Origin: Flavobacteriales bacterium
Lineage (GTDB): Bacteria > Bacteroidota > Bacteroidia > Palsa-965
Length of the DNA stretch: 64,000 nucleotides
Direction of reading: 5' to 3'
Assembly: GCA_040377305.1 (NCBI GenBank)
Contig: JBEIPA010000006.1
Location: 4,177 to 68,176 of the forward strand
Of this stretch, positions 1 through 64,000 are shown piece after piece. Within the stretch, counting starts at the first letter, position 1, and every line of letters begins with the position of its first letter. The notes beneath the pieces are model-generated. The model worked only from the letters and a program-made list of their open reading frames with translations, was not told the origin of the DNA and did no database searches. A program made the translations under genes and the position numbers.

Positions 1-589
1 CATTTCCTCCGCTTGTTGAGCAATTAAAATTTCCAATTCCGTTAATGCCACCGGTCACTTGATCTCCACCGCCACCACCTGTTCCACCTGTTCCGCAACC
101 AGGACCATCTCCACCAAGCAGACCATTTGTGCCGCCACCATTACCGCCAAATCCACCACCACTCGATCCGCAAGAACCTTGAGGTGCACCGGTTCCGCCA
201 CCGCCACCACCTGCAACAATTACTCGCGCTGCTATAGTGTTGCTGTTGTGACGAACGTCTGATGCACCACCTCCGTTACCGGAAAGAGTCGGACCTCCGC
301 CGCCAGGCATTCCACCACCGTTGTATCCGTTTTGTCCACCGACAAAAACGAAAAGTGTATCGCCAGGATTTACGGCAAGATCACCTTGTGCGCTTCCGCC
401 AAGACCTGCATTTGCTCCCGGAGCACCAGCAACACCCTGTGCGCCCGATGCGTTAAGTGTTACACTGAACACACAGGAAGGCACAACAAAATATTGTTGC
501 GTACCGGTGAAGGTGTAGGTCATTGTTGTTTGTGCGCCCGCAAAAGTTCCGGCAAAGACACACGCAGCAATTACAAGTAATTTTTTCAT
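1..589 (-). CDS. secreted glycine-rich repeat protein, N-terminal part (gene runs off window start)
   Basis: Reverse-strand ATG at 589-587, 3 nt after the stop of the upstream adhesin gene. It encodes MKKLLVIAACVFAGTFAGAQ (signal peptide), then TMTYTFTGTQQYFVVP...LNASGAQG, then long G-G-x-G rich tracts in frame to position 1. It is absent from the ORF track because it is open-ended. Confidence 0.55.
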   Translation of the reverse strand, partial: MKKLLVIAACVFAGTFAGAQTTMTYTFTGTQQYFVVPSCVFSVTLNASGAQGVAGAPGANAGLGGSAQGDLAVNPGDTLFVFVGGQNGYNGGGMPGGGGPTLSGNGGGASDVRHNSNTIAARVIVAGGGGGGTGAPQGSCGSSGGGFGGNGGGTNGLLGGDGPGCGTGGTGGGGGDQVTGGINGIGNFNCSTSGGN

Positions 590-594
590 AGGAA

Positions 595-3069
595 TTATTT
601 AGTAATGATGATTTCACGATTTGAAACGGATCCATCGGCAATAACACGCATGATGTAATTTCCGGCTGCAACATGTGCAACATCAACCGCAATTACATTT
701 CCTGCTTGTGTACCATTCAATGCAGAGCTATAAACAACTCGTCCCTGAAGGTCTGTGATTTCAATGAGCAGCTTTTCTGCTGAATTGCTCAGCGCGACGT
801 TGAACATTCCGTTGTTCGGGTTTGGATAAACTGAATAACCAAATGTTTCGTTCTCGGAAATTCCTACACAGGCATTCACATTCACAGTGAGAACAAATTG
901 TCCGCTGCAACCATTAGTGTCTGTGTGACTGAACGTCAGAATTTGTGGACCTGTTCCAACAGATGGATCGAATGAATTTCCTGTAACACCAGGGCCAGTC
1001 CATAATCCCGGAGCAGGAGAACCAGTAAGCGTTACGTTCGCGTCATCTAAACAAGGAGTCATTGAAGTTGCCATTCCTGTTACAACAGGATTTGGATTCA
1101 ACGTTACGTTTACCGTGTCATTTCCTACGCACCCGAACTGGTCGGTAACCGCTACTGAATAAACACCTGAAGTATTCACTGCTAACTGTGACTGTGTGCT
1201 GTTATCGCTCCACAAATAGGTAGCGCCAACAACTGTTGCGTCGAGAACAAGACTGCTTCCACATGCAACAGTGTCACTTAAAACAACCATTGGTGGAGCG
1301 TGTACGATCACAAAAATATTATTTGAACTATCGTCCATGCACACTCCGCTCGAAGCAATTGCAATGAACTGATAAGTGCCTGTGTCTGCTAATGAAGGCG
1401 CACCCAAATCAAATGGATTTCCGCTTCCGATCATTTGCCACGCCGTATCAGATGGAGCTAAGATCCACCAATCAATGTTACCGATGTCGCCAACAGAAAT
1501 CAGACTGGTAGAATCTCCCGGACAAATATCAATACCACCTGAGTTGGAAATAATTCCACCATTCGGTGGAACATCTACCGTGATTGCAGCTGTATCTGAA
1601 GCCGTGCAACCGTTTGCGTCAGTCACAACAACAGAATAAATTCCTGTCGCAGTTACACCCAGTGTGTTCTGCGTACTATTATCGTTCCAGAGATAAGTAG
1701 CCCCTGCGGTTTGTGCACTCAATACAATTCCACCACACACTGTTGTATCAGGTCCGATATTTACTGCTGGCGGAACATTCATGATCACTGTAGTTGTGGA
1801 AGAACTTGTACAACCATTCGCATCGGTTACAAGCAACGTGTATGTTGTTGTTCCTGCAGGAATATCAGTTACCGTGCTGCCCGACATACTTCCCGGCATC
1901 CAGTCGTAGGTGTAATTCATTGTGCCACCCATTGCCGTTCCGATAAGCGTTGCTGTACCGTTCGGACAAACGTCTCCGCTATTCGTTGCGCCCGCCACCA
2001 ATAAGGTTGGTTCAGTAATTGTTACTGTTTGCTGATTCGTACATCCGTTCGCATCTGTAATTGTACACGTATATGCACCGGCAGCAAGATTAGATTCAGT
2101 TGCAGCTGTTCCTCCGGTTGACCACAGGTAAGTGTACCCGGGAGTTCCGCCCGAAGGCATGACCATTGCATCTCCGTTAGTTCCGCCATTGCACAAAAGA
2201 TTGGTCTGCATGGTGCTTGCTGTAATGGCTGTAGGCTCCGTAATTGTTGCGAACGTTGTGTCCATACATCCCAATGCATCTGTTACAACTACAGAATATG
2301 ATCCTGCAGGAACACCCGTGATATCTTCTGTTGTTGCGCCATTACTCCACGCGAACGTGTAAGGTGAAGTTCCACTTGCTACGGTTTGATTGATTGAACC
2401 ATCATTCCCGCCATTACAAAGAGGAGCAGTGAAACTTGCCGTTGAAATCGGCGGAGCATTTCCAATGCGGATTTCATCCCACACGCCTACACCTGAAGTA
2501 AAATTGTAAAGGTGCACGCGGCTTACGTCGTTCTGAGTAGCACTGCGGAAAGGAAAGCTGGTGTACATCAGAACATTGTTAATGTAAATATCAAACGTGT
2601 GGTTTGTCCAGTTTATGTTTCGCAGTTCTACATTGTACCAGGTGTTCAGAGTCGCTGCATAATCAAACGTTGAAGAAGACACAAAACGAATCACTCCCGC
2701 AGCCTGATAATAGCAGAATACGATGCAATTGGTAGCAGAAACAGAAGCATTTCCGGCAACTACATAATTGTGCGAAGAGCCGGTTGTTTGCGGACACATC
2801 CACCAGCTTATGGTATTCGGAGTTGCTGGAGTGAAACTCGTAGACAATCCGGTAATGTGTGTAGAAACACCACCGGTACCTTCAATGCGGTATGTTCCTA
2901 CCGCAGGATTGGTTGTAGTAACAGCTGCGGATGTCAGTCCGGCACCGATACTCCAGGTTGGTGTGTAACTGCCGGATTCAAATCCATCGTAGAATGCACC
3001 GGCACACTGCGCATTCAGATTCATCGAACAAGCCACAGCAAACGCGGCTACGAGTAGAGATTTTTTCAT
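595..3069 (-). CDS. T9SS-secreted adhesin with SprB-type repeats and type-A C-terminal sorting domain
   Basis: ATG at 3069 gives MKKSLLVAAFAVACSMNLNAQ signal. The N-terminal ~220 aa domain carries FYDGFESGSYTPTWSIG. Repeated ~80 aa modules with CNGG..G and TDANGC motifs follow (SprB repeat). The C-terminus VYPNPNNGMFNVAL...ITDLQGRVV is typical of a Por secretion tail. Confidence 0.8.
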   Translation of the reverse strand: MKKSLLVAAFAVACSMNLNAQCAGAFYDGFESGSYTPTWSIGAGLTSAAVTTTNPAVGTYRIEGTGGVSTHITGLSTSFTPATPNTISWWMCPQTTGSSHNYVVAGNASVSATNCIVFCYYQAAGVIRFVSSSTFDYAATLNTWYNVELRNINWTNHTFDIYINNVLMYTSFPFRSATQNDVSRVHLYNFTSGVGVWDEIRIGNAPPISTASFTAPLCNGGNDGSINQTVASGTSPYTFAWSNGATTEDITGVPAGSYSVVVTDALGCMDTTFATITEPTAITASTMQTNLLCNGGTNGDAMVMPSGGTPGYTYLWSTGGTAATESNLAAGAYTCTITDANGCTNQQTVTITEPTLLVAGATNSGDVCPNGTATLIGTAMGGTMNYTYDWMPGSMSGSTVTDIPAGTTTYTLLVTDANGCTSSSTTTVIMNVPPAVNIGPDTTVCGGIVLSAQTAGATYLWNDNSTQNTLGVTATGIYSVVVTDANGCTASDTAAITVDVPPNGGIISNSGGIDICPGDSTSLISVGDIGNIDWWILAPSDTAWQMIGSGNPFDLGAPSLADTGTYQFIAIASSGVCMDDSSNNIFVIVHAPPMVVLSDTVACGSSLVLDATVVGATYLWSDNSTQSQLAVNTSGVYSVAVTDQFGCVGNDTVNVTLNPNPVVTGMATSMTPCLDDANVTLTGSPAPGLWTGPGVTGNSFDPSVGTGPQILTFSHTDTNGCSGQFVLTVNVNACVGISENETFGYSVYPNPNNGMFNVALSNSAEKLLIEITDLQGRVVYSSALNGTQAGNVIAVDVAHVAAGNYIMRVIADGSVSNREIIITK

Positions 3070-3100
3070 GTGTTCGTTCTTTCTTAACGGTTTGTTTATT

Positions 3101-5107
3101 CTAATGCTGCAATGCAATACGGTGAACTACGACACCACTTGTTGTTACAACACGTAACAGATATATTCCATTTGCTTCTGCAGACAAATCAATTTGTTTG
3201 CGGCTGCCTTCGTTGACTACCGGCTCTCTGGAAGTAAATACAATCCGGCCCTGAGCATCGGTAATTTCGATCACAGCATCCTTCGCTGTATTCGCGAAAG
3301 TGATTTCAAACAAGCCATTCGTTGGATTTGGGAAAACTGCTGTGCCTGCATCTGCGATTTCATTTGTGGTAAGACAAAGATCTACGTTAATCGTAACCGT
3401 ATCAATTCCGGAACAACCGAGTGAATCGGTGTACGTGTAAATCAGGTTGTGCATTCCTGCGCCTGCTGTATCCGGTTCGAATGTGCTTCCGAATACTCCG
3501 GCTCCGGTCCACGTTCCTCCGGCAGGAGATTCAAAGAGTTGCACTGTAGGTTCGCCGGTACACACAAAATTCATTGCGGCGCTTCCTACGACAACCGGAT
3601 TTGCATTGATCGTAACATTCACCGTGTCCATTCCTACGCAACCGTTCGCATCAGTCACAATAACGTAGTATGGACCGCTCAAGGTCACACTGATCATTTG
3701 CGTTGTAGAACCGTCATTCCATAAAAAAGTGTTTCCTGCATTCTGCGCATCGAGCATTGCACTTGCACATGATGAGAAATCGCTACCAAGTGTTACGACT
3801 GGAAGCGTATTCACTGTTACCGTTGTTGTTGAAGTGCTCGTGCAACCATTTGCATCGGTTACCAGTAAAGTATATGTGGTTGTCGTAGCCGGAACATCAC
3901 TCGTAGCACTACCCGACATATTCCCTGGCATCCAATTGTACGTGTAATTCATGGTGCCACCCATCGCAGTTCCTACAAGCATTGCAGTGTCGCCCGCACA
4001 AACGTTTCCGTTGTTCGCAGCAGCAGTCACCAATAATGTTGGTTCAGTAATAGTTACAGTTTGCTGATTCGTACATCCGTTTGCATCTGTAATTGTACAC
4101 GTGTAAGTGCCGGCAACAAGATTAGATTCAGTTGCAGCTGTTCCGCCGGAAGACCACAGGTAAGTATATCCGGGAGTTCCGCCGGAAGGCATCACCATTG
4201 CATCGCCGTTATTTCCGCCGTTACACAAAATATTTGTCTGCATGGTGCTTGCGGTAATGCCTGTGGGCTCCGTAACAACAACAGTTGTTGCATTCGTACA
4301 TCCATTCGCATCTGTCACCGTACACGTGTAAGTTCCCGCGGAAAGGCCCGATTCAACTGCATTAGTTCCTCCAGATGGAGCCCAGCTATATGTGTAAGGT
4401 GCAGTTCCAGTCGTAACTGTAACCGTCGCCGAGCCGTTAGAACTGCCGAAACACGAAGCACTTGCAGAAGTTGAGGTGGTAAGAAGAGGAACATTGCCGA
4501 TGGTGAAATCATCATACTCTGCAGTGGCAGCCACAAGACTGTTCAGGTAGATGCGGTCAACGGTGGTAGCTGTTGGAGAACGGAACGCCCAGCCCGACAA
4601 TATCAAGACATTGTTCAGATAAATGTCCATCGTACGTGAAGTCCAGTTCATATTTCTGCATTCAACATGATACCACGTATTTGCCGAGATCGGGTGATTG
4701 TATCCTGTGCTGTTATAGAAACGCAGCACGGATCCGCTATTGAAATAGCAAAACAGAATTCCATTGTCAGTAGGCGTGTTTGCATCACCGATGATTACAT
4801 AACCATTTGCACCGGTAGTTGTATTCGAACGCATCCACCACGACATGTATGCAGGCTGAGCTGGCGTGAACGTGGTATAAAGTCCCTGATAAAAACCGTT
4901 CGAGCCGGGACTTTCCATAGAAAGGTGGTAGTTACCAACCGGTGCGCTACCGGAAGGAACGCTGTTATTGTATATCCCGCTACCTATTGACCAGGTTGGC
5001 GTAAAACTGCCCGATTCAAATCCGTCGTAAAACTGGGTTGCGCACTGAGCTGAGCTAGCCGTAAAGAATCCAAATACAAATGCTACGCTAAGTAGAAGTT
5101 GCTTCAT
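3101..5107 (-). CDS. T9SS-secreted SprB-repeat adhesin, tandem paralog of the previous gene
   Basis: ATG at 5107 gives MKQLLLSVAFVFGFFTASSAQ signal. It has the same N-terminal FYDGFESGSFTPTWSIG domain, SprB repeats and a C-terminal VFPNPTNGLFEITF...ITDAQGRIV sorting domain. An internal ~150 aa segment is near-identical to the neighbouring gene. Confidence 0.8.
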   Translation of the reverse strand: MKQLLLSVAFVFGFFTASSAQCATQFYDGFESGSFTPTWSIGSGIYNNSVPSGSAPVGNYHLSMESPGSNGFYQGLYTTFTPAQPAYMSWWMRSNTTTGANGYVIIGDANTPTDNGILFCYFNSGSVLRFYNSTGYNHPISANTWYHVECRNMNWTSRTMDIYLNNVLILSGWAFRSPTATTVDRIYLNSLVAATAEYDDFTIGNVPLLTTSTSASASCFGSSNGSATVTVTTGTAPYTYSWAPSGGTNAVESGLSAGTYTCTVTDANGCTNATTVVVTEPTGITASTMQTNILCNGGNNGDAMVMPSGGTPGYTYLWSSGGTAATESNLVAGTYTCTITDANGCTNQQTVTITEPTLLVTAAANNGNVCAGDTAMLVGTAMGGTMNYTYNWMPGNMSGSATSDVPATTTTYTLLVTDANGCTSTSTTTVTVNTLPVVTLGSDFSSCASAMLDAQNAGNTFLWNDGSTTQMISVTLSGPYYVIVTDANGCVGMDTVNVTINANPVVVGSAAMNFVCTGEPTVQLFESPAGGTWTGAGVFGSTFEPDTAGAGMHNLIYTYTDSLGCSGIDTVTINVDLCLTTNEIADAGTAVFPNPTNGLFEITFANTAKDAVIEITDAQGRIVFTSREPVVNEGSRKQIDLSAEANGIYLLRVVTTSGVVVHRIALQH

Positions 5108-5226
5108 ATGATTGTAGTTATGAAAGTGAAAATGCCGATCAAATATAGTAAATTTAGGATGGCACTTCACCAATGAAATAGACTTCAACACAGCGACCGC
5201 CATTTCAATATTAAAAATACAAATGC

Positions 5227-5919
5227 ATGAGTAAAACAGTCCTCATTACGGGCTCAAACAAGGGAATTGGCTTTGAAATCGCACGTCAATGTGCGGTTCA
5301 GGGACATCGTGTGGTTTTGTCGGGAAGAAACGAAAACCGTTTGGCTGCAGCACAGAAAAAACTATTCGATGCAGGTTTGAAATGTGCAACGCTGCAAATG
5401 GATGTGAGCGATTTCGCCAGCATAGAAACTGCTGCACGCACTTTCGGAAAAATGTTCCCCGTGCTGGATGTTCTTGTAAACAACGCCGGGATTATTGTAC
5501 CCGATGACGATGGGCTCGTTTCCGATGCCGATGATGTGCTCACGAAAACGATTACAACAAACTGTTACGGTCCGTTGCGCGTTACCAAATCATTTCTTCG
5601 TTATCTGAAAGACCGATCTCAGGTAATTAATATTTCCAGCGGCGGTGGATCGATGACAGATCCTATTGGTGGATGGTCGCCTGCATATTGTCTTTCGAAG
5701 ACCATGCTGAACGGAATTACACGACAACTTGCCTATGAGCTTGCGAAAAATTCCATAAACGTAAACGCGGTTTGTCCGGGCTGGGTAAAAACAGATATGG
5801 GCGGACAAGGTGCACCGCGTACCGTTGAGAAAGGCGCAGAAACTCCGGTGTGGCTGATCAACGATGGCACGAGTAGCAATGGTCGGTTCTTTCGAGACAA
5901 AAAAGAAATTCCATGGTAA
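5227..5919 (+). CDS. short-chain dehydrogenase/reductase (SDR)
   Basis: TGSNKGIGFEIA Rossmann motif, NNAG, and catalytic S..YxxxK (SGGGS...YCLSK). The length fits an SDR. Confidence 0.85.
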   Translation: MSKTVLITGSNKGIGFEIARQCAVQGHRVVLSGRNENRLAAAQKKLFDAGLKCATLQMDVSDFASIETAARTFGKMFPVLDVLVNNAGIIVPDDDGLVSDADDVLTKTITTNCYGPLRVTKSFLRYLKDRSQVINISSGGGSMTDPIGGWSPAYCLSKTMLNGITRQLAYELAKNSINVNAVCPGWVKTDMGGQGAPRTVEKGAETPVWLINDGTSSNGRFFRDKKEIPW

Positions 5920-6047
5920 ACAACTTACACAAATTGAAGATCCGAAAATTTGAAGATTCGACGATGGTCGCTACGTTGAATCATCGGCTTGGTGTTTATT
6001 CAAACTTTCGAATCTTCCGATCTTCAAATGTATTCCTGCGAGCAACG

Positions 6048-7157
6048 ATGTTATTGCTTGTCGTTTTCTTTGGATGTCGGTTGCAGGCTCAGAGCTATCC
6101 CGTTTACGGACCTGAAGTGAAAGTGTACATCTCCGGATACATGGGTGATGCGATGGAACCGTTTATTTCGAAAGACGGAACGACACTTTTCTTCAATTCG
6201 CTCAACGATGGAATTCAAACACGCTTGTATTACGCAACGCGTGTTGATGATTCTACGTTTACATACATCGGAGAAGTGAATGGAGCGAATGAGCCCATGA
6301 ATCCACAGCTAAATGGTGTTGCATCGCTCGACACTACAGGCAACTTCGTTTGGGTTTCTTTGCGCGGATGGCCGGGTAATATGGACAATCTGCATCGCGG
6401 CGATTATTCGAACGGAACGGTTACGAATGTAAATCGGATGCATGGAACGTTTTATGTTTATCAGCCGGGTTACATTATTATGGACGCAGCACTTACGCAC
6501 GATGGAAATGAATTGTATTACTGCAATGCGTTTTTCGACACGTGTACCGTTCCTTGTACGGCTTCTCTGGGATTTGCGAAAAAAGTCAACGACTCTACTT
6601 TCAACACGATTAGTTCTTCCCAAAACATTCTTCAGCATGTGAACGATACAGACTATTGTGTTTATGCACCCGAGCTCAGTACCAATGGACTCGAATTGTA
6701 TTTTACACGTTTTCCTATTGGAGGATTCAATACAGAAATCTGCGTTTCGGTGCGACCGACTACTGCAGATACTTTCAGCACGCCACTGGTTCTCATCAAT
6801 GAATTTCCGAATTTTCCGGAAGGAGCAACGGTGAACACTGCAGGAACACTGATGTACTATCACAAGAAAACAAACGGAACGTACACGATTTATTTGCGCT
6901 ATCGCGATCTCACGGGGATTGAAGAAAACGAAAAGCATTCTCTTCGCGTGTTTCCGAATCCGGCGAATGATGTGTTGTACATAGAAGGTGCATCATCGCA
7001 AGACAACTTGACCATTCTGAATTCCACTGGACAAATTGTTTTGCAGCAAACGGGAAATTCTCCGGTGGAAACCAGCGTTCTTCCCGATGGGATTTATTTC
7101 GTGAATGTCATGCGTGATGAAATTCTATACACAACAACTTTTATAATCTGCAGATAA
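6048..7157 (+). CDS. T9SS type-A CTD protein with TolB/PD40-like beta-propeller repeats
   Basis: Internal ATG at 6048 gives MLLLVVFFGCRLQAQS signal. The upstream part of the ORF has no signal and overlaps the SDR stop. Repeated DG..L(Y/F)F motifs are present. The C-terminal VFPNPANDVLYIEG...GIYFVNV is a sorting domain. Confidence 0.6.
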   Translation: MLLLVVFFGCRLQAQSYPVYGPEVKVYISGYMGDAMEPFISKDGTTLFFNSLNDGIQTRLYYATRVDDSTFTYIGEVNGANEPMNPQLNGVASLDTTGNFVWVSLRGWPGNMDNLHRGDYSNGTVTNVNRMHGTFYVYQPGYIIMDAALTHDGNELYYCNAFFDTCTVPCTASLGFAKKVNDSTFNTISSSQNILQHVNDTDYCVYAPELSTNGLELYFTRFPIGGFNTEICVSVRPTTADTFSTPLVLINEFPNFPEGATVNTAGTLMYYHKKTNGTYTIYLRYRDLTGIEENEKHSLRVFPNPANDVLYIEGASSQDNLTILNSTGQIVLQQTGNSPVETSVLPDGIYFVNVMRDEILYTTTFIICR

Positions 7158-7669
7158 TGTTCGATCCAAAAGCAATCATTCATCAACTCGACCGGAACGC
7201 TCCTGTGTTTTTCGGAATGTTTCATTCTATTCCTACAGACACGCGTAAATGGAAATCTGCTCCGGAGAAATGGTGTGCGTTAGAAATACTTTGTCACCTC
7301 TACGATGAAGAGCGGGAAGATTTTCGTGCGCGTACCAAACACGTATTGGAAACACCGAAAGATCCAATGCCCGGAATTGATCCGGTGAAACTGGTGACGG
7401 ACAGAGATTACATCGGACAGAATTACGACGAGATGCTCGCGGGATTTATTCAGGAACGCAAAGCTTCTGTTGCGTGGCTGAATTCATTGACGAATGCAAA
7501 TTGGGAACAAGCGTACGAGCATCCGAAAATGGGTCCGCTACCAGCGAAAATGTTTTTGACGAATTGGCTTGAGCACGATTACCTGCACATGCGTCAGTTG
7601 CTTACGTTGAAGCATAATTATCTCGCACAATCGACAGGGATTAGTTTGAAGTATGCGGGTGAATGGTAA
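7157..7669 (+). CDS. DinB/YfiT-like (DinB_2) metal-dependent hydrolase family protein
   Basis: The start overlaps the upstream stop (ATAATG). The conserved W.ALEILCHL..E and H..YLHMRQL histidine-containing helices are typical of the DinB_2 four-helix bundle. Confidence 0.5.
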   Translation: MFDPKAIIHQLDRNAPVFFGMFHSIPTDTRKWKSAPEKWCALEILCHLYDEEREDFRARTKHVLETPKDPMPGIDPVKLVTDRDYIGQNYDEMLAGFIQERKASVAWLNSLTNANWEQAYEHPKMGPLPAKMFLTNWLEHDYLHMRQLLTLKHNYLAQSTGISLKYAGEW

Positions 7670-7672
7670 AGA

Positions 7673-7797
7673 CAGTGCGCAGTTGGCAGTGCGCAGTAAG
7701 CAGTACACAGTACGCGGTAGAGCGGTAGAGCGGTCACAGTTAGCTTGATGCAGCGTTACTGCGCACTGCTTACTGTGTACTGTGTACTGCGTACTGC
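7673..7797. terminator. bidirectional hairpin region between convergent genes, built from CAGT(A/G)C hexamer repeats
   Basis: gcgcagtaagcagtacacagtacgc on the left is complementary to gtactgtgtactgc...ttactgcgcactg on the right. It lies between the stops at 7669 (+) and 7798 (-). Confidence 0.6.
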
Positions 7798-9141
7798 TTA
7801 CTTGTCCGTGGCTTCTACGCATCTCACAACTAAAGCAACATCTGCAGCAAGTGCGTAATTATACTGCGCGCTGTTCTGTCCGGAAACTTTATAGCAGATA
7901 GCGCCAATTTTATTTCCGTACGCGTTGAATCCTGAATCAGGAATGTGGCTGAGTTCATTGGTGTCTTTCGCAGTGAAGATCCAGACATTGTAATCCGTGC
8001 CGGTGTTCAATCCGGAAATTGTGATTTTGTGATTCAGGGTCTGTGCACATAAAGGTTGCGCACCATTTTTTGCCTGATGTGTAGTAATGCACGGCACCAC
8101 GTAATAACGATCCGTATCAATGCGCACTGCAACTCCCTGCGGAAGTGTATCGCTCAAGCCGGTGATTGCAAATGCTGCGTTGCCGTCTGAACCGCGTTTC
8201 GATGGCGATTGCGCAAGCTGATACGCGTTGCAGGTGTACTTGCCATCACTGTCGGGCACATCCTGTTCATTCAGATTACGGTACTTGCCAAGATCCATGA
8301 TAAAATTCCACGCGGGATTATCCGGATCAGGACAACCACCATCGGGCAGCCATCCTCCTGTTTTAGTAATGTCGTTCTCCGTTTCCATGATGTAACGGAA
8401 ATAATATGGAATCGATCCTCCATGTGGTTGCTGACCGCACACCATTAATCCGTGATCACTGAAAACAATTTCATCATCGGCAAAATATTTTGTGTCGGAG
8501 AAATCGTTGTTCGAGCCCCAGCCGATTACAATCACAATGTGGTCGAAGTCGGTGTCCTCTGAACCGGCAAGAAAATCCTGCACGCCGAGTACAACCGGAC
8601 GACCATTGACAACGTGTTTCTTCATCCACGGAATAAAATTCTTTACCGTGTCCTGATCCATTCCCTCGAAATGCTCATGCGCGAGATGCAGATGCTTCAA
8701 CACTTCATTGGTAGGAACGAAACATGAATTATCTGCGCCCTTGGTGTTGTTCCATATCTGCGGCAACAACTGACAATAATATTGTCCGTTCTTCTGAAAC
8801 CAATTCCGGAAACCATCTTTGTCGCCGGGAAAATCTCCGCCGGGAGAACCTTTCGCTTTCCATTCAACACCGAAATAATTGAGCCACATCTTCTCGAGTT
8901 CCGGTGAAGGAGTGGTTGCCTTGTCGCCCCACAGCTTATGAAAATAATCGGCCAGCACCTGCCGCACCATGTACATGGGAATGTACTGTCCGTACAGCAG
9001 TCCCGCCGACAAAACAGAAGTTTCTCCGCAATAACCCGAAGCAGAACTGCTCCAGTTGTTGTCGTCGATGTTCCACATCAGGCGCGGTGGAATGTCGTTA
9101 ATGCGGACGTTGGATTGTGTGAGGAAGAGGTAGGCGTTCAT
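7798..9141 (-). CDS. papain-fold cysteine peptidase-like protein (C39-like / phytochelatin-synthase-like) with C-terminal beta-rich domain, no signal peptide
   Basis: GYCGETSVLSAGLLYGQ resembles the C39/PCS nucleophile motif (x)CG.A.L....YG. A later DHIVIVIGWG resembles the His strand. About 170 aa of extra C-terminal sequence follows. The N-terminus has no hydrophobic leader. Confidence 0.4.
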   Translation of the reverse strand: MNAYLFLTQSNVRINDIPPRLMWNIDDNNWSSSASGYCGETSVLSAGLLYGQYIPMYMVRQVLADYFHKLWGDKATTPSPELEKMWLNYFGVEWKAKGSPGGDFPGDKDGFRNWFQKNGQYYCQLLPQIWNNTKGADNSCFVPTNEVLKHLHLAHEHFEGMDQDTVKNFIPWMKKHVVNGRPVVLGVQDFLAGSEDTDFDHIVIVIGWGSNNDFSDTKYFADDEIVFSDHGLMVCGQQPHGGSIPYYFRYIMETENDITKTGGWLPDGGCPDPDNPAWNFIMDLGKYRNLNEQDVPDSDGKYTCNAYQLAQSPSKRGSDGNAAFAITGLSDTLPQGVAVRIDTDRYYVVPCITTHQAKNGAQPLCAQTLNHKITISGLNTGTDYNVWIFTAKDTNELSHIPDSGFNAYGNKIGAICYKVSGQNSAQYNYALAADVALVVRCVEATDK

Positions 9142-9241
9142 GGTGTGTTGTTGTTATTGAAAGGTTGATACTTCATGCAAACACAGCGCTCCGTGTTGCA
9201 TGAAATGTGCTATTTCTCGACTGCGCTCGAACTGACACATT

Positions 9242-10597
9242 TCACACAAACACCGCTGTCAACGAAGCAATGATGTCTGTCTGCTCTCCTCCGGCCAACG
9301 TCACCGATACAGTCGAACCTTTGAATGCAACGATGGTTTGTCCGCTCAGACCGGTTTGTGTAAACGGTTTTTGACTTGTTGCACCGGCCATACTGCCGAA
9401 TGGTCCATACTTGAGACCCGCTTGCGAGTGCAGCGTGATTTGTAAAACACAATTCGTTCCATACCACACACCGGTGTAACCGGTGACAGAAACGATGGGA
9501 TCAGTGGTTGGAATATTGATCGTCTGCGTTACTCCACTTGTTCCGCCGTGTTGCAATAAAGTGAATACACCGCTCGTCGTTCCCGGAGGCTGCGTACCGA
9601 AATTGTATGAGCCTGTTCCGGTGTTCACGCACTGAATGGCATTGAGTATATCGCCGGACTGAATGATCATTTGTGTTATTGGAGGATTACCCGCAACAGC
9701 AACAATTGCAGAGTCATCAAAATTATTTCCTGCAGGAGGATTCGCGAGCTGAGAAAGGATCATGATCTGTGCCTGCTCGAACTGAAAGTTGCCGGAGTTG
9801 AATCTCCATGTGAAGATGTCCAGGTAATTGAACCCCGAATTTACAGCGCTCCACACTTGCTGTGCGCTGGCGTTAGGAGCAGAATTGCCCGGCTCGAATT
9901 GTGCGCCATAACCAATAATAGCAGGCGCTATTCCGGCACTCAGATAGTCTGACAACTGACTTCCGTCGTAGAATTGCGGAGAGACGATATCGAAAGTGCT
10001 GTTAAGCGTGATTATTTGATTGGGCGAAGGAGCAAAAGCCGGCGCCATGGTCAGATACAATTTTTCTGATTGCGCATCAAATGCCGTGCGTATTGCGGTA
10101 AACAGAATTTGAAATTGTGAGTCCGTCATACCGGCCACATCACCTTCCCAGTCTACATCAATTCCGTTCATACCGTTTGCCTGCAAATAAGAAACGAGGT
10201 TGTTGGCAAATGCAGTGGCTTGCGTTTGCGGATCTCCACTGGAGAAAACAGCTGCCAGTGTCTGATTGCCTCCATAAATCATCGTCGCCAGAAACTTGAT
10301 GTTCGGATTCACCGCTCGCGCATCACGCAGCACATAATTCAGGTAATCCTGATTGCTCAGAAATTTAGTTGGCTTGGGTGCATCACCGAGGTGACAACCA
10401 TTTCCAATCTGTATGGTGAAACCACTTGCTGCGGGCACCACTTCAAAAAAAGCAATGCCGAGAAAATTGATGCTGTTGTAAACTTTGTACTGAATCAAAG
10501 ACTGAAAACAACTGTCGGGACTGTTGTAATTCGTTGTAGGTGGTTCATCTTCGTTGAGGAAGATCCAGGCGTTAACGCCGTAGGTGAGAGTGGTCAT
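9242..10597 (-). CDS. class III (hevamine-type) GH18 chitinase-like domain fused to C-terminal jacalin-like lectin domain; no signal peptide
   Basis: NGIDVDWEG matches the GH18 catalytic DxDxE. KLYLTMAPAFAPSPN and FDIVSPQFYD match the hevamine KVYLTAAPQCPFPD/FDYVWVQFYN blocks. The C-terminal GG.SG...VSVTGYTGVWYG...YGPFG matches the jacalin beta-prism signature. Confidence 0.7.
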   Translation of the reverse strand: MTTLTYGVNAWIFLNEDEPPTTNYNSPDSCFQSLIQYKVYNSINFLGIAFFEVVPAASGFTIQIGNGCHLGDAPKPTKFLSNQDYLNYVLRDARAVNPNIKFLATMIYGGNQTLAAVFSSGDPQTQATAFANNLVSYLQANGMNGIDVDWEGDVAGMTDSQFQILFTAIRTAFDAQSEKLYLTMAPAFAPSPNQIITLNSTFDIVSPQFYDGSQLSDYLSAGIAPAIIGYGAQFEPGNSAPNASAQQVWSAVNSGFNYLDIFTWRFNSGNFQFEQAQIMILSQLANPPAGNNFDDSAIVAVAGNPPITQMIIQSGDILNAIQCVNTGTGSYNFGTQPPGTTSGVFTLLQHGGTSGVTQTINIPTTDPIVSVTGYTGVWYGTNCVLQITLHSQAGLKYGPFGSMAGATSQKPFTQTGLSGQTIVAFKGSTVSVTLAGGEQTDIIASLTAVFV

Positions 10598-10772
10598 GGG
10601 TTTGGGTTTGGTGGTGGGTGGGTTCTAACGGTTTGCAAATATGCGATGGGCAGGCTTTTCAGCACTATTGTCAATGCGGAAGACTGATCTTTCGGCTACC
10701 ACTAAACTGTCTGCGGGCACAAAACCCCGCCTATTGCAGATGTGCTGTTACCAACTGGCGTTCTGTCCATGG

Positions 10773-11744
10773 TCATTTTATAATTTTTAATTGCTTGCCA
10801 ATGTCCTTAGCCAATTTTGCTAACGGTCTTCTATTAATTTCTGAATCTAAACTGTAATTGCCTAAAACAAATCTGTCAATTAAGCTTGCTGATAATTTTA
10901 AATCAGCAAATTCTTTTTTCAATTCATCTCTTCTTGACTGGTTGTAATAGAGAGATTTCAAAACTAACTCTTCAACAACATCCGTATGTTTTTCATAAAT
11001 CTCCTCAATGCCAAATGTTGTTTTGTGTTCATTAAATCTAGGGTCAACTACATTTACTTTTGGTTTTAATAATTTGTAATCCCTATTCCCTATCAAGTAC
11101 TCAAGAGCATTGTTTTGGTCAATGTAAAAATCAAACTTGATGTTTGCATCCTCATGATAAGGATGTATATGTGTAAGCACTGTAAATGCCTTACTGCTTT
11201 TTGAAATGTTACAAGTTGAACACGATGGAATTAAATTACCAAGTGTAAGAGAAAGAAAAGGGAAAGTTGATTTATTGTAAAAATGGTCTAACTGAAAAAG
11301 CAATTTCTTTTTTGCTCCGTCTTTTCCAATTGCTAATGTAAATTGAGCATTGCAGTATAGACAAGCTTTGACTTCGAATCTTTCTGCAAACCAAGATGCT
11401 TTTGCACTTTTTCTATATGCAGAATATCCAAACGCAACTTCAATTTCTTTTCTGAAAACTGGGTCAGTCAGAGTGTTCATATATGCACCAGTTGTAAACT
11501 GTGTAATAAGATTTGGGATTTGATCTGGACTAGCTTTGATAATATCATCAAAGTTGTCAATCAAATCATTTATGAAATTTTGTTGGTTACCAATTTTAAG
11601 TAACGCTAATGCAGTAAGGTTATCTGTTGCTTTGTCAAAATAGTTTGTCCAAGCTGCTTTATGGTATGTCAAATATTCATTCGCAAAACTTGCAAACGAA
11701 ACCAACTTGCCACTGTTTTCAACTATCTTATCAATTATTCTCAT
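10773..11744 (-). CDS. HNH endonuclease (PtuB-like partner of the upstream ATPase)
   Basis: CLYCNAQF...LDHFYNKS...NLIPSCSTCN gives the HNH arrangement C-x2-C...H...N...C-x2-C. It overlaps the ATPase gene by 14 nt. The gene is AT-rich. Confidence 0.75.
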   Translation of the reverse strand: MRIIDKIVENSGKLVSFASFANEYLTYHKAAWTNYFDKATDNLTALALLKIGNQQNFINDLIDNFDDIIKASPDQIPNLITQFTTGAYMNTLTDPVFRKEIEVAFGYSAYRKSAKASWFAERFEVKACLYCNAQFTLAIGKDGAKKKLLFQLDHFYNKSTFPFLSLTLGNLIPSCSTCNISKSSKAFTVLTHIHPYHEDANIKFDFYIDQNNALEYLIGNRDYKLLKPKVNVVDPRFNEHKTTFGIEEIYEKHTDVVEELVLKSLYYNQSRRDELKKEFADLKLSASLIDRFVLGNYSLDSEINRRPLAKLAKDIGKQLKIIK

Positions 11745-13719
11745 TGCTGCCTCTTTGTTTTATTTCTCTGCTTGATGTAAGTTCCCTTTCAAGAAATGCA
11801 ATTCGTTCATCAATGTTTTCAATTCTCTGTTCAGGGAATTTCATGTAAAACAATTCCAACAACTGATTTAGAATAAGCGGTTCTCCAACTAAATCGATTA
11901 CACTTTTCAAATGCTGTGGATTCCTGGGGACTTCTCTCTTCAATTCACTAATAACTTCTTTGATGATTTCCTTTGCAAATTCACCCATTGCACCGCCTTT
12001 GTCTTTCAGAAAAAAAGCATCGGCATAAAGTGAATGAATATTTGCTCCAAACGTTTTTTGCATGTCTTTCAATTCCGAAACTTTGCAATCTCCTGTAATA
12101 TCATCCTTCTCTAAGAAAAGAATATTGTTCTTAGGCAAGTCAGAAACCAAAATTGGTGAATGACTTGAAATAAGTATCTGTAACTTTTTCTTGGGAAAAA
12201 GTTTCGGTAAATTTTCATTCAACAATTTTATAAACGAAATCTGCCACTGTGGATGGAGTGTTACTTCAGGTTCATCAAGTAGAAAAGCAAGCTCTGATTG
12301 ACTTGCTGGAATTGTATCTGCCGCTCTTTTAAGTCGACTGAACATTGAAAGTAAATTTTTTTCTCCGCTGCTTAAACCTACGTACTCAATTGAAAATATA
12401 TCAAAGATGAATGTTCGTCTATCTTCTCCATCTTCCAAAACAAAATCATCAAAATATATTTTAATGAACTCCTTTATTACATCTGGTTTTGAAAGAGGAA
12501 TTGTGAAATCATAATTTCCTTTATATTTTATGGAAGGAGATTCAATAATGAAATCAACTGCCTTTTTTATTTTAGAATAAAGTGAACTCCTAAATTTCCC
12601 TGTGAACTGGGCTTTCTTTAAAAAGTTTTCAAGTGTGGTTCTATGAATTCTTGTTTTGCTCGTAGACGAAAGGAATAATTCTATTGTAGAAAGGATTGCA
12701 TTTGATTTTCCTCTGTCGCCAAAATTCATTCTGTTCTTATACTCATATTTCAATGCCCCGTAAAGGAAACTCACATACAAGTTTGATTCTAATTCCTTCA
12801 ACCTGTCCTTTTCTCTTAGGTCTTTTTCTTTTATTGAAGTAATTACTTCTTCAATTCGTCCTTGCAATTCATTGTCGGCTTTCAAAAAACTATCAATGCT
12901 TTCCCAAAACCTTTGATAGAAATCATTCAAGCGAATGGTTACACCTTCAATGCGATTCTTGAAAGGCAGTTGTTCGAATATTTGATTCGAAAGAAATTCC
13001 AAATTTCGTTTCGACTCAGCTGATTTATGAGCCAACAATTCACTCTCTCCCGATATGTAATAACTGGTCTCACCAATATTTAGAGCATGATAATCATCTA
13101 CAATACAATTCTCCGTTGTATAATCGTAGTAATGCCAATAATCCGTCTCCCAGGTTCTTGAACTTCCAGCAACACCTTCAATGTTTGCAATCCTATCCAT
13201 GTTCAATAACGGACTGTAATGAATAATTGAAAGGTGGTTTAAATGACTGGTGGCAATCTGTCCTGTATAACTATCTTCAACTTCATGGGGTTTAAGTTTT
13301 CTCTGAAATTTATCTCTATTATAATTTACCAACTCAACATTTGGGACTTCCTTCAAATCAAAATATTTGATTTCAGAAATTGATTTGCCAAAATGAATTC
13401 CCTTGCGATTGAAAATGAATTTGTCAGTGATAATAAAACCGTCAAAATAATAACTCGGTTTTGTCATTATGTTTTGAATCAGGATTTCTAAAAGAGTTGA
13501 CTTGCCCGAACCATTCTCGCCAATGATTGCCTTTATGTCCTCAATCTGCTCATTAAAAAGTTTTGGGTTTCTTTTTTTTACGCATTCAAGTCTGCCTACA
13601 ATTTCTTTTGTTTTAGGGCTGTCCTTCTCTATTGTAAAACTGAATTCATAGAGAGAACTCAAATTGAATCCTATCTTTTTAATATGGTTGTATTTGTTTA
13701 CCCAGAGATATAAGAGCAT
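11731..13719 (-). CDS. AAA_15/AAA_21 ABC-type ATPase (PtuA-like, Septu-like defense ATPase)
   Basis: Walker A GENGSGKST, signature-like LSSGEKNLL, Walker B FLLDEPEVTLHP and H-loop ISSHSP. The N-terminal IKKIGF..S.YEFSF is typical of AAA_15. It is translationally coupled to the downstream HNH gene. Confidence 0.8.
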   Translation of the reverse strand: MLLYLWVNKYNHIKKIGFNLSSLYEFSFTIEKDSPKTKEIVGRLECVKKRNPKLFNEQIEDIKAIIGENGSGKSTLLEILIQNIMTKPSYYFDGFIITDKFIFNRKGIHFGKSISEIKYFDLKEVPNVELVNYNRDKFQRKLKPHEVEDSYTGQIATSHLNHLSIIHYSPLLNMDRIANIEGVAGSSRTWETDYWHYYDYTTENCIVDDYHALNIGETSYYISGESELLAHKSAESKRNLEFLSNQIFEQLPFKNRIEGVTIRLNDFYQRFWESIDSFLKADNELQGRIEEVITSIKEKDLREKDRLKELESNLYVSFLYGALKYEYKNRMNFGDRGKSNAILSTIELFLSSTSKTRIHRTTLENFLKKAQFTGKFRSSLYSKIKKAVDFIIESPSIKYKGNYDFTIPLSKPDVIKEFIKIYFDDFVLEDGEDRRTFIFDIFSIEYVGLSSGEKNLLSMFSRLKRAADTIPASQSELAFLLDEPEVTLHPQWQISFIKLLNENLPKLFPKKKLQILISSHSPILVSDLPKNNILFLEKDDITGDCKVSELKDMQKTFGANIHSLYADAFFLKDKGGAMGEFAKEIIKEVISELKREVPRNPQHLKSVIDLVGEPLILNQLLELFYMKFPEQRIENIDERIAFLERELTSSREIKQRGSNENN

Positions 13720-13914
13720 AAATGTTAAGTCTTAATAATTCTTGCCAAGATGTTTGTATCTATTACTATTGTTGTGTTCTCGTTATACGCTTGCTGGTAA
13801 CGTTTTCAGGCTTCGCGTTGGTGGGCTTTTGGAACACTAAAGTTTATTAATCGCTCAAATGTTGATACTCGCACTATACGCCCACTAACGCAAAACCCGT
13901 GTTAGCAGTTGTTA

Positions 13915-15051
13915 TTATACCAATTCTACATACGTCTTGTCATTCAAGTCTTTTCTAATTATATTCCAATGTGCAAGAACTTGAGGAACATACTCTTTAC
14001 CATTATTTATGGCTGCAAGATATTCTTCTTTATCAATAGCATTTCCTGTTATATATTTATAGGTTGTCTCAAGCACTATCGCTAGTTCTCCATAGATTGC
14101 TTTTGAAAATGATTCATACTGCTTTGGATAATATGCTTTTAAGTATTCATCAACGGTGGCAAGAATCATAGTTTGTCTCACCCTCGGATGAGGATGTGTT
14201 TGGACTTTAGAATCGATACTTCTGTAAATACTAGACTCGACCATTATGCGTGTAAGAGTCAGTACTGCTAACGACCAATTAAATATTGTTCTATCGAAGT
14301 CAACATAAAATTCCTTCCTATCCTCGGAAACACTTTGTTCCCCTAAATGTCTTTTTACTGCATTTACTAATCCTTTACAAACAGCTAAGCAATCGGCATC
14401 CATTTCTAAAGTTTGAATAGTTAAAATATCATCTTCGGAAATGGCTTTAATATTTCGCTCCTCATAAATATTCGTTCCAAAACGAGTCTTAATGAAATCA
14501 AGATGCCCATTAATTATATGAGTCAATTCGTGAGCTACTAGAAAATCGACAGACACATCAACCAAATGCCTAGCATACGCTTGCCTAATCTTATCATTTG
14601 GAATAGCCATTTGATAAGCATTGTAGTCAATATCGCCACATGTAACCAAAAGATTTGCGTCTAAATAGTAATTTCTTATTGTTGGACTATTTTTTGTTTC
14701 CAAAGAAGTGTCTCCAACTTCACCTAACACGAGAGGATTCGAAAGCATTCTGAAGAACAGGTCGTATAGTATTACTACAGCCCCCGCATTTATTCCAATA
14801 AAATAAAATCCATCATTTGTTTTCGCGGCAATAGCATTAAATTCTGGACTATCTATAAAGTCAAAATGAATATTAGGAGGGCTCTTTATTAAGCTCTCGT
14901 GATTTCTACAACTCTCAATATATTTAATTGCTCTGTTTCTATAGTACTCAAAAACAGCAAAACTATCTTTAGACAATTTCTCTGTCTTAAAAAGGCCACC
15001 TTTGTCTTTAAAAGTTTTATCAAACAATATCTTTTGATCGTTTTCGAACAT
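13915..15051 (-). CDS. HExxH zincin-like metallopeptidase-domain protein of unknown function
   Basis: VAHELTHIINGH (HExxH) with a downstream EMDAD acidic motif. The gene is AT-rich like the adjacent ATPase/HNH pair and is 195 bp upstream of it on the same strand. Confidence 0.5.
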   Translation of the reverse strand: MFENDQKILFDKTFKDKGGLFKTEKLSKDSFAVFEYYRNRAIKYIESCRNHESLIKSPPNIHFDFIDSPEFNAIAAKTNDGFYFIGINAGAVVILYDLFFRMLSNPLVLGEVGDTSLETKNSPTIRNYYLDANLLVTCGDIDYNAYQMAIPNDKIRQAYARHLVDVSVDFLVAHELTHIINGHLDFIKTRFGTNIYEERNIKAISEDDILTIQTLEMDADCLAVCKGLVNAVKRHLGEQSVSEDRKEFYVDFDRTIFNWSLAVLTLTRIMVESSIYRSIDSKVQTHPHPRVRQTMILATVDEYLKAYYPKQYESFSKAIYGELAIVLETTYKYITGNAIDKEEYLAAINNGKEYVPQVLAHWNIIRKDLNDKTYVELV

Positions 15052-15161
15052 TTCGATTGTTTACATTATAACTGCTAACTCTATAATTATTCTGTATTTA
15101 ATAGAACTATCCCCTGCTATCCCAAACATTGTTGGCACAGCATCGCGAGAACTATTTTTCC

Positions 15162-16880
15162 TCACCCCCACTCCCCCAACGTCACCACCAACCCCTTCGT
15201 TCCCACCGGCAGCGGATCGTATTTCGAAGGAACTTCCGGCTGACCTGTTGGTGCGGGTGGAATTGGTCCTGCGTTTTCGTCGTAAGCGAAACCGTAAGCT
15301 TGTCCCATGGTTGTGCCGCGTGCGCAGGTGGTGGAGTTGGATGCCTGGATGAAGATGGGAACGTTGTCGGTGCTCTTCTTCTTGGTTTTCGGATCGGTAG
15401 TCGTCACCGCAACTGTTGCTGTGTGCATGAAGAGTGAGAATAAATTCTGCACCGTTTTTTCCGGATACCAATTGGTTTGTGTGCCCCAGTATTTCGAAGT
15501 GTAGCCCGCCGTTCCTGATGTGGGTGCGGAGTTCGCTACACCACGGTTCAACGCACTCACCAATTGGTTCTGAATGTTCAGCGCTACCGACTGCTGATCG
15601 GCATTCAATCCCGGTGCAAATGCAAACACGCCTGCATTGCCGAATGCCATAGCGCCACTCGTCAGGAACATGCCCGGCACTTTGGAAAATCCGAACTGGG
15701 CGTTGGGTGTTGTTCCGCTCAGTGTACTTCCTTCGAGCACAACAGATGTAATTCCTGCTGCTGTTGTGTTGATGGATTTAATCACGGTGTTATTCGGATC
15801 AACTCCTGCGCCGGTGACGTACATGCCCGTGAGCAGATTTGTAGCTGCCGGCAGCGGAGTGGTGAATGTCAGCGTTGCATTGCTGAGCACTCCGGTGATT
15901 GCAACAGGACCCGAACTTCCGGCGTACGACATGGTGCATAATCCGATCGGATTGAAAACAGTAAACACCTGCTTGTTGCTTGCTCCGGTGAACTGCAATG
16001 CAGCATGAGAAAGTTTTGTGTTGCCCGGAATCGGTTGTGCAGCAGTTGATGTTACCGTGTAGATGTCGGGCGTAATTGTTTTTCCACCGCCAACACCTTG
16101 TATGCTGAGTTTATTATTGGAGAACAACGTGGTGAGATCCGCATCAAACCATCCGTTCAGTTTGCTGTCGAGATGAAGCAACTGGTTGGTTGTATCGATG
16201 GAACTCAGGTAAAGTCCGGGATTGAGCAGTCCGCCGTAGTTCGTTGAATACTGCATATCCAGAAACGGTGCTGCACTTGCTCCGAGTGCGTTAATGAATG
16301 GTGCATACGCGCTGATGATCGATGCGCGCGTGACAGCTGCATTGCCAAGCGGTTGTCCTACGGCACCACCCTGATTGAGTGTGATCGTCACCGGCAAAGT
16401 GAATCCATCTACAGTTTGCACGTCAATCACTGGTCCGTAACCTGGATCTACGATTGTGAATTCGCAAAAAGAATACGGTGGTACTGCTGAGTTGGGTGGA
16501 TTCTGCACATTGGTTACGTTGGCGCCTTGTCCGCTGTAAGCGATTTGTGGTCCGGACGAAAACTTCGAATTATCTGCGATGAAAAAATAAATGCGTGCAC
16601 CGTCGATCTTAGCTGCGTCGGTAAACGGAGCAGGAATGTCGATCTGCACTTCGAGAATTTCATCATTGAGTTTGTACACCGGCAGTGTTCCGCTCGCTGC
16701 AGTAACAGGAGTGAATGTGGCAGTTTTGGGTTTGATTTTGCTTTTGCGGTTGGCGCTTATCGACAACATCTTTTGCGACTTCGTAGTAAACCCGAGGACG
16801 TAGATGGTGTATTTATCGGAAGGCAATTTCGTTCCGTCGTTCAACGCAATGGTGAGCGTTGTTCCTTGTGCAGCAGTCAT
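15162..16880 (-). CDS. GH64-family beta-1,3-glucanase-like (GH64-TLP superfamily) protein, no signal peptide
   Basis: N-terminal TLTIALNDG...YTIYVLGF, RIYFFIAD and C-terminal GQAYGFAYDE parallel the LPHase blocks TLPLTITNNSG..IWIY, RIYFSYG and KAYGFAFDD. Translation starts directly at the mature-like sequence. Confidence 0.55.
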   Translation of the reverse strand: MTAAQGTTLTIALNDGTKLPSDKYTIYVLGFTTKSQKMLSISANRKSKIKPKTATFTPVTAASGTLPVYKLNDEILEVQIDIPAPFTDAAKIDGARIYFFIADNSKFSSGPQIAYSGQGANVTNVQNPPNSAVPPYSFCEFTIVDPGYGPVIDVQTVDGFTLPVTITLNQGGAVGQPLGNAAVTRASIISAYAPFINALGASAAPFLDMQYSTNYGGLLNPGLYLSSIDTTNQLLHLDSKLNGWFDADLTTLFSNNKLSIQGVGGGKTITPDIYTVTSTAAQPIPGNTKLSHAALQFTGASNKQVFTVFNPIGLCTMSYAGSSGPVAITGVLSNATLTFTTPLPAATNLLTGMYVTGAGVDPNNTVIKSINTTAAGITSVVLEGSTLSGTTPNAQFGFSKVPGMFLTSGAMAFGNAGVFAFAPGLNADQQSVALNIQNQLVSALNRGVANSAPTSGTAGYTSKYWGTQTNWYPEKTVQNLFSLFMHTATVAVTTTDPKTKKKSTDNVPIFIQASNSTTCARGTTMGQAYGFAYDENAGPIPPAPTGQPEVPSKYDPLPVGTKGLVVTLGEWG

Positions 16881-17211
16881 AATAATTCGGTAATAGTGTT
16901 AAAATCAGCGTGTGTTTGTATCAACGAATACAATACAATATAAACAGATTTTGTTACACTCGTTTATCCGAAGTATAATAATTAAAGGATAGGTGAAATT
17001 TGATAGCTGATAGCCGATTGGGAAAGTCTGCGTCTGGTAAGGTCACACAAGTGATTGTGAGGACAGCGTGCGAAAAAAATCACGGGGTAACTTTTCTGAA
17101 AATCAGGTGCGAACTGAAGAATGAAAACAGGAAAGAGTTTGAAGTACGCGGAAGATTGGTAATTTTCCCGTGGCTTCAACGAAACGAACAACTCAAGCTA
17201 CGTCCTCCTCC

Positions 17212-18405
17212 TTAGAGTTGAAGCGTATCAAAAGAAACAGTAAAGGTGGTCCCGATATTCTCTTTGCTTTCCACTTCTATTTGCCCTCCCATTATTTCTA
17301 TTTGATATTTGGTTATAAACAGGCCTATACCTTCAGCGTCGGAATTTCCGTGAAATGTTTTATACATTCCAAAAAGTTCGGCGCCATATTTTTCCAGGTT
17401 AATTCCTCTTCCATTGTCTCTTATCTTAAATATCGCCTTTGTCCCCTCCCTATTACAGCTCAGTTCAATTACCGGAGATCTGTCCGGTTTTCTGTATTTA
17501 ATGGCATTGGTCAAAAGGTTCATAAGGATACTTTCTGTGTACGCCGGATTAGCAAATATTTCAAGTTCCTTGTCTACATTATTTATAACGGTTGCATGTG
17601 CTGATTCAATCTGAATCAGTAATGTTTCCTTCAACCGTTCTAAATAGTCGTACAGATTAATCCGCTCCGGAGAAACTTTGGCGAGATTCTGAGACTTTGT
17701 AATTTCATTCAGGTGATTAACTGAAGAACTAAATCTTTGTGAAATCTTTTTTATGAAACCGAAGATTTTGTCTTTCTCTTCCGCCGAATCAGCAACACTG
17801 TATAAATGGAGTAATGAATCCAGATTGCTCGCATATGATTTTAAGTTATGCGAAACGATGTTAGAAAAATTCAGGAGTCGCTTATTCTGCTCATTCACTT
17901 TTTCATTCGATAAGCGCAGTTCCTTTTCTAATATTTTTAAGGGTGTTACGTCGGCAACGTGAACAAAAAAACCATGGACTTCCCCGTCAACAATATCGGG
18001 GAAATAATTAGCCAGCGAATGTCGTGTTGTTCCTGAGGGTAAAGGAATTTCTCTTTCAAATGTCTGTGCTTCCCCTTTCAGCGCCCCCGTAATATAGGGT
18101 AGGTTCTTTTCGTACAAAGGACCTAGCAATTCCTTGATGGTCATTTTGTCAACCATGTCCTCCTTCCTTTTACCAAACCAATCTACGTAAGCGGAATTTG
18201 CAAAACGACAAACAGAATTTTTGTCCCAATAGGCCAACATGGCCGAGATTTGGTCCGCAACCATTAAACCTGAATTATTGATGTCGTGCTCCTTTGTTTC
18301 CATTGTGTGGGGGGATTGCGTGGCTCTAAAAGGTTTTGGGTCTGACGAAGGTGGTGATTTTACCACAATTGTAGCTGCGAACATATGAACCTTTTTTAAC
18401 CACAA
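17212..18405 (-). CDS. PAS-domain sensor histidine kinase (orphan)
   Basis: PAS-like N-terminus, H-box VSHNLKSY, N/G boxes IRDNGRGI...GIGL. The true start is probably the internal METKEHD. No response regulator is adjacent. Confidence 0.8.
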   Translation of the reverse strand: MWLKKVHMFAATIVVKSPPSSDPKPFRATQSPHTMETKEHDINNSGLMVADQISAMLAYWDKNSVCRFANSAYVDWFGKRKEDMVDKMTIKELLGPLYEKNLPYITGALKGEAQTFEREIPLPSGTTRHSLANYFPDIVDGEVHGFFVHVADVTPLKILEKELRLSNEKVNEQNKRLLNFSNIVSHNLKSYASNLDSLLHLYSVADSAEEKDKIFGFIKKISQRFSSSVNHLNEITKSQNLAKVSPERINLYDYLERLKETLLIQIESAHATVINNVDKELEIFANPAYTESILMNLLTNAIKYRKPDRSPVIELSCNREGTKAIFKIRDNGRGINLEKYGAELFGMYKTFHGNSDAEGIGLFITKYQIEIMGGQIEVESKENIGTTFTVSFDTLQL

Positions 18406-18439
18406 TTCTGTGTGCGGCTATGCGGGGAGTGGTAGTACT

Positions 18440-18841
18440 TCACTTCCGTCCAATATTCTCAAACAACAACTGGTGTTGCTTTCTGAAAATGCGCTGCATC
18501 ATGAACTTAACCGGCAGTGGCGATTTAAATTGAATTTCCTCGTCGATCACAGTGCAATTGCTGTCTGACTTTAACGCGAACTTCATTTCAATCTTAGTCA
18601 ATCGGAATACCGTTGCCCGAACAGTAACTGTTTTGTCCGCACTGTTTTTTTCAATCGTAACCGGGTAAGTGAATGAAAATGGGATGAAGCCTAATTTTAA
18701 AGTCTCGTGAACTAAATAAACTTCATTACCGGTATTATCAATGCGGGAAATAACCGGATGCACCGATACATATTTTTGCGTGTCGGTTAAATAGTCAAAA
18801 ACAAAGTCGATGTCTTTGTTTACTGTGAATGAAAGTTTCAT
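18440..18841 (-). CDS. SRPBCC (START/Bet v1-like) family protein
   Basis: 133 aa with the pattern typical of polyketide-cyclase-like SRPBCC proteins. Weak assignment. Confidence 0.4.
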   Translation of the reverse strand: MKLSFTVNKDIDFVFDYLTDTQKYVSVHPVISRIDNTGNEVYLVHETLKLGFIPFSFTYPVTIEKNSADKTVTVRATVFRLTKIEMKFALKSDSNCTVIDEEIQFKSPLPVKFMMQRIFRKQHQLLFENIGRK

Positions 18842-18971
18842 TGTCGGTTATGTGTGTACAGTGAGCCATGCATTCAAGCGAACTGCACCATTTCAGAGAC
18901 AATGTAGTGTTAATTTCAGATTGTGATTTGTGCGAAAATCCGGATTGCTTCATGAGCACCAGGAATTACGC

Positions 18972-19739
18972 CTAAATCTGTTCGCGAGGCACCACTTCGG
19001 TTGTAACCGTAGAGCCGTTCAATGGTGAACCGTGTTGCATCAACCGTATCGAAAACCAAATCACATTCAGCAAAGTTCCGAGCAGAAGCGTTACGCCCCA
19101 GGTGCGCAGATTCTCCATCGGACTGATGAATTTCTCCACGATAGCACTCATCACCGAAAACGGCTGCGTGATCAGGTCCCAACTATTCCAACGCTCGAAG
19201 CGACCGATGTACACACCGAAAGCCGCAATGAAAAGTAACAGCGCAACAACGATCATCGATTTCCGCTGACTCATGAATTTCGCCAGCATACGTTGAATGT
19301 CCTGAAGACTTTTGAATCCGGCGAAGAGTCCAGCCCATGCGAAAAGCAGAATCATCATCAGGTCGAACCACTGAGGCATGGAACTTACTTTGCCGAGATG
19401 AAATAAGTCGGTGAGAATGTATGGAGCGTTCGGGAAGAAGAGAAGCCACATCGGCAGAAGAAAAATAACTTTCGCTTTGGTGATCTGTTCCCGTCCCCCT
19501 TCGGTTTCCGGACGGGCATTGTGCATCAACAAGCGACTTAACAGCAAGGGAATTCCGGCGAGAAACAAATTCCAGTTCAGAAACAGGAAGTGACCCGATT
19601 CACTCATGAAACATCTCGCGATCGAGAGTGTAAAACATCCCACGCAGAGTAACAGAAAAGCTGCTACTGAGGGATTCCGAAGTTGTTGCCCAATGAAATT
19701 CATGGCAGCAATATGGCAAGAAGTGAGCCAATGATACAA
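18972..19739 (-). CDS. DUF1361-like integral membrane protein
   Basis: Multiple TM helices. The FLNWNLFLAGIPLLLS motif is characteristic of DUF1361. Confidence 0.45.
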   Translation of the reverse strand: MYHWLTSCHIAAMNFIGQQLRNPSVAAFLLLCVGCFTLSIARCFMSESGHFLFLNWNLFLAGIPLLLSRLLMHNARPETEGGREQITKAKVIFLLPMWLLFFPNAPYILTDLFHLGKVSSMPQWFDLMMILLFAWAGLFAGFKSLQDIQRMLAKFMSQRKSMIVVALLLFIAAFGVYIGRFERWNSWDLITQPFSVMSAIVEKFISPMENLRTWGVTLLLGTLLNVIWFSIRLMQHGSPLNGSTVTTEVVPREQI

Positions 19740-19813
19740 GTCGCTTATACTACTTTAACAGTATATGGTGATTAGTGCAGGATGCGCTGAACAAGTGTTA
19801 CGACTCCCTGCCT

Positions 19814-21682
19814 TTACTGGATGGTTTCGAAGCTGCGATCGGTGAGCAGGAATTCGACGCGTACATCATCCACGAACAGTTTTCCTTTCGGCTCCGTGCT
19901 CCACATTCCGAATGTAACTTCATCAACGGTTTGCGGGTTGATCAATGTACTGTCGACAATTTCATAGCCGAACTCTTTGTAGTCCCATTTGCCGGGATTG
20001 ATGTAATCCTTGATCAGGTAAAACGGCACATTGGCAATCACTGAATCGTTCTTTCGGAATTCAAGAAACATACTCACCATTCCAACGCTGTCTTCGCAGT
20101 ACGCTTCGTAGGAAACCCGCACTTTTTTCCATCCGGGTTTCGAAAAGAGTGCAGGATAAGGATCGCGCGTGATTATGCAACTTGCCCATTTTTCGTCGAA
20201 GCGCAAGGCCTGTTTTCCGGAAAATGAAATACTATCGGTAACTGGACAATCTTTTATATCCGATTCAAAACCGTGCGTGTATTCTTCAACAGCAAGAATT
20301 GTTTGAGGAGGCACGGGATAAATGTTCGCAGGATCGGTGCGGAAGTAATTTCTCCAATACAGTTCACTGTAAGTCGAATACTCGCTCAGGATTCCATGGT
20401 TCAGTTGGTAATTCTTGAGTTGGTAGTGCGCGATGGTCAGCGAAATGAGTGCGATCACCGCGAAGCGAGCTTTCCTGTGCTGCGTTCCGGCGATTAAAGC
20501 ACCCAGCATGATTGCAATCAACGGATAATAATCGATGAGGGCGCGACGCGTTATCGGCCAATACCACCATGCGGAATACAGGAATACAATTGCGAAAAAA
20601 AAGAGCGGAACCACCACACGTTGTTTCCCTTTCAGGAAATAAATACCGGCAAGTGAAAGTAACGCCAAAGGCACATAGAGGTACAAACCGTTGTGATAGC
20701 TGAACAGCGCATCGACGAAATGAGCATCTCCGAAATTAAATCGCTCATTGGTATATGTGTAGGCAAACAGTTTTCCGGTTGAAGCATAAACGATCGAAAA
20801 ATGCCACGCCAGCACCAAAAATAAAACGCCGATGCTGATCAGGTAGCGTTTATTCCATCCGGAAAAATACTTGTGTTCGCGGAAAAATCCATTCGGTATA
20901 AATGCGGGTGCCATGAATAATATGAGTCCGTTTAAAGGCCGGATGGATACAGTGATCGTCAATGCCAGAAGCAACAGGAAAAGGTTGTACGTTCTTCTTT
21001 CGGGACTCTTGAAATACGCGTACAGATAGTACAGCACAACTGTATTGAACGTGAACGAATAGGCATGCGACAACGAGTTGTTGAAAATTCCAAACATATA
21101 GAGATTGCTGCCGAAGAAAATCACCGCCGGAATCCATACGCCGGAAGTTTCATTGCCGGTAATTCCCTGAATTAATTTTCTCAGGTAAATCAGTCCAATG
21201 ATCAGCCAGAAGAGTGAGGCCACACCTATCGCGAGCTGGTAGGGAAGTGAATATCCATCTGCAGGATAACCGAACATTTTTGCAGCAAGATGGCCACCGA
21301 AAAAAAACGGCATCCACGTAAACGAAAGTCCAGGATAGTACTTGTTGATCTTGCGGTCGCCATACTGAACAAGCAGATTATCTTCCGGATTGTTAAAGGC
21401 ACTGTATTGATAATTTTGGTTGTGTACTTCGTTGAACCAATGAAACGTGAGGTCCTCGTCCTGATGAATGAATACGGCGGGCAGGTAAGAATAATAGCCC
21501 AGTCCGTCACCGGCGATAAACGGATTCCACGGACTATTGAGTGGTCGTTGCCAGATAAATACAGCGCTCACGAGCAACAGCAGCAATGAAAATGTCAGAT
21601 TCGGTTTCCGCGTGGTGAGCATGTGCGGTAAAAATAGGGTGTTTAACCACATAGAATCCTGGAAACATCGGTCCTGCGACAT
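19814..21682 (-). CDS. large multi-pass membrane protein, possible GT-C fold (ArnT/PMT-like) glycosyltransferase with C-terminal soluble domain
   Basis: About 12 predicted TM segments in the first 420 aa, then a ~180 aa hydrophilic C-terminal domain. Assignment is by architecture only. Confidence 0.3.
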   Translation of the reverse strand: MSQDRCFQDSMWLNTLFLPHMLTTRKPNLTFSLLLLLVSAVFIWQRPLNSPWNPFIAGDGLGYYSYLPAVFIHQDEDLTFHWFNEVHNQNYQYSAFNNPEDNLLVQYGDRKINKYYPGLSFTWMPFFFGGHLAAKMFGYPADGYSLPYQLAIGVASLFWLIIGLIYLRKLIQGITGNETSGVWIPAVIFFGSNLYMFGIFNNSLSHAYSFTFNTVVLYYLYAYFKSPERRTYNLFLLLLALTITVSIRPLNGLILFMAPAFIPNGFFREHKYFSGWNKRYLISIGVLFLVLAWHFSIVYASTGKLFAYTYTNERFNFGDAHFVDALFSYHNGLYLYVPLALLSLAGIYFLKGKQRVVVPLFFFAIVFLYSAWWYWPITRRALIDYYPLIAIMLGALIAGTQHRKARFAVIALISLTIAHYQLKNYQLNHGILSEYSTYSELYWRNYFRTDPANIYPVPPQTILAVEEYTHGFESDIKDCPVTDSISFSGKQALRFDEKWASCIITRDPYPALFSKPGWKKVRVSYEAYCEDSVGMVSMFLEFRKNDSVIANVPFYLIKDYINPGKWDYKEFGYEIVDSTLINPQTVDEVTFGMWSTEPKGKLFVDDVRVEFLLTDRSFETIQ

Positions 21683-21751
21683 TCAATATTTGGGGTTGAT
21701 TTTCAATAGATTAACGTTCTATACCCAACTTTCTTATGCATTGCCGTAACC

Positions 21752-21772
21752 ATACATAATAATCTTATGTAT
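21752..21772. promoter_or_regulatory. candidate PadR operator (8-bp inverted repeat ATACATAA-N5-TTATGTAT) just upstream of the padR start
   Basis: Perfect inverted repeat 9-30 bp upstream of the ATG at 21781. PadR regulators bind ATGT/ACAT-containing palindromes and autoregulate. Confidence 0.35.
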
Positions 21773-21780
21773 AATTGCGT

Positions 21781-22125
21781 ATGTATTCAAGTGAATTAAT
21801 TCGCGGAACATTAAAAACGATTGTTCTGAAGTTGCTGAAAGATGAAGGCAAAATGTACGGGTACGAGATCACCGCACGCGTGAGAGAATTGACCGACGGG
21901 AAAATTGAAATCACCGAAGGTGCGCTCTATCCTACATTGCACGCACTCGAAGCAGATGGAATTGTAACTACTGAAACCATGCACATCGGTCGTCGCGTGC
22001 GGAAGTATTACAAGCTCACTGCTGAAGGTCGCGCTAATGCAAAACGTAAGCTCAGTGAAATGACCGATTTCCTGAACACGATGCGCATTCTCTTCGAAGG
22101 CACAGCTGGACTTAAGCATGCGTAG
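21781..22125 (+). CDS. PadR family transcriptional regulator
   Basis: GYEI...ITEGALYPTLHALEADGIV winged-helix signature. The ORF track start at 21775 is TTG; the first ATG is at 21781. Confidence 0.85.
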   Translation: MYSSELIRGTLKTIVLKLLKDEGKMYGYEITARVRELTDGKIEITEGALYPTLHALEADGIVTTETMHIGRRVRKYYKLTAEGRANAKRKLSEMTDFLNTMRILFEGTAGLKHA

Positions 22126-23182
22126 TCTCAGCGACGAACAAATCGATTTCATTGCCGACGACATCCGCATCCGCGGGGTGTTTACGCAATCGCTGCAGGA
22201 AGATCTCCTCGATCACATCTGCTGTTTCATAGAGGAACAGGATGATGAAAGACCGTTCGAGGAAATTTACCGGCGGGCATTGGATGCTTTTGGTCAACAA
22301 GGACTACAAGGCATTCAGGATGAAACACTCTATTTAGTTAACCGACCTTATCTAACCAAGATGAAAAAAATAGCTTATCTCTCAGGTGGACTTTCTGCCA
22401 CAGCACTCGTACTCGGTGCACTCTTCAAAGTTCAGCACTGGCCCGGAGCAAATGTTATGCTCATTAGCGGAACACTACTCATGACGTTCTTCTTCATTCC
22501 GTATTTCTTCTACACGCAATTCACGGAACAAACAGAGAAGAAAGGAAAAGTCATTTCTACTCTTGGCCTGATCACTGCTGTACTCATGGCAACCGGAGCA
22601 TTTTTCAAATTAATGCACTGGCCCGGAGCAACAATCCTGATTATTGCATTCACATTTTTCTTTCTGATTTTCCTGCCGTTGTATATTATCAATGGTGCCA
22701 GAAATCCGCTCACGCGATTGTCATCAGTCAGCAACGGATTTTTGTTTGCATGTATTGGTGGATTCATGATGCTGCTATCTTTTCAGCAACCGAGTAAGGC
22801 CGTGACGGATTCTCTTGTGATCATTGAACAGAATCAAACACAGCTGTTGGCTAAAATGAAAGATCAACTCGCGAACAGTGATGCAGCATCAACAACCAAG
22901 CAAGCCTTGGAGCAATTTGTTGCTTCGTGTGATCAGTCAGTCTCGACGATTGCCACCGACGACGCTGCTACAATCGGCAACGGTTTGCCCGTGAGCAATG
23001 AACAACTCGCTCCATTCAACACGAGAATCAGTGATGCAGTAAGCACGCTGAATACAACGATGGCTTCGAATCCAAACTGGACGCCGTTGAAGTATAACAT
23101 GATTGAGCGAACACTTTACGGAAGCGTGAAGTTCCAGGTCATGCAGCTGGAAACAGAAGCGTATGTGAATGCGATGAAATAG
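22118..23182 (+). CDS. HAAS-domain transmembrane partner of PadR, with duplicated FK(V/L)xHWPGA membrane hairpins
   Basis: Overlaps padR by 8 nt. N-terminal LSDEQIDFIADDIR...LLDHICCFIEE (HAAS-like) is followed by two repeats of ALFKVQHWPGANVML / AFFKLMHWPGATILI TM pairs (GldL-like ALFK.xH motif). A periplasmic coiled region follows. Confidence 0.5.
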   Translation: MRSLSDEQIDFIADDIRIRGVFTQSLQEDLLDHICCFIEEQDDERPFEEIYRRALDAFGQQGLQGIQDETLYLVNRPYLTKMKKIAYLSGGLSATALVLGALFKVQHWPGANVMLISGTLLMTFFFIPYFFYTQFTEQTEKKGKVISTLGLITAVLMATGAFFKLMHWPGATILIIAFTFFFLIFLPLYIINGARNPLTRLSSVSNGFLFACIGGFMMLLSFQQPSKAVTDSLVIIEQNQTQLLAKMKDQLANSDAASTTKQALEQFVASCDQSVSTIATDDAATIGNGLPVSNEQLAPFNTRISDAVSTLNTTMASNPNWTPLKYNMIERTLYGSVKFQVMQLETEAYVNAMK

Positions 23183-23213
23183 TGCCGTTCCAGATCCGCT
23201 AAACTTTATTTTC

Positions 23214-24494
23214 ATGACAAAAACGCAATGTGCGGCAGTACTTCTGTTCGCTATAGGGATACTATTTCCCGTGCAGAAATTACTCTCCTGTAGTTCGTAT
23301 AAGATTACGGCACATGGCAAAACCATGGTAGGAAGCAACTATGACTCGTGGTTCACAAACCCGGTGATCTGGTTTGAGACCAACGGTTATGGTGCTTCCT
23401 TCAGTGGTGCTCGTCGCGAAGGTGAAAATAGTGTTGCGCCGCAAACAGGATTGAATGTCCATGGACTTTCATTCGTCACTCTCGCGGCGCCTCCACAAAC
23501 GATCAATCCTGCCCAGCAAGGAAAGAAACCGATCGCCAGTCGCAGCAACTATCTCAAAGACATTTTACACACCTGCAGAAATGTCGAAGAAGTCAAAGCA
23601 TACGTGGAGCAACACGATCGCAGTTTGCTGTTTGACGAAGTATTCCTCTACACCGATAGTTCCGGACACTACCTCGTTGTTGAACCCAATGCATTGACCA
23701 TCGGTGAAGATCCGTCGTATGTGCTCGCGAACTTTTGTCCATCCACAATTGCAGACATCTCTACGATCAAACAAGAACGCTATATCAATGGATCTGCATT
23801 TGTCAGTAACAAAATTGATTCTTCTCTGGCATTTTGCACGGCACTGTCAGACACCATGCATGTGTGCAGAGATAAAATCGGAGATGGCACGTTACTGACT
23901 TCCATTCTCGATCTGAAACGCGGGATCATTCACTTGTACTTCTATCACGACTATCAGCATCATGCCCAGCTTAGCTTACAGGATGAACTCGCAAAAGGAG
24001 AACATCAGATTGAGATCGCAACTTTGTTTCCCGTCAATGCAGAATATGAAGCGTTTCTCGCATTCAAAACTCCGGGCACGAGTACGTTCGTCACCAACTT
24101 TCTGTTTTCGTGTGCAGGCTTCTTCTTTCTTTCCGGATTTATCTTCCTTGTGAGTTTCTTCAGAAATCGCGGCGAGAAATACCGATATGTGAAGTTGCTG
24201 CTGCCTCAATTGTTTTGGATTCTGACTTTCTACACGCTGGTCCTGATTAAAAATGACGGCATCTACTACTTTCCTGCACCTTATCAGGATTATCAGTTTT
24301 CGATTCTTGATGTTGCAGCGTACGTTCCGTTCGTGTTGTTGATTGCGGCGATACCGTTAATCGTTGTAAACAGGAATCTGTTCCGGTCGCCACTTTGGGG
24401 ACGTTTTATGCGAGGGCTGTTTACCGTAACCAACGTAGCGTTTGTATTGCTGATTATCGGCTTTGGCTATTGGGGATTGTATAATGTTTTCTGA
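23214..24494 (+). CDS. Ntn-hydrolase (choloylglycine hydrolase/C59-like) domain fused to C-terminal 4-TM membrane domain
   Basis: The signal peptide ends ...LLSCSSYKITAHG...GSNYD, with Cys at the predicted cleavage site as in linear amide C-N hydrolases. The C-terminal 130 aa form four hydrophobic helices. Confidence 0.45.
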   Translation: MTKTQCAAVLLFAIGILFPVQKLLSCSSYKITAHGKTMVGSNYDSWFTNPVIWFETNGYGASFSGARREGENSVAPQTGLNVHGLSFVTLAAPPQTINPAQQGKKPIASRSNYLKDILHTCRNVEEVKAYVEQHDRSLLFDEVFLYTDSSGHYLVVEPNALTIGEDPSYVLANFCPSTIADISTIKQERYINGSAFVSNKIDSSLAFCTALSDTMHVCRDKIGDGTLLTSILDLKRGIIHLYFYHDYQHHAQLSLQDELAKGEHQIEIATLFPVNAEYEAFLAFKTPGTSTFVTNFLFSCAGFFFLSGFIFLVSFFRNRGEKYRYVKLLLPQLFWILTFYTLVLIKNDGIYYFPAPYQDYQFSILDVAAYVPFVLLIAAIPLIVVNRNLFRSPLWGRFMRGLFTVTNVAFVLLIIGFGYWGLYNVF

Positions 24495-24511
24495 AATTAT
24501 CGTTCACACAT

Positions 24512-24610
24512 GACAGCCGCGGGATTCATCCCGCGGTGTTATGTCCAGATCGATACCAAACAACATGAGAACGGCGGGTTTAAACCCGCCGTTGTTCATG
24601 TCGCAAATTT
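24512..24610. terminator. two perfect stem-loops between convergent genes
   Basis: ccgcgggattcatcccgcgg (24517-24536) and aacggcgggtttaaacccgccgtt (24571-24594). These lie between the stops at 24494 (+) and 24770 (-). Confidence 0.7.
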
Positions 24611-24769
24611 CCGCTGTACGTTTCGTCATCCGCGCGATAAATCGCACGGCTGTCAAAGTTTATATGGCTACTCCTTAATAAACTTCCCGCCTCCCGTCAA
24701 TTCCCCTTCGGAAAGCACTGAATAGAAATAAATTCCTGCAGCCAGTTCGCGACAGGAAATTGTTTGGTC

Positions 24770-26341
24770 CTATGTGGTCAACTGAATCCGCTTCACTTCC
24801 TCGCCAATGGAATTGTACATCACGAATATTTCGTTATCGCCTGGCAACATGGTAGAATGAACAACGAATTCCGAATTAGCGGGATTAGGAAACAACACCA
24901 CATTTGCTTCAGCAATCGAATGCTCTTCATCAACACCAACCGGTGGCAGAAACGGATGACAAATCGTATCAGTTGCAACCAGTGCTGAAAGAATCGGCAT
25001 GTAGTACACAACCGACTGATTGGCGAAATCGAAGTAATCATAAATCTTACCATCGACAAACGTTGTACTGCTGCTGCCCCAATAATTTCCGCCGACAAAC
25101 AAATTCGGTGAACCATACGGAATGTTGTTGTTCAGTTCATACTGGCAGAGCGGATTGATAAAAGAATTTCCGCTCATGTACATGAAATCGAATGAAGGAT
25201 CGTTGGTTTGCGGACCCAGCAACATCATGAAATTAACACCGTCATTCTCTGAGAAGGTATTGTTGTATATCTGCAAAGACCTTACGGTTCCCGATAGCGT
25301 GTGATCAATGTGACAGCATGAGTTTCCCGGCGATGAATTGTGACGGATCGTGTTGTCGGAAATAAACATAGTATCATAACCTCCGACTCCAAGCAGAAAA
25401 ACAGATGGTCCTGATGCATTGCTATTGTATTCAATGAGGTTGTTGTGAATCAATCCTGAACCAAACGGATTCGCTCCGTCGTTCCAGTGAATCGCAGGTC
25501 CGTTCATGTTATTCCGGAACTTGCAGCAAATGATGGTATCGCATTCGCCTTGCAATGCGACAACCGCAGGACCGTTATTATTGAGAAATGCACTGTTCCT
25601 GATCGTAATGTGATGAAGTCCGTTGTTCTGCCAGCTCAGCGCTCCGTAGTTCAATCTGAAATATGAATCGATTATCAGAGACTGCAGACCATCATAACTC
25701 TGAAGCACGTGAATGGCTCCTTCCAGATTCGAAACGAATGTATCATTGCGCAATGTAAAATGTCCGCCCTGGTAATAGATTCCACGTTTAGGAAAATTAC
25801 CAATACGTGTTGAATCAACCGTCAGATGAACGCCATTGAAATTGATGCCGCACCATGAACCATCTGTAATTCTGCAATGATTAATGTAAGGAGAACACTG
25901 TTGTATATCGACCGAGCCCCACATCAAAGAACCACCGTACTGCACGTCGCAATACTTCAGGATTGTTCCGGAAATATAATTTCCCTGTGCATTATAAACT
26001 GCATCGGTGGAAAAATCTGAGAAGTGCAGCTTCGCCCAGTCTCCTGGCTGAGGATTCACTTGATTCGATGTGAAAACAATTCGCTGCGAAGGTGTTCCGA
26101 TTGCAATGAGTTCTCCATCGATCTGCAGCGCTTTGTTGCTGTCAAATTTCACAACTACTCCCGGATCGATCGTCAAAGTAAAGCCTTGCGACAATAACGC
26201 GTTACCCGTAACGATGTACGGAGAACCCGCGAGCGTCCACGTGGTATTCGCATTGATGAATCCGCTCACGTTGGTTTGTGCGGATGCAGCATGTGCACAT
26301 AGAATGAGAAACACGGAGAAAATGGAGTACAGGTTTTTCAT
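24770..26341 (-). CDS. T9SS type-A CTD protein with right-handed parallel beta-helix (pectin-lyase-fold) repeats
   Basis: Signal MKNLYSIFSVFLILCAHAASAQ. Repeated N.x(F/I)..N beta-helix rungs. The C-terminal LFPNPANSEFVVH...MYNSIGEEV is a sorting domain. Confidence 0.75.
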   Translation of the reverse strand: MKNLYSIFSVFLILCAHAASAQTNVSGFINANTTWTLAGSPYIVTGNALLSQGFTLTIDPGVVVKFDSNKALQIDGELIAIGTPSQRIVFTSNQVNPQPGDWAKLHFSDFSTDAVYNAQGNYISGTILKYCDVQYGGSLMWGSVDIQQCSPYINHCRITDGSWCGINFNGVHLTVDSTRIGNFPKRGIYYQGGHFTLRNDTFVSNLEGAIHVLQSYDGLQSLIIDSYFRLNYGALSWQNNGLHHITIRNSAFLNNNGPAVVALQGECDTIICCKFRNNMNGPAIHWNDGANPFGSGLIHNNLIEYNSNASGPSVFLLGVGGYDTMFISDNTIRHNSSPGNSCCHIDHTLSGTVRSLQIYNNTFSENDGVNFMMLLGPQTNDPSFDFMYMSGNSFINPLCQYELNNNIPYGSPNLFVGGNYWGSSSTTFVDGKIYDYFDFANQSVVYYMPILSALVATDTICHPFLPPVGVDEEHSIAEANVVLFPNPANSEFVVHSTMLPGDNEIFVMYNSIGEEVKRIQLTT

Positions 26342-26502
26342 GACGATGATATGACCAGTACAAGTTACGGAGATCCGTTGTATGCGAGCATCGAAATCGA
26401 AGCGTCCTTACGTGTTCAGTAATCCCTGGCTGCGCAATACAACTTCCGCAACAGATCATGCACTAAAATCACGTTGATTTAACGCGATACGAATAGCCGA
26501 TC

Positions 26503-26817
26503 TTAACGAAACTGCTGAATGATTCTTTCGAGCTCTGCTGCACGCACAACTCCAGATTGACGCCATTTCACCTCGCCTTTCCGGAAAAGAATCAAAGTTG
26601 GAACTCCACGAATTCCATACGCGCCCGACACGGCAGGATTCTGATCTACATCCACTTTAATAATGGTTGCTGCATCTCCTACCCTGCTCTTCAATTCCTG
26701 AAGTTCCGGAGCCATCATTTTGCAAGGTCCGCACCACTCTGCATAGAAATCTACCAGCACCGGTTTATCCTGTCCGATAACCTTCGCGAACGCATTTGAC
26801 TTATCATTCGTTTCCAT
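26503..26817 (-). CDS. trxA: thioredoxin
   Basis: WCGPCK active site. 104 aa. Confidence 0.9.
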   Translation of the reverse strand: METNDKSNAFAKVIGQDKPVLVDFYAEWCGPCKMMAPELQELKSRVGDAATIIKVDVDQNPAVSGAYGIRGVPTLILFRKGEVKWRQSGVVRAAELERIIQQFR

Positions 26818-27073
26818 GTGGCTTCTCCTTTACTTCTTCAAAACTTATTTTTTCGTAACCCCCGCGTCCTTTGGATTCCGGTGTTTCACATGATCCGCCA
26901 AAACAATTTCCTGCAGCACATCCAAACCCAAATACGCCCATCGACGTGAAATACACACCAAATAGCATTCCAATCCACGAATGGATCGTATACGACTGCG
27001 CTACTACTGCAATACCTGCCACCGTGTACAACACACGGATCACTGTCCAACCCTTCAGGATTCTGTCTTTCAT
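26804..27073 (-). CDS. DUF2892 (YgaP-like) small membrane protein
   Basis: The internal ATG at 27073 gives MKDRILKGWTVIRVLYTVAGIAVV, two TM helices and a C-terminal GFGCAAGNCFGGSC. It overlaps the trx start by 14 nt. Confidence 0.5.
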   Translation of the reverse strand: MKDRILKGWTVIRVLYTVAGIAVVAQSYTIHSWIGMLFGVYFTSMGVFGFGCAAGNCFGGSCETPESKGRGGYEKISFEEVKEKPHGNE

Positions 27074-27316
27074 TTCTGTTGTGTTTACTACACGGAATAA
27101 TTCGTAATCACTGTTACGGAATACTACGTGCGATTTACGTAGCAAAGTTCGGAAAAGCATAGGGTCTGGTCTGTAACAAATGTTACTTGTCTGATCGTAC
27201 CAGACAAAAACAGCGTGTTTCCGGCAATAACACAACCTATCTCCTGCCAATTTTTGTTACTTCCTTATCGCGAAGCGCAGGTAAGCCACAATGCAGGTTC
27301 GGCGGATGAACAAAAA

Positions 27317-27853
27317 CTACTCCTTAGTTGCGCAATACAACTTCCACAACACATCATGTTCCGCCACAAAATCATTCTCAGACAACGTCGCTTCATCAAA
27401 CCATTTCAGTTCTGCAATATCATCCGATGCAACGGGCTCTCCGTTCCATTCTTCTGCGAGAAATAAATGTGTAATAATGCAATGTTCTGTTCCGCGATAA
27501 CGTGGATCGTCAATACGTGTAGAGCCGAGATACTTCACTGACTTCACAATCAGATTCGATTCTTCCTTCGCTTCGCGCTTTGCGGCGTCTTCGTACGAAT
27601 TGTCGAGAGCAGGATCGGCGAATCCTCCGAGGAAACGGAATTTGTTTTGCTTTGCTTTACGACCGAGAAGTAGTTTGTTGCCTTTTCGGATGATGACATC
27701 GACGGTGGCGAAGACGGTTGGGTAGTTCATATTGAAATGTAGTTCGTGTATTATTACTGTTGCATCGTAGTCCAAATCTGGTCTTTCGATTACTACTTCA
27801 CCACCGCGTAATAACTGCCCAGGCGGTGCAACAGCTGAAGAACTGATAACCAT
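27317..27853 (-). CDS. NUDIX hydrolase
   Basis: Nudix-box-like GGFADPALDNSYEDAAKREAKEESNL. The likely true start is the internal MNYPTVFATVDVII at 27730. Confidence 0.7.
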   Translation of the reverse strand: MVISSSAVAPPGQLLRGGEVVIERPDLDYDATVIIHELHFNMNYPTVFATVDVIIRKGNKLLLGRKAKQNKFRFLGGFADPALDNSYEDAAKREAKEESNLIVKSVKYLGSTRIDDPRYRGTEHCIITHLFLAEEWNGEPVASDDIAELKWFDEATLSENDFVAEHDVLWKLYCATKE

Positions 27854-29070
27854 ACGATGATCTCAACAATTCCTGCGGGACTTATATGCGGAGTTGTTGC
27901 TTCGATCACAGCGTCATTAACTTCCGCCGGACTAGGGGCTGCAGTTCTCGCGAGAAGCAGTACCGCTGCACCTTTTTCAGATATACCAGAATGCTTTCTG
28001 ATTGATGCCATCCATTCCTTGCATCTGCTTACGTCGGTTGGTACATCCTGTCGTGCTATCTGATCAAGCGTGTCGAAAACTTCTTCCCCCGGTTGTGGAG
28101 TATAATTCACACTCATGCTTCGGATTTCCGCAGCCAGTTTATCGTTCTGAACTACTCTCGAAAAAACATATCCCGAAAGATTCTTTGTAGCTAGTCCGAC
28201 GTCGGTTGTGTCAGCATTCAGATTATCGCGAAGAACTGTGGTCAACGCCAGCACAACTCTCGGTTGTACAATATTCTTCAGAATCGGAAAATCATGGTTC
28301 GTCTTTTCTTTAAGATACTCCGTCGCTTGCGCGTACTTGTCAGGAACACCTTTCGTCCACTTTTTTTCCAAACGGATCGCGCCAGGTGCTTGTCTGATTA
28401 CCCGCAGGTACGTCATGAACGTATCAGATTTCAGTGTTGACTTCTCAGTAACTTTATATTCACCGTTCACGTGCTTGCCCGCTTTCCACCCGGTTTTCGA
28501 AATAAGATCTGCCGTATCATTAATCGCTTCCTGCTCCAATTCAACTCCGATTGCATCCATAAATTTATTCAGGAAACCCATCATGCTAATTGAGTAGACG
28601 ATCTGTTCCACTTCCGCTGGAGAGAAATATTGAGCCATGGATTTACAGTGCGCCAAAGTAAGTTCAACAGGCACGCGCGATAAAGCTTCGGCCATCGCAA
28701 CAACTGCTTCTTCCTTCGCTGTACGTTTGCCTGCAATCGCTTCTGGTGTTGCTCCTCTTCTCAAGGCAAAAGAACACGTGTGTGCCGAGCAGTACGGACA
28801 CTCAGCCGCTCTGCTGGATGTGTACATCGCAAGACCCATCGCTGCTTTAAAAGATTTCCTGCCAAAAATTGTATTCGGCAAGTTGAACATATTCGGCACA
28901 AGGATATTGTATGTTCTGAAACCTGTCGGCCATATTTCTAAAATCGGATCACACGCCGGCACCACACCAATCAACTCTTTCACCAGCGCCAACATGGGAT
29001 GATAATATTTGTGCAGCGTTTCAAAATTTACCGATGCTGATTTTAGACTACTTGCGAGTGTGTGGGTCAT
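27793..29070 (-). CDS. carboxymuconolactone decarboxylase / AhpD-like family protein (double domain)
   Basis: AECPYCSAHT matches the AhpD-core CxxCxxxH motif. Confidence 0.6.
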   Translation of the reverse strand: MTHTLASSLKSASVNFETLHKYYHPMLALVKELIGVVPACDPILEIWPTGFRTYNILVPNMFNLPNTIFGRKSFKAAMGLAMYTSSRAAECPYCSAHTCSFALRRGATPEAIAGKRTAKEEAVVAMAEALSRVPVELTLAHCKSMAQYFSPAEVEQIVYSISMMGFLNKFMDAIGVELEQEAINDTADLISKTGWKAGKHVNGEYKVTEKSTLKSDTFMTYLRVIRQAPGAIRLEKKWTKGVPDKYAQATEYLKEKTNHDFPILKNIVQPRVVLALTTVLRDNLNADTTDVGLATKNLSGYVFSRVVQNDKLAAEIRSMSVNYTPQPGEEVFDTLDQIARQDVPTDVSRCKEWMASIRKHSGISEKGAAVLLLARTAAPSPAEVNDAVIEATTPHISPAGIVEIIVWLSVLQLLHRLGSYYAVVK

Positions 29071-29263
29071 GTAGACTGTTTTTCTTTTATATTCTTTCGG
29101 ACAACGACATCGCTGCTACTAAGACGCGTATGCATTGCAGCACATGTGTTGGAAAGTTAAGAAATTCCAGACTTGTAAATTGATATACGCTGAATTCAGG
29201 GTTCAGCACACATGGCTGAAGTGCCGATCAGAATTACATCATACATGTTGATCGAATACACAC

Positions 29264-29689
29264 TCATTCGGAAGCCATAAGCCCAAATCGAATTGCCTCT
29301 TTCAGCACTTCAATCTTTATATCCTTCAACGTTTTGAAAGCAATACAATATCCGGTCACTTTCGCTTTGCCTATTTTCTTGCCATACGCATTCTGCAAAT
29401 GTTTTTTGTCGGCCAGACCAATAATGTAAACTGAGATTCCGCTTTTTCCGGCAGCAAATCCAACGCGATAAAACGCTCTGGTTTTTCCACCGGCAAGTTG
29501 CATCGTTTGCTCTCCGTAACCAATATTTGGATTAGTCACTTGTTTGCCCTGCTCGTTCTTGCCATCGAGAAACCACAACTTACTTTTTGGAGAAAGCTTA
29601 ACTGCAAGCTCGTGCAAGGTCTGCATGTCGGCACGCTGCGCGTCGGGAAGACTGGCAATATGTTCTTTGATTTGAGCTTTTACGGTCAT
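29264..29689 (-). CDS. DUF1801 (YdhG-like) domain protein
   Basis: ATG at 29689 gives MTVKAQIKEHIASLPD. The longer ORF N-terminus overlaps an inverted repeat. Confidence 0.5.
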   Translation of the reverse strand: MTVKAQIKEHIASLPDAQRADMQTLHELAVKLSPKSKLWFLDGKNEQGKQVTNPNIGYGEQTMQLAGGKTRAFYRVGFAAGKSGISVYIIGLADKKHLQNAYGKKIGKAKVTGYCIAFKTLKDIKIEVLKEAIRFGLMASE

Positions 29690-29767
29690 AGATCTTGAAA
29701 ATTCAAATTGTTTCACTTGTTCGTAGTAATCGTGCCAGTGTTTCGTACTTGACGGCTCTGCCGTCTT

Positions 29768-29868
29768 GCCACAGATTCGCAGATTTCTCAGATTACGCAA
29801 ATTGTTTTTTTGCCTTACGGCTCAAACATTTTAATCTGAGAAATCAGGGTAATCTGCGAATCTGTGGC
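29768..29868. repeat. nested inverted repeat (18-bp arms tgccacagattcgcagat / atctgcgaatctgtggca plus inner tctcagatt/aatctgaga)
   Basis: Read directly. It sits between the DUF1801 gene start and the AHSA1 gene stop. Confidence 0.6.
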
Positions 29869-29911
29869 AAAGCGCCTTTAGGCGCAACTGCATGGTGCTT
29901 TAGAAGTGCAA

Positions 29912-30412
29912 TTATTTCCCAGTCAAATCCCTCAGCAACTCATCAAGGCTATTCAACGTCATCTTGAATCCTTCGGTGAAGCCCATTGCAAGTTGTTTCT
30001 CCATACGTTCCAGTGATTCATTGTAAATGGAAATACGCACAGTGGTCTTTCCGTTTTGTTCACTGAACGTGTGATCCCAATCCGATCCCGGTAATTCCAT
30101 ATTTTCATTCTCATCTGCAAACGCATTGAGAAATTTGAAATTGGTTTTCGGTGTGATAGAAGTGTACTTCTGCACTGCCCACTTCAGAACCACTCCGTCC
30201 GGACCTACCATCGCATAAAATCTTCGTCCGCCTTCTTCGAAATTCAAAACTTTTGTTCTCGATGTAAATGGTTTCGGCGCCCACCACTGATCCAGAATTT
30301 CAGCTACGGTAAAGGCATCCCACACGAGTGAAAGTTCTGCATCGAATTCTCTGGTAATGTTTACCGTTTGTTTTGCTTTGTCGACGGTGAAATCGAATAA
30401 TAGATTGTTCAT
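29912..30412 (-). CDS. SRPBCC AHSA1-like (activator of Hsp90 ATPase homolog) family protein
   Basis: FDA..ELVW.AFT..E.L.QWW motif. It is a paralog of 30631..31125 and lies in the ArsR operon. Confidence 0.75.
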
Positions 30413-30434
30413 CTGTTGTTGTTTTAATCGCTTC

Positions 30435-30589
30435 GCGATTGCTTCACCACGGAGACACGGCGAGCACGGCGAATTGTTTGTTATTGTTTTTTTTATCGAT
30501 CCGCGATTGGTTTACCAAGGAGGCACGGCGAGCACGGCATTCTGTTATTTGTACGTCTAACACCTTTAAAATCTTTCGCCGTGCTCGCC
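30435..30589. repeat. intergenic CACGGCGAGCACGGCG inverted-repeat elements (one half-copy plus one full hairpin copy)
   Basis: caccacggagacacggcgagcacggcg (30435-30461) is the half-copy. The full copy has arms accaaggaggcacggcgagcacggc (30504-30528) and gccgtgctcgccgtggtaaagc (30568-30589). Confidence 0.7.
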
Positions 30590-30630
30590 GTGGTAAAGCT
30601 TCGCCATCGGCGACGCCAAGCATCAGCCGT

Positions 30631-31125
30631 CTATTTTTTGGCCAGCATCTTGTCGAGATTTTCCATCGCCATCTGCAACCCTTCTTTGAAGCCCATCGCA
30701 ATCGTTGCCTCCAACTGCGCGAGATCTGGAAACACCATGATGCCGTGCACGAGCGTGTTCTCTCCCATGTCCGTGAAATTCATCGTCCACTTTGATTGTG
30801 GTAGAGCCGGATTAATATTTCCATCTGCGTCACCAAACGCGTCATCGGCAAGAAACAACTTCTGTGGTTCAATCTTCACATAGCTGGCTATTGCCCAGTG
30901 CTCTTCACCATTCGGCCCTACGGCAGCATAATGCCATCTACCGCCTTCACGAAAGTCCATACTTTTTGTGCGCGACTTCCAGGGATGCGGCATCCACCAC
31001 TGATCGAGAAGTTCTGATTTCGTGTAACAATCCCAAACCGTCGGGCGGTCAGCCGCGAATTCGCGCTTGATGTTGATCGTGTTCGTTGTTTTGTCGACCG
31101 TGAAGTCGGAGAATAAGTTTTTCAT
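30631..31125 (-). CDS. SRPBCC AHSA1-like family protein (paralog)
   Basis: MKNLFSDFTVDKTTNTINIKREFAADRPTVWDCYTKSELLDQWW. Confidence 0.75.
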   Translation of the reverse strand: MKNLFSDFTVDKTTNTINIKREFAADRPTVWDCYTKSELLDQWWMPHPWKSRTKSMDFREGGRWHYAAVGPNGEEHWAIASYVKIEPQKLFLADDAFGDADGNINPALPQSKWTMNFTDMGENTLVHGIMVFPDLAQLEATIAMGFKEGLQMAMENLDKMLAKK

Positions 31126-31158
31126 GTTGTTTTGTTTTCTGATTGCTTCGCAATTGCT

Positions 31159-31320
31159 CTACCACGGCGACACGGCGAGCACGGCGATTTTATTTGTTTG
31201 CCTTCTATTTTCAATTCGTAATTGTACAATCACCTCTGCACACAAGTACAGAGTACTATTTGTTCTCCCTTAAATATTTAACCCTTTTCGCCGTGCTCGC
31301 CGTGGCACCGTGGTAAAGCC
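31159..31320. repeat. third copy of the CACGGCGAGCACGGCG inverted-repeat element (long-loop version)
   Basis: Arms ctaccacggcgacacggcgagcacggcg (31159-31186) and cgccgtgctcgccgtggcaccgtggtaaagcc (31289-31320). Confidence 0.7.
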
Positions 31321-31339
31321 TGAGCAGCGCGAAGAGAGT

Positions 31340-31708
31340 TCATCGCTTTTGTTTCTTAATGGTAGCAAGTACTTTGTCTAATTGATTAAATCGATCTTCC
31401 CATATCTTTCTGAATTGCTCCAGCCATTTATCTACTTCTTTCATTTTTTTGATCTCGAGCTCGTAATAAATCTCTCGCCCTTCCTGCTTCGGCTTTACCA
31501 ATTCACATTCGGTCAGTATTCTCAGGTGCTTCGAGATAGCCTGCCGTGTCGTGTCGAAATGTTCTGCAATAGCATTAGGCGTCATTGCTTGTAACGCGAT
31601 GAGTGTAATGATTGCCCTGCGTGTCGGATCGGCAATGGCCTGAAAAACGTCTCTTCTCATTGGTGTTTGGTTATATGCGCAACCATTTGATTGCAAATAT
31701 ATGCGCAA
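31340..31708 (-). CDS. ArsR/SmtB family transcriptional regulator
   Basis: [17 protein letters not shown]...[22 protein letters not shown] wHTH signature. Confidence 0.85.
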
Positions 31709-31863
31709 CTAATCGGTTTCGCAAATATATTTCATGAAATTTTGGAAAAATGGGGATTTGATTTGAATTCCGTCCTTTACATTCTGCAAATCAGCATATC
31801 AACTAATCTGCAAATCAACTAATCAAAAGCCGGGATCTCGTTCTCACTATCATTTTCCTCTGT

Positions 31864-32418
31864 TCATCGTGCTGCCGACTGGTAATACATCACCACCGCT
31901 CCACACCGCAACGTTTTTGTCTTCAGCAATTTCAAATCCACCTGTTCCGTAATATTCTTAAACAAGGTCAATCCTTTCCCCAGAATCACCGGGTGAATCA
32001 TCAGTTGGTATTCATCCACCAAGTTGAGTTTGGTGAAGGCAACGATCATGCTTGGACTACCTACCATGATATCTTTACCTGTCTGTTGCTTAAGCTCCAG
32101 AATCTCCTCTTTGACCAGTTCATTTTTCAATGTAGAATTCTTCCACGCTACATTCTTCAGTGTACGTGAGTAAACAATTTTTGGAATGTTGTCGATCAGC
32201 ACTGCAAATTCATCACTGGTCTTGATGCCGCTTGGTTCTTCTACCAGCTTTGGCCAGTAGCTTTCCATCATCTGGAACGTTGTCCTTCCGTAGATGAGCG
32301 TGCCTGCACTACTCAATAAATCATTGTAGTGCTGGTGTGTTTCATCGTCAACGATCCCTGCGGTGTGATCACAGAAACCATCGAGGGTCATATTCATTGC
32401 TGCAATTACTTTTCTCAT
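31864..32418 (-). CDS. dihydrofolate reductase family protein (RibD C-terminal-like)
   Basis: MRKVIAAMNMTLDGF...YGRTTF...MVGSPSMI...MIHPVILGKG. Confidence 0.8.
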   Translation of the reverse strand: MRKVIAAMNMTLDGFCDHTAGIVDDETHQHYNDLLSSAGTLIYGRTTFQMMESYWPKLVEEPSGIKTSDEFAVLIDNIPKIVYSRTLKNVAWKNSTLKNELVKEEILELKQQTGKDIMVGSPSMIVAFTKLNLVDEYQLMIHPVILGKGLTLFKNITEQVDLKLLKTKTLRCGAVVMYYQSAAR

Positions 32419-32430
32419 CGCGTTCCGTAA

Positions 32431-33227
32431 TTAATTCCAAATCTCATTCATCTCTGTCAATATGATCGGCTTTCCATCCGTCACGACAATCGTATGTTCA
32501 TGTTGCGCCATAAACCCTCCTTTATCTCCAACCATGGTCCAACCGTCACTAATCGTTTCAGCATAAGTAGATTTTGTGGAGATAAACGTTTCAATCGCAA
32601 CAACAGAGTTTTTCTTAAAGCGCGTCGTATTAAACCGGTCTTTGTAATTCGCAATTTCGCTGGGCTCTTCGTGAAGACTTCTTCCGATTCCGTGACCGGT
32701 CAGATTCTTGATCACTTTGTAACCACGTTTTTTTGCTTCCGTTTCTATCAGATGACCAATGTCGGAAATGCGAACACCGCCTTTGATACTGAAGATGGCT
32801 TTGTGAAGAATCTCTTTCGAAGCCTCAATGAGTTTCTGGTGTTGATTGATGTCTTCGCCTATCACAAAGAACCGCCGTTGTCCGACCAGAAACCATTCAG
32901 CTCGGCAGATACATCGATGTTGATCAGGTCGCCTTCCTTCAGAATTCTTTTCTCCGACGGAATACCGTGACAAAATTCATTGTTCACACTGATGCACGTA
33001 AAGCCAGGAAACTTGTACGTCTCGTATGGTGCTGATTTTGCTCCGAGATCAGAAAGTATTTTGGCGCCGTAGTTGTCCAATTCCTTCGTGCTCATTCCGG
33101 GCTGAGCGAAGTTTCGCATTTCTTTCAAAGTCAAAGCAACTGCTTCGCTTGCTTTTTTCATTCCCGATAGTTCGGTGTCGTTGGTGATGGACATGATACT
33201 GTGCGTCTCAATTATTAGCTGATCCAA
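32431..33227 (-). pseudogene. map: type I methionine aminopeptidase interrupted by a +1 frameshift
   Basis: ORF 32862..33227 encodes the MetAP N-half through DVSAELNGFWSDNGGSL*. The overlapping ORF 32431..32973 in another frame continues ..FFVIGED...TGHGIGRSLHEEP. The frames switch within GACAACGGCGG near 32875-32890. Confidence 0.6.
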
Positions 33228-33259
33228 CTTTCTGTGTTGGGAGTACCAAATTAATGATT

Positions 33260-34255
33260 CTACTTCTCTAAAAAATCATTCAGCGGCTTTATAAACCGGT
33301 CAAACGATTCAATGTGCGGAAGATGTCCAATATCATCCAGTTCCACCAATGTCGAATTGGGAATAGCCTTTTGTGTTTTCTTTCCCAATTCATTGTACAA
33401 TCCCATTTTCGCCTGCATCTCTTTCGTTGCACGCTCTTTTCCGATTGCTGTTCTGTCCCGCGTGCCGATGATCAGCAGAGTCGGACATTTTATATTTCCA
33501 AACTCATACACTACAGGCTGAGTGAACACCATATCAGTCGTCAATGCCGCATTCCACGCAATGAGCGGATAATCTGCATGCAGTGTCCAGCCCGCCAAAA
33601 GATATAACCAACGATCATACTGCGGCTTCCAGTTGTTGTCGTAATAATATTTCAGCTGGTACGCGCGATAACTCTCCACGGTGTTCTTCAGTTCACTCTG
33701 GTAATTCGCGTCAATACTCTGATAGCTCGTCTGCACTTTGTAGTCCTCCAGACCGATTGGATTTTCAAGAATGAGTTTCTCCGTCATCTCCGGATACGAC
33801 AATGCAAAACGCGTTGCCAGCATTCCGCCCATAGAATGACCGAGCACAATCACTTTGGTAAGTCTCAGACTGTCCAGAATAGATTTGATATTGAAAGCCA
33901 GCTGATGAAAACTGTATTGATAATTCTGCGGCTTCGTCGATTTTCCAAAACCAATCTGATCCGGCGCGATGACACGATATCCTTTTGCATTCAGTGCAGC
34001 AATGGTCTGTTCCCAATACGCCGCGTTGAAATTCTTTCCGTGAAGCAACAGAACCGTTTTTCCGTTCGTCATGAGTGGAGCCACATCCATATACGCCATT
34101 CGCATCTGCTGACCCTGAGATTTGAACGCATGAAACTTCACCTCGAAAGGATAAGTCACGGTAGAAAGATCTTTGTCCAGCGCCGTTAATTTATCCTGGG
34201 AGAAACAAGGAATTGCCGTTACGAAAAAGAACAGCAGAAGAATATGGATTTTCAT
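33260..34255 (-). CDS. secreted alpha/beta-hydrolase fold protein
   Basis: Signal MKIHILLLFFFVTAIPCFSQ. GHSMGG nucleophile elbow. Confidence 0.8.
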   Translation of the reverse strand: MKIHILLLFFFVTAIPCFSQDKLTALDKDLSTVTYPFEVKFHAFKSQGQQMRMAYMDVAPLMTNGKTVLLLHGKNFNAAYWEQTIAALNAKGYRVIAPDQIGFGKSTKPQNYQYSFHQLAFNIKSILDSLRLTKVIVLGHSMGGMLATRFALSYPEMTEKLILENPIGLEDYKVQTSYQSIDANYQSELKNTVESYRAYQLKYYYDNNWKPQYDRWLYLLAGWTLHADYPLIAWNAALTTDMVFTQPVVYEFGNIKCPTLLIIGTRDRTAIGKERATKEMQAKMGLYNELGKKTQKAIPNSTLVELDDIGHLPHIESFDRFIKPLNDFLEK

Positions 34256-34428
34256 TGCGAAATGATTTCAGTTTGAATTTGAACGTGTGGATAATATCAC
34301 TCGTTCATCACTCAAATTTCATTCCGGTTTGTATCAATCCAATTTGCTTTCACGTGACTTGGTCTATGAGAACGGCTCACTCACGCAGCGAGTGCATTAT
34401 CCCCTAAACATGCTTATGATAACCGCGT

Positions 34429-34450
34429 CGTCCCGATAGCTATCGGGACG
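34429..34450. repeat. 22-bp perfect palindrome cgtcccgatagctatcgggacg; left boundary repeat of the R-M island
   Basis: Its 18-bp core tcccgatagctatcggga recurs identically at 41519-41536. Confidence 0.8.
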
Positions 34451-34670
34451 CGCGGATAGCAGAAGCAGGTTGGAACAGAATTTTGTCTTGATGACCAATC
34501 ACCTCATGATTGGGAAGTGTTGCCTCGGGGAGTGAGAAATCGGTAATAGTTTTATTGAGAGAGGCAATGTGTTGCCGCATGGCAAAACTGATACTTAAGC
34601 TTCGCACTGCTTTAGAATTACTTCAACAGATCGATATTGATCGAAGAGTGGCTACGGTCTTTAATGTAGG

Positions 34671-34835
34671 TCACGCCGCAGAGCGACTTTTGCCTTTAGT
34701 TGTACTGCGTTTCTTACTGCGCCTTTTCAATTTTTGCGCCCGCATGATCTCTCTGAATTCTTCCACTTCCTTGTCCGACCATGGCTCTGACTTAATAATC
34801 AGGTCAACGTTTTTAGGTTCTTTGATGAGTCCCAT
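34671..34835 (-). CDS. small basic protein (54 aa), second gene of a two-gene module
   Basis: ATG at 34835 is 4 nt after the stop of the upstream 174-aa ORF. The lysine/arginine-rich tail KLKRRSKKRSTTKGKSRSAA suggests nucleic-acid binding. Confidence 0.3.
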   Translation of the reverse strand: MGLIKEPKNVDLIIKSEPWSDKEVEEFREIMRAQKLKRRSKKRSTTKGKSRSAA

Positions 34836-34839
34836 GATT

Positions 34840-35364
34840 TCAGTTTTTAAAGTATTGTGCGACAAGTTTACCTGCCGATTCAGTATCAATGAACATCCGT
34901 TGACCTCGGAGATGTGTCGCCCCGATAGACTTTTGATAGTGTGAAATTAACTTTGTCTTACTATCAAATGCAACATAGCCATCATAATTCCTATCGAAAG
35001 CAAGCTTACATGCGAATGCCACTAAGTTGCCTGGAACGCCGAGATATAATTTATGCTTACCAATATTGAATTTTGCACTTTCAAGAAGATGCATGAAAAT
35101 ATGATCTTGCTTATCTTCAATTGCAACAAGTCCCTGTATTATTGACGCGTTATTGGCAGTAGTCAATTTGTAGATTTCCTTCGACTTGTCCTTGTGCTCT
35201 GACTTCCAATTGAACTGCCAGTCTTTGCGTGTAATTCCTTTTATGTCCTTTTCGGTGACCGCTATTATCTGCGTATCAAAGACTTCCCCGGAAAGAGTGT
35301 TTTCAATAGAGTTCGTCAGCTTGTCAATGACGAAATCAAGGTGCTTTTTTACTTCCCTTTTCAC
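34840..35364 (-). CDS. 174-aa protein, possible GNAT-like fold (weak), first gene of two-gene module in R-M island
   Basis: YLGVPGNLVAFACKLA could be a degenerate acetyl-CoA-binding motif. No stronger signature. Confidence 0.3.
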   Translation of the reverse strand: MKREVKKHLDFVIDKLTNSIENTLSGEVFDTQIIAVTEKDIKGITRKDWQFNWKSEHKDKSKEIYKLTTANNASIIQGLVAIEDKQDHIFMHLLESAKFNIGKHKLYLGVPGNLVAFACKLAFDRNYDGYVAFDSKTKLISHYQKSIGATHLRGQRMFIDTESAGKLVAQYFKN

Positions 35365-35446
35365 CCTCTAATTTACGAAATATTAAGCGGACCTGAAAAT
35401 GCGTTTAAGGAGCAAAAATGGGGCGAGCCCATCGCTTCACGCACCT

Positions 35447-36265
35447 CTATTCCTTCACAATCCTCTTCACCACTCTCCCCTCATTCGTCGCAACTTCCAG
35501 AATGTATACACCCGCTGCGTATCCGGTCAAGTCAATGCTCGGACTTTTTGAAACCAACACGGTATTACCCTGAAGATCTTTTACGGTAACAGATTCCGTT
35601 ACACACGAAGATGACGTTGCAATGGAAATCACACCCGATGTCGGATTCGGATAAACCTGAATCATTGCATCTGCTGTTGCAAGATTATTCGTGTTTGTGA
35701 TATCGGAAATCGTAAAATCGTCAACGAAATTCCAGCCGTACGTACCTGCGATGGTGCGGATGGTGATGTGAGAGCAATTGATCGTCGGAGTAAATGTGAC
35801 AGTAACAAAATCCCAGGTGAGTCCGGGAACCGCAGCAGTATCAATTGCCGTTCCGAATAGCGTGCTGTCGTTTGAATAACCAATCTCGAGCAGGTTAGCT
35901 CCGTAACCCGGATCTTTGCGGTTATAAAAACTCAACAGATAAGTGTTACCTGCAACGAGTGGCGCAGACAACTCCATTGAAAATCCGTCAGTGAGTGTAT
36001 TCGTAATATCAACTGCCAGCCCTACAAATTGATTTCCATGTTCAGCCGTGCCATATCCACAGGGGTTGTTGATTATATCCAGCTGATCTGCAGAACCGAA
36101 TGCGTAACAATCGTTCATCATACCGTTGAACGAAGCGTTTGTGATATTGAAATTGCAGTTGCCGGAGGTACTTTCAAAACTGCCGTTGAGGAAGGTTTGG
36201 GCGGTGAGAAATGTTGGAGTTGAGAGAAGGAATGCGGAGAGGGTGAGGAGGTAGGAGTGTTTCAT
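35447..36265 (-). CDS. T9SS type-A CTD protein of unknown function
   Basis: ATG at 36265 gives MKHSYLLTLSAFLLSTPTFLTAQ. The C-terminal QVYPNPTSGVISIA...GVYILEV is a sorting domain. Confidence 0.7.
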   Translation of the reverse strand: MKHSYLLTLSAFLLSTPTFLTAQTFLNGSFESTSGNCNFNITNASFNGMMNDCYAFGSADQLDIINNPCGYGTAEHGNQFVGLAVDITNTLTDGFSMELSAPLVAGNTYLLSFYNRKDPGYGANLLEIGYSNDSTLFGTAIDTAAVPGLTWDFVTVTFTPTINCSHITIRTIAGTYGWNFVDDFTISDITNTNNLATADAMIQVYPNPTSGVISIATSSSCVTESVTVKDLQGNTVLVSKSPSIDLTGYAAGVYILEVATNEGRVVKRIVKE

Positions 36266-36526
36266 GGTTGGGGGTTGGTGAGTCGATGATTGTGAGATGA
36301 AATTTAGTAAATAATCCTCCAATAAATTTAGAAGAGTGTGTTCAGGTTAGTTGTGGTATTTCTGACAACCAAATTGCTGTCTTCACCATGCGAGTAATTT
36401 GCGTCGGTCCGAATGGGTTGGACGTAGAAGGTGTTGATTTGGGAGAAGCAGGTGGTGATGGTAACGAAGGAGATGATTGTAAAAATTAATCTCATGAGAT
36501 GACTGAGCTGATAGGGATGTGTTCAC

Positions 36527-38386
36527 TCAAAACACAATTTTTACATCTTCTTTATAATTCTGCAGTGTTCCATTCAAACTTGCTGTCCATCCGTCAATAA
36601 ATACTTTGCCATTTTTAAGGGCATTTGAATAATCGTCACTGGCAATTTTCTCACTGTTGGTTATGTAATAATGATGGCCGATTTTGTAAATGCAATCCTT
36701 AACCACTTCTTCAGGAACTTGAGTTGGTTCGTCTAAACCAACGGTGAATACCATATTGTAAATACGACTTAAAGCATCAGTTTCGTTTTCAGTTATTGAG
36801 ATTTGCCCTTGATCATCCACTTTTAATTTTGGTGCTTCCACGCTATCAAAAACCTTGAAGCCAATATCAGGAACTTGTTTTTTATCCTCATCAAACAATC
36901 CTGCTTTACTGTTTTCCTCTTCAATGTGTTGAGCAATCTTTTCACCTGCACGTTTCAAACGTTCAATTGTTATACTTGAAATAACCGGTGATAAATTATT
37001 TGCTACACAAAAGTCATAAGAATCTTTGTTTTTGACTGGATTAATAGGTTCATCTATTTGACACAAAATAAACTTCCGGTTACCACCATCTTCGGCATTA
37101 ACCTGTATAACTGCATGGCCTGTTGATCCTGAACCCGCAAAGAAGTCAAGAATTATTCCGTCTTTACCGCTCATTTGTATTATTTGCTCAATCAACTCAA
37201 CTGATTTAGGAGTTTCAAAAACAACTACGCCATCAAACAATTCTTTAATTTTGTTCTTTGCAGTCTCTGTAGTGCCTACGTCTTCTGCGAATAATATAGA
37301 TTCAGGAGTCAAACCTCTTTCTTTTGCTTCTAAGTAGGTCTTAACTCTTGGCACTCCATTCCCATCCTTACCGAACCAAATTCTTTTATCCTTAATTGCT
37401 TCATCCATCACATTTTCTGTATAAAGCCAGCACCTACCGCTTTCAAGTTTATGTATTTTCCCATTCGGCGCTTTTAGGTCATAGAATTGCGATTTAGTTC
37501 CATGGCCAGCTTGAGCAGTTGCAGGGTCTGACTTCCAAAGCCCTCTTGGATCATTGTCAGGATTCTTATAGTTGGACAATGCCTTTTCACTCATTGGAGT
37601 TTGGCTAATAGACCGGACACCTTCAATCTGGTTTTTTGAATAACATAAGATGTAGTCATGCCTGTTTGAAACAACTTTTCTATTTTCCCTGTTTGTTCTT
37701 TTCTCCCAAATAAAAGTGGCAATAAAATTCTCCTCACCGAAAATATCATCACAAAGTAATTTCAGATTAGCTTGTTCGTTATCATCGATGCTAATAAAAA
37801 TAACACCATCTTTTCTTAATAAGTCTTTAGATAATAAAAGGCGCGGATACATAAACGCTAACCAACCGTTGTGGCTCTTTTTAGTTCTAAAGCTAAAATC
37901 CATTCGAGCAAAATCACTTTCATCCAAGTTAGCCATGCCCAAAACTTCCGCTTCTTCTTTGTCAAACTTATCAGGATAAACAAATTCGTCGCTTTCAGTA
38001 TTGTATGGTGGATCTATATAAATGCACTTCACTTGTCCGCTGTAATAATTTTTTAGAATCTTTAAGCTATCCAAATTGTCACCCTTCAGCACCAAATTTT
38101 TTGTTGTTTCAATACTCTTGCTCAATGTGGGATTTAGGTGGAGTTCTTTATCAGTTTTTTGGTCATATTTAGCTCTGGCAAAGTTTCTTCCGACAAAATT
38201 TAATCCGTAACCGTTTACTTTTTCATCAATTGGTAAACCCAATGCGGCCTTTAGTTCCTCTATATTTAGTTCGGTGTCGCGTATTACATTAGGGAAGTTC
38301 TCTTTCAGAAAACTCAACAATATGTTTTCGCGGGCTTCTGTTCCAACAACTGTAAATCCTGCTTTTATAAAATCTTGTTCTGCCAT
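36527..38386 (-). CDS. mod: Type III restriction-modification system methyltransferase (Mod), N6-adenine
   Basis: IYIDPPYNTESD (DPPY motif IV) and FFAGSGSTGHAV (motif I). Immediately upstream of a Res gene. Confidence 0.9.
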   Translation of the reverse strand: MAEQDFIKAGFTVVGTEARENILLSFLKENFPNVIRDTELNIEELKAALGLPIDEKVNGYGLNFVGRNFARAKYDQKTDKELHLNPTLSKSIETTKNLVLKGDNLDSLKILKNYYSGQVKCIYIDPPYNTESDEFVYPDKFDKEEAEVLGMANLDESDFARMDFSFRTKKSHNGWLAFMYPRLLLSKDLLRKDGVIFISIDDNEQANLKLLCDDIFGEENFIATFIWEKRTNRENRKVVSNRHDYILCYSKNQIEGVRSISQTPMSEKALSNYKNPDNDPRGLWKSDPATAQAGHGTKSQFYDLKAPNGKIHKLESGRCWLYTENVMDEAIKDKRIWFGKDGNGVPRVKTYLEAKERGLTPESILFAEDVGTTETAKNKIKELFDGVVVFETPKSVELIEQIIQMSGKDGIILDFFAGSGSTGHAVIQVNAEDGGNRKFILCQIDEPINPVKNKDSYDFCVANNLSPVISSITIERLKRAGEKIAQHIEEENSKAGLFDEDKKQVPDIGFKVFDSVEAPKLKVDDQGQISITENETDALSRIYNMVFTVGLDEPTQVPEEVVKDCIYKIGHHYYITNSEKIASDDYSNALKNGKVFIDGWTASLNGTLQNYKEDVKIVF

Positions 38387-38390
38387 TGTT

Positions 38391-41312
38391 TTATGCGTTG
38401 TTTATCAAAGCCGCTAATTGCGTTTTGTTGATACGTTCTTTGTATGATATTTTTATATTTTGTCCTTTGTAGTGTTCGCCCAATGCCTCAAAATATTTTT
38501 TTGCAAAATCGATTTTCTCTTTTTCATCTACGGGTATTGCGGTCGACGATTTGTAGCCTTTAGCTTCTACTACAAGAAATATTTTGTTTCCTCCTGAGCT
38601 TTTGACTGCATAGCAAAAGTCCGGGTTGTAATCGCCCAAAGGCGTTTTTATTTTTAGGCGCGGAAGTTTGCCAAAAATTTCAATACTGTCAACATCAGGG
38701 TCTTGCTCCACAATTTCCAATTCAAAATCGCTGTCGTATTCAATCACATCTTCAAATATCCATTTGTTTTTCAAAGAAAAATCACCTGCAATGTCTTTTT
38801 GAAATTTGCCAACGCTTCCTGTGTCCAAGTATGTTCTTCCATTTTCGTTCTTAAATACGTTTGGCAGACCGGTTCCGTTAATCCCGTCGTACTTGATATT
38901 CGCCTTGAGTATTGCAATTAAGTTCTTATTGATTATTTGTGTAATTTCTCTTTGGGCTTGTTCAGGATTGTTGCACAGCATCTTATTCTTGAAATCATCA
39001 CTCAGAGCATTGAATACCTTTACAACAAATGAAATAGGTGTTTTGGTCTTGTTTGCTAAAGTGTGAACCAATTCTAGATAATTAATTTTGCTTTTGTAAG
39101 AAGCTGTCTCCGTTAGTCTTTCTGTTATCGCACCTTGTTCACCAATCTTGTTCACGTTTAGTTCAGCACGAATGGTCTGCAACAGAATTTCTTCAATGTT
39201 TACGGCTTCTATCTGCACTTTTATGTTTTGTATCAATTGTTTTTCTTGTGAATCACTTAAAGTTTCTAGCACATAAAAAGCATTTTTGTTGATAGCGTTC
39301 CATAGGTTTTGAAACTCTTCCAGGTGGGTTGCTTTAATAAAAACCTTCTTTTTGGGTTTAATTTTTTTAGCATCCTGAATGTATTTGTTTGCATCAGTTG
39401 CAAACAAGCTTTCAATCGCTTTAACTTGCTCTTCGGGCAAATTTTGTTCCTTCAGTATTGCAGTGAACTCGGGTGACTTTTCATAAATCTTTTGTCCGTC
39501 AACAATTGCCTTTCTAACAATCATTTTCTTCTCCTTCAACACATCATCAACTAACGTAATGATTGTATCATCATCGAAGCCCGATTTTTCTTTAAGGGTT
39601 TTAATCAGTTCTTGCTCTGTAAATGTTTCGGAAATTAAGAATGAATTACTTAATATTTCGTTTTGAATAGCTTCAACAAAACCTTGTTCCTTACTTGAGA
39701 CAACCACATCGAGGTTGTTGATTTTCCAAAAAGCCTCTTGGTCGTCATTCAGGTTTTTAAGTGTATATCGTTGCAAATTTTGATTCACACAAATGCGTAA
39801 TCCTCTTCCAATTTGTTGAAGCTTCGATATTTCACTTCCTTGATTGGATAGTTTACATATTGTAAACACATTCGGATTATCCCAACCTTCCTGCAAAGCC
39901 CAAATAGAGAAAATGAAACGTGTGGGACTTTCAAACGAAAGCAACTTCTTTTTGTCTTTTAGAATTTCATCAACCCCTGCTTTGACTTTTTCGTCAGCAT
40001 TTCCCTTGTCACCGGAAAAATAACCTTTGTGCACTTGCAAAGAGTTGTCACTGTCAAAATCGTTTTGCAGGTATTTTTTATACTCACATGTTTGATCAAG
40101 TTTGCTTACAAGTGCGGAGTATTGCTTTTTGTATTCTTCTTCAAATATGTTTTTTACTTTTGGTTTTTCGCCACGAAACAAACTGGTGTCTGCTTCCATA
40201 AAAAACAAGGTGAGTGCTTTTACGCCTTGCTCAAACAGTGATTTTTCCTTCTCAAAATGTATTTTTATTGTTTCTCTGATCATTGCCCGCAATGACTCGT
40301 CAGATAAAGAATAATCAACCTTTTCTATGGTGTCGTCCGCTAGAACAATGGTGTCTTTGTTTATTTTTTTAATGCTTTTGCCGTTGAATATTGCACCAAT
40401 CCCAGATACTCGCGGCACTACAATTCCGTTGGTTAGAGTGTTTACGTACGCCATATATTTTGAGCTAACCTTTTCTATGCCAACTAGCGTATCTGTGTTT
40501 TCAACTACGTCCTGAGTGTAAACCACGATTTTCTTTACCAGGTTTTGTCGGAAAGAAGAAATGCTGTCCAATACATACGCCACGTTTGATAATGGCAAAC
40601 TGTCTTTCTTCTTTGGAAATGTAGCTCCAAAACGCAAATAGTAATTGTCAAACCCTTCAAAATAGGTTTTAAAGGCATTGCCTTCAAAACGGTGAGGTTC
40701 GTCCATTATCACAATCGGTTTTAAGCGTTTCAAACATTCTAAATACGATTTTGGCGTATCCTGATTATTTACAAATAGTTCTGGTGCGTTCATTTCTCTT
40801 TCCAACGGACGATTCAGAATGTTGTCTTTGCTATTAAATGAACTTGGTGTCATCACCAATACCGATAAATGCGAAGCGCCAATAAATTGTTTAACCGCGG
40901 AAAGGTTTCCGCCTTCGTAAACGAATGCTTCAATTTCCTTTTCTCTTTCGTTAGCGTAAAAACTCTTAAAATAATTTTTGGTATCCTCTAGATTTGTTTT
41001 TGTACCCTCGCGAATTGGAACGGTAGGAATAAGAATGATAAACTTCTTGTAGCCAAAGTTTTTACTCAGCTCAAAAATGGATTTTATAAACGTGAACGTT
41101 TTTCCCGTTCCCGTTTCCATCATTATGTCAACGTTTTTGTTGTCCTGAACTGGAAAATTGTATTTGTTCCTTTTATGGTGGGCCGTCAGCACATCATCAA
41201 AATTTTGTTTTTGGCGAAGGCTTTCAAAAAGACTGATAATGCTATTTACGCAGTCTTCCTGATAGGTTTGTATTTCGTATTGAAACTGTTTTGCTTCTGT
41301 TCTTGTCGTCAT
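38391..41312 (-). CDS. res: Type III restriction endonuclease Res subunit (SF2 helicase + PD-(D/E)xK nuclease)
   Basis: METGTGKT Walker A and VIMDEPHRF (DEPH box). The C-terminal DFCYAV...VVEAKGY is nuclease-like. 973 aa. Confidence 0.9.
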   Translation of the reverse strand: MTTRTEAKQFQYEIQTYQEDCVNSIISLFESLRQKQNFDDVLTAHHKRNKYNFPVQDNKNVDIMMETGTGKTFTFIKSIFELSKNFGYKKFIILIPTVPIREGTKTNLEDTKNYFKSFYANEREKEIEAFVYEGGNLSAVKQFIGASHLSVLVMTPSSFNSKDNILNRPLEREMNAPELFVNNQDTPKSYLECLKRLKPIVIMDEPHRFEGNAFKTYFEGFDNYYLRFGATFPKKKDSLPLSNVAYVLDSISSFRQNLVKKIVVYTQDVVENTDTLVGIEKVSSKYMAYVNTLTNGIVVPRVSGIGAIFNGKSIKKINKDTIVLADDTIEKVDYSLSDESLRAMIRETIKIHFEKEKSLFEQGVKALTLFFMEADTSLFRGEKPKVKNIFEEEYKKQYSALVSKLDQTCEYKKYLQNDFDSDNSLQVHKGYFSGDKGNADEKVKAGVDEILKDKKKLLSFESPTRFIFSIWALQEGWDNPNVFTICKLSNQGSEISKLQQIGRGLRICVNQNLQRYTLKNLNDDQEAFWKINNLDVVVSSKEQGFVEAIQNEILSNSFLISETFTEQELIKTLKEKSGFDDDTIITLVDDVLKEKKMIVRKAIVDGQKIYEKSPEFTAILKEQNLPEEQVKAIESLFATDANKYIQDAKKIKPKKKVFIKATHLEEFQNLWNAINKNAFYVLETLSDSQEKQLIQNIKVQIEAVNIEEILLQTIRAELNVNKIGEQGAITERLTETASYKSKINYLELVHTLANKTKTPISFVVKVFNALSDDFKNKMLCNNPEQAQREITQIINKNLIAILKANIKYDGINGTGLPNVFKNENGRTYLDTGSVGKFQKDIAGDFSLKNKWIFEDVIEYDSDFELEIVEQDPDVDSIEIFGKLPRLKIKTPLGDYNPDFCYAVKSSGGNKIFLVVEAKGYKSSTAIPVDEKEKIDFAKKYFEALGEHYKGQNIKISYKERINKTQLAALINNA

Positions 41313-41518
41313 TTGTTACTTCGATTTCCAGTTGTCGAACCGGCATGCTTGGCGACTGTTTATAGCGGATAATTCACATCTGAAAATTAGCAAATAAAAC
41401 TGTCCCGTGTCAACGAAATAGACGCATCATTCATCATAATCGATGTACTCTAAAAACGGCTAACTGCGAACTCCTGACCAGCGAACCGAGCACTAATCAA
41501 TACCCCAACACCAGCCCC

Positions 41519-41536
41519 TCCCGATAGCTATCGGGA
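41519..41536. repeat. second copy of palindrome tcccgatagctatcggga; right boundary repeat of the R-M island
   Basis: Identical 18-mer to 34431-34448. Confidence 0.8.
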
Positions 41537-41592
41537 CATCTCTCCGCCCCCTCAAACTCCATCCCCTTCCCTTTCATCAGCATATCAACTAA

Positions 41593-44500
41593 TCAATAAC
41601 CGAGCACAGGCCCAAGCCACCGCTCTGCAATTTCAAAACTCATCCCTTTCCTCTTCCCATACTCCTCCACCTGCTCCTTCGTAATTTTTCCCACTCCAAA
41701 ATAATGCGCATCCTTCGGAGAGAAATACATTCCGCTTACTGCCGCAGTTGGAACCATGGCTTTGCTTTCGGTGAGCACTAATCCGATTTGATTTTCTGCA
41801 TCGAGCAAACGGAAGAGCTCATCTTTCTCGGTGTGATCGGGTTGTGCAGGATAGCCCGGTGCAGGACGAATGCCTGCGTACGCCTCTTTGATGAGATCGT
41901 CGTTGGAGAGATTTTCGTCTTTCGCGTAACCCCAGAATTCTTTACGCACACGTTCATGCAGGTGTTCTGCAAATGCTTCTGCTAAACGATCGGCCAATGC
42001 TTTCAGCATGATCGCACTGTAGTCGTCGTGGTTCTTTTCGAACTCCGCGACTTTTTCGTCAATGCCGAAACCGGTGCAGACTGCAAAGCCGCCTATGTAA
42101 TCGTTCAAGCCCTCAGGTGCAAGAAAATCAGAAAGCGCAACGTTGTAATGACCGGTCGGCTTTTGTGTTTGCTGACGGATCGCCTGGAATTTCGCTGCGA
42201 TATTTTTTCGTGATGCGTCGGTGAATACCTGCATCTCGTCATCGTTCGCGGTATTCGCCGGCCAGAAACCGATGACAGCACGCGCGGTGAGCCATTTCTC
42301 TTCGATGATTTTCTTCAGCATCGCCTGCGCATCGTTGAAGAGCTTCGTTGCTTCTGCTCCGCGTTCTACATCTTTCAGAATGCGCGGATAGCTTCCTTTC
42401 ATTTCCCAGGAGATGAAGAACGGCGTCCAGTCGATGTAAGGAACGAGTGTCTTCAGCGGATAATCATCCAAAACTTTTGTTCCGTTGAATGTCGGCTCTA
42501 CAAACGTGTGCTTGCTCCAGTCGACCGGAAATTTATTTCTGCGCGCTTCTGCCAGCGAGATAAATTTATTCTGACTCTGCGCACGGGCATTCTGCTCACG
42601 CACACGATCGTAATCTTCATTGACCTGCACCATGAACGGACCACGAAGCTCTTTCGAAATCAAACTCTGCAGAACAGGCACAGATCGCGAAGCATCATGC
42701 ACATGAACAACAGCATGCTTGTAGTGCGGAGATATTTTCACCGCGGTGTGAACTTTCGAAGTAGTCGCACCACCAATCAACAGCGGAACTTCCAATCCAA
42801 CACGCTGCATCTCTTTCGCCATGTGTACCATTTCATCCAGCGATGGTGTAATCAATCCGCTGAGACCAATGATGTCGACTTTTTCTTTCTTCGCCATGTC
42901 GATGATGCGATCAGCCGCCACCATCACACCCATGTCAATGATTTCATAATTGTTGCACGCGAGTACAACGCCCACAATATTTTTTCCGATGTCGTGTACG
43001 TCGCCTTTCACAGTCGCAAGCAAAACTTTTCCTGCCGACTTTCCTTCACCGGCTACTTTCTCCGCTTCGAGATACGGTGTGAGATACGCCACGGCTTTCT
43101 TCATCACACGCGCACTCTTCACCACTTGCGGCAAAAACATCTTTCCGGCACCGAATAAATCACCGACTACGTTCATGCCGTCCATCAACGGACCTTCAAT
43201 CACGTGCAGCGATTTCGGAAACTGCTTACGCGCTTCTTCTACATCTTCGTCGATGTGATCAACAATTCCCTTTACCAATGCGTGAGTCAATCGTTCGGTA
43301 ACTGTTCCGTTTCTCCACGCTGTATCTTTCTCTGCTTTCTTGCCTGCTCCTTCGCCTTTTACTTTTTCAGCGTAAGTGATCAGACGTTCAGTTGCGTCAT
43401 CGCGACGATCAAGCAAAACATCTTCAACGAGGTCGAGCAGTTCTTTTGGAATATTATCATACACCTGCAGCTGACCGGGATTTACAATGCCCATGTCCAT
43501 GCCGTTCTTCACCGCATGATACAGGAACGCAGAGTGAATCGCTTCACGCACGTGATCATTTCCGCGGAAAGAGAAAGAAACGTTACTCACGCCTCCACTC
43601 ACTTTTGCATGCGGAAGATTTTCTTTAATCCACTTCGTTGCATTGAAAAAGTCGAGCGCGTTTTTTCGGTGCTCATCCATTCCTGTCGCGACAGGAAAAA
43701 TATTCGGATCGAAAATGATATCCTGTGGAGGGAAGTGCACCTGATTCACGAGAATATCATAAGCGCGCTTACAGATTTCAATTCTGCGCTCATACGTGTC
43801 GGCCTGACCTTTTTCATCGAATGCCATTACGATTACAGCGGCGCCGTACTTGCGCACGATGTGTGCCTGACGAATGAACTCCGCTTCTCCTTCTTTCATG
43901 GAGATGGAATTCACAATCGCTTTTCCTTGCACGCATTTCAGTCCGGCTTCAATCACATGAAACTTCGAAGAGTCGAGCATGATTGGCACACGAGCAATAT
44001 CCGGTTCTGCTGCAACGAGATTCAGGAAGCGAACCATAGCCGCTTGAGAATCCAACATGCCTTCATCCATGTTGATGTCGATCACCTGTGCACCGCCTTC
44101 AACCTGGTCGCGTGCAATGGCGAGTGCTTCATCGTATTTCGAATCGATGATGAGCTTTGCAAATTTACGTGAGCCGGTAACGTTGGTACGTTCACCCACG
44201 TTCATGAAATTCGAATCGGGACGCAATGTCACCGGTTCGAGTCCGCTCAAACGTAAATACGGATCTATGTATGGAACCGGTCGTGGATTCGTTCCGTTCG
44301 CAATTTCAGCAATGCGTTTGATGTGCGCCGGAGTTGTTCCGCAACAACCACCAATGATGTTGATGAATCCGCTGTCCAGAAAATCGCGGATCTTCTCGCC
44401 CATCTGTTCCGGAGTTTCATCGTATTCTCCAAACTGATTCGGTAATCCTGCATTCGGATAACAGCTCACGAAGAACGGAGCCTTGTCGGCAATCTCTTCC

Positions 44501-45288
44501 ATGAACGGACGCATCTGTTCTGCACCGAGTGCGCAATTCAATCCAACGCTGAGCAAGTCAACGTGAGAAATTGAATTCAGAAATGCTTCTGTCGTTTGTC
44601 CCGATAACGTTCTTCCGCTTGCATCTGTGATTGTACCTGAAACCATCACCGGCAAACGTTTTCCCGTTTCTTCCTGCAAAGTCTGCACAGCAAACAAAGC
44701 GGCTTTCGAATTCAATGTATCAAAAACAGTTTCGATCAGGAACAGATCAACTCCACCTTCCAGTAAAGCACGTGCCTCTTCAAGGTAAGCTGCAACGAGT
44801 TCGTCAAAAGAAACACCACGGAAACCGGGATCATTTACATCCGGCGACAATGAAGCAGTTCTGTTTGTAGGACCTATTGCACCTGCAACCCAACGGTGCT
44901 TCTTCGCCCGCCCGCCTTCGGCATTCGGGTGAAGATTTTCCGCAATGAATTTATCAGCAGCTTTTCGCGCAATCTTCGCTGCTTCCACGTTCATCTCATA
45001 ACAGATTTCCTGCATGTGATAATCGGCCATGGAAATGCGGTTGGCATTGAACGTATTCGTCTCAATGATATCCGCACCTGCCGCGAGATATTCGCAGTGT
45101 ATGTCGTAAATAATTTTCGGTTGTGTGAGAACGAGCAAATCGTTGTTGCCTTTCAGGTCGTGTTTCCAGTCCTTGAAACGTTCTCCGCGGTAATCTGCTT
45201 CTTCCAACTTGTAACGTTGGATCATCGTGCCCATTGCACCATCGATGATGAGCACGCGCTTTTCTAATTCTTTTCTGATGTCTGTCAT
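41593..45288 (-). CDS. metH: cobalamin-dependent methionine synthase
   Basis: ATG at 45288 gives [24 protein letters not shown] (Hcy-binding). Pterin-binding barrel. B12-binding [12 protein letters not shown]-terminal AdoMet reactivation domain. About 1230 aa. Confidence 0.95.
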
Positions 45289-45343
45289 AAATAGTTCTGT
45301 CTTCTCCTGCGTGTCGTAATTACGCTTCGCCTCACTTGTCATC

Positions 45344-45408
45344 CTTCGGCTACGCTCAGTATGACAAGGATCTCGATACACGATTTGTCAGACTGAGCGT
45401 AGCCGAAG
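45344..45408 (-). promoter_or_regulatory. perfect 17-bp stem hairpin in the metH 5' leader (possible attenuator/riboswitch-like element)
   Basis: cttcggctacgctcagt / actgagcgtagccgaag. An alternative pairing partner cttgtcat / atgacaag sits immediately adjacent. It is 55-120 nt upstream of the metH ATG. Confidence 0.4.
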
Positions 45409-45616
45409 TTTGATAAATCGGCGCCGCACAAAAAAGAAAATCCCTACTGTTTAGTCAGAAGGGATCGTTGATATATCAAGGAGTTTAGCTTCTGACTTAT
45501 CTGTAACAGACGGGAGAAAGGAGACAGGAGACGGGCGTGCTGAGTGTGGTTAACACAACATTCCATCTTCATCTCAAAACTCCTCTGCGTCTGTAGCAGG
45601 AATTGGCACCTTCTTC

Positions 45617-45729
45617 GCCAGTAGGCAGTAGTGCAGTCTTGCAGTAGGCAGTCAAAAAGCGAAGCAGGAATTATTCCTGACCACTATTTCTCGACTGCCA
45701 ACTGCCCTACTGCCCCACTGCCTACTGGC
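45617..45729. repeat. GCAGTA/CTACTGC hexamer-repeat hairpin (37-bp imperfect arms)
   Basis: gccagtaggcagtagtgcagtcttgcagtaggcagtc versus gactgccaactgccctactgccccactgcctactggc. Same family as 7673-7797. Confidence 0.65.
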
Positions 45730-45836
45730 ACAGGGTTGCCAAGGCATCATCGGGCACGGTCCCTCCGCCTTTCTGGATAAGTTGTTGGAAAAGAACTGGG
45801 GCAAAGATAAGAAATGGACTTTTACCAATGACAGAC

Positions 45837-47387
45837 TCAGTTACGAATCACTGGTTTTTGGGCGATTAATACCCCGTTTCGTTCGAGCAGGAGAAAATAC
45901 AAGCCCGGATTGAGAGCGCTCATGTCAATCTTGTGCTGGTCAGAACGTAATTGTTCATCCAGTACTGTTCTGCCCGTGACATCACATAACCGTATTCGCG
46001 TTTGTCCGTTACCTGAAATCGGTGTTGCAACAGTTATGATATCCTGTGTTGGATTCGGAAACACACGAAGCAATTCTGTTTCACGTTCCACATTTTGCTG
46101 AGTCGTCATCACACATATCGCACCTGGATTCAGCGTAGTTGATGTTGCAACTGTTGTAAGCACAATTGACGAGTCAGCTATTCCGATTGTTATGCTTGTT
46201 GCAAGACCGGGCGTGACATTTATGAATGTATCGGAAAGTATACTATCGTTGCAAAATGCGGCACCGAGACTATCTGTCTTCGTAATTACAATGCTGATAT
46301 CGGTGGCGGTTGTTCCATCATTACGAGAGGTAATGAACATGTAACCTCCGTCATTACTGCGTACGATTGACGGCTCCATGCCTCCGTTAAGATCCAGATA
46401 GGCTCTGGCCCAAATAGGATTACCGTTTAAATCTATTCGCCCCATAGCAATGTGACCGGTGTTTGCCAAATCACAGATCATGGTATAACCTCCTGCTACC
46501 GGCACCATCTGTGTCGCGACGAAAGAACTGCCAGCCAGATAAGCGCGAGCCCACATCGCAGTACCAAATGCATCGAACTGATACAGCGATGTGAATATGT
46601 ATCCGGTGTTAATTCCGCAGGTAATAAACGCACCAATCGAAGTTTCATGAATGTCGGTTTGACTGGCAGAATTGGGACAACGGTTACACCACAGGAGTAC
46701 TCCGGATGAACTTACTTTGAGCAGTATGCCGTCATATCCCAGGCGACCACCAGCAACAAAGTCACCGGTTGAAGCTTCAATAATTGTGTTCAACTCAACA
46801 TGCTCATTCCATCCAAAAGTTCTGGTCCACATCAGGTTGCCCACACTGTCTGTGCGCACAATGAATCCTTCACGGTATGTGCCGTTGGGATCGGCTGTCC
46901 GTCCGCAGGCAATGAACCCATGATCGGATGTTTCCTCTGCATCGTAAAATAAGCTGTAGCGTAAACCTGGATACAGCATCGACCAGAGTACATTTCCCTG
47001 TGCGTCTGTTTTGATTAAACGTGCAGAAGAAGTGTAATCCATTGTCACACTGTCCCGATGAAACCACATTGTTGCAACGGCAAAACCGGAATCATGTGTT
47101 TGGACTACGGTGTTGCCATCCGTAATTCCTGCTGACCAATTCGATTTCCGATACGTCTGCACCCACTCCTGCGAACCTGTTGAGTCAATCTTCACGAGGT
47201 AGCCGAAATTATTGTCCATCGGTGGCTGCAACTCGGCATCGGCACAGAAAACGTAACCGCCATCGTAAGTTTTCGTCAGGTTATGATGCGCACGCTCTCC
47301 CTGCAATTCGAATGCAACAGAAAATGGCTGTTGCGCATTTAATGCTGCTGACAACATAACCATAAGTAGGATGTAGCTCGATTTCAT
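45837..47387 (-). CDS. T9SS type-A CTD protein, probable beta-propeller
   Basis: Signal MKSSYILLMVMLSAALNAQ. The C-terminal VFPNPTQDIITVA...GLYFLLL is a sorting domain. Confidence 0.7.
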   Translation of the reverse strand: MKSSYILLMVMLSAALNAQQPFSVAFELQGERAHHNLTKTYDGGYVFCADAELQPPMDNNFGYLVKIDSTGSQEWVQTYRKSNWSAGITDGNTVVQTHDSGFAVATMWFHRDSVTMDYTSSARLIKTDAQGNVLWSMLYPGLRYSLFYDAEETSDHGFIACGRTADPNGTYREGFIVRTDSVGNLMWTRTFGWNEHVELNTIIEASTGDFVAGGRLGYDGILLKVSSSGVLLWCNRCPNSASQTDIHETSIGAFITCGINTGYIFTSLYQFDAFGTAMWARAYLAGSSFVATQMVPVAGGYTMICDLANTGHIAMGRIDLNGNPIWARAYLDLNGGMEPSIVRSNDGGYMFITSRNDGTTATDISIVITKTDSLGAAFCNDSILSDTFINVTPGLATSITIGIADSSIVLTTVATSTTLNPGAICVMTTQQNVERETELLRVFPNPTQDIITVATPISGNGQTRIRLCDVTGRTVLDEQLRSDQHKIDMSALNPGLYFLLLERNGVLIAQKPVIRN

Positions 47388-47544
47388 GGGTATGAAAGTT
47401 GCTTCAAGTTAGAAATAAGTCGCTAAACATCCTTTAACAAATCCATGCGAACGATGCCATACTTTCGGCGTAACTTAACGTATCTGATTGTAGTCCGTTT
47501 TTGTGGAATTTAGAGGATTTCACATCCTAACTTTTGCCTGCACG

Positions 47545-48843
47545 ATGAAGAAGTTCATGCTGAGTATCGTTTTGCTGTTCGTCGCCTTCACTGCGAATGC
47601 ACAAAACCTTATTCCAAATCCAGGCTTCGAAACGTACACACAAGTGCCGTGCGCATGTATGCAAGGCAGCTTGTCGTCATACGTTACGGGATGGGAGAAC
47701 GCAGCTTCCGGTACACCAGATTTTATTTCGACAGAATCAAATCCTGCATGTTACGCTGCTGCTGTTTCAAATCACTGGGACAGTTACGGTCACGAACAAC
47801 CACACAGCGGAAAAGGAATGGGCATGATCATGACTTCGGGTCATGGCGGAACGTATCGCGAATATCTCGGAGTAACCTTGACGAAGCCACTTGTGAAAGG
47901 AACAAAATACTACGCGGAGTTTTATGTTTCCCTGGGTGACTTCTGCGGAGTTGCAACAAACAACATGGGAATGTTATTCAAGACGGGAACATTCTCTTCT
48001 GAGCCGAGTTACATTATCACAGGCGATCCGCAAGTCAACACAAAGACTGTGATTGATCAGACAGAAGGTTGGTACAAAGTGAGCGGGACTTTTGTTGCTG
48101 CAGACAACTACACGCATGTGATCATCGGAAACTTTTTCACGCATGCAAACACAACGGTGAAAGTACTGCCTCAGCCGGAATTTATTGAATCACCGCACAC
48201 GTATCGCCCGGGCATGGGTGCCTATTTCATTGACGACTTTATGTTGAATGAAGCTAAGTTTGATGTTGCTGTTACCGGCGATACGCTCGTGTATGCCGGA
48301 ACTACTTCGACAATAATTGCAAAAGGCGGAACAACGTACACCTGGTATGATGCAGAACGTCCGGATATAGTTATCGGCAACGGAGATGAATTGAAAGTGA
48401 CCATGAACAAGAAACGTACGTTCATTGTGCGCAGCGAAGGAGATAGTGCTCTGATTACGGTGAACGTTCGCAAACCGGCTTCAGCCTACATGAGCGAACT
48501 CAACGGACGTAAGGTTCGCAAAGGACGCAACATTGAAATACACAGCGATGAAATCACCATACAGATCTTCGACAAGAATGAAGTGGATGGTGATAGTATT
48601 TCACTGTACTATGGCGATTCACTGATTGTAGAACACCTCGCCATTACGCACAAGAAAGTTTCGTTCACGATCAAGATGGATAAATCGGGGCCAAAACAGA
48701 TTGTACTTTTTGCTGAGAATCAAGGATCCGTTCCTCCGAACACGGCGTGCATCATTATCAAAGACGGACGCAGCAGCACAGAAGTTGTACTGCAGTCGGA
48801 TTTCAAGTACTGTGATTCGGTGATGTTGACTTATAAGGAGTAA
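47545..48843 (+). CDS. secreted hypothetical protein with N-terminal CBM-like domain
   Basis: ATG at 47545 gives MKKFMLSIVLLFVAFTANAQ. NLIPNPGFE...W motif common in Bacteroidota surface proteins. Confidence 0.5.
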   Translation: MKKFMLSIVLLFVAFTANAQNLIPNPGFETYTQVPCACMQGSLSSYVTGWENAASGTPDFISTESNPACYAAAVSNHWDSYGHEQPHSGKGMGMIMTSGHGGTYREYLGVTLTKPLVKGTKYYAEFYVSLGDFCGVATNNMGMLFKTGTFSSEPSYIITGDPQVNTKTVIDQTEGWYKVSGTFVAADNYTHVIIGNFFTHANTTVKVLPQPEFIESPHTYRPGMGAYFIDDFMLNEAKFDVAVTGDTLVYAGTTSTIIAKGGTTYTWYDAERPDIVIGNGDELKVTMNKKRTFIVRSEGDSALITVNVRKPASAYMSELNGRKVRKGRNIEIHSDEITIQIFDKNEVDGDSISLYYGDSLIVEHLAITHKKVSFTIKMDKSGPKQIVLFAENQGSVPPNTACIIIKDGRSSTEVVLQSDFKYCDSVMLTYKE

Positions 48844-48924
48844 GTCTAAGTTTTTAAGTAGGCGAGTCACATGAATCTTCTCCTCCTTGCCTACTTAACT
48901 CCTTTATACCTTAAGGACTTCTTC

Positions 48925-49173
48925 TCACTTCCACATCGCTTTCCACTCGCGGTAAAAAGCTGCAATCTTTTTTCTGAAAAGCAGGAAGAGAAGAATGTAA
49001 GGCAACACCATCAGATACAGAATAGCGTTGTTGATTCCACCGCTCACCGAATGACCATCGTGACTTCCGGTTTCTGCAACGGCTTTACACATCGCACATT
49101 GTGCATCAGCGCTCAGAGAAAACAGGAGCGTGAAGATGACAAGGAAAAAGAGGATGCGGTGCGTGTTTTTCAC
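48925..49173 (-). CDS. small membrane protein (82 aa)
   Basis: Signal/TM MKNTHRILFFLVIFTLLFSLSADAQ, a CAMC motif, and a second TM. Confidence 0.35.
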   Translation of the reverse strand: MKNTHRILFFLVIFTLLFSLSADAQCAMCKAVAETGSHDGHSVSGGINNAILYLMVLPYILLFLLFRKKIAAFYREWKAMWK

Positions 49174-49200
49174 GAGACAAATTTACGGATTTTTTACCCG

Positions 49201-49371
49201 GCTCCTGACGAGAAATTCAACCCTTTCAGGGTTGGGGTTTCACGCGTTACAGATTGGTTACCGTAATTAAAGCCCTTCAGGCTTCGCGATATTGAGAACT
49301 CCGAAGGAGTATAATTACGGTAACCAACACCGTGAGACACAAGCCCCAACCCTGAAAGGGTTGAATTTTCT
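49201..49371. repeat. MITE-like element: ~58-bp inverted arms with internal palindromes, flanked by tacccg direct repeats
   Basis: Arms 49212-49269 and 49312-49370. Each arm contains caaccct(ttc/gaa)agggttg. tacccg occurs at 49195-49200 and 49372-49377. Confidence 0.5.
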
Positions 49372-49960
49372 ACCCGTAATACGGGGCGATCATCAGATAC
49401 AAAATCGGTCCCGTCAGACTCACGTAAAACCAGATCGGCCAGGTGATTCTGCCCAGCTTTTTGTGCTTCGGGTATTCTGAAATCATCCCACGATAAGCGG
49501 TGTACAGAATGAACGGAAGAATGATTCCCGCGAGGAAAATGTGCGTGAGCAAAATGATGAGGTAAATGCCACGAGAAGCTGAAACCGCGGTGCGCTCTGC
49601 ATCATCGAGAATTCCATTGTGATCTGAATCGCCGTAAACCGTATCGCCGGTTAAAAGGTGGTGAATGATATAAGACACCAGAAACAAAATCGAAAGCACC
49701 ATCGCGTACATCATCGTCTTTTTGTGTGCGATGTACTTCTTCTGGCGGACGAAAATCAACGCAACGACGAGAAGAATTGTGACTATGGAATTGACGACTG
49801 CGTTGAACGCTGCGAAAATGTGTTCGTCGAATCCGAGATCAACGCGCAACTGAATTCTGCTCAGCGAAAGAATGATGCCAAACACCACAATGGAAAATGC
49901 GATGATGAGCAAATGTGCTTTCTTGTCGTTTTTCTGAAGTGACTGCTGCGGATAGCTCAT
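49370..49960 (-). CDS. DUF420 membrane protein (cytochrome oxidase-associated)
   Basis: Four TM helices, located in the cox accessory cluster. Confidence 0.6.
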   Translation of the reverse strand: MSYPQQSLQKNDKKAHLLIIAFSIVVFGIILSLSRIQLRVDLGFDEHIFAAFNAVVNSIVTILLVVALIFVRQKKYIAHKKTMMYAMVLSILFLVSYIIHHLLTGDTVYGDSDHNGILDDAERTAVSASRGIYLIILLTHIFLAGIILPFILYTAYRGMISEYPKHKKLGRITWPIWFYVSLTGPILYLMIAPYYG

Positions 49961-50682
49961 TTTTCGTTGATGAGAATATGAATGTCTTCAATCAGCATAC
50001 GCACCTGCGCTGTGTCGGTTCCGCCATAGTAACCGCGAATAATGGAATTGCGGTCTACCAGTACAATCTGATCGCTGTGAATGAAATCTTCTTCTCCTCC
50101 GTCACCCGGCTCAATATCCGGAAGCTGATAACCGTAGCGAATAAGATCGTACAGCTTTTTCTTGTCGCCTGTAACGAGCGTCCACTGTGTTGAATCGCAG
50201 CCAAAACGTTTGCAGTAATTCTTCAGCGCAGTTGTTGAGTCGCGATCCGGATCTACCGAATACGAAACAAGATTCACATTGCTGTTACCCGAAAACTCTT
50301 TCTGCACCATCGCCATATGATTTGAAATCACGGGACAAATTCCTTCGCAGCTCGTGAAGAACAATTGAACAACAGAAATATTGCCCTTCAGCTCAGCAGT
50401 AGAAAACGTGTTTCCATCCTGATTGATAAACGTTTCGACCGGAACAATTTTAAAAAGTGTGTCTCCGTTTTCGATGCCGTCGTAATACTTTGCAAGACGT
50501 GGAACACCCGTTACGTAAGAACGGTCGTCGCCAATTGTTTCAGGCCCACAAGAAAAAGTAAACAGTGGCAGTAGCAGTAGCAGCAAACTGCTCCACTGAC
50601 TGCTACTGCCACTGCTACTGCTACTTTTTATCACGGTTCTGTTCAACTGTAGATTCTTCAATGGTCTGCGCACCTTCATCAC
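49957..50682 (-). CDS. SCO1/SenC copper chaperone (thioredoxin fold)
   Basis: CEGICPV (CxxxCP) motif. The N-terminus is encoded by the CAGTAG-repeat hairpin and overlaps the upstream gene by 62 nt. Confidence 0.8.
   Translation of the reverse strand: MMKVRRPLKNLQLNRTVIKSSSSSGSSSQWSSLLLLLLPLFTFSCGPETIGDDRSYVTGVPRLAKYYDGIENGDTLFKIVPVETFINQDGNTFSTAELKGNISVVQLFFTSCEGICPVISNHMAMVQKEFSGNSNVNLVSYSVDPDRDSTTALKNYCKRFGCDSTQWTLVTGDKKKLYDLIRYGYQLPDIEPGDGGEEDFIHSDQIVLVDRNSIIRGYYGGTDTAQVRMLIEDIHILINEK
50556..50629. repeat. CAGTAGCAG / CTGCTACTG repeat hairpin inside the SCO1 5' end
   Basis: aaaagtaaacagtggcagtagcagtagcag versus ctgctactgccactgctactgctacttttt. Confidence 0.6.
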
Positions 50683-51295
50683 GCAATAAAACGTGATTCA
50701 CATCTTCCTTCATCTTCTTCAGATCGGCGGCGTAACGAATATTATAGTAACCGCGAATTCTTCCGAGACGATCAATCAGCACGGCATCTGTTTCAGTCTG
50801 CCAGGGATCGCGTTTGCGGGATGCGTCTGCCACGTAAAAATCAGCACGCACCTTTTCAAATTGTTGCGGAGTAAGAAATACCGTGTACGAAGTGTCGACT
50901 CCAAGTCCTAAATCTTTTCCGATATCGGGTGCATTCAGTGGAGTTTGTCCAACAGAATCTCCGTGCATAAAGAAAACAAATCGGGCATACCCGTACGTGT
51001 TCCTCTTGTGCAGAATGTCTTCGGCAAAAATCGGCAGCATCGTTTTCAGGCTATCCGGCGGAAGAAACACGGCAACGTATAAACGTCCGTCGAGCTTCGT
51101 CGCTGATGAAAAAGAAAGACCTCCAGTTGTTGAACAACTGAAGGCCGGTATAGTGTAATACGTCGTGTCTTTCCCTTGTGCGGTGCGTGGACCGTATATA
51201 GGAGCTTTAATTACTTTAGGAATTCCCAGTGCGAAATAAACGTAAACTATTGCAGGGAAAAATAGTATTCCTAAAAGAATTGCGGCTTTCTTCAT
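50621..51295 (-). CDS. SCO-like thioredoxin-fold protein lacking the CxxxC motif
   Basis: Signal/TM MKKAAILLGILFFPAIVYVYFALG. Same fold pattern as SCO1 but FMHGDSVGQ replaces the cysteines. Confidence 0.4.
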   Translation of the reverse strand: MKKAAILLGILFFPAIVYVYFALGIPKVIKAPIYGPRTAQGKDTTYYTIPAFSCSTTGGLSFSSATKLDGRLYVAVFLPPDSLKTMLPIFAEDILHKRNTYGYARFVFFMHGDSVGQTPLNAPDIGKDLGLGVDTSYTVFLTPQQFEKVRADFYVADASRKRDPWQTETDAVLIDRLGRIRGYYNIRYAADLKKMKEDVNHVLLRDEGAQTIEESTVEQNRDKK

Positions 51296-51297
51296 TC

Positions 51298-51747
51298 CTA
51301 GTGATGCACCTCTGCACCTTCAACTGCACTCGTAGGAGTCTGTCCTGTTGTTCCGGTCTGACCATTAGTCGATCCCGTTCCGTTCAGACGGTGTTCCTTT
51401 ACGTAATTTCCTTCTCCAATCGTCATCATGATAATCAGATAACCAATGAACACGGCGTAAGGAATTAGAATTACCCACTTCGTCCATTTGTTCTCTTCGC
51501 CAAGGTGCATAAACACCATTACGATATAAGCTGCTTTCAAAAGTGTGAACCCGATGAAGAAGAATTTCAGGAAGGTCTTGCCCAGGTTCCAATCAGCTGC
51601 GTAAAGACCAACGATAACTTCTACGAGAGTTACAGCCAGAAGAAGCCAGAATACTCTCCAAAGTTTTTTGCGAATCTTCTTTCCTGTGGCTTCGTCGTGG
51701 TGAGCGAGTCCTTCGTAATCCGGATATACGTCGTTAAATTCTGACAT
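51298..51747 (-). CDS. cytochrome c oxidase subunit IV family protein
   Basis: KKLWRVFWLLLAVTLVEV and three TM helices. Confidence 0.65.
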   Translation of the reverse strand: MSEFNDVYPDYEGLAHHDEATGKKIRKKLWRVFWLLLAVTLVEVIVGLYAADWNLGKTFLKFFFIGFTLLKAAYIVMVFMHLGEENKWTKWVILIPYAVFIGYLIIMMTIGEGNYVKEHRLNGTGSTNGQTGTTGQTPTSAVEGAEVHH

Positions 51748-51765
51748 AAGAATATTTATTTCTGA

Positions 51766-52587
51766 TTAAAGAAGATAGAAGAAGGTAAATACGAATACCC
51801 AAACGAGATCGACAAAGTGCCAGTAGAGACCAACTTTCTCAACCATCTCGTAGTGACCAACGCGTTTCATGTACCCGTTCAACGCCATGAGGAAGATGCA
51901 CAGGTTAATGATTACTCCGGAGAATACGTGGAAACCGTGGAAGCCCGTAATGAAGAAGAAGAAGTTTGCAAAAGCGGTTTGTCCGTACTCGTTGTACTGG
52001 AGATTCGCTCCTTTGAAAACTTCACCTTTCGCAAGTATGTCAGCCGATTCAGTTGCAGAAAGCTTTACGCCATGCGACCAAAGAATTGTTTTGTCCGGCA
52101 CGTGTGTTTCATGGTTGACATCGAAGGTGTAAATTTCCTTGTTGTAGAGAATCGCCCCGTCGTCTGAACCAACGATGAAGTTTGTCCACTCCCACGCTTG
52201 TGATCCTACGAACATAAGTCCGCCGATAATGGTGAGGAACATCCAGATGAGAACTCCTTTTCGATTATTCCGGTGACCGGCTTCTACTGCAAGTACCATG
52301 GTTACCGACGACATGATGAGGATGAAGGTCATGAGACCCACGTACATCAATGGAAGGTGCATTCCGTGAAGGAACGGGAAGTGATGGAACACCGCCTGTG
52401 GGTCAGGCCAATCGCCTGCGAAGTTGTGTCGGAAAAATCCATACGCACAGAGGAAGCCTGAGAATGTCAGGGCATCTGATACGAGGAAAAACCACATGAA
52501 AAGCTTACCGTAACTCGTGCGCATCGGAGACATTCCGCCATCCCATGATGCGTACTTTGCGTCGAGTTCTGCAGTTGAACCTGCCAT
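51766..52587 (-). CDS. heme-copper oxidase subunit III
   Basis: Seven-TM protein with subunit III His-rich loops (HGFHV, HFVDLVW). Confidence 0.8.
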   Translation of the reverse strand: MAGSTAELDAKYASWDGGMSPMRTSYGKLFMWFFLVSDALTFSGFLCAYGFFRHNFAGDWPDPQAVFHHFPFLHGMHLPLMYVGLMTFILIMSSVTMVLAVEAGHRNNRKGVLIWMFLTIIGGLMFVGSQAWEWTNFIVGSDDGAILYNKEIYTFDVNHETHVPDKTILWSHGVKLSATESADILAKGEVFKGANLQYNEYGQTAFANFFFFITGFHGFHVFSGVIINLCIFLMALNGYMKRVGHYEMVEKVGLYWHFVDLVWVFVFTFFYLL

Positions 52588-52643
52588 AATCTGAAATGTA
52601 TTTAGTGGTGACTGGTGTTCGCTGTTTTAACAGCGGTGCAAGT

Positions 52644-53243
52644 TTACTTAAAAAGTGTCAAAAACAGGAACAAATATATCCATAATGCCCCCATAAAATG
52701 CCAGTAAATCGATGCGAGTTTTACCCCGTGGATGTTAGCAGAATGATATTTGCCCATGAATCCCTTGATCAGGGTGATAAATAGCGAGATTAATCCGCCA
52801 AACACGTGGAGCAAGTGAATGCCACTCAACACATAAATAAATGATCCGGAAATGAGTGCTCCCTGACCGTCTGAAGGCGACAGGAAAATTCCATTGCGCA
52901 CGAGTTCCTTCCACCCAAGCCATTGAAAAAGAGCGAACAGGAATCCGAACAAAAGCGTTGCTCCCATCATGGCATTTCCTAGTCCCTTTTTGTTCTGCAC
53001 GTACGCCCACTGCGATACGATCATGAATACACTGCTGAACAAAATCACCGCCGAGCTGACCCAGAATTCGGAAGGGAGATTGATGCTAAACCATGCACCG
53101 CCATCGTGACGAACAACATACGCGCTGGTCAAACCGCCGAAGAGCATGACGATTGCGAACAAAGAAAGTCGCACGAGATTTCTCTCTGCTTTCTCTTGTA
53201 CTTTCCGCTCTTCTCCTGAAATTTTCATTGTGATTGTAGCCAT
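52644..53243 (-). CDS. heme-copper oxidase subunit III family protein (short form)
   Basis: Five TM helices. HVFGG, HFMGALWIY motifs. Confidence 0.65.
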   Translation of the reverse strand: MATITMKISGEERKVQEKAERNLVRLSLFAIVMLFGGLTSAYVVRHDGGAWFSINLPSEFWVSSAVILFSSVFMIVSQWAYVQNKKGLGNAMMGATLLFGFLFALFQWLGWKELVRNGIFLSPSDGQGALISGSFIYVLSGIHLLHVFGGLISLFITLIKGFMGKYHSANIHGVKLASIYWHFMGALWIYLFLFLTLFK

Positions 53244-53245
53244 TT

Positions 53246-54151
53246 TTATCCGAACAAATAAGCCAGCTGTACTACCGGCAGGTATATGAATGAGCCAAAC
53301 ATCAATTTGGATGCGGCCTTTATTTCAAGTGTTGAATACAGTTTCCACGACTGGTAAAAGAAGAAAATTCCACAAAGCAGAACGATGATGATGCCTACAA
53401 GTCCTGTCATATTATAAAAGTACGGAAGCAAACTCATCGGAATCAAAAACATGGCGTAAACCATCACCTGAAATGCACTGCCTTTGTCGCGCTCTTTCGT
53501 TGGTAAAAGACGGAATCCAGCTTTTCGGTAATCGTCATCTACTACCCAGGCAATTGCCCAGAAGTGCGGGAACTGCCACATGAATTGTACCGCGAAAAGC
53601 AACAGGGCGTTTGTTCCAACGAACCCGAATCCTTCTGTAGCGGCAACCCATCCTAACATAGGAGGAACCGCACCCGGAAATGCACCAACGAGAACAGCCC
53701 ACGGCGTAATTCTCTTGAGCGGAGTATATGCGAAAACGTACAGCAATAATGCGACAACACTGAGGATTGCGCTGAGCGGATTCACAAAATACAAGAGCAA
53801 TCCGGCACCGAGGATGGCACAAATTGTAGCGACAACTAAACCTTCTGTAACCGACATTCTTCCGGTGGGAATAGGTCGTGTTGAAGTGCGCGGCATGAGT
53901 TTATCGTACTCCCGTTCAATGACCTGATTGTATCCGTTCGAAGCACCGGTTACCAGGAATCCACCCAAGAATAACATGGTCATTTCCAGCCAGTTGATAG
54001 CAACCTGAAGCTCTTCAATGGCAATTACGTAACCGATAATAGCGGAGAAAACGACGAGGGCGGAAAGTCGGAGCTTTGTAAACTGAGCGTAATCTGTGAC
54101 TTTCCCCATAAACCCGGCTGGTTTGGCAATATGTAAAGCGGTTTCCGGCAA
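53246..54151 (-). CDS. cyoE: protoheme IX farnesyltransferase (heme o synthase)
   Basis: UbiA prenyltransferase motifs N.Y.D...D..M.RT..RP and 8-9 TM segments. Confidence 0.85.
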   Translation of the reverse strand: MPETALHIAKPAGFMGKVTDYAQFTKLRLSALVVFSAIIGYVIAIEELQVAINWLEMTMLFLGGFLVTGASNGYNQVIEREYDKLMPRTSTRPIPTGRMSVTEGLVVATICAILGAGLLLYFVNPLSAILSVVALLLYVFAYTPLKRITPWAVLVGAFPGAVPPMLGWVAATEGFGFVGTNALLLFAVQFMWQFPHFWAIAWVVDDDYRKAGFRLLPTKERDKGSAFQVMVYAMFLIPMSLLPYFYNMTGLVGIIIVLLCGIFFFYQSWKLYSTLEIKAASKLMFGSFIYLPVVQLAYLFG

Positions 54152-54315
54152 GCGTGCAAAGGTAACACTCAGGAACGCTGGAATGTTCTCTTAAATAGAA
54201 ATATTCTGCTCCGCTTGAGACCCGGAAATGATGTGCCGACCCTTCGACAAGCTCAGGACAAGTATGCAAATGTGCAGATATGCCGATGGTGTTTGGTGTT
54301 AGCTGCTAGTAAATC

Positions 54316-54458
54316 CTTTGCGGTCCTTTGCGGCTTGGCGTCTTTGTAGTTAATGACCATCAAGATCTCGGGGACGGGAGAAAAATGTTGGAATAACTCT
54401 TTGCGGTCCTTTGCGGCTTGGCGCCTTTGTAGTAAATGACCACGAAGATCGCGGGCCC
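54316..54458. repeat. two tandem ~58-bp repeat units with 83-bp period
   Basis: ctttgcggtcctttgcggcttggcg(t/c)ctttgtagt(t/a)aatgacca(t/c)(c/g)aagatc(t/g)cggg at 54316-54374 and 54399-54458. Each unit contains the internal direct repeat ctttgcgg. Confidence 0.75.
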
Positions 54459-54501
54459 TCACGACAAAGCCTCAATCCCCGTTCTCAGAATTCAGAAAAA
54501 T

Positions 54502-56136
54502 CTAGTAATCGTCCTGCGCCCGGAACAGTGGCAAACACAATCCCACCATCACAAACGACGACTTCAACTTGTGATTGATGAGCTTCGTTTTCTCCGAACG
54601 TGCAATTGCAGTCAACTGCACACGCAACGGAAAACTGGTGTTGAACACATACGACGCATTAATCTTCGCAAGGAAAATATTCGTCGCGTATCCCTGGAAA
54701 ACTTTGTTGCCATAGTCAAACTCGCGATCGCGGTAAGACTGAAAAACATTCTGCCCGTAATTCATCGTGTCGTTTACATCGCGACCGTAACGCACACCAA
54801 CGAGCTGACCGGTTACAGTCAATCCTTTTACGTTGTACGAAAGCAATCCCATCACTTCCGCAAAGTTCGCTCCCATAGGATGTGCAAGAGGCTGCGGTCC
54901 GTGCGAATAACTCTGCTGCGGACTCCCATGCGAATACGTGTACGGGCGAACAACATTCACTTCCATCTGCATGAAAAGATTGTCGATCATCCCGAAGTTG
55001 AAACACTTGTAACCAACTTGCGCGCCTTGTTTATTCGCCCACCAGCCTGCACTCCAGCTCCTGATTTCCTTCAGATAAAATTCATCCAGAATAATCTGTC
55101 CGTACAATAAGTTGTTGCGGTTGAAACGAATTTTTCCCGCGATACCAAGCATGGCATTGTCGGAAGATCCGAGCGAATATTCTACCGGACGAAAGAACAC
55201 CATCGGATTCAGATAGTTCGCATCAAACCAACGTTGACGATTCGAGTCTGTTCCCTGCCAAACAATTCCTTCGAAGACAGAAATGTTCAGCCACTTTGCT
55301 GCGTTGAAACTGAGGTAATGAAACGATGCAAATTTGCTTCTGTAATCTTTGTTGCTGCCGCTAGACATGGTCCAATCCTGCAACCACGCGAACAAAGAAG
55401 TGTATTGCAGTTTCCAGACTGTAGTTTGCGCTTTGATGTATGGATAAGCTGCGCCCTGATCTCCAAGAAATAGCGAACGGTTTCCATCGCCCCAGAAATG
55501 TTTATCGCGACCCACCTGCAAATTAAAAACAGGCGTTGGACGCCAGATGATATTTCCGGAGAGGTGCTGGAATCCATACTTCCCGGATGAGTCAAGCATG
55601 TACGCACGATCACCCCAGCCCGGGACAAATCCCGAAGTGGAAGCGAGTGAATCCTGATAGTTGGGCAAAACAGTAATCCCGCTTACTAAACGTGCTTCGT
55701 ATCCGAGCTTCATGTTGAAGTCGCCGGAGAGCGCAACACCTGCAGCAGTAGTCAAGAGCATACGACTTGCTTTGAGATCGTAGCCTGCACGCAAATCGTA
55801 AATAGGACGGATTGCAAATTCTGCTGAGTGATCAAGCCTCGCTGCAGAAACGTAATTGTAATTCGGCGAACCTTTGCTGTACACCGATTGCATGCTTAGG
55901 CGTGGCGGAACAATGATCGGTTTTGAGGGGCGAATCTCAGAGTCAATCCGGCGAACTGTATCTGCAGGAATTACATCCATGTCAACATACGGCTTAACCG
56001 CACTGTGCCGCGTTTGCTGAATCGCACTATCACGACCAGTCGGTACGCTGCTGTTCATCCACAAAGTATGCTGTGCAGATGCAGTTGTAGTGATCAGGAA
56101 AAATACGGGAAAGATGAGGAGACGGAAACTGCGCAT
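54502..56136 (-). CDS. Wzi-like capsule-assembly outer-membrane protein family member
   Basis: ATG at 56136 gives MRSFRLLIFPVFFLITTTASAQ. It shares GRDKHFWGDGNRSLFLGD...AYPY and C-terminal blocks with its paralog at 57367..59079. Confidence 0.5.
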   Translation of the reverse strand: MRSFRLLIFPVFFLITTTASAQHTLWMNSSVPTGRDSAIQQTRHSAVKPYVDMDVIPADTVRRIDSEIRPSKPIIVPPRLSMQSVYSKGSPNYNYVSAARLDHSAEFAIRPIYDLRAGYDLKASRMLLTTAAGVALSGDFNMKLGYEARLVSGITVLPNYQDSLASTSGFVPGWGDRAYMLDSSGKYGFQHLSGNIIWRPTPVFNLQVGRDKHFWGDGNRSLFLGDQGAAYPYIKAQTTVWKLQYTSLFAWLQDWTMSSGSNKDYRSKFASFHYLSFNAAKWLNISVFEGIVWQGTDSNRQRWFDANYLNPMVFFRPVEYSLGSSDNAMLGIAGKIRFNRNNLLYGQIILDEFYLKEIRSWSAGWWANKQGAQVGYKCFNFGMIDNLFMQMEVNVVRPYTYSHGSPQQSYSHGPQPLAHPMGANFAEVMGLLSYNVKGLTVTGQLVGVRYGRDVNDTMNYGQNVFQSYRDREFDYGNKVFQGYATNIFLAKINASYVFNTSFPLRVQLTAIARSEKTKLINHKLKSSFVMVGLCLPLFRAQDDY

Positions 56137-56168
56137 TGCGCGCTGAATGCTGCGTACTGCGTACTGCA

Positions 56169-57323
56169 TCAAGCTGCTGCTTCGTTGAGATGACGGGTTT
56201 TTCCGCCCGGTTTCTGTTTCGCCGTATGTGCGCGCTTGAGCATCCATGGTATGAATGTAAGCATCAGAACTGTTCCTCCGGTAACAATGAAAGACATCGT
56301 AACATTCATCGTCAGACTGGTAACAATTGCCAATCCAATCAATGCAATGTTCGCAGCGTAAATCCAGATTACGGTTTTAGCATGACCCATTCCGCTGTCG
56401 ATCAGCAAATGGTGCAAGTGATTTCTGTCGGCAGAGAATGGAGAAACTCCACGCAATGCACGGTGACCGAAAATGCGAAGTGTGTCTGTTAACGGATAGG
56501 CAAGTACGGCCATTCCAACAACAGGATTCAACAGTGGTCTGATCCACGCAGGAGTTGTTGCAGTCGGCGTGTACTCAATGAATGTGATCACCAGAACGCT
56601 CATGATGAGTCCGATGCTGAGTGAACCGGAGTCGCCCATGAAAATTTTCGCGGGATTAAAGTTGAAAACGAGGAACGCTGCAAGTGCGCCTGTTAATGAG
56701 AACGCAAGTACAGCCGGGACAAGTTGATCCGTGAATGCAAACGCAACACCAAGCGTAGCAGCGCCAATCAATCCAACGCCCGATGCAAGTCCGTCTACGC
56801 CATCAATAAGATTGTATGCGTTGACAACAACGATGAATGCAAACAAGGAAAGGAAAATACTTGCCCAAAGCGGAATGTCCTGAATGCCGAATAATCCGTG
56901 CATGCTGCGGATGCGGGTTTCTGCCATTAAGACGAGAATCATTCCGACAATCACGTGCGCTGCGAGTTTCTTGATTGGTGCTGTTCCAATGATATCGTCT
57001 TTAATGCCGACGAAGAACATGATGATGAGTGTTGCCACTACAAACTGGAACAAACGAATTCCGTCCTGACCAACTTCTGCTTCCGACTTATCGAAAGGGA
57101 ACCACAGTGAACAGGCGAAAAGAGTTGCCGCAAAAATGATGATGCCGCCGATGGTCGGAACAACCCGCTTGTGAAGTTTCCGGGCATCCCCAGGCTCATC
57201 AAACAGACGCTTCAGGAACGCGACCTTGATTAAGGACGGCGTAGCCAGCAAAACCACTAAAAAAGCCGTAATTCCGGCTAAAATGAGGTGTGTCATCGGT
57301 GTGAGCATAGTCGCAATTAACAA
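56169..57323 (-). CDS. UDP-HexNAc:undecaprenyl-phosphate HexNAc-1-phosphate transferase (WecA/MraY family, GT4 family)
   Basis: RKLHKRVVPTIGGIII and VNAYNLIDGVDGLASG signature. 10-11 TM segments. Confidence 0.85.
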   Translation of the reverse strand: MLIATMLTPMTHLILAGITAFLVVLLATPSLIKVAFLKRLFDEPGDARKLHKRVVPTIGGIIIFAATLFACSLWFPFDKSEAEVGQDGIRLFQFVVATLIIMFFVGIKDDIIGTAPIKKLAAHVIVGMILVLMAETRIRSMHGLFGIQDIPLWASIFLSLFAFIVVVNAYNLIDGVDGLASGVGLIGAATLGVAFAFTDQLVPAVLAFSLTGALAAFLVFNFNPAKIFMGDSGSLSIGLIMSVLVITFIEYTPTATTPAWIRPLLNPVVGMAVLAYPLTDTLRIFGHRALRGVSPFSADRNHLHHLLIDSGMGHAKTVIWIYAANIALIGLAIVTSLTMNVTMSFIVTGGTVLMLTFIPWMLKRAHTAKQKPGGKTRHLNEAAA

Positions 57324-57366
57324 GCAACCAACAGGTTATGAACAGGTTGCTGACAAAGGTAATGAT

Positions 57367-59079
57367 TTAAAAGAAATCAAAACTCTGGTTGGTGAGCGAC
57401 GTCCGCAGAGCCACATATACGAAGGAAGTCGTGGTCGGGTTGCTGGTGCGGTCGATTTTCCGGGACTTATAGCCTACGGACAGATTCAGGTTGCTGGCGT
57501 AGCTGATCATCCAGCCTACATGAATATCCATGGTGGTCAAAGTGGCGGGCGTGGTGAGCGCCGTGTTTACGACAGCATCTGATTTGAAGAGATTCGTGCC
57601 TCCATTGCCATACGCTGAATCTACGTTTGCATGGGCAACAAAGTAGTTCGCTGAAAAGAAGAAGTCGCGGAACTTGTAATACACGGTCGCGTTGGTTTCA
57701 TCAAAACCACCTCCAAGAGGATGGGCTAGCGCCTGGTTGTAATGCGACCACGACTGCAACGCATCTTCATGCGCGTACGTGAATCGATTAACCTGGTTGT
57801 ATTCAAAACGTAGATGAAGATGCTTAACCGTGAATGCATTGAAGTAACGAACACCGAGCTGCCAACCTGTCTTCGCGTGATTGTCTTTGCCCAATTCATC
57901 AGCAACAAACTGTCCGTATAGCGTAACCGTTTTGAAAAGATCAGCACGAGCTGTGAATCCCAGCATGTAATTGTTCGTGTCTTTCAATCCGTACTTGGCC
58001 ATGCTCGCAAACATCAACGGATTCCAATACCAGAAATCGAGATTCTGTTTGTTCAGCGAATCGGCGTGTTCGTAAACTGCTCCCTGGAAAACAGAGAATT
58101 CAAACTGACGAAGAAATTTGAACGCGAGGTGATGAACCACCATTGATTTTTTCTGAAACAAGGGTTCCGTTCCAACCGGTGTCGTCACATTTCCGCTGGT
58201 CAGATTCATCAGCGATGCATACATCACGGTGTACTGAATGTTTTTGTTCGGCAATGCCCAGCCCGTGAACTTCGCATACGGATAATTGAAGCTGTTATCG
58301 GACAGCAACAACGAACGCACACCATCGCCAATGAAATGTTTTCCGCTTCCGACCTGCACGTTGAAATATTTGCACACGCCCCAGGAAATATTTCCGGAAG
58401 CCATGGCATAATCGTAACCGTCGTTCTTGAATTTTTTCCAGCGACCCATTCCCGGAATCACTCCGAAACCCAACGCAAACGTATCCATGTACGCAGGAAG
58501 AAATGCCTGATTTTCCCAGAACGAAGTTTCAAAAGAGACCTTACCGATGTCGCCGCGCGCAGTTACACCGCGACTGTTTACATACGCCCGTCCTGTGTCA
58601 CCAGTGCTGAAGTATTGCAGATTCAAGAGCGGATCGATGTACAAACGGAACAAAGGAATATCTCCGTTAGCGGGCTTTTCTATCTGCAACAAGCTGTTCT
58701 GCGTGTGATAACCGTAAATCCACTTTGCCAATCCACGCCGGCCTCTTATGTTGTGTTTGAACGGTCCATTATTGTGATAATTATAATACTGCCGCAATCC
58801 ATGTCCTTGTTCAATGATCGGACGAAATGAAGTTTGACCCGGCCAGGCAATCACGTATGTGTCATTAATCTCAGCGATAGAATCATTCGGATCCGGAATC
58901 AGCGCATGCAGCAACGTATCGGTTTCGTAACGCAACAAATGCGGAACAAGATTGAAGCCTTTTGACCTCACCATCTGCGCTTCAGTTTCTGTCATCCATT
59001 GATCGTTCAACGGAAGATTTCCATTCTGCGCGAATAGTGCAAGAGGTGCGAGAAAGAGTAAGAGTAGAAATCCTCTCAT
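57367..59079 (-). CDS. Wzi-like capsule-assembly outer-membrane protein family member (paralog)
   Basis: Signal MRGFLLLLFLAPLALFAQ. VGSGKHFIGDGVRSLLLSDNSFNYPY and C-terminal blocks parallel 54502..56136. Confidence 0.5.
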   Translation of the reverse strand: MRGFLLLLFLAPLALFAQNGNLPLNDQWMTETEAQMVRSKGFNLVPHLLRYETDTLLHALIPDPNDSIAEINDTYVIAWPGQTSFRPIIEQGHGLRQYYNYHNNGPFKHNIRGRRGLAKWIYGYHTQNSLLQIEKPANGDIPLFRLYIDPLLNLQYFSTGDTGRAYVNSRGVTARGDIGKVSFETSFWENQAFLPAYMDTFALGFGVIPGMGRWKKFKNDGYDYAMASGNISWGVCKYFNVQVGSGKHFIGDGVRSLLLSDNSFNYPYAKFTGWALPNKNIQYTVMYASLMNLTSGNVTTPVGTEPLFQKKSMVVHHLAFKFLRQFEFSVFQGAVYEHADSLNKQNLDFWYWNPLMFASMAKYGLKDTNNYMLGFTARADLFKTVTLYGQFVADELGKDNHAKTGWQLGVRYFNAFTVKHLHLRFEYNQVNRFTYAHEDALQSWSHYNQALAHPLGGGFDETNATVYYKFRDFFFSANYFVAHANVDSAYGNGGTNLFKSDAVVNTALTTPATLTTMDIHVGWMISYASNLNLSVGYKSRKIDRTSNPTTTSFVYVALRTSLTNQSFDFF

Positions 59080-60044
59080 AGACGTTCAGCGCCGGATTTC
59101 GATAGCGTATGTTCCGCGCTCAGCGAATCTTTCACCGCTGCATAAACAGCCGTGATTCCTTCTTCCAGATTAATCTTGTGTTTCCACCCAAAGGAATGAA
59201 GTTTCGTTACATCAGTGAGTTTACGCGGAGTGCCGTCTGGTTTTGTTGGATCGAATTTCAGTTCTCCGTTGAATCCTACGACTTTTGCAATCAACCGTGC
59301 AAGATCACCGATTGAAATTTCCACTCCGCTTCCGATGTTGACGAATCCAGGCTCGTTGAAATTCTGCATCATGTGAACGCAGGCATCGGCCATATCATCG
59401 GCATGTAAAAATTCGCGCAGTGGTTTTCCGCTGCCCCAAACTTCCACGTGCGAATCGTTGTTCATTTTCGCATTGTGAATCTTCCGAAGCAACGCGGGCA
59501 ACACGTGTGAATTCTTCAGGTCGTAATTGTCATTCGGACCATAAAGATTCGTTGGCATTACAGATATGAAATTGCAATTGTATTGAGCGCGATACGCATC
59601 ACACATTTTAATGCCGGTGATTTTCGCAATGGCGTAAGGCTCATTCGTAGGTTCGAGCAGTCCGGTGAGCAACGCGTTTTCATTCAAAGGCTGCGGCGCC
59701 ATCTTCGGATAAATGCAGGTGGAGCCGAGGAACAATAATTTCTTCACGCCATTTGCATACGCGGAGTGAATGACGTTCGACTGAATCATCAGATTGTCGT
59801 AGAGAAATTCACCACGCAATGTGTTGTTGGCTTGAATACCTCCAACTTTTGCTGCAGCGAGAAAAACATATTCCGGTTTTTCTTTCGCAAAGAAGTCAGA
59901 AACCTGCTGTTGATTGCGTAGATCAACTTCAGAAGAAGTCTTGAAAACAAAATTCGAGAAGCCTTTCGCTACCAGATTGCGGTGAATGGCAGAACCCACC
60001 ATTCCTCTATGTCCCGCAATGTAAATCTTCGAATCCTTATTCAT
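59076..60044 (-). CDS. fcl: GDP-L-fucose synthase
   Basis: IYIAGHRGMVGSAI Rossmann motif. YxxxK (YAIAK). About 320 aa. Overlaps the upstream stop by 4 nt. Confidence 0.9.
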   Translation of the reverse strand: MNKDSKIYIAGHRGMVGSAIHRNLVAKGFSNFVFKTSSEVDLRNQQQVSDFFAKEKPEYVFLAAAKVGGIQANNTLRGEFLYDNLMIQSNVIHSAYANGVKKLLFLGSTCIYPKMAPQPLNENALLTGLLEPTNEPYAIAKITGIKMCDAYRAQYNCNFISVMPTNLYGPNDNYDLKNSHVLPALLRKIHNAKMNNDSHVEVWGSGKPLREFLHADDMADACVHMMQNFNEPGFVNIGSGVEISIGDLARLIAKVVGFNGELKFDPTKPDGTPRKLTDVTKLHSFGWKHKINLEEGITAVYAAVKDSLSAEHTLSKSGAERL

Positions 60045-60115
60045 TGATAAATGACTTGATCATTGAAAATTGAGCGTTGAACATTGAACATTCACTAACA
60101 GAGGTGCGTATGGTG

Positions 60116-61204
60116 CTACTCCTGCGACTGATTCACTTGATGTCCGCCTTCAATTAAATATTTGTCCTTGCTGAACGTTTTCAGATCGGCAGCAACCATT
60201 TCGCGACACAATTGCTCAACTGTAATTTTTGGTTTCCACCCGAAAGCCTTTTCTGCTTTCGACGCATCGCCCACGAGCAAGTCAACCTCAGCAGGACGGT
60301 AGTATTTTTCATCAATCTGCACCAGCGTCTTTCCGGTGAGCGTATCAATTCCGCGTTCTTCTGCGCCTTTGCCTTCCCAACGCAGCTGAATACTTGCTTC
60401 ACTGAATGCCAGTTCAACAAAACGCCGCACAGAAATTTTCTTTCCTGTTGCGAGTACGTAATCGTCTGGCTTGTCCTGTTGCATCATCAGCCACATTCCT
60501 TCCACGTAATCTTTCGCGTGACCCCAATCGCGTTCAGCGTCGAGATTACCGAGATAAAGTTTTTCCTGCAAACCAAGTTTAATCTTCGCTGCGGAACGTG
60601 TGATTTTACGTGTAACAAAAGTTTCTCCGCGAACAGGGCTCTCGTGGTTAAAGAGAATTCCGTTGCACGTGTACATATCGTATGCTTCGCGATAATTTTT
60701 CGTAATCCAATACGCGTAAAGCTTCGCAACTCCGTAAGGGCTGCGTGGATAAAACGGTGTAGTTTCTTTCTGCGGAATTTCCTGTACCAGGCCGTACAAC
60801 TCAGAAGTTGACGCCTGATAGAAGCGTGTTTTATTCTCAAGCTTCAGAATTCGGATTGCTTCCAGTAAACGCAAAGTTCCGAGTGCATCCGCATTCGCTG
60901 TATACTCGGGAGTTTCAAAAGAAACCTTTACATGCGACTGGGCAGCGAGGTTATAGATTTCGTCAGGCTGAACTTCCTGAACAATCCGAATGAGGTTTGT
61001 AGAATCTGTGAGGTCACCGTAGTGCAGGTGAAATCTGCTCCCAGTCTCGTGCGGATCCTGATAAAGGTGATCAATACGTTGAGTGTTGAACAAAGAACTT
61101 CTTCTTTTCACTCCATGCACGATGTACCCTTTGCTGAGCAATAACTCTGCGAGATACATTCCATCCTGTCCGGTAACACCGGTAATCAATGCTGTTTTTG
61201 CCAT
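60116..61204 (-). CDS. gmd: GDP-mannose 4,6-dehydratase
   Basis: ATG at 61204 gives [33 protein letters not shown] and [10 protein letters not shown] catalytic motifs. Confidence 0.9.
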
Positions 61205-61253
61205 AATATAGTCGGTCAAAATTACACTTAACTCCGGTAATTACGTTGGAAAA

Positions 61254-62975
61254 TCAGCGTATGATTGTGATCTGTCCGGTAATAGCAACCTCTGCGCCCT
61301 CAGTTGAGTTCAGGGTGTAGTAATACGATCCGGATGGCAGATAATTACCGTTAAAGTCGCGACCGTCCCAGGAAGCTGTTAAATCACTGCTTGCATAAAC
61401 CGGCTGCCCCCACATGTTATAAATTCTCCAATCCCCTTTTTTGATACAATCCGCATTTTGGATGGTGATATAATCATTCGTAGTGCTGTTGGGCGACATA
61501 TAATTTGGAATGATCGGGATACAACTCGATGAAATCGCACCTACAGTAGTAATTGAATCATTGACGTAATTGAAGCAGGTTACATCCAGTCGCACTACAA
61601 ATCCATCTTTCAGTCCGTACGACGTTTCTGAATAAGGTCCGAAAGTACTATTCGGTCCATCAAAATATCCAACCGCGTAAACCTTGCAATCGTTCGTTGC
61701 TTCTACGCCATAACCGCGATCTTCTCCTGGACTACCAGCTTGCTGTACCCAACGCCATTTTCCGGCCGTGTCAATTCCAGCGACGAACGCCTGAATTCCA
61801 TCAAGACCCGTGGAGAACGACAAGCTGTCGCCAAATTGCACATTTGACCCTTGCGTTTGTCCGGTTACATAAATGCAATGCTGATTGTTGGATGCGATGG
61901 ATCGCCCGCATTCTCCCCCATCGTCCGATCCGGCTTTCGTGGCCCACTTCCATCCGCCGTTAATGTCCATCTTCGCTACGAAAATGTCTTTGCCACCGGG
62001 ACCGCCGTTGTTATTCAGCGTATCGCCATCGAAATTACATTCAGCGCGGAATTCTCCGGTAACGTACAAATACCCGTCGGCTCCACACGTAATACCATTC
62101 GCACGATCATCGTTGTAACCACCGACCTGATTCACCCACTGAAAATTCCCATTGGAGTCGAACTTCGTTACAAATATGTCGCGACTGTTCGAGTTCGAGT
62201 TAAGCGGAATTGGTCCGAACATTTGATTCTGCCCATAGAATCCTCCAGCGATATAAATTCCACCAGCGTTGTCAATTGCGATATCGTTATCCCGCTGCAC
62301 ATCCGCACCATCAAAAGTTCGCACCCACATCCACGTTCCGGTTGATGAAAGCTTAGCGAGGAATGCAATGGAATCGGAGTAAGAAAAGGGTGTAAGGTTT
62401 CCGAACTGTGCCGTACAAGTTGGAGGGCCATAATGAGTAGAGAGAAAACCGGTAACATAAATATCTCCGTTCTGATCTGTAACCATATCGAATGCGTGGT
62501 CATCTCCTTGTCCCCCGCCTGTAACAGCCCAAATAAGTGCACCGGTCGGGCTATACTTGATAATGAACGGACTATCTGCAGAGCCTTGCAAATTATACGG
62601 ACCAACTACCATACTCGACCAAAATGTTCCGCAGATGAGAACGTTGTCGTCTTTGTCAACGTGAACGCCAAGCGCGCGATCGTCAAGCCCGCTGTTGCAG
62701 TAATTCGCCCACAGATAATTTCCGTTAGGATCTTGTTTCGCCAGAAATGCATCTTTACTGGAACTCCCGCTTCCGGTCACAATAGATCCGAATGTTCCGG
62801 TGCCATTAAAAAATCCACACGAGTAAACAGAGCCGTCAGAACCTAAAGCAACGTCAAGTGCTTTGTCAGAACTTGTGTTCCCGCAATTGTTGGCCCAATT
62901 CCAGATAGGTCCTTGGGCTGATAAACAAAAGGCGAGCAGGCTAAATGCAAAACTGAGGAAGTAACGGCGCGTCAT
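61254..62975 (-). CDS. T9SS type-B (CHU_C-like) CTD protein with SBBP beta-propeller repeats
   Basis: Signal MTRRYFLSFAFSLLAFCLSAQ. Repeated DxxGN.Y..G SBBP blades. The C-terminal IYNMWGQPVYASSDLTASWDGRDFNGNYLPSGSYYYTL is a type-B sorting domain. Confidence 0.7.
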   Translation of the reverse strand: MTRRYFLSFAFSLLAFCLSAQGPIWNWANNCGNTSSDKALDVALGSDGSVYSCGFFNGTGTFGSIVTGSGSSSKDAFLAKQDPNGNYLWANYCNSGLDDRALGVHVDKDDNVLICGTFWSSMVVGPYNLQGSADSPFIIKYSPTGALIWAVTGGGQGDDHAFDMVTDQNGDIYVTGFLSTHYGPPTCTAQFGNLTPFSYSDSIAFLAKLSSTGTWMWVRTFDGADVQRDNDIAIDNAGGIYIAGGFYGQNQMFGPIPLNSNSNSRDIFVTKFDSNGNFQWVNQVGGYNDDRANGITCGADGYLYVTGEFRAECNFDGDTLNNNGGPGGKDIFVAKMDINGGWKWATKAGSDDGGECGRSIASNNQHCIYVTGQTQGSNVQFGDSLSFSTGLDGIQAFVAGIDTAGKWRWVQQAGSPGEDRGYGVEATNDCKVYAVGYFDGPNSTFGPYSETSYGLKDGFVVRLDVTCFNYVNDSITTVGAISSSCIPIIPNYMSPNSTTNDYITIQNADCIKKGDWRIYNMWGQPVYASSDLTASWDGRDFNGNYLPSGSYYYTLNSTEGAEVAITGQITIIR

Positions 62976-63137
62976 GTTAACCGAAAGTTAACTAAAAAGT
63001 CTCAGGTCCCTAAGTGGTTAAGCAGGCGAATCCTTTTCTTCAGCCGGGAACCCCAATGTCATTAAGTTGTGATTATTCGAAATTCACGCTCGTGAGCTGA
63101 AGCTCACGGCGATCACGTCTATCTCATAACAAATTGG

Positions 63138-63180
63138 GTGCAAGAGGGAAAAATGGCGTTGCCATTTTTCCCTCTTGCAC
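63138..63180. terminator. perfect 20-bp stem / 3-nt loop hairpin, nested inside an outer imperfect inverted repeat (63096-63221)
   Basis: gtgcaagagggaaaaatggc gtt gccatttttccctcttgcac. Outer arms gctgaagctcacggcgatc / gatcgccgttcggcttcagc. Confidence 0.6.
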
Positions 63181-63313
63181 TAAAACAAGTGAAGAACAAA
63201 AGATCGCCGTTCGGCTTCAGCCAACGGCACTTATCTGAACTAGCGATAAGTATTGTGAACTTCATGAAATTGGTAGAATTCCGTTGTCGCGAAAAAGGAA
63301 AAGACTCCACTTT

Positions 63314-64000
63314 CTACTGGATAGTCGCGAGAAACCAAGGATTCCTCAACTGCTCGCGGTTGTAACGCAATTCCGTCTTTTCCGGCCAAACGACCACACT
63401 TCCACCTGCAGCAAGTAAAATTGCATGCCCGGCAGCAGTATCCCATTCCATAGTTGGTGCGAATCGTGGATACGAGTGTGCTTTCCCTTCTGCCACGAGA
63501 CAGAATTTCAGCGATGATCCTGAAGCAGCGAAATCAACTTCGCCATGTTTTGCTTTCATCTCATCGATGTAAGCTTCCGTTTCTGGTGAACTGTGAGAGC
63601 GGGAACCGACGATGGTGAATGCTGGCGGCAGTTCTTGCGCTGGTAATCTTTCTTCTGGCGAATTTCCAGCTACCGATTTACGAATGTATGCTCCCTCGCC
63701 CGGAATGGAATAATACAATTCGTCGCGGGCGGGAACATAAATGACTCCGAAAATAGGTTTCGAATTTTCCACGAGCGCAATGTTGACTGTGAACTCCCCA
63801 TTCCGTTTGATAAACTCTTTTGTTCCGTCAAGTGGATCGACCACCCAACACCGCGTCCACGATTTGCGAACAACAAACTCAACCTGCTCATCGCTTTCCT
63901 CACTCAATACCGGAATGTTAGTTTTCTCCAGATATTTCATAATCACTTTCTGTGAAGCAATATCCGCTTTTGTCAAAGGAGAATTGTCACCTTTCATCTC
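63314..64000 (-). CDS. cysQ: 3'(2'),5'-bisphosphate nucleotidase CysQ (inositol monophosphatase family), 5' end beyond window
   Basis: WVVDPLDGTKEF and WDTAAGHAILLAAGG motifs. The window ends before the true N-terminus. Confidence 0.8.
   Translation of the reverse strand, partial: EMKGDNSPLTKADIASQKVIMKYLEKTNIPVLSEESDEQVEFVVRKSWTRCWVVDPLDGTKEFIKRNGEFTVNIALVENSKPIFGVIYVPARDELYYSIPGEGAYIRKSVAGNSPEERLPAQELPPAFTIVGSRSHSSPETEAYIDEMKAKHGEVDFAASGSSLKFCLVAEGKAHSYPRFAPTMEWDTAAGHAILLAAGGSVVVWPEKTELRYNREQLRNPWFLATIQ

Follow-up and report, generated by a model that had tools for sequence, protein, structure and literature searches.

Three leaderless hydrolase genes and an inserted defence cassette

The window analysed here, a 64-kb stretch of a Flavobacteriales contig, carries three hydrolase genes, all of them maximal open reading frames, together with a defence block that lies between two of them. 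The features discussed below are:

7798-9141, minus strand: leaderless Peptidase_C39_2-like cysteine peptidase (447 aa), assigned by remote family similarity and an invariant Cys/His pair
9172-9204, minus strand: stable hairpin in the 100 nt that separate the GH18-jacalin and peptidase genes (MFE -27 kcal/mol, z = -2.76 against shuffles)
9242-10597, minus strand: GH18 TIM barrel (residues ~7-290) joined to a jacalin-like beta-prism (residues ~300-451; 451 aa in all), assigned with Pfam, AF2, and Foldseek
10625-15159: low-GC insertion (0.32-0.34) in the GH64-GH18 intergenic slot, with HNH, ABC-type ATPase, and HExxH genes
10773-11744: HNH gene
11731-13719: ABC-type ATPase gene
13915-15051: gene for an unclassified HExxH protein
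15162-16880, minus strand: leaderless GH64-like protein of the beta-1,3-glucanase/thaumatin-like superfamily (572 aa), assigned with Pfam and a profile alignment to PDB 9vp9

An earlier sequence-only reading had proposed that the three hydrolases lack signal peptides, and this proved correct. None has a hydrophobic N-terminal stretch, and Pfam searches revealed no Por_Secre_tail or CHU_C sorting domain in any of them, which sets them apart from Sec/T9SS cargo. The proposed contrast with T9SS-tailed secreted proteins held as well. The same window has a T9SS cargo gene at 3101-5203, whose product has a hydrophobic N-terminus (MKQLLLSVAFVFGFFTASSAQ), and genes with Por_Secre_tail or CHU_C domains at 595-3117, 35447-36322, 45837-47387, and 61254-62975. 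We also looked for a missed upstream start with a leader; however, in-frame stop codons lie 4, 9, and 6 codons 5' of the ATGs of the peptidase, GH18-jacalin, and GH64-like genes, respectively, and a hidden in-frame leader is therefore impossible. Given these stops, the intact reading frames, the invariant catalytic residues, and the occurrence of N-termini of the same type in dozens to more than 100 independent clusters, we give almost no credence to the idea that the absence of leaders is an artefact of mis-called starts or of decaying pseudogenes of secreted enzymes, in favour of which nothing emerged. Judging from the sequences compared, leaderlessness is a trait of each bacterial family or subfamily, not of one genome. 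All 120 GH18-jacalin clusters are ~451 aa long and leaderless, and the GH64-like and peptidase proteins belong to leaderless subfamilies, in contrast to their distant relatives, in which signal peptides, lipoboxes, or anchors are present. Sec, Tat, lipoprotein, and T9SS signals are thus all missing from these bare enzymes.

The hydrolases had also been described as flanking the defence block. PADLOC matched the block to PDC-M62A (1.8e-74) and PDC-M62B (4.2e-59), with weaker matches to PtuA/PtuB, identifying it as a Septu-like PDC-M62 system. Its GC content of 0.32-0.34 compares with 0.48-0.51 for the hydrolase genes, and synteny with two sister genomes breaks on either side of it (at 10624/15160 against L002 and at 10609/15153 against L003). 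In L002 this slot is occupied by PDC-S06, and in L003 by a 2-TM lipase-like protein. Thus, low GC, synteny breaks, and variable cargo mark an insertion hotspot instead of a functional unit; the defence block is an insertion in a variable slot, outside the hydrolase set, and a functional tie between the two finds no support. A relationship between the lipase-like slot protein of L003 and a lipase-jacalin fusion (P0326) was ruled out, the GHSLGG motif alone being shared.

That the hydrolases are themselves anti-phage or abortive-infection effectors of a defence island is consistent with the presence of inserted cargo in the GH64-GH18 gap of three related genomes, two of which have a PADLOC candidate system there, and with one Tenacibaculum GH18-jacalin locus that lies near nSTAND3/Mrr and STAND-type genes. 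Nevertheless, we regard this as very improbable: none of the three hydrolases has a PADLOC match, their GC content differs from that of the island, a mere handful of the 134 neighbours at non-redundant GH18-jacalin loci match defence models amid mostly housekeeping contexts, and IMG/VR viral contigs contain no member of the three families. On this last result, a phage origin was rejected as well.

The hairpin that had been noticed after the GH18 gene was recovered at 9172-9204 and may be a terminator, though it has no U-tract, and a consensus terminator scan did not call it. The suggestion that each gene forms its own transcription unit gained no promoter evidence for or against it: a sigma-70 promoter scan gave background levels only, and the Bacteroidota -7 motif TAnnTTTG was absent upstream of all genes.

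Enzyme families and catalytic residues

The three hydrolases are variants of known families, and all three apparently retain catalytic competence, as suggested by the conservation of their active-site residues. Our literature search found no paper on bacterial GH18-jacalin proteins, leaderless GH64 enzymes, or the peptidase clade. The suggestion that these are eukaryote-like enzymes acquired by eukaryote-to-bacterium transfer is not supported, since every relative bearing an organism name is bacterial.

For the GH18-jacalin protein, both family assignments of the sequence-only reading stand, with Pfam scores above the cut-offs (GH18 PF00704, 44.8 bits against 29.6; Jacalin PF01419, 33.9 bits against 22), but the suggested plant/fungal character is not supported. 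By sequence, the protein belongs to a tight bacterial family, with identities of 58-96% across Bacteroidota, Burkholderia, Chromobacterium, Desulfobacter, and Acidobacteriota, and plant lectins and chitinases resemble it at the fold level only (15-24% identity). The barrel is compact, without the chitinase insertion domain, and the EndoS TIM barrel is matched weakly as well. Its catalytic motif is N144-G-I-D147-V-D149-W-E151, in which 31 sequences share D147, D149, and E151 without exception and the first Asp of DxxDxDxE is replaced by Asn. The same first position is His in a plant class V chitinase-related agglutinin (FHGLDLDWE). The "hevamine-type" label was not borne out by sequence: the 46 PDB profile hits at E<=1e-3 (best E 5e-10) are bacterial chitinases, chitotriosidase, and class V enzymes, with no class III protein (hevamine, concanavalin B, XIP-type) among them. 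A Foldseek search with the AF2 model (pLDDT 84) returned many GH18 structures at probability 1.0, and its matches included chitinases, the BT1285 endoglycosidase, and mannose-type jacalin-related lectins. The best target-normalised TM scores were 0.59-0.63 for BT1285 of Bacteroides thetaiotaomicron, 0.60 for the bacterial GH18 7z64, and 0.56 for a rice class IIIb chitinase, the last being a likeness of fold alone. No solved GH18 is close to it in sequence. Like known GH18 chitinases and endo-beta-N-acetylglucosaminidases, among them BT1285 and the plant class V and class IIIb chitinases, the protein has the TIM barrel and the invariant DxDxE; unlike them, it lacks a signal peptide or lipobox and carries a C-terminal jacalin prism. 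To our knowledge, known bacterial GH18 members are exported. The window enzyme is predicted to be either a chitinase or an endoglycosidase.

The prism is of the beta-prism I type found in mannose-specific jacalin-related lectins (Heltuba, banana lectin, Calsepa, AcmJRL; TM 0.64-0.75, 18-24% identity), superposing on Heltuba and banana lectin with TM 0.75, but unlike in those lectins it forms the C-terminal part of bacterial enzymes. Elsewhere among bacteria, this module also occurs joined to domains of GH85 endo-N-acetylglucosaminidase, GH64, and class-3 lipase, which suggests a shared glycan target. Close to its C-terminus the window protein reads GEQTD, a candidate for the GxxxD sugar-binding loop, but the family consensus is GGSQTA; the canonical lectin motif is apparently not conserved across the family.

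The assignment of the 572-aa protein to GH64 was confirmed. Pfam GH64 (PF16483) scores 53.7 bits (cut-off 27) over profile positions 2-174, in the N-terminal half only, and the family profile aligns with PDB 9vp9 in three collinear segments that include AYGFAYDE. All 31 sequences compared keep E140 and D158, which align with the E and VD of 9vp9; in the Streptomyces enzyme the GH64 catalytic pair is Glu154/Asp170. Residues 126-173 show thaumatin-like similarity. A beta-rich region of ~140 residues (~260-400), which the PDB GH64 alignment skips, is read as a putative insert. The protein shares with laminaripentaose-producing beta-1,3-glucanases of GH64 the Glu/Asp pair and, towards the C-terminus, the NRGV, W.YP, and YGFAYD(E/D) motifs that align to 9vp9; unlike those enzymes, it is leaderless, has no CBM, and contains the presumed insert. 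Solved GH64s share too little identity with it to be found from the single sequence. The distant relatives of this protein have signal peptides, TM anchors, or IPT/TIG, FG-GAP/VCBS, or RTX domains. A GH64-jacalin fusion (P0363) was ruled out as a close relative (28% identity over 205 residues).

Three parts make up the peptidase: a papain-fold catalytic domain (residues ~16-230), an insert rich in loops that contains cysteines (~231-320), and, at the C-terminus, an FN3-like beta-sandwich (~323-443). Its designation as C39-like stands in part: C38 and H201, in papain order, are invariant across 33 sequences, and 20 of the 33 relatives match Peptidase_C39_2 (PF13529, clan CA; best E 6.3e-8), but the window protein itself falls below the Pfam threshold (14.9 bits against 24, E=0.042). 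D229 is likewise invariant, as are P18, P19, R20, W23, G36, Y37, G39, E40, and D200. The further description of the protein as similar to phytochelatin synthase was not upheld, as neither it nor its 33 relatives gave such a match even at E<=1. The AF2 model (pLDDT 85.6) yielded no significant fold match in the PDB, where cathepsins and staphopain match weakly. Its best structural counterparts are uncharacterised proteins of chloroviruses. Distant C39-like relatives carry a Sec or lipoprotein signal with a DIPPRxQW motif immediately behind it or separated from it by a short linker, and the leaderless peptidases, a clade with five conserved non-catalytic cysteines, begin near that same motif. 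The window protein thus shares with Peptidase_C39_2 the family-level Pfam matches and the Cys/His order, but differs in its extra inserts, its FN3-like C-terminal domain, and the lack of a fused or adjacent ABC transporter. No ABC transporter domain or neighbour was found in the window or in four related loci (L003, L007, L008, and L009), which does not fit a C39 bacteriocin-processing peptidase proper, whose hallmark is a fused or adjacent ABC exporter for peptides with double-glycine leaders.

Genomic context and export genes

We clustered all open reading frames within 10 kb of 54 GH64-like and 26 GH18-jacalin loci and found no recurrent neighbour family beyond within-genus synteny. Pfam and PADLOC scans of the 134 neighbours at non-redundant GH18-jacalin loci detected no family in more than two neighbours, and secretion, holin, and phage families were not among the commonest Pfam families there. 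The neighbours include such housekeeping genes as those for MreB, ribosomal protein S2, and DNA polymerase III alpha. The three hydrolase families are linked in close relatives of this genome only and occur elsewhere as solitary genes. Thus, the "cocktail" is not a conserved unit, and the notion of a chitinase and beta-1,3-glucanase acting as a pair loses its support.

The sequence-only reading had further suggested, as one option, that the proteins are cargo of a contractile-injection or contact-dependent system. This finds no support in the window, which has no T6SS or eCIS genes, or in the proteins, whose folds start at residues 7-16 and run to the C-terminus, leaving no room for a packaging segment. 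A broader version of the idea, in which a T6SS, an extracellular contractile injection system, or some other contact-dependent machinery from elsewhere in the genome would carry them as orphan cargo, would fit proteins that lack leaders, consist of the enzyme alone, are patchily distributed, and move horizontally, and anti-eukaryotic effectors are not known to need an immunity gene next to them. We nonetheless consider it quite unlikely, because no Hcp, VgrG, PAAR, sheath, tube, or baseplate genes were found in the window or in ~90 related loci, Pfam detected no MIX, FIX, Rhs, or PAAR domain in the three hydrolases, an N-terminal packaging segment is missing, and phyla whose secretion repertoires differ widely have the same protein.

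A precedent for release without a leader is Type 10 secretion, a holin/endopeptidase system that exports chitinolytic enzymes in Serratia and Salmonella (PMC4259817, PMC10109510). There, chitinolytic enzymes leave by a non-classical route (Serratia ChiWXYZ, Salmonella ChiA); unlike in those systems, no holin, spanin, or endopeptidase gene adjoins the genes studied here. The intergenic gaps (up to ~200 bp, and 332 bp upstream of the GH64 gene) contain no holin-sized or free-standing small open reading frame, and genes for a holin, spanin, or peptidoglycan endopeptidase neither lie by the three genes in the window nor recur in related loci.

Possible release from the cell or action in the cytoplasm

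Our preferred explanation, which we hold tentatively, is that these are eukaryote-type wall-glycan enzymes released by a non-Sec route encoded away from their genes. On this account, three independent single-gene hydrolases would have become neighbours in a variable chromosome segment of this Bacteroidota lineage, which is probably Chitinophagaceae-like, and the Septu-like PDC-M62 cassette would have landed later between two of them. After folding in the cytoplasm, the proteins would attack surface polymers of eukaryote type beyond the producing cell. Beta-1,3-glucan would be the target of the GH64-like enzyme; the compact GH18 barrel, guided by its mannose-lectin-type jacalin prism, would cleave chitin or the chitobiose core of N-glycans; and proteins would be the substrates of the papain-like peptidase, which carries the FN3-like module. 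Release might occur by lysis of part of the population or through a holin-type or other system encoded elsewhere. Several observations favour this explanation: leaders are impossible, leaderlessness is conserved, and the catalytic residues do not vary; outside these clades the families and modules are extracellular, as in the signal-bearing GH64-like and C39-like relatives; and the mannose-lectin-like prism, the five non-catalytic cysteines, the Type 10 precedent, and the status of the defence block as an insertion point the same way. It is weakened by the lack of a linked export or lysis gene, of secretion genes in the window, or of any recurrent neighbour, by the housekeeping contexts, by the signal-less state of 120 of 120 GH18-jacalin clusters in several phyla that include the anaerobe Desulfobacter, by the apparently unconserved GxxxD motif, and by the restriction of the three-gene linkage to close relatives.

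The family-wide absence of signals suits a cytoplasmic GH18-jacalin protein at least equally well, and a cytoplasmic role is a serious rival. The enzymes would then act on imported chito-, laminari-, or N-glycan oligosaccharides or on an endogenous glycoconjugate, with the jacalin module serving as an intracellular glycan binder. Consistent with this, the strongly conserved N-termini start directly with the fold, the genes are solitary amid housekeeping genes without an export partner, relatives occur in anaerobes such as Desulfobacter, and bacteria have GH85-jacalin fusions. Eukaryotes, moreover, have cytosolic GH18 and GH85 endo-N-acetylglucosaminidases and nucleocytoplasmic mannose-type jacalin lectins. 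However, no transporter or catabolic genes are linked to the hydrolases, the peptidase clade is Cys-rich, and the FN3-like and lectin modules, like the signal-bearing sister clades, suggest surface polymers. In addition, GH64 enzymes attack long, structured beta-1,3-glucan (PMC7915573), a polymer not known in the bacterial cytoplasm. On balance, we consider cytoplasmic action possible but somewhat unlikely.

A further, rather doubtful explanation places the GH18-jacalin protein in a pan-bacterial set of signal-less, lectin-tagged enzymes, which would either act in the cytoplasm on an unrecognised glycan or leave the cell by an undescribed, signal-independent exit common to several phyla. The leaderless GH64-like and C39-like clades could follow the same logic.

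If the enzymes act outside the cell, as in our preferred explanation, they would reveal a release route for wall-degrading enzymes that standard secretome predictors miss, one common to organisms from Bacteroidota through Burkholderia and Acidobacteriota and relevant to biocontrol and antifungal traits. Should they act inside, they would point to an undescribed cytoplasmic glycan biology of bacteria, involving a lectin-bearing endoglycosidase or chitinase and a GH64 enzyme. Either way, the GH18-jacalin proteins, for which we found no papers, form a compact family that is highly conserved across phyla.

Leaderless N-termini in three hydrolase families

The minus strand of the window carries six genes from 7.8 to 16.9 kb:

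7798-9141, minus strand, 447-aa protein (peptidase)
9242-10597, minus strand, 451-aa protein with GH18 and Jacalin domains (Pfam)
10773-11744, minus strand, 323-aa protein, one of the middle three genes
11731-13719, minus strand, 662-aa protein, one of the middle three genes
13915-15051, minus strand, 378-aa protein with an HExxH motif
15162-16880, minus strand, 572-aa protein with a GH64 domain (Pfam)

Pfam finds GH18 (44.8 bits; cut-off, 29.6) and a C-terminal Jacalin domain (33.9 bits; cut-off, 22) in the 451-aa protein and GH64 (53.7 bits; cut-off, 27) in the 572-aa protein, while no Pfam family scores above threshold in the 447-aa protein. A reading of the sequence alone had held that these three hydrolases lack leaders, and this is borne out. 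All three ORFs are maximal: in-frame stops precede the start codons of the peptidase, GH18-jacalin, and GH64-like genes (all ATG) by 4, 9, and 6 codons, respectively. None of the proteins has a hydrophobic N-terminus. In contrast, T9SS cargo encoded elsewhere in the window carries textbook leaders together with Por_Secre_tail or CHU_C domains.

Leaderlessness characterizes the families too, not just the proteins in the window. All 120 listed GH18-jacalin clusters are ca. 451 aa long and leaderless; the N-terminus, M..L.YGINAWIFLNEDEPP, is itself the first barrel strand (residues 7-13 of the AF2 model). Nearly all GH64-like relatives with at least 40% identity (P0001-P0057) start a few residues before the conserved I.IPL.NQTGLD...Y.IYVLGF strand; remoter ones (P0058-P0089) have signal peptides or TM anchors, some along with IPT/TIG, FG-GAP/VCBS, or RTX domains. 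Leaders are likewise missing from the close clade of the peptidase and from the rhizobial relatives P0137 and P0138, and in relatives P0139-P0150 a Sec or lipoprotein signal is followed by DIPPRxQW, directly or past a short linker. We found no paper on these GH18-jacalin, GH64-like, or C39-like clades, and it is as uncharacterized, consistently leaderless clades that they remain of interest.

Among distant GH64-like proteins, P0085-P0098 have a basic N-terminal segment and then a conserved LE(T/A)LE(D/T)R(I/V)VP, whereas P0058-P0064, of which only P0059 (Syntrophobacter) bears an organism name, have an N-terminal TM anchor instead; these are differing export solutions inside one family.

Catalytic residues and family assignments

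The peptidase had been called C39/PCS-like. Its residues C38, H201, and D229 are invariant, and 20 of 33 relatives match Peptidase_C39_2 (best, 6.3e-8). The protein ends in an FN3-like region. Its AF2 model, although confident at pLDDT 85.6, has no significant PDB neighbor, matches to cathepsin K/L and staphopain being weak. Based on these residue, family, and structural results, C39-like stands as a remote, family-level call, but the PCS-like part is without support. The model also matches predicted chlorovirus proteins M1HG95, M1HFD0, and M1HU39 (Foldseek E 1e-11 to 1e-14), and the annotation of M1HFD0 includes a "PBCV-1 P7 disulphide-bonded domain".

In the GH64-like family, E140 and D158 are invariant and fall opposite the E and VD of GH64 structure 9vp9 in a profile-to-PDB alignment, where the C-terminal NRGV, W.YP, and AYGFAYDE motifs likewise align. 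We take E140/D158 to be the putative catalytic pair, by analogy with Glu154/Asp170 of the Streptomyces GH64.

The DxDxE core of the GH18 domain (D147, D149, E151) is invariant in 31 sequences. The domain is closest in sequence to bacterial chitinases, chitotriosidase, and plant class V proteins, and the label "hevamine-type" is not supported at this level, as none of its 46 PDB profile hits is a hevamine or class III structure. In the modeled fold the barrel is compact and the chitinase insertion domain is missing. Its best matches by target-normalized TM are the high-mannose endoglycosidase BT1285 of Bacteroides (0.59-0.63), the bacterial GH18 7z64 (0.60), and a rice class IIIb chitinase (0.56). 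Mannose-specific jacalin-related lectins superpose on the lectin domain (TM 0.75), whose canonical GxxxD loop is not conserved across the family. Only 234 relatives emerged when 1.84 billion cluster representatives were searched exhaustively. Other bacteria fuse the most similar jacalin-like module to a GH85 endo-N-acetylglucosaminidase (P0330, P0344, P0349); it also occurs with GH64 (P0363), a class-3 lipase (P0326), and a LamG-like domain (P0367), and none of these six fusions has an obvious leader. Given the BT1285 match, the lectin superposition, and the GH85 fusions, the protein could equally well be a chitinase or an endoglycosidase that cuts mannose-rich glycoproteins. A further group joins a short helical N-terminal domain to jacalin (e.g., P0398).

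Within the GH18-jacalin family, identity is 58-96% across Bacteroidota, Burkholderia cepacia (160 sequences in a single cluster), Undibacterium, Chromobacterium, Desulfobacter, Pyrinomonadaceae, and Tenacibaculum, which implies strong constraint, horizontal spread, or both. The proteins had been thought eukaryote-like, with transfer from eukaryotes in mind; every organism-named relative is bacterial, which argues against such an origin. At loci from Burkholderia, Chromobacterium, and Tenacibaculum (L064, L066, L067), the upstream called gene ends 540-850 bp before the GH18-jacalin start, a distance that leaves room for an RNA element or a regulatory region.

Genomic context and site of action

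Linkage of the three hydrolase genes is confined to close relatives; outside the lineage each is solitary. None of 54 GH64-like loci in representative genomes has either of the other families within 10 kb, and no neighbor recurs except within Tenacibaculum. The 26 GH18-jacalin loci follow the same pattern, with no linkage to the other two families and no recurrent neighbor: in Pfam and PADLOC scans of 134 neighbors at non-redundant loci, no family occurs in more than two of them, and only a handful match defense genes. These neighbors include MreB, ribosomal protein S2, DNA polymerase III alpha, and cytochrome c assembly proteins. At L007 and L009 the peptidase gene stands alone, and at L008 (GCA_964509075.1; 7256-9177) a leaderless GH19 gene is followed after 71 bp by the gene for a 404-aa peptidase homolog (40% identity). 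This GH19 protein has 211 aa and is of endolysin or class I chitinase type. All three hydrolase families are absent from IMG/VR viral contigs.

Sec and T9SS routes are excluded for the three hydrolases. The idea that they are injected cargo fares poorly, as no apparatus is linked and the folds, starting at residues 7-16, extend as far as the C-terminus, so that a packaging signal would have no free segment to occupy. Type 10 (holin-type) export likewise lacks a linked apparatus, and there is no positive evidence for either route; no T6SS, eCIS, or holin genes occur in the window, although a system encoded outside it may exist. A cytoplasmic role, only slightly less likely than action outside the cell, is favored by the absolute absence of signals across phyla, the housekeeping gene contexts, and the presence of relatives in strict anaerobes. 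We tentatively favor extracellular action because of the domain families, the lectin and FN3-like modules, and the exported sister clades: the hydrolases might leave by non-classical release and then act on eukaryote-type wall polymers outside the cell. That GH64 needs structured beta-1,3-glucan (PMC7915573) counts toward extracellular action, for which holin/endopeptidase-dependent chitinase export provides a precedent (PMC4259817, PMC10109510).

The variable slot between the GH64-like and GH18-jacalin genes

The middle three genes encode a Septu-like ATPase/HNH pair, assigned to candidate system PDC-M62 (PADLOC: A, 1.8e-74; B, 4.2e-59), and an unclassified HExxH protein. Blastn synteny breaks at window positions 10624 and 15160 against related locus L002 (91% GH64 identity) and at 10609 and 15153 against L003 (79%), and GC is 0.32-0.34 in the insert versus 0.48-0.51 in the hydrolase genes. 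The gene order in L002 is GH64, 309 aa, 64 aa, PDC-S06 ATPase, GH18-jacalin; in L003 it is GH64, a 444-aa protein, GH18-jacalin, peptidase, ParA-like genes. Thus, the gap (window 10625-15159; L002:11710-15543; L003:11689-13171) is a variable slot, an insertion hotspot whose cargo differs across three related genomes. The sequence-only reading had the hydrolases flanking the defense block and offered an intracellular defensive role as one possibility; given cargo whose GC is unlike theirs and whose contents change among relatives, the hydrolases do not belong to the block, nor does the block belong to the hydrolase set.

In L002 the cargo comprises two small genes and one for a PDC-S06/PrrC-like AAA_13 ATPase, and the L003 protein is alpha/beta-hydrolase-like, with GHSLGG and two internal TM helices. 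The 378-aa HExxH gene (13915-15051, minus strand; motif VAHELTHIINGH) immediately precedes the PDC-M62 pair in the same orientation, and its GC (0.34) is similarly low. Pfam, NCBIfam, and PADLOC give no match for the protein, which may be a third member of the PDC-M62 system that has not been described.

The hairpin reported after the GH18 gene is real (9172-9204; z=-2.76), though without a U-tract; a sigma-70 scan and a search for the Bacteroidota -7 motif both failed to identify promoters.

A second variable slot, ca. 130 bp in the window (7669-7806), corresponds to L003:15947-18200, where ParA-like, 146-aa, and 234-aa genes lie between the peptidase and DinB_2 genes. A second low-GC island (36527-41312, minus strand; GC 0.36-0.39) adjoins metH and encodes a Type III restriction-modification pair, comprising a 619-aa N6_N4 methylase and a 973-aa ResIII/DEAD helicase with an endonuclease domain.

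Follow-up and report, generated by a model that had tools for sequence, protein, structure and literature searches.

The ~4.3-kb AT-rich insert that lies between two glycoside-hydrolase genes of this Bacteroidota chromosome is probably a miniature defence islet built of two independent modules, a PDC-M62 ATPase-nuclease pair and a single-gene, Lit-like protease. Within the window (the whole 64-kb stretch of DNA analysed), the block at 10773-15051 consists of three minus-strand genes (Table 1) whose coordinates, 14-nt overlap (ATPase and HNH genes) and 195-bp gap (zincin and ATPase genes) are exactly those of the original prediction. The AT-richness that it described was likewise borne out. The block has a GC content of 33-34% (0.317, 0.336 and 0.338 for the HNH, ATPase and HExxH genes, respectively) between hydrolase genes of ~50% GC (GH18/jacalin gene at 9242-10597, 0.48; GH64 gene at 15162-16880, 0.51), and GC3 is 0.25-0.31 across the three genes as against 0.49-0.54 in the flanks. 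No tRNA was found within the window, the island edges lack convincing direct repeats, and a scan of the island for sigma-70 promoters, whose consensus does not cover Bacteroidota promoters, and for terminators gave nothing better than shuffled sequence.

Table 1. Features of the AT-rich insert (window coordinates).
Feature	Position	Strand	Remarks
HNH (beta-beta-alpha-Me) nuclease partner, PDC-M62B / PtuB-like	10773..11744	-	323 aa
ABC/OLD-type (AAA_15/AAA_21) ATPase, PDC-M62A / PtuA-like	11731..13719	-	662 aa
Two-gene cassette	10773..13743	-	Limits set by DNA homology to pair-only loci
Spacer between modules, part of neither cassette	13744..13914	.	171 bp; 41.5% GC
Inverted repeat, downstream arm, bracketing zincin gene (GTTAGCAGTT...)	13901..13924	.	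Pair I5
Stand-alone cytoplasmic gluzincin, distant Lit (Peptidase_U49)-like protease	13915..15051	-	378 aa
Zincin upstream region, presumed own promoter region	15052..15161	-	AT-rich, 34.5% GC
Inverted repeat, upstream arm, 5-28 nt upstream of zincin start codon	15056..15079	.	Pair I5

By its profile matches, the ATPase-HNH pair belongs to the unpublished PADLOC candidate family PDC-M62, a Septu-like clade. The ATPase matches PDC-M62A over residues 2-652 (E 1.8e-74) and the HNH protein matches PDC-M62B over residues 46-321 (profile positions 37-325 of 328, E 4.2e-59); both matches are full length, or nearly so, and in adjacent genes, and we see no structural difference from that family. The HNH protein was at first taken as unusual for its extended N terminus and long C-terminal tail, but both are simply normal for full-length members of PDC-M62B. 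The ATPase carries the predicted Walker A (GENGSGKS at 67), signature (LSSGE at 449), Walker B (FLLDEPE at 479) and H-loop (SHS at 519) motifs, all invariant in 27 homologs, and its Pfam matches are AAA_21 (1.3e-16) and AAA_15 (4.2e-13). In the nuclease, the core C128xxC131N...D153H154...N170...C175xxC178N179 and a C-terminal RPLxKLxxDI motif are invariant in nine partners, although the protein scores 18.9 bits against Pfam HNH, under the 21.4-bit gathering score.

That the pair is a Septu-like, defence-type one was correctly foreseen: after PDC-M62A/B its best library matches are PtuA and PtuB, and its homologs lie in defence islands. It shares with Septu the two-gene layout (ATPase first, overlapping HNH gene downstream), the ABC/AAA_15-21 ATPase motifs and the CxxC/DH/N/CxxCN nuclease core, and its best solved relatives are PtuA (2.5e-14, followed by AriA at 1e-12 and OLD at 6e-10, all through C-terminal motifs only) and, as the sole relative of the HNH protein, the PtuB-type chain 9n69_F (TIGR02646, E 2.3e-6). 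Conservation of the C-terminal part of the nuclease also agrees with the PtuA-PtuB interface reported in PMC12819146. On the other hand, the matches to the PADLOC PtuA model (1.5e-19, partial) and PtuB models (1e-9, more exactly 1.2e-9, core only) are far behind those to PDC-M62. Similarity of the ATPase to PtuA is limited to ~90 C-terminal residues (E 1e-11 to 1e-14), hardly above that to AriA, and the proteins are larger (662 + 323 aa vs 465-550 + ~220-250 aa). The curated NCBIfam models NF041760 and NF041761, the retron Ec78 equivalogs of PtuA and PtuB, are missed roughly tenfold (47.8 bits vs 500 and 16.4 bits vs 150). A retron-linked PtuAB, the type I-A version of Septu, was rejected because the block has no retron RT and, with no ncRNA in the island by Rfam, no retron ncRNA. 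A RecF/RecN/Rad50-type repair ATPase was also rejected, given the matches to PDC-M62A and then PtuA and the defence-island homologs. In Bacillus cereus, PDC-M62 calls are largely the same as the Septu calls of DefenseFinder, with 203 PDC-M62 loci shared (PMC11811056).

The pair recurs as two overlapping genes in 10 other loci (within L010-L014, L102-L104 and L107-L110), the close contexts among them having come from exact-protein look-ups, as a scan of genome contigs with the ATPase gave distant relatives only among the matches listed. Some homologs lie within type I restriction-modification (R-M) operons, between hsdS and hsdM (65% and 73% identity), or have McrBC, KAP NTPase or Mrr genes nearby, while the pair here and those in L102 and L110 are without hsd genes. 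At the DNA level the cassette is sharply bounded. Homology to L102 (Sphingobacterium sp.) runs at 83% identity from window position 13743 to 10773, starting ~24 nt before the ATPase start codon and finishing at the HNH stop codon, and the matches to L107 (78%), L103 (73%) and L110 (73%) end within 25 nt of the same points. Copies within hsd operons and copies elsewhere have the same boundaries, an indication that the module is autonomous and mobile. It is therefore improbable that the pair is an R-M accessory, a PrrC-like back-up of hsd operons of which this would be an orphan copy. Such a role would suit the hsdS-hsdM insertions and the top NCBIfam match of the ATPase, TIGR04435 ('restriction system-associated AAA family ATPase', E 8.7e-23), but that match reaches 80.8 bits, far under the 300-bit cutoff, and the window has no R-M system closer to the pair than a type III one ~21 kb away. 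Sequence comparison thus identifies a PDC-M62/Septu-like cassette that moves between Bacteroidota contexts, type I R-M operons included.

The third gene encodes, as predicted, an HExxH zincin without an attached HTH domain; its HELTH (at 174) and EMDAD (at 216) motifs are invariant in 38 homologs, and the block has no HTH ORF. Its structure model is a confident gluzincin, with real similarity to the M48-type fold. Searches with this one sequence were uninformative: Pfam, PADLOC, PHROGs and PDB sequence searches gave nothing usable, a Foldseek search of the model against the PDB returned only noise (GPCRs, PPAR), Pfam U49 (PF10463) gave no hit at E <= 0.01, and the PADLOC Lit model, against which E. 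coli Lit itself scores 8.5e-124, was not matched. The NCBIfam Lit model gave E 0.079 for the window protein (NF007238, 12.1 bits vs 274). Across the family, however, Lit is the best-scoring named family: its NCBIfam model matches 15 of 38 members (best 7.1e-6), as against two of 38 for BepA. Comparison by hhalign of the family with Lit gave a probability of 75% (E 2.5e-5), rising with deeper profiles to 89.9% (E 1.7e-6) over 193 columns; family profiles were required, the match to the single E. coli Lit sequence being weak (12.7%). Moreover, the invariant columns of the two families align one to one: H174/E175/H178/H183/E216/A219/D220/H286/P287/R292 coincide with H160/E161/H164/H169/E181/A184/D185/H232/P233/R238 of Lit, covering the HExxH-x4-H, E-x-[DE]-A-D and HP-x4-R motifs. 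These alignments make the zincin family a remote homolog of Lit, the phage-exclusion protease of E. coli.

Like Lit (the e14 cell-death peptidase, Peptidase_U49, PF10463), a stand-alone cytoplasmic HExxH zinc protease on prophages and mobile DNA, the zincin family has members in prophage cargo slots. It differs from Lit in length (378 aa vs 297 aa, with ~55 extra N-terminal and ~80 extra C-terminal helical residues), in scoring too low for the Lit models of Pfam, NCBIfam and PADLOC, and in its distribution, which takes in Bacteroidota, Planctomycetota and soil metagenomes instead of enterobacteria, apart from enterobacterial P2 prophages and phages. Regulatory proteases of the ImmA/IrrE/CapP (M78) group are also HExxH zincins tied to defence or mobile elements, and these and DUF4157 had been put forward for checking. 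Neither identity was retained, as Pfam and PADLOC profiles for both gave no signal and no HTH partner is present in the block; Lit is the nearest named family.

The zincin family is large (4,607 clusters, nearly all of ~370 aa; ~4,600 at 50% identity) and has no conserved neighbour, with at most three of 123 neighbouring ORFs sharing any one Pfam family. Copies stand by themselves in the P2 portal/gpA cargo slot, lie beside the integrase gene in a temperate Microcystis phage, occur on 28 IMG/VR viral contigs, and adjoin a GmrSD-type enzyme or Dcm/Vsr, and others accompany SoFic, AbiEii and DRT genes. A blastn search of E. coli genomes with the P2-hotspot homolog found nothing, and the only plasmid matches were two distant Rhizobium copies. 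Many homologs, such as those in L001 and L003, sit among ordinary metabolic genes, so the zincin could have a non-defence role, as a housekeeping or stress M48-like gluzincin that merely lies beside a defence cassette. We consider this unlikely, though it is the alternative to be taken most seriously. The phage and defence contexts just listed and the preference for Lit over BepA among family members argue against it, as does the window copy itself, a cluster singleton in a low-GC insert with 42 word-sharing homologs among 5.8 billion sequences. Furthermore, M48/M13 gluzincins (HtpX, Ste24, BepA, neprilysin, PepO) are membrane, periplasmic or secreted proteins with other domains, whereas the zincin is a compact, soluble single domain without a signal peptide or TM segment; Pfam M48 (PF01435) did not match it and only weakly matched four of the 38 members.

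The original prediction read the three genes as a three-component Septu variant, acquired as a unit, in which the ATPase-HNH pair would have the zincin as its regulator, sensor or effector. In the loci compared, the two modules are not linked. None of ~119 loci with a zincin homolog contained the pair (of the first 88 of these, 45 had a flank of 2 kb or more to one side), and close homologs of the pair (65-83% aa identity), seen in five independent contexts, were in every case without the zincin. A census of HExxH-gene neighbourhoods thus found no conserved linkage to AAA_15+HNH pairs, the very outcome named beforehand as counting against the three-component reading. The locus itself argues in the same direction. 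First, the DNA homology of the cassette ends ~24 nt upstream of the ATPase start, and the two modules are separated by a 195-bp gap, as opposed to the 14-nt overlap inside the pair. Second, the 171-bp spacer (13744-13914) differs in GC from both modules, so acquisition as a unit is not supported; it has no DNA homology by blastn to pair-only or zincin-only loci and no Rfam match, and contains a hairpin (CTAACACGGGTTTTGCGTTAG, 13905-13885, minus strand) without a T-run. Third, the zincin gene has its own bracketing inverted repeat, whose arms are complementary at 18 of 24 positions (outer 10 nt exact), a degree equalled in just 1/2000 and 5/2000 shuffles, and whose core motif also flanks the zincin homolog in L001/L002. 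The region upstream of the zincin gene resembles the island in its GC content. As a conserved system, the three-component reading is on these comparisons already refuted, and the block is to be read as a Septu-like pair beside an unrelated, stand-alone protease gene; that the protease and the pair cooperate in this particular genome is very improbable.

For the two modules of the proposed islet we infer anti-phage roles, along with the triggers, substrates and protease latency sketched here. Module 1 (10773-13743) would be a self-contained cassette working in analogy to PtuAB (PMC12819146): the ABC-type ATPase would oligomerize and hold the HNH nuclease via conserved C-terminal helices of both proteins, keeping it silent while ATP is bound, until a phage cue or ATP depletion leads the ATPase to license the nuclease to cut nucleic acid. 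The outcome might be DNA nicking or tRNA loss, as in some Septu and retron PtuAB systems, stopping phage replication. Since the curated PtuA/PtuB cutoffs are missed and AriA is almost as close to the ATPase as PtuA is, this mechanism may not transfer. Module 2 (13915-15051 plus its own upstream region) would be a one-gene system in which a cytoplasmic zinc protease with HExxH and ExxxD motifs lies latent. By analogy with Lit, which cleaves EF-Tu in a phage-peptide-dependent manner (PMC3014915), a phage late protein may activate the protease, which would then cleave an essential host factor, EF-Tu being the precedent, and bring about abortive infection. More tentatively, the ~370-aa HExxH/ExxxD/HPxxxxR proteins as a whole could be a large clade of single-gene, Lit-like proteases for abortive infection, missed by Pfam, PADLOC and NCBIfam thresholds, whose extra helices might sense triggers beyond T4 Gol and whose substrates might differ from EF-Tu.

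Because it is absent as a conserved system, a three-component Septu should not seed a new system definition. The PDC-M62 cassette described here is instead a good candidate for validating that candidate family. To our knowledge, Lit has stood as an isolated enterobacterial case since the 1990s. The zincin sequences appear to define a sizeable Lit-related protease family overlooked by current defence annotation, and a broad sister family of Lit would allow the generality and triggers of protease-mediated translation shut-off against phage to be tested.

The three minus-strand ORFs of the block and their coordinates (Table) match the original prediction exactly, and together they form a sharp low-GC island (GC 0.32–0.34, GC3 0.25–0.31) against flanking genes, encoding a GH18+jacalin protein and a GH64 beta-1,3-glucanase-like protein, whose GC is 0.48 and 0.51 (GC3 0.49–0.54). 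T9SS sorting domains are present in other parts of the window and are indicative of Bacteroidota. The ATPase gene shares 14 nt with the HNH gene, and lies 195 bp from the gene for the HExxH protein, a zincin. All of the named motifs were found and are invariant among homologues: in the ATPase, Walker A GENGSGKS, LSSGE, FLLDEPE and the SHS H-loop; in the HNH protein, C128xxC131N, D153-H154, N170 and C175xxC178N179; and in the zincin, HELTH and EMDAD.

Genes of the block, loci of ATPase–HNH pair homologues (L-numbers) and other features of the window
Feature	Coordinates	Strand	Description
HNH protein	10773-11744	minus	ORF, 323 aa
ATPase	11731-13719	minus	ORF, 662 aa
HExxH protein (zincin)	13915-15051	minus	ORF, 378 aa
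L102			Sphingobacterium sp.; pair adjoins a 1,893-aa NTPase-like protein and an Mrr-type nuclease
L103/L104, L107-L109	10001-12965 (L103/L104; L107)		Pair between hsdS and hsdM in type I R-M operons
L110			Pair among hypothetical genes
Second low-GC insert	36527-41312	minus	36% GC
Paralogous ORFs	595-5203	minus	Adjacent, 840 and 700 aa, 51% identical

The original prediction joined the zincin to the ATPase–HNH pair as third component of a Septu variant. We gathered zincin loci by exact-protein look-up (8) and from metagenomes (80), and added two for a 60%-identical homologue, one phage record and 28 IMG/VR contigs. Searches with the A2 profile for the ATPase, and with phmmer or the A5 profile for HNH, found no relative of the pair at any locus in this whole set, in the first 88 of which flanks of at least 2 kb were available on one side in 45 and on both sides in 23. 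At one viral locus (L132), the opposite strand encodes a distant ABC-type ATPase, and no HNH gene accompanies it. Nor did a recurrent zincin partner emerge when the neighbours of the zincin at 38 non-redundant loci, 123 ORFs in all, were scanned; the most frequent Pfam family occurred at most three times.

Seen from the pair, the result was the same. Close homologues (65–83% amino acid identity) always keep the overlapping HNH partner in five independent contexts, and in all five the zincin is absent beside them; the pair is likewise kept in five distant loci (L010–L014). A KAP NTPase, SLFN/AlbA or McrBC lies near the pair in the type I R-M loci (L103/L104, L107–L109). The homologues in hsd operons (65–73% amino acid identity) occupy a precise site of insertion between hsdS and hsdM, a placement that we liken to that of prrC in the EcoprrI locus. 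Because the census revealed no conserved zincin–pair co-occurrence from either side, its outcome is the one that the original prediction had itself named as speaking against a three-component system. The zincin is no part of the ATPase–HNH system, and the three-gene ‘system’ is a juxtaposition.

The two modules have low GC in common, a spacer of differing composition between them, and boundaries of their own. DNA homology to pair-only loci (73–83% identity) starts at 13743–13719, at most 24 nt before the ATPase start codon, and ends at the HNH stop (10773–10768), while the zincin gene has separate DNA homology (65% identity, 15029–13900) to zincin-only loci. The 171-bp spacer (13744–13914) has 41.5% GC, as against 33–34% in the modules on either side, includes a hairpin (CTAACACGGGTTTTGCGTTAG) without a T-run, and may be what is left of other sequence that lay between two cassettes inserted separately. 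An imperfect inverted repeat (arms 13901–13924 and 15056–15079) brackets the zincin gene alone; 18 of its 24 positions are complementary, the outer 10 nt exactly so, a level reached by 1–5 of 2,000 shuffles. Its core, GT[TC]AGCAGT, also flanks the zincin homologue in L001/L002, and could represent cassette ends, 5′/3′ UTR pairing or a regulatory site. In L001, where the homologue is 54% identical and comes from another Bacteroidota genome, the motif lies ~28 nt upstream of 10001 and, inverted, just after 11137, directly past the stop; in L105 (60% identical) it was seen upstream only, ~85 nt before 2757.

On sequence grounds, we regard the pair as a new member of a known candidate family, PDC-M62, an unpublished PADLOC candidate. 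The PDC-M62A and PDC-M62B models match the ATPase (E = 1.8e-74) and HNH protein (4.2e-59) over essentially their full lengths, while the PADLOC PtuA and PtuB models match core motifs only (1.5e-19 and 1.2e-9), and the pair scores far below every cutoff of the curated NCBIfam PtuA/PtuB equivalogs and TIGR04435. Among solved structures, the ATPase profile matched retron Ec78 PtuA best (2.5e-14), then AriA (1e-12), stand-alone Septu PtuA (8ee4, 3.1e-11) and OLD nuclease (6e-10), every match spanning only ~90 C-terminal residues; the HNH profile matched a single chain, a TIGR02646 (PtuB-type) protein (2.3e-6). In a Bacillus cereus survey, PDC-M62 calls were largely the same as DefenseFinder Septu calls (PMC11811056). 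From these results we file the pair in PDC-M62, a Septu-like clade; its predicted Septu-like character held. A RecF/RecN-type repair ATPase was rejected as the identity of the ATPase in favour of this family. The HNH protein is indeed large, with N- and C-terminal extensions, but these are not unusual as had been supposed, since such termini are normal for PDC-M62B; an RPLxKLxxDI motif is conserved at its C-terminus.

The zincin alone had no match in Pfam, PADLOC or PDB, and in NCBIfam only a faint one (E = 0.079), to the phage exclusion protein Lit. Forty-two homologues share words with it, some with a precomputed weak match to PF10463 (Peptidase_U49), and an exhaustive profile search returned 4,607 clusters at E ≤ 0.001 (1,047 at E ≤ 1e-30), nearly all of 360–390 aa with a single full-length match. 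Of 38 family members, 15 match the NCBIfam Lit model (best 7.1e-6) and two the BepA model. Aligned by hhalign with a 31-sequence Lit alignment, the family gave 75% probability (E = 2.5e-5), rising with deeper profiles (177 versus 74 sequences) to 89.9% (E = 1.7e-6) over 193 columns (query 60–297, Lit 35–243). Conserved residues H174/E175/H178 align with Lit H160/E161/H164, H183 with H169, E216, A219 and D220 with E181, A184 and D185, and H286-P287...R292 with H232-P233...R238. E216-x-x-x-D220 forms an ExxxD motif, which in thermolysin-type gluzincins provides the zinc with its third ligand and includes the His-orienting Asp. Compared with Lit, the zincin is longer by ~55 N-terminal and ~80 C-terminal helical residues, and no signal peptide or TM segment was found in it. 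We class it as a Lit-type protease that forms a variant of its own, with a homologous catalytic core and a different size. The family escapes current models: PADLOC's Lit model, which scores E. coli Lit at 8.5e-124, misses it (best E-value 0.011). A further PADLOC model of 378 positions, PDLC03011 ‘peptidase_U41’, is matched by the catalytic core of E. coli Lit (1.5e-10) and not by the window zincin at E ≤ 1.

Two enterobacterial family members are the sole occupants of the interval that separates the portal gene from replication gene A in P2-like prophages; this position corresponds to the tin/old cargo slot, known as an anti-phage gene hotspot. A homologue adjoins the integrase of a temperate Microcystis phage, and a structural search of BFVD matched one protein, that of an uncultured myovirus (E = 2.8e-11). 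Other copies adjoin a GmrSD-type restriction enzyme or, within a mobile element, Dcm/Vsr; some neighbours match SoFic, AbiEii, DRT or AriA-like models, and many copies have ordinary metabolic genes as neighbours. Small same-strand ORFs without Pfam match follow the homologue in L105 (3949–4146) and L106 (1297–1494), both 65 aa, and in L001 (11304–11777) and L002 (2194–2589), at 157 or 132 aa; visual reading of the window spacer revealed no equivalent.

Motifs, fold and family links are matters of observation; what we infer are triggers, substrates and an anti-phage phenotype. Modelled on PtuAB (PMC12819146), an ATPase oligomer would sequester the HNH nuclease, held off by bound ATP until a phage cue or ATP depletion released its activity on DNA or, indirectly, tRNA. 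The zincin may be a latent zinc protease that a phage late protein switches on, whereupon it would cut an essential host factor and abort infection, much as Lit, once the T4 Gol peptide is bound to EF-Tu, cleaves that protein at Gly59-Ile60 (PMC3014915).

The second low-GC insert in the window probably encodes a type III R-M system. PADLOC MTase_III (3.9e-149) and REase_III (4.6e-122) matches fall somewhere in the window, and were given to its adjacent 619-aa and 973-aa ORFs by size, adjacency and composition rather than from a per-ORF table; the 619-aa ORF has DPPY at 125 and FxGxG at 416. SprB repeats occur in two window ORFs in all, among them the 840-aa paralogue, which also bears a T9SS C-terminal sorting domain; the paralogous ORFs have no relation to the three-gene block.

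The block is an ordinary mini defence islet, and its ATPase–HNH pair neatly exemplifies a Septu-like cassette which elsewhere inserts into type I R-M operons. As a by-product, the analysis brings out a large unannotated Lit-like family.

Follow-up and report, generated by a model that had tools for sequence, protein, structure and literature searches.

Introduction

Type III restriction-modification (R-M) systems hemi-methylate an asymmetric site and need ATP for cleavage; the classical enterobacterial ones are arranged with mod first and res second. Rickettsia palindromic elements (RPE) are about 100-150 bp long and confined to Rickettsia, and HIP1 of cyanobacteria (GCGATCGC) is an 8-bp palindrome common to the whole phylum, with thousands of copies per genome. 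The pdif (28 bp) and attC (>50 bp) sites are short and dyad-symmetric, flank each module and depend on Xer or IntI. REP sequences and BIMEs are associated with RAYT transposases, fall into GTAG and CGTC families, and are defined by a conserved unpaired 5' tag (GTAG or CGTC) together with a tail (PMC3733652); the Bacteroidetes have their own TnpA-REP subclass, 2.6 (PMC6006769). Insertion of an R-M unit with long target duplication was described by Nobusato et al. (2000), as cited in PMC3031569.

How does a palindrome-flanked R-M locus from the Bacteroidota compare with these systems? The locus lies within a 64-kb window, the whole stretch of DNA that was analysed. An initial annotation had described it as a single insertion of about 7 kb with duplication of a palindromic site, an idea for which the case of Nobusato et al., as far as it is recounted in PMC3031569, is a precedent.

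A variable gap between metH and a hydrolase gene

The locus is anchored on the left by an alpha/beta hydrolase gene (33260..34255, minus strand; Pfam) and on the right by metH (41593..45288, minus strand; five Pfam domains, starting at the ATG at 45288), as initially annotated. Both anchors are conserved in the closest relative, L214 (metH 92% and hydrolase 86% identical in amino acids, the hydrolase 82% in nucleotides); metH is 92% identical in amino acids to P0241. The gap between the two genes in L214 is 1.9 kb long and carries a DUF7691-like ORF and a Fic/DUF4172 gene, and L215 and L216 have other cargo after metH. In L146, whose hydrolase is 80% identical, the DNA upstream of the hydrolase carries a decayed Type III res/mod together with genes for an AAA_21 ATPase and a Schlafen/AlbA_2 protein. 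Homology to L214 ends about 13-20 nt upstream of the hydrolase ATG, and homology to L214 and L215 ends at the metH stop codon. Sequence comparison thus marks the stretch between metH and the hydrolase as truly variable and horizontally acquired.

Within the window, all genes of the interval are on the minus strand, and their content agrees with the first description: res, mod (with its DPPY motif visible), a gene for a protein with a T9SS C-terminal sorting domain (T9SS-CTD), a 55-aa ORF and a 174-aa plus 54-aa gene pair. Domain searches also bear out the reported lack of an integrase, finding no integrase or recombinase domain in any ORF of 34256-41592. The initial annotation had listed mod before res, whereas the actual order is res then mod. 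It had also called the interval AT-rich, which holds for res and mod (GC 0.363, GC3 0.31-0.37, against a window GC of 0.452 +/- 0.037), the low-GC block, but not for the left 2.1 kb, where a GC of 0.39-0.46 is in the window's range. The T9SS-CTD gene (35447..36265, minus strand; 272 aa from its ATG; PF18962/TIGR04183) has a GC of 0.46. L214 has a homologue of it at another position, a 273-aa gene 2 kb downstream of its hydrolase gene, with 63% amino acid identity.

A mobile Type III R-M module

By its blastn homology limits, a mobile Type III R-M module consisting of res followed by mod occupies 36527..41331 on the minus strand. R-M loci in three unrelated contexts cover exactly 41331..36527, with 76-86% nucleotide identity; the homology runs from the mod stop codon to a point about 20-40 nt 5' of the res ATG. 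The 973-aa restriction subunit encoded by res (38391..41312, minus strand) combines an SF2 helicase with a C-terminal endonuclease (PF04851 (ResIII), PF00270 and PF19778 (RE_endonuc)). It matches PADLOC REase_III (E = 4.6e-122) and NF012027 (E = 1e-139), the latter at 467 bits, below the curated equivalog cut-off of 564. The 619-aa methyltransferase encoded by mod (36527..38386, minus strand) matches PF01555 (N6_N4_Mtase; E = 8e-39) and PADLOC MTase_III (E = 3.9e-149), and DPPY (motif IV) precedes FAGSGS (motif I) in its translation. The two genes are adjacent and co-oriented, with a 4-nt gap. With both Mod and Res recognized, the pair is a complete predicted Type III R-M system.

As in EcoP15I and EcoP1I, Mod is a beta-class N6/N4 methyltransferase whose recognition region, at the centre, is variable (about 37156-37720, a central 565 nt that cannot be aligned with homologous modules), and Res is an SF2 helicase with a predicted C-terminal nuclease of the PD-(D/E)xK type. 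Unlike the classical enterobacterial systems, the module is ordered res then mod, as is every copy seen. Simple-sequence repeats suggestive of phase variation are absent from the module. It resembles mobile two-gene Type III units in its atypical composition and in having near-identical copies in unrelated hosts and contexts. The best 120 Res homologue clusters are all 88-91% identical, and the unit evidently circulates among Bacteroidota at about 85% nucleotide and 88-91% amino acid identity.

A second module, orf174 and orf54

Nucleotide homology delimits a second mobile module at 34695..35421 (minus strand), made up of orf174 (34840-35364, minus strand), which encodes a 174-aa, toxin-like protein with a GNAT fold predicted by modelling, and its small partner orf54 (34671-34835, minus strand), which has a conserved sequence and a basic C-terminus. 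We detected 7,296 homologues of orf174, and nearly all of the best 120 are 174 aa long. A relative with 87% identity has a 58-aa gene 4 nt downstream and different neighbours. The pair thus represents an independent mobile module of 0.73 kb.

What might this module do? The sequence of orf174 matches no Pfam domain, GNAT included, and no PDB entry. The best PDB matches found by Foldseek are TacT3, AtaT and KacT (E = 1e-5, TM 0.55-0.6), obtained with a model of pLDDT 68 and pTM 0.70. The likeness to TacT, AtaT and KacT extends to predicted fold, size, a small-gene partner and two-gene mobility; the differences are a sequence identity of 13-16%, the moderate confidence of the model and the missing Pfam GNAT match. 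Unlike TacAT and AtaRT, in which an RHH-type antitoxin is encoded upstream and blocks the toxin with its C-terminus, the small partner lies downstream of orf174, across a 4-nt gap, and no upstream RHH-type antitoxin was detected; orf54 itself has no family match and no RHH domain. The orf174/orf54 pair probably serves addiction or defence.

Two palindromes in the outermost intergenic DNA

The identical palindromes of the initial annotation were recovered by exact matching: TCCCGATAGCTATCGGGA occurs exactly twice in the 64-kb window, at 34431..34448 (PAL1) and 41519..41536 (PAL2). Allowing up to three mismatches adds no further site, and shuffled sequences predict none. Identity between the two copies spans 19 nt and ends beyond that; PAL1 is a perfect palindrome of 22 nt (CGTCCCGATAGCTATCGGGACG), while the dyad of PAL2 is 18 nt only. 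PAL1, 222 nt past the orf54 stop codon, is the tip of a longer hairpin, imperfect and 63 nt in length (about 34409-34471); the folding energy of its 71-nt context is -35.3 kcal/mol (z = -7.4). PAL2, 57 nt 3' of the metH stop codon and 207 nt 5' of the res start, has no enclosing hairpin and on the plus strand forms a 7-bp-stem hairpin alone (-9.8 kcal/mol, z = -2.4).

Each copy occupies intergenic DNA at an outer edge of the metH-hydrolase gap. PAL1 is in the left junction (34269..34694), which separates the hydrolase promoter region from the orf174/orf54 module; no gene is supported there and the ORFs lack family matches. A 55-aa ORF overlapping PAL1 (34440-34607) likewise finds no support, the true small partner of orf174 being the gene at 34671-34835. 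PAL2 is in the right junction (41332..41592), which runs from the metH stop codon to the R-M module, whose homology begins at 41331.

PAL is a dispersed repeat family

The exact 18-mer is present in at least 120 genome stretches, the 120 listed coming from ~110 genomes, and in 46 stretches of IMG/VR viral contigs. Among the genome stretches listed, all labels are Bacteroidota except for two unlabelled records and one probably mis-binned contig. The initial annotation had allowed that its two copies would be coincidental if the palindrome were a repeat found at many unrelated loci, and PAL is indeed dispersed at more than 160 such loci. PAL-selected loci (1.32 Mb) contain 185 exact and 53 near copies; control Bacteroidota loci (552 kb) contain none at four or fewer mismatches. 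The copy number per genome appears low. Flanking sequences are mutually unrelated: they share no tag, and their R/Y preference is weak. Perfect dyad symmetry is retained in 14 of 23 two-mismatch variants, and among the IMG/VR variants the outer stem covaries and the centre varies singly, a pattern that points to hairpin logic.

Most scorable copies (89/105) are intergenic. At least seven are in frame within Pfam-supported genes, among them aroA, a class I (Glu/Gln) tRNA synthetase gene, sdaA (serine dehydratase) and an HK receiver domain; they read PIAIG or PDSYR, and the aroA insert is about 7 codons long. Others are in the D-loops and anticodon loops of tRNA copies. An RNase HII-like ORF, assigned by sequence without a Pfam test, also carries an in-frame copy. 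Taken together, the sequences describe PAL as a Bacteroidota-wide family of 18-bp hairpin repeats. The family looks undescribed and is a more interesting lead than the R-M island, which is ordinary.

PAL resembles REP and BIME sequences in being short, GC-rich, dispersed, mostly extragenic and sometimes intragenic, often placed after genes, and able to form hairpins on either strand. Unlike REP, it is a perfect 18-bp palindrome without an unpaired GTAG/CGTC tag or tail, and its sequence is the same across orders, is not species-specific and is seemingly low-copy per genome. REP sequences number tens to thousands within one genome; the 64 kb of the source contain two PALs. Of the 166 loci covered, one has a RAYT-like ORF near PAL (L010, 650 nt away and not PAL-flanked); the remaining 165 have none, and nor does the window. 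Like RPE, PAL is tolerated in frame in protein genes and in RNA genes, a property of the family and not of PAL1 or PAL2; unlike RPE, it is conserved over 18 bp only and is Bacteroidota-wide. With HIP1 it shares its phylum-wide distribution but not its length (18 bp against 8 bp).

Origin of the gap and its palindromes

What accounts for the present state of the locus? We think it probable that the gap is an assembly of independent modules, with the PALs as separate dispersed hairpin repeats, rather than one palindrome-bounded island. As PAL is dispersed, the R-M unit and orf174/orf54 are separately mobile, and the L214 gap contains Fic instead, the metH-hydrolase gap has the signature of a hotspot in which genes for defence and addiction accumulate. 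Comparison shows that it has collected the R-M unit, the orf174/orf54 pair and the T9SS-CTD gene as independent modules, and the R-M unit may have entered by recombination without a dedicated integrase. The PAL copies would have arrived or arisen independently of the R-M unit. They may act in a REP-like manner on minus-strand transcripts, as stable 3' hairpins after metH and orf54 that would insulate or stabilize the upstream messages.

The single insertion of about 7 kb proposed earlier finds no support in these data: PAL is dispersed, the homology limits lie elsewhere, and at least two independent modules are present. Nor does the block hold together as one unit, with R-M and orf174/orf54 occurring separately elsewhere and a composition that is not coherent. 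The search for an empty site suggested at that time found no single PAL: L214, L215 and L216 (about 20 kb each) have no PAL-like site at four or fewer mismatches, the best matches there having 5 mismatches over the 18 positions. Since these relatives are other species than the source (83% nucleotide identity in metH), this only weakens the one-insertion model. In the account of PMC3031569, the locus of Nobusato et al. likewise has R-M genes in a gap between conserved genes, direct repeats at the ends and no transposase; relative to that account, the 19-nt repeat here belongs to a dispersed family, rather than being a local target that was duplicated, and is separated from the R-M unit; no single copy occupies the site in relatives. 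One observation stands against independent modules: the PALs are at the outer ends of the gap, as a site-duplicating insertion would give. PAL also seems low-copy per genome, so that density by itself would not readily explain two copies at a distance of 7 kb.

Could PAL instead be a recombination site of the attC or pdif kind? The 7.07-kb block, in its present or an earlier form, would then have entered a single PAL past metH by site-specific recombination, leaving one copy at each end and a block that could be excised or inverted, a generalization of the initial model. The identical 19-nt copies at both gap ends agree with this, as do the compensatory changes that keep dyad symmetry and the pairing of copies a few kb apart elsewhere (at least two exact copies in 8 of the 120 listed genome stretches and 6 of 46 viral stretches). 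L089 contains a 456-bp insert, made up of a GIY-YIG ORF and an intact tRNA-Met, with a PAL on either side; these two PALs are part of a 37-nt direct repeat by which a tRNA-Met copy is split. In L054, a 1.3-kb gene is surrounded by inverted repeats, each at least 40 nt long, with two PALs at their centre. However, the genes enclosed by PAL pairs elsewhere are mostly ordinary (DbpA helicase, an MBL-fold protein and DUF885 among others), and in three relatives neither the gap nor the surrounding 10 kb or so contains PAL. The module ends do not coincide with the PALs; R-M homology ends 188 nt short of PAL2 and 2.08 kb from PAL1, and orf174/orf54 homology ends 247 nt short of PAL1. In contrast to pdif and attC, the window has no PAL separating the modules inside the block and no linked recombinase. 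Both modules occur elsewhere without PAL: the R-M unit in its three other neighbourhoods, orf174/orf54 in another. Judged by loxP, dif and hix, 18 bp without a conserved flank is short for a tyrosine- or serine-recombinase site, and a position inside genes or tRNA loops makes little sense for a cassette site. We regard a recombination site as unlikely.

Another reading gives the PALs no insertion history and a purely functional role, as terminators or mRNA-stabilizing hairpins after metH and the orf174/orf54 operon, with Bacteroidota reusing one optimal hairpin. It would account for the placement of PAL2 soon after metH and of PAL1 as a hairpin cap beyond orf54, for the covariation of the outer stem, and for the ~13% of copies within a larger stem, several then followed by T-runs (L180, L205 and L071); in L214, another GC-rich hairpin occupies the corresponding position behind metH. 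Yet neither window copy has a U-tract or is flagged by the terminator scan, 14 of the 89 scorable intergenic copies sit between divergent genes, and the copies in reading frames and tRNA loops fit poorly. Convergent selection for a stem-loop is not expected to give an identical 18-mer across orders. Function without insertion is improbable.

That the PALs came with the modules, PAL2 with the upstream flank of R-M and PAL1 with the downstream flank of orf174/orf54, is very doubtful and already disfavoured: each does lie in junction DNA beside one module, but the PAL core is absent from 11 loci bearing the R-M unit and from six with the orf174/orf54 pair, and module homology stops before either palindrome.

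Two minor features complete the description of the locus. The 55-aa ORF at 36328..36495 (minus strand) is putative, with a signal-peptide-like N-terminus and no family match; a 518-aa T9SS gene precedes the T9SS homologue in L214, and the ORF was considered and rejected as its remnant. Beyond the metH start, a SAM riboswitch (RF00162, 52.6 bits) is located at 45578-45783.

The gap between metH and the hydrolase gene

The DNA between metH and the alpha/beta hydrolase gene is probably explained as a mosaic hotspot with independent REP-like hairpins. The initial annotation had suggested a single ~7-kb Type III restriction-modification (R-M) island inserted into a palindromic site, with the site duplicated. 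TCCCGATAGCTATCGGGA, the 18-bp palindrome termed PAL here, is indeed present at both ends of the interval, at 34431-34448 (PAL1) and 41519-41536 (PAL2), with 19 nt in common; these are its sole matches in the window, even allowing three mismatches, and shuffled sequences yielded none. PAL1 is a 22-nt perfect palindrome that tops a ~63-nt hairpin (-35 kcal/mol, z = -7), while PAL2 is an 18-nt palindrome not enclosed in a hairpin. All supported genes between the copies lie on the minus strand, as had been described, and run in transcription order from res (38391-41312, 973 aa) through mod (36527-38386, 619 aa), a 55-aa ORF (36328-36495), a gene for a T9SS-CTD protein (35447-36265) and orf174 (34840-35364) to its 54-aa partner, orf54 (34671-34835). 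Outermost in the gap is junction DNA with one PAL each, at 34269-34694 (PAL1) and 41332-41592 (PAL2). The interval contains no integrase or transposase, in agreement with the initial annotation, and no tRNA target was found in the window.

Is this interval one coherent island? The R-M unit and the orf174/orf54 pair are found apart elsewhere and low GC is confined to res and mod, which argues against it. The AT-richness ascribed to the whole interval holds for these two genes, with a GC content of 0.363 (GC3 0.31-0.37), and fails for the remaining ones, whose values of 0.39-0.46 fall inside the window range (0.452 +/- 0.037). The low-GC block is the 4.8-kb R-M unit.

More than 120 clusters of res homologues from Flavobacterium, other Flavobacteriales and unclassified Bacteroidota show 88-91% identity; metH, by contrast, is just 59% identical to a Flavobacteriaceae metH. 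Alignment of res-mod to the window covers exactly 41331..36527 in three unrelated neighbourhoods, the first adjoining T5orf172/PLDc and an rve transposase, the second adjoining a 258-aa gene of no known kind, and the third following parA-parB-DUF5683. The homology is limited by the mod stop codon and by a point a few tens of bases 5' of the res ATG, so that it ends short of both PALs, and the repeats do not abut the mobile unit as the insertion model predicts. None of the three neighbourhoods contains the PAL core. The centre of mod, its recognition domain, is not alignable between copies, and no phase-variable repeats were found in the gene; nor was any integrase, transposase or terminal repeat found with the unit in the window. 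R-M units are known to travel with IS elements or via illegitimate recombination (PMC3031569). As a further representative of a common and promiscuous kind of Type III unit, the island is by itself of slight interest; it sits in a defence hotspot whose limits have now been defined. In Flavobacterium filum-type copies, a PDDEXK_3 gene lies between res and mod (L159:13063-13470; L160:3258-3665).

The orf174/orf54 family is large and unannotated. Orf174 has ~7,300 homologues, of which the best 120 are nearly all 174 aa long and carry no Pfam domain. An 87% relative has a 58-aa gene 4 nt downstream and sits in a different neighbourhood with no PAL; DNA homology to its locus spans window positions 35421..34695. 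The predicted fold of orf174 (pLDDT 68) is nearest to the GNAT tRNA-acetylating toxins TacT3, AtaT and KacT, from whose systems the pair differs in that the small partner is downstream. Orf174 and orf54 (34671-35364) make up a conserved two-gene module and are a candidate addiction or defence pair.

What occupies this gap in relatives? The search for an empty site through relatives of the hydrolase returned 28 metagenome loci (<=83% aa) with no synteny with the window, and metH relatives were then used. The closest available one, L214, has a metH 92% identical in amino acids and 83% in nucleotides and a hydrolase 86% identical in amino acids, with synteny on the metH side. There, only 1.9 kb separate metH from the hydrolase gene, a space (13727-15641) occupied by a DUF7691-like ORF and by Fic/DUF4172, and the T9SS-CTD gene has a 63% homologue 2 kb beyond the hydrolase gene, on its other side. 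The 55-aa ORF (orf55b) was considered as a leftover of the 518-aa T9SS gene that precedes this homologue in L214; similarity is absent, and the idea was rejected. Alignable DNA stops at the metH stop codon and ~13-20 nt short of the hydrolase ATG. Two further metH relatives, L215 (89%) and L216 (85%), have different genes after metH. The single-copy empty site predicted by the insertion model is not found among these three relatives, which have no PAL within four mismatches (~20 kb), the nearest matches differing at five positions. In L146, a hydrolase relative (80%), the stretch upstream of the hydrolase gene (3700-9100) contains a Type III res with an internal deletion, a piece of mod, and genes for an AAA_21 ATPase and a Schlafen/AlbA_2 protein. 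Since relatives carry differing defence and addiction cargo, the gap appears to be a recurrent landing place for such genes, and its contents in relatives and window indicate that the window cargo was assembled from parts.

Distribution and variation of the palindrome

The repeat is not specific to this site. The exact 18-mer occurs in at least 120 genome stretches when each species is represented by one genome, where uniform composition would lead us to expect ~9 in 596 Gb by our own calculation, and a complete scan of IMG/VR yielded 46 further stretches. Among the genome matches listed, the named records are Bacteroidota, spanning Flavobacteriales, Chitinophagales, Cytophagales, Sphingobacteriales and Bacteroidales, with the exception of two records without a name and a single contig, rich in AT, that was binned as Variovorax. 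Identical short repeats edging acquired DNA are not evidence of site duplication unless the repeat is proven site-specific.

Conservation is limited to the 18 bp and does not extend into the flanks. The PAL-selected loci (1.32 Mb) contain 185 exact copies, plus a further 53 that differ at one to four positions; Bacteroidota loci picked for other reasons (552 kb) contain neither kind. Perfect dyad symmetry is kept in 14 of 23 two-mismatch variants (e.g. GCCC..GGGC, CCCC..GGGG, TACC..GGTA, TTCC..GGAA). Unbiased counts from IMG/VR gave five of the outer symmetric double variant and one of the matching outer single variant, against six of the central single variant and two of the central symmetric double variant; this fits a stem-and-loop pattern, though such counts are close to what chance would give (about 1). 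PAL appears to be low-copy per genome. Two or more exact copies per stretch were present in 8 of the 120 genome stretches listed and in 6 of the 46 viral stretches, so pairs of exact copies in one stretch are a normal trait of the family. The genes enclosed by such pairs are mostly ordinary, which speaks against defence-gene cassettes.

Most scorable copies (89/105) are intergenic, between tandem (59), convergent (16) or divergent (14) gene pairs, a distribution that is not that of a pure terminator. About 13% of copies, PAL1 included, are enclosed by a larger stem, versus 3% of controls, and PAL also sits at the apex of PAL-like hairpins (L197, L029, L200, L028).

Palindromes within genes and tRNA copies

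In at least seven cases PAL is in frame within a Pfam-supported gene and is translated as PIAIG or PDSYR. Hosts include EPSP synthase (aroA), a class I (Glu/Gln) tRNA synthetase, serine dehydratase and the receiver domain of a hybrid kinase; in-frame loci are L018:1178, L047:1778, L037:6947, L026:4183 and L012:7414, and the list also takes in an RNase HII-like ORF. In EPSP synthase, PAL coincides with a 7-residue gap relative to a solved homologue (PDB 7tm4).

Copies in tRNA loops were found at L117:48-495, L082:1517-1671, L033:7230-7400, L049:4320-4790, L089:245-790 and L164:4800-4930, mostly in 5' fragments that neighbour an intact version of the tRNA concerned. Alignment to the adjacent intact tRNA shows that the 5' fragments in L117 (tRNA-Val), L082 (tRNA-Gly) and L033 (tRNA-Pro) have PAL in place of the D-loop bases AGT(T); in L082 only ~33 nt separate the fragment from the intact tRNA. 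A like arrangement is seen in L049, in a tRNA-like 5' fragment adjoining intact tRNA-Asn, where the replaced bases (about GTT) are a reconstruction. A small GIY-YIG ORF adjoins three of these four D-loop fragments (L117, L033, L049), and each of the six GIY-YIG ORFs encountered is within 430 nt of a PAL. Two viral contigs have a full-length tRNA-Met with a PAL-bearing D-loop. In L089, PAL twice replaces ATAAT of the anticodon loop, and a 456-bp insert (GIY-YIG ORF and tRNA-Met) is bounded by two PALs in a 37-nt direct repeat.

Could the interval have arisen by PAL-to-PAL recombination? We regard this as improbable and retain it as a rival to the mosaic hotspot because three points remain in its favour: both PALs occupy the junction DNA at the outer ends of the gap, PAL is seemingly low-copy per genome, and L089 provides a small PAL-bounded insert.

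Nature of the palindrome

Several candidate identities were tried. That PAL consists of two terminal inverted repeats from some larger element, placed end to end, is ruled out, as half-sites never occur solo (142 and 146 half-sites versus 141 cores). A fixed target-site duplication is likewise ruled out, with abutting repeats of at least 5 nt in only 7 of 175 copies; direct words flanking PAL reflect low-complexity flanks. A RAYT-linked REP seems less likely, a RAYT-like ORF being present in only 1 of 166 loci. As to known RNA families, the SAM riboswitch upstream of metH (RF00162, 52.6 bits; window 45578-45783, minus strand) alone passes the Rfam threshold, and a miRNA match on the PAL1 hairpin is at chance level. 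The searchable literature yielded nothing specific on PAL as a sequence, on the peptides it encodes or on palindromic repeats of Bacteroidota, and no description of PAL. In behaviour PAL is like REP elements and Rickettsia palindromic elements; it differs from them in size, perfect symmetry, lack of a tag and phylum-wide sharing.

The phylum-wide 18 bp, the in-frame tolerance (aroA, aminoacyl-tRNA synthetase) and the tRNA loops near GIY-YIG genes together point to an active, undescribed copying mechanism. Tentatively, and with some doubt, we propose that PAL may represent a so far undescribed, ultra-small kind of mobile hairpin, carried by Bacteroidota and their phages, whose copies enter exposed, loop-like positions. 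Such an element would be an 18-bp perfect palindrome whose symmetry is maintained by compensatory change. Besides intergenic DNA, its targets would be the apex of other hairpins (other PALs included), loops at the surface of housekeeping proteins and, in copies of tRNA genes that adjoin small GIY-YIG nuclease genes, the D-loop and anticodon loop. Now and then a pair might also provide the crossover points that bracket newly acquired DNA, as could have happened for this R-M gap. If real, PAL would be smaller than any dispersed mobile element known so far and a source of annotation artefacts (spurious ORFs, PIAIG/PDSYR inserts as here). The family is the part worth following and lifts the interest of the locus from low to moderate.

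Further observations

In L054 (5440-6980), two PALs are centred in inverted repeats (>=40 nt) that enclose a DUF2975 gene of 1.3 kb, an arrangement like that of an invertible or composite segment. A polysaccharide-synthesis cluster of Algoriphagus aquimarinus (L043:200-5800) holds seven PAL-family copies, canonical and variant, many in intergenic gaps, together with a 23S-rRNA-IVS-type four-helix-bundle ORF. In Tamlana sp. (L041:2345-3101), a PAL lies ~740 nt 3' of a metH (59% aa), a proximity that may be coincidence given 120 loci, with a rough chance of about 0.08.

Other hairpin words that recur in Bacteroidota, namely gtcatcctgagcg..cgaaggatg, gtcattgcgag..gaagcaatc and cctcacccc..ctctcc-loop-ggagagg, adjoin or surround PAL (flanks of L036, L070, L075, L120; L163, L165, L173, L189, L204) and occur at the corresponding place after metH in L214 (13735-13765). 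Several hairpin families seem to occupy common niches and to nest in each other. The window has other strong perfect hairpins at 24517-24536, 24570-24593 and 63138-63180, with stems of 9, 12 and 20 bp and sequences unrelated to PAL.

At window position 32865, TTT stands in place of the TTTT of an otherwise identical Logan contig (L121). The T-run, one base shorter in the window, leaves two ORFs where L121 has an M24 peptidase gene of 254 aa; the difference is a sequencing error in the homopolymer or else a true frameshift.
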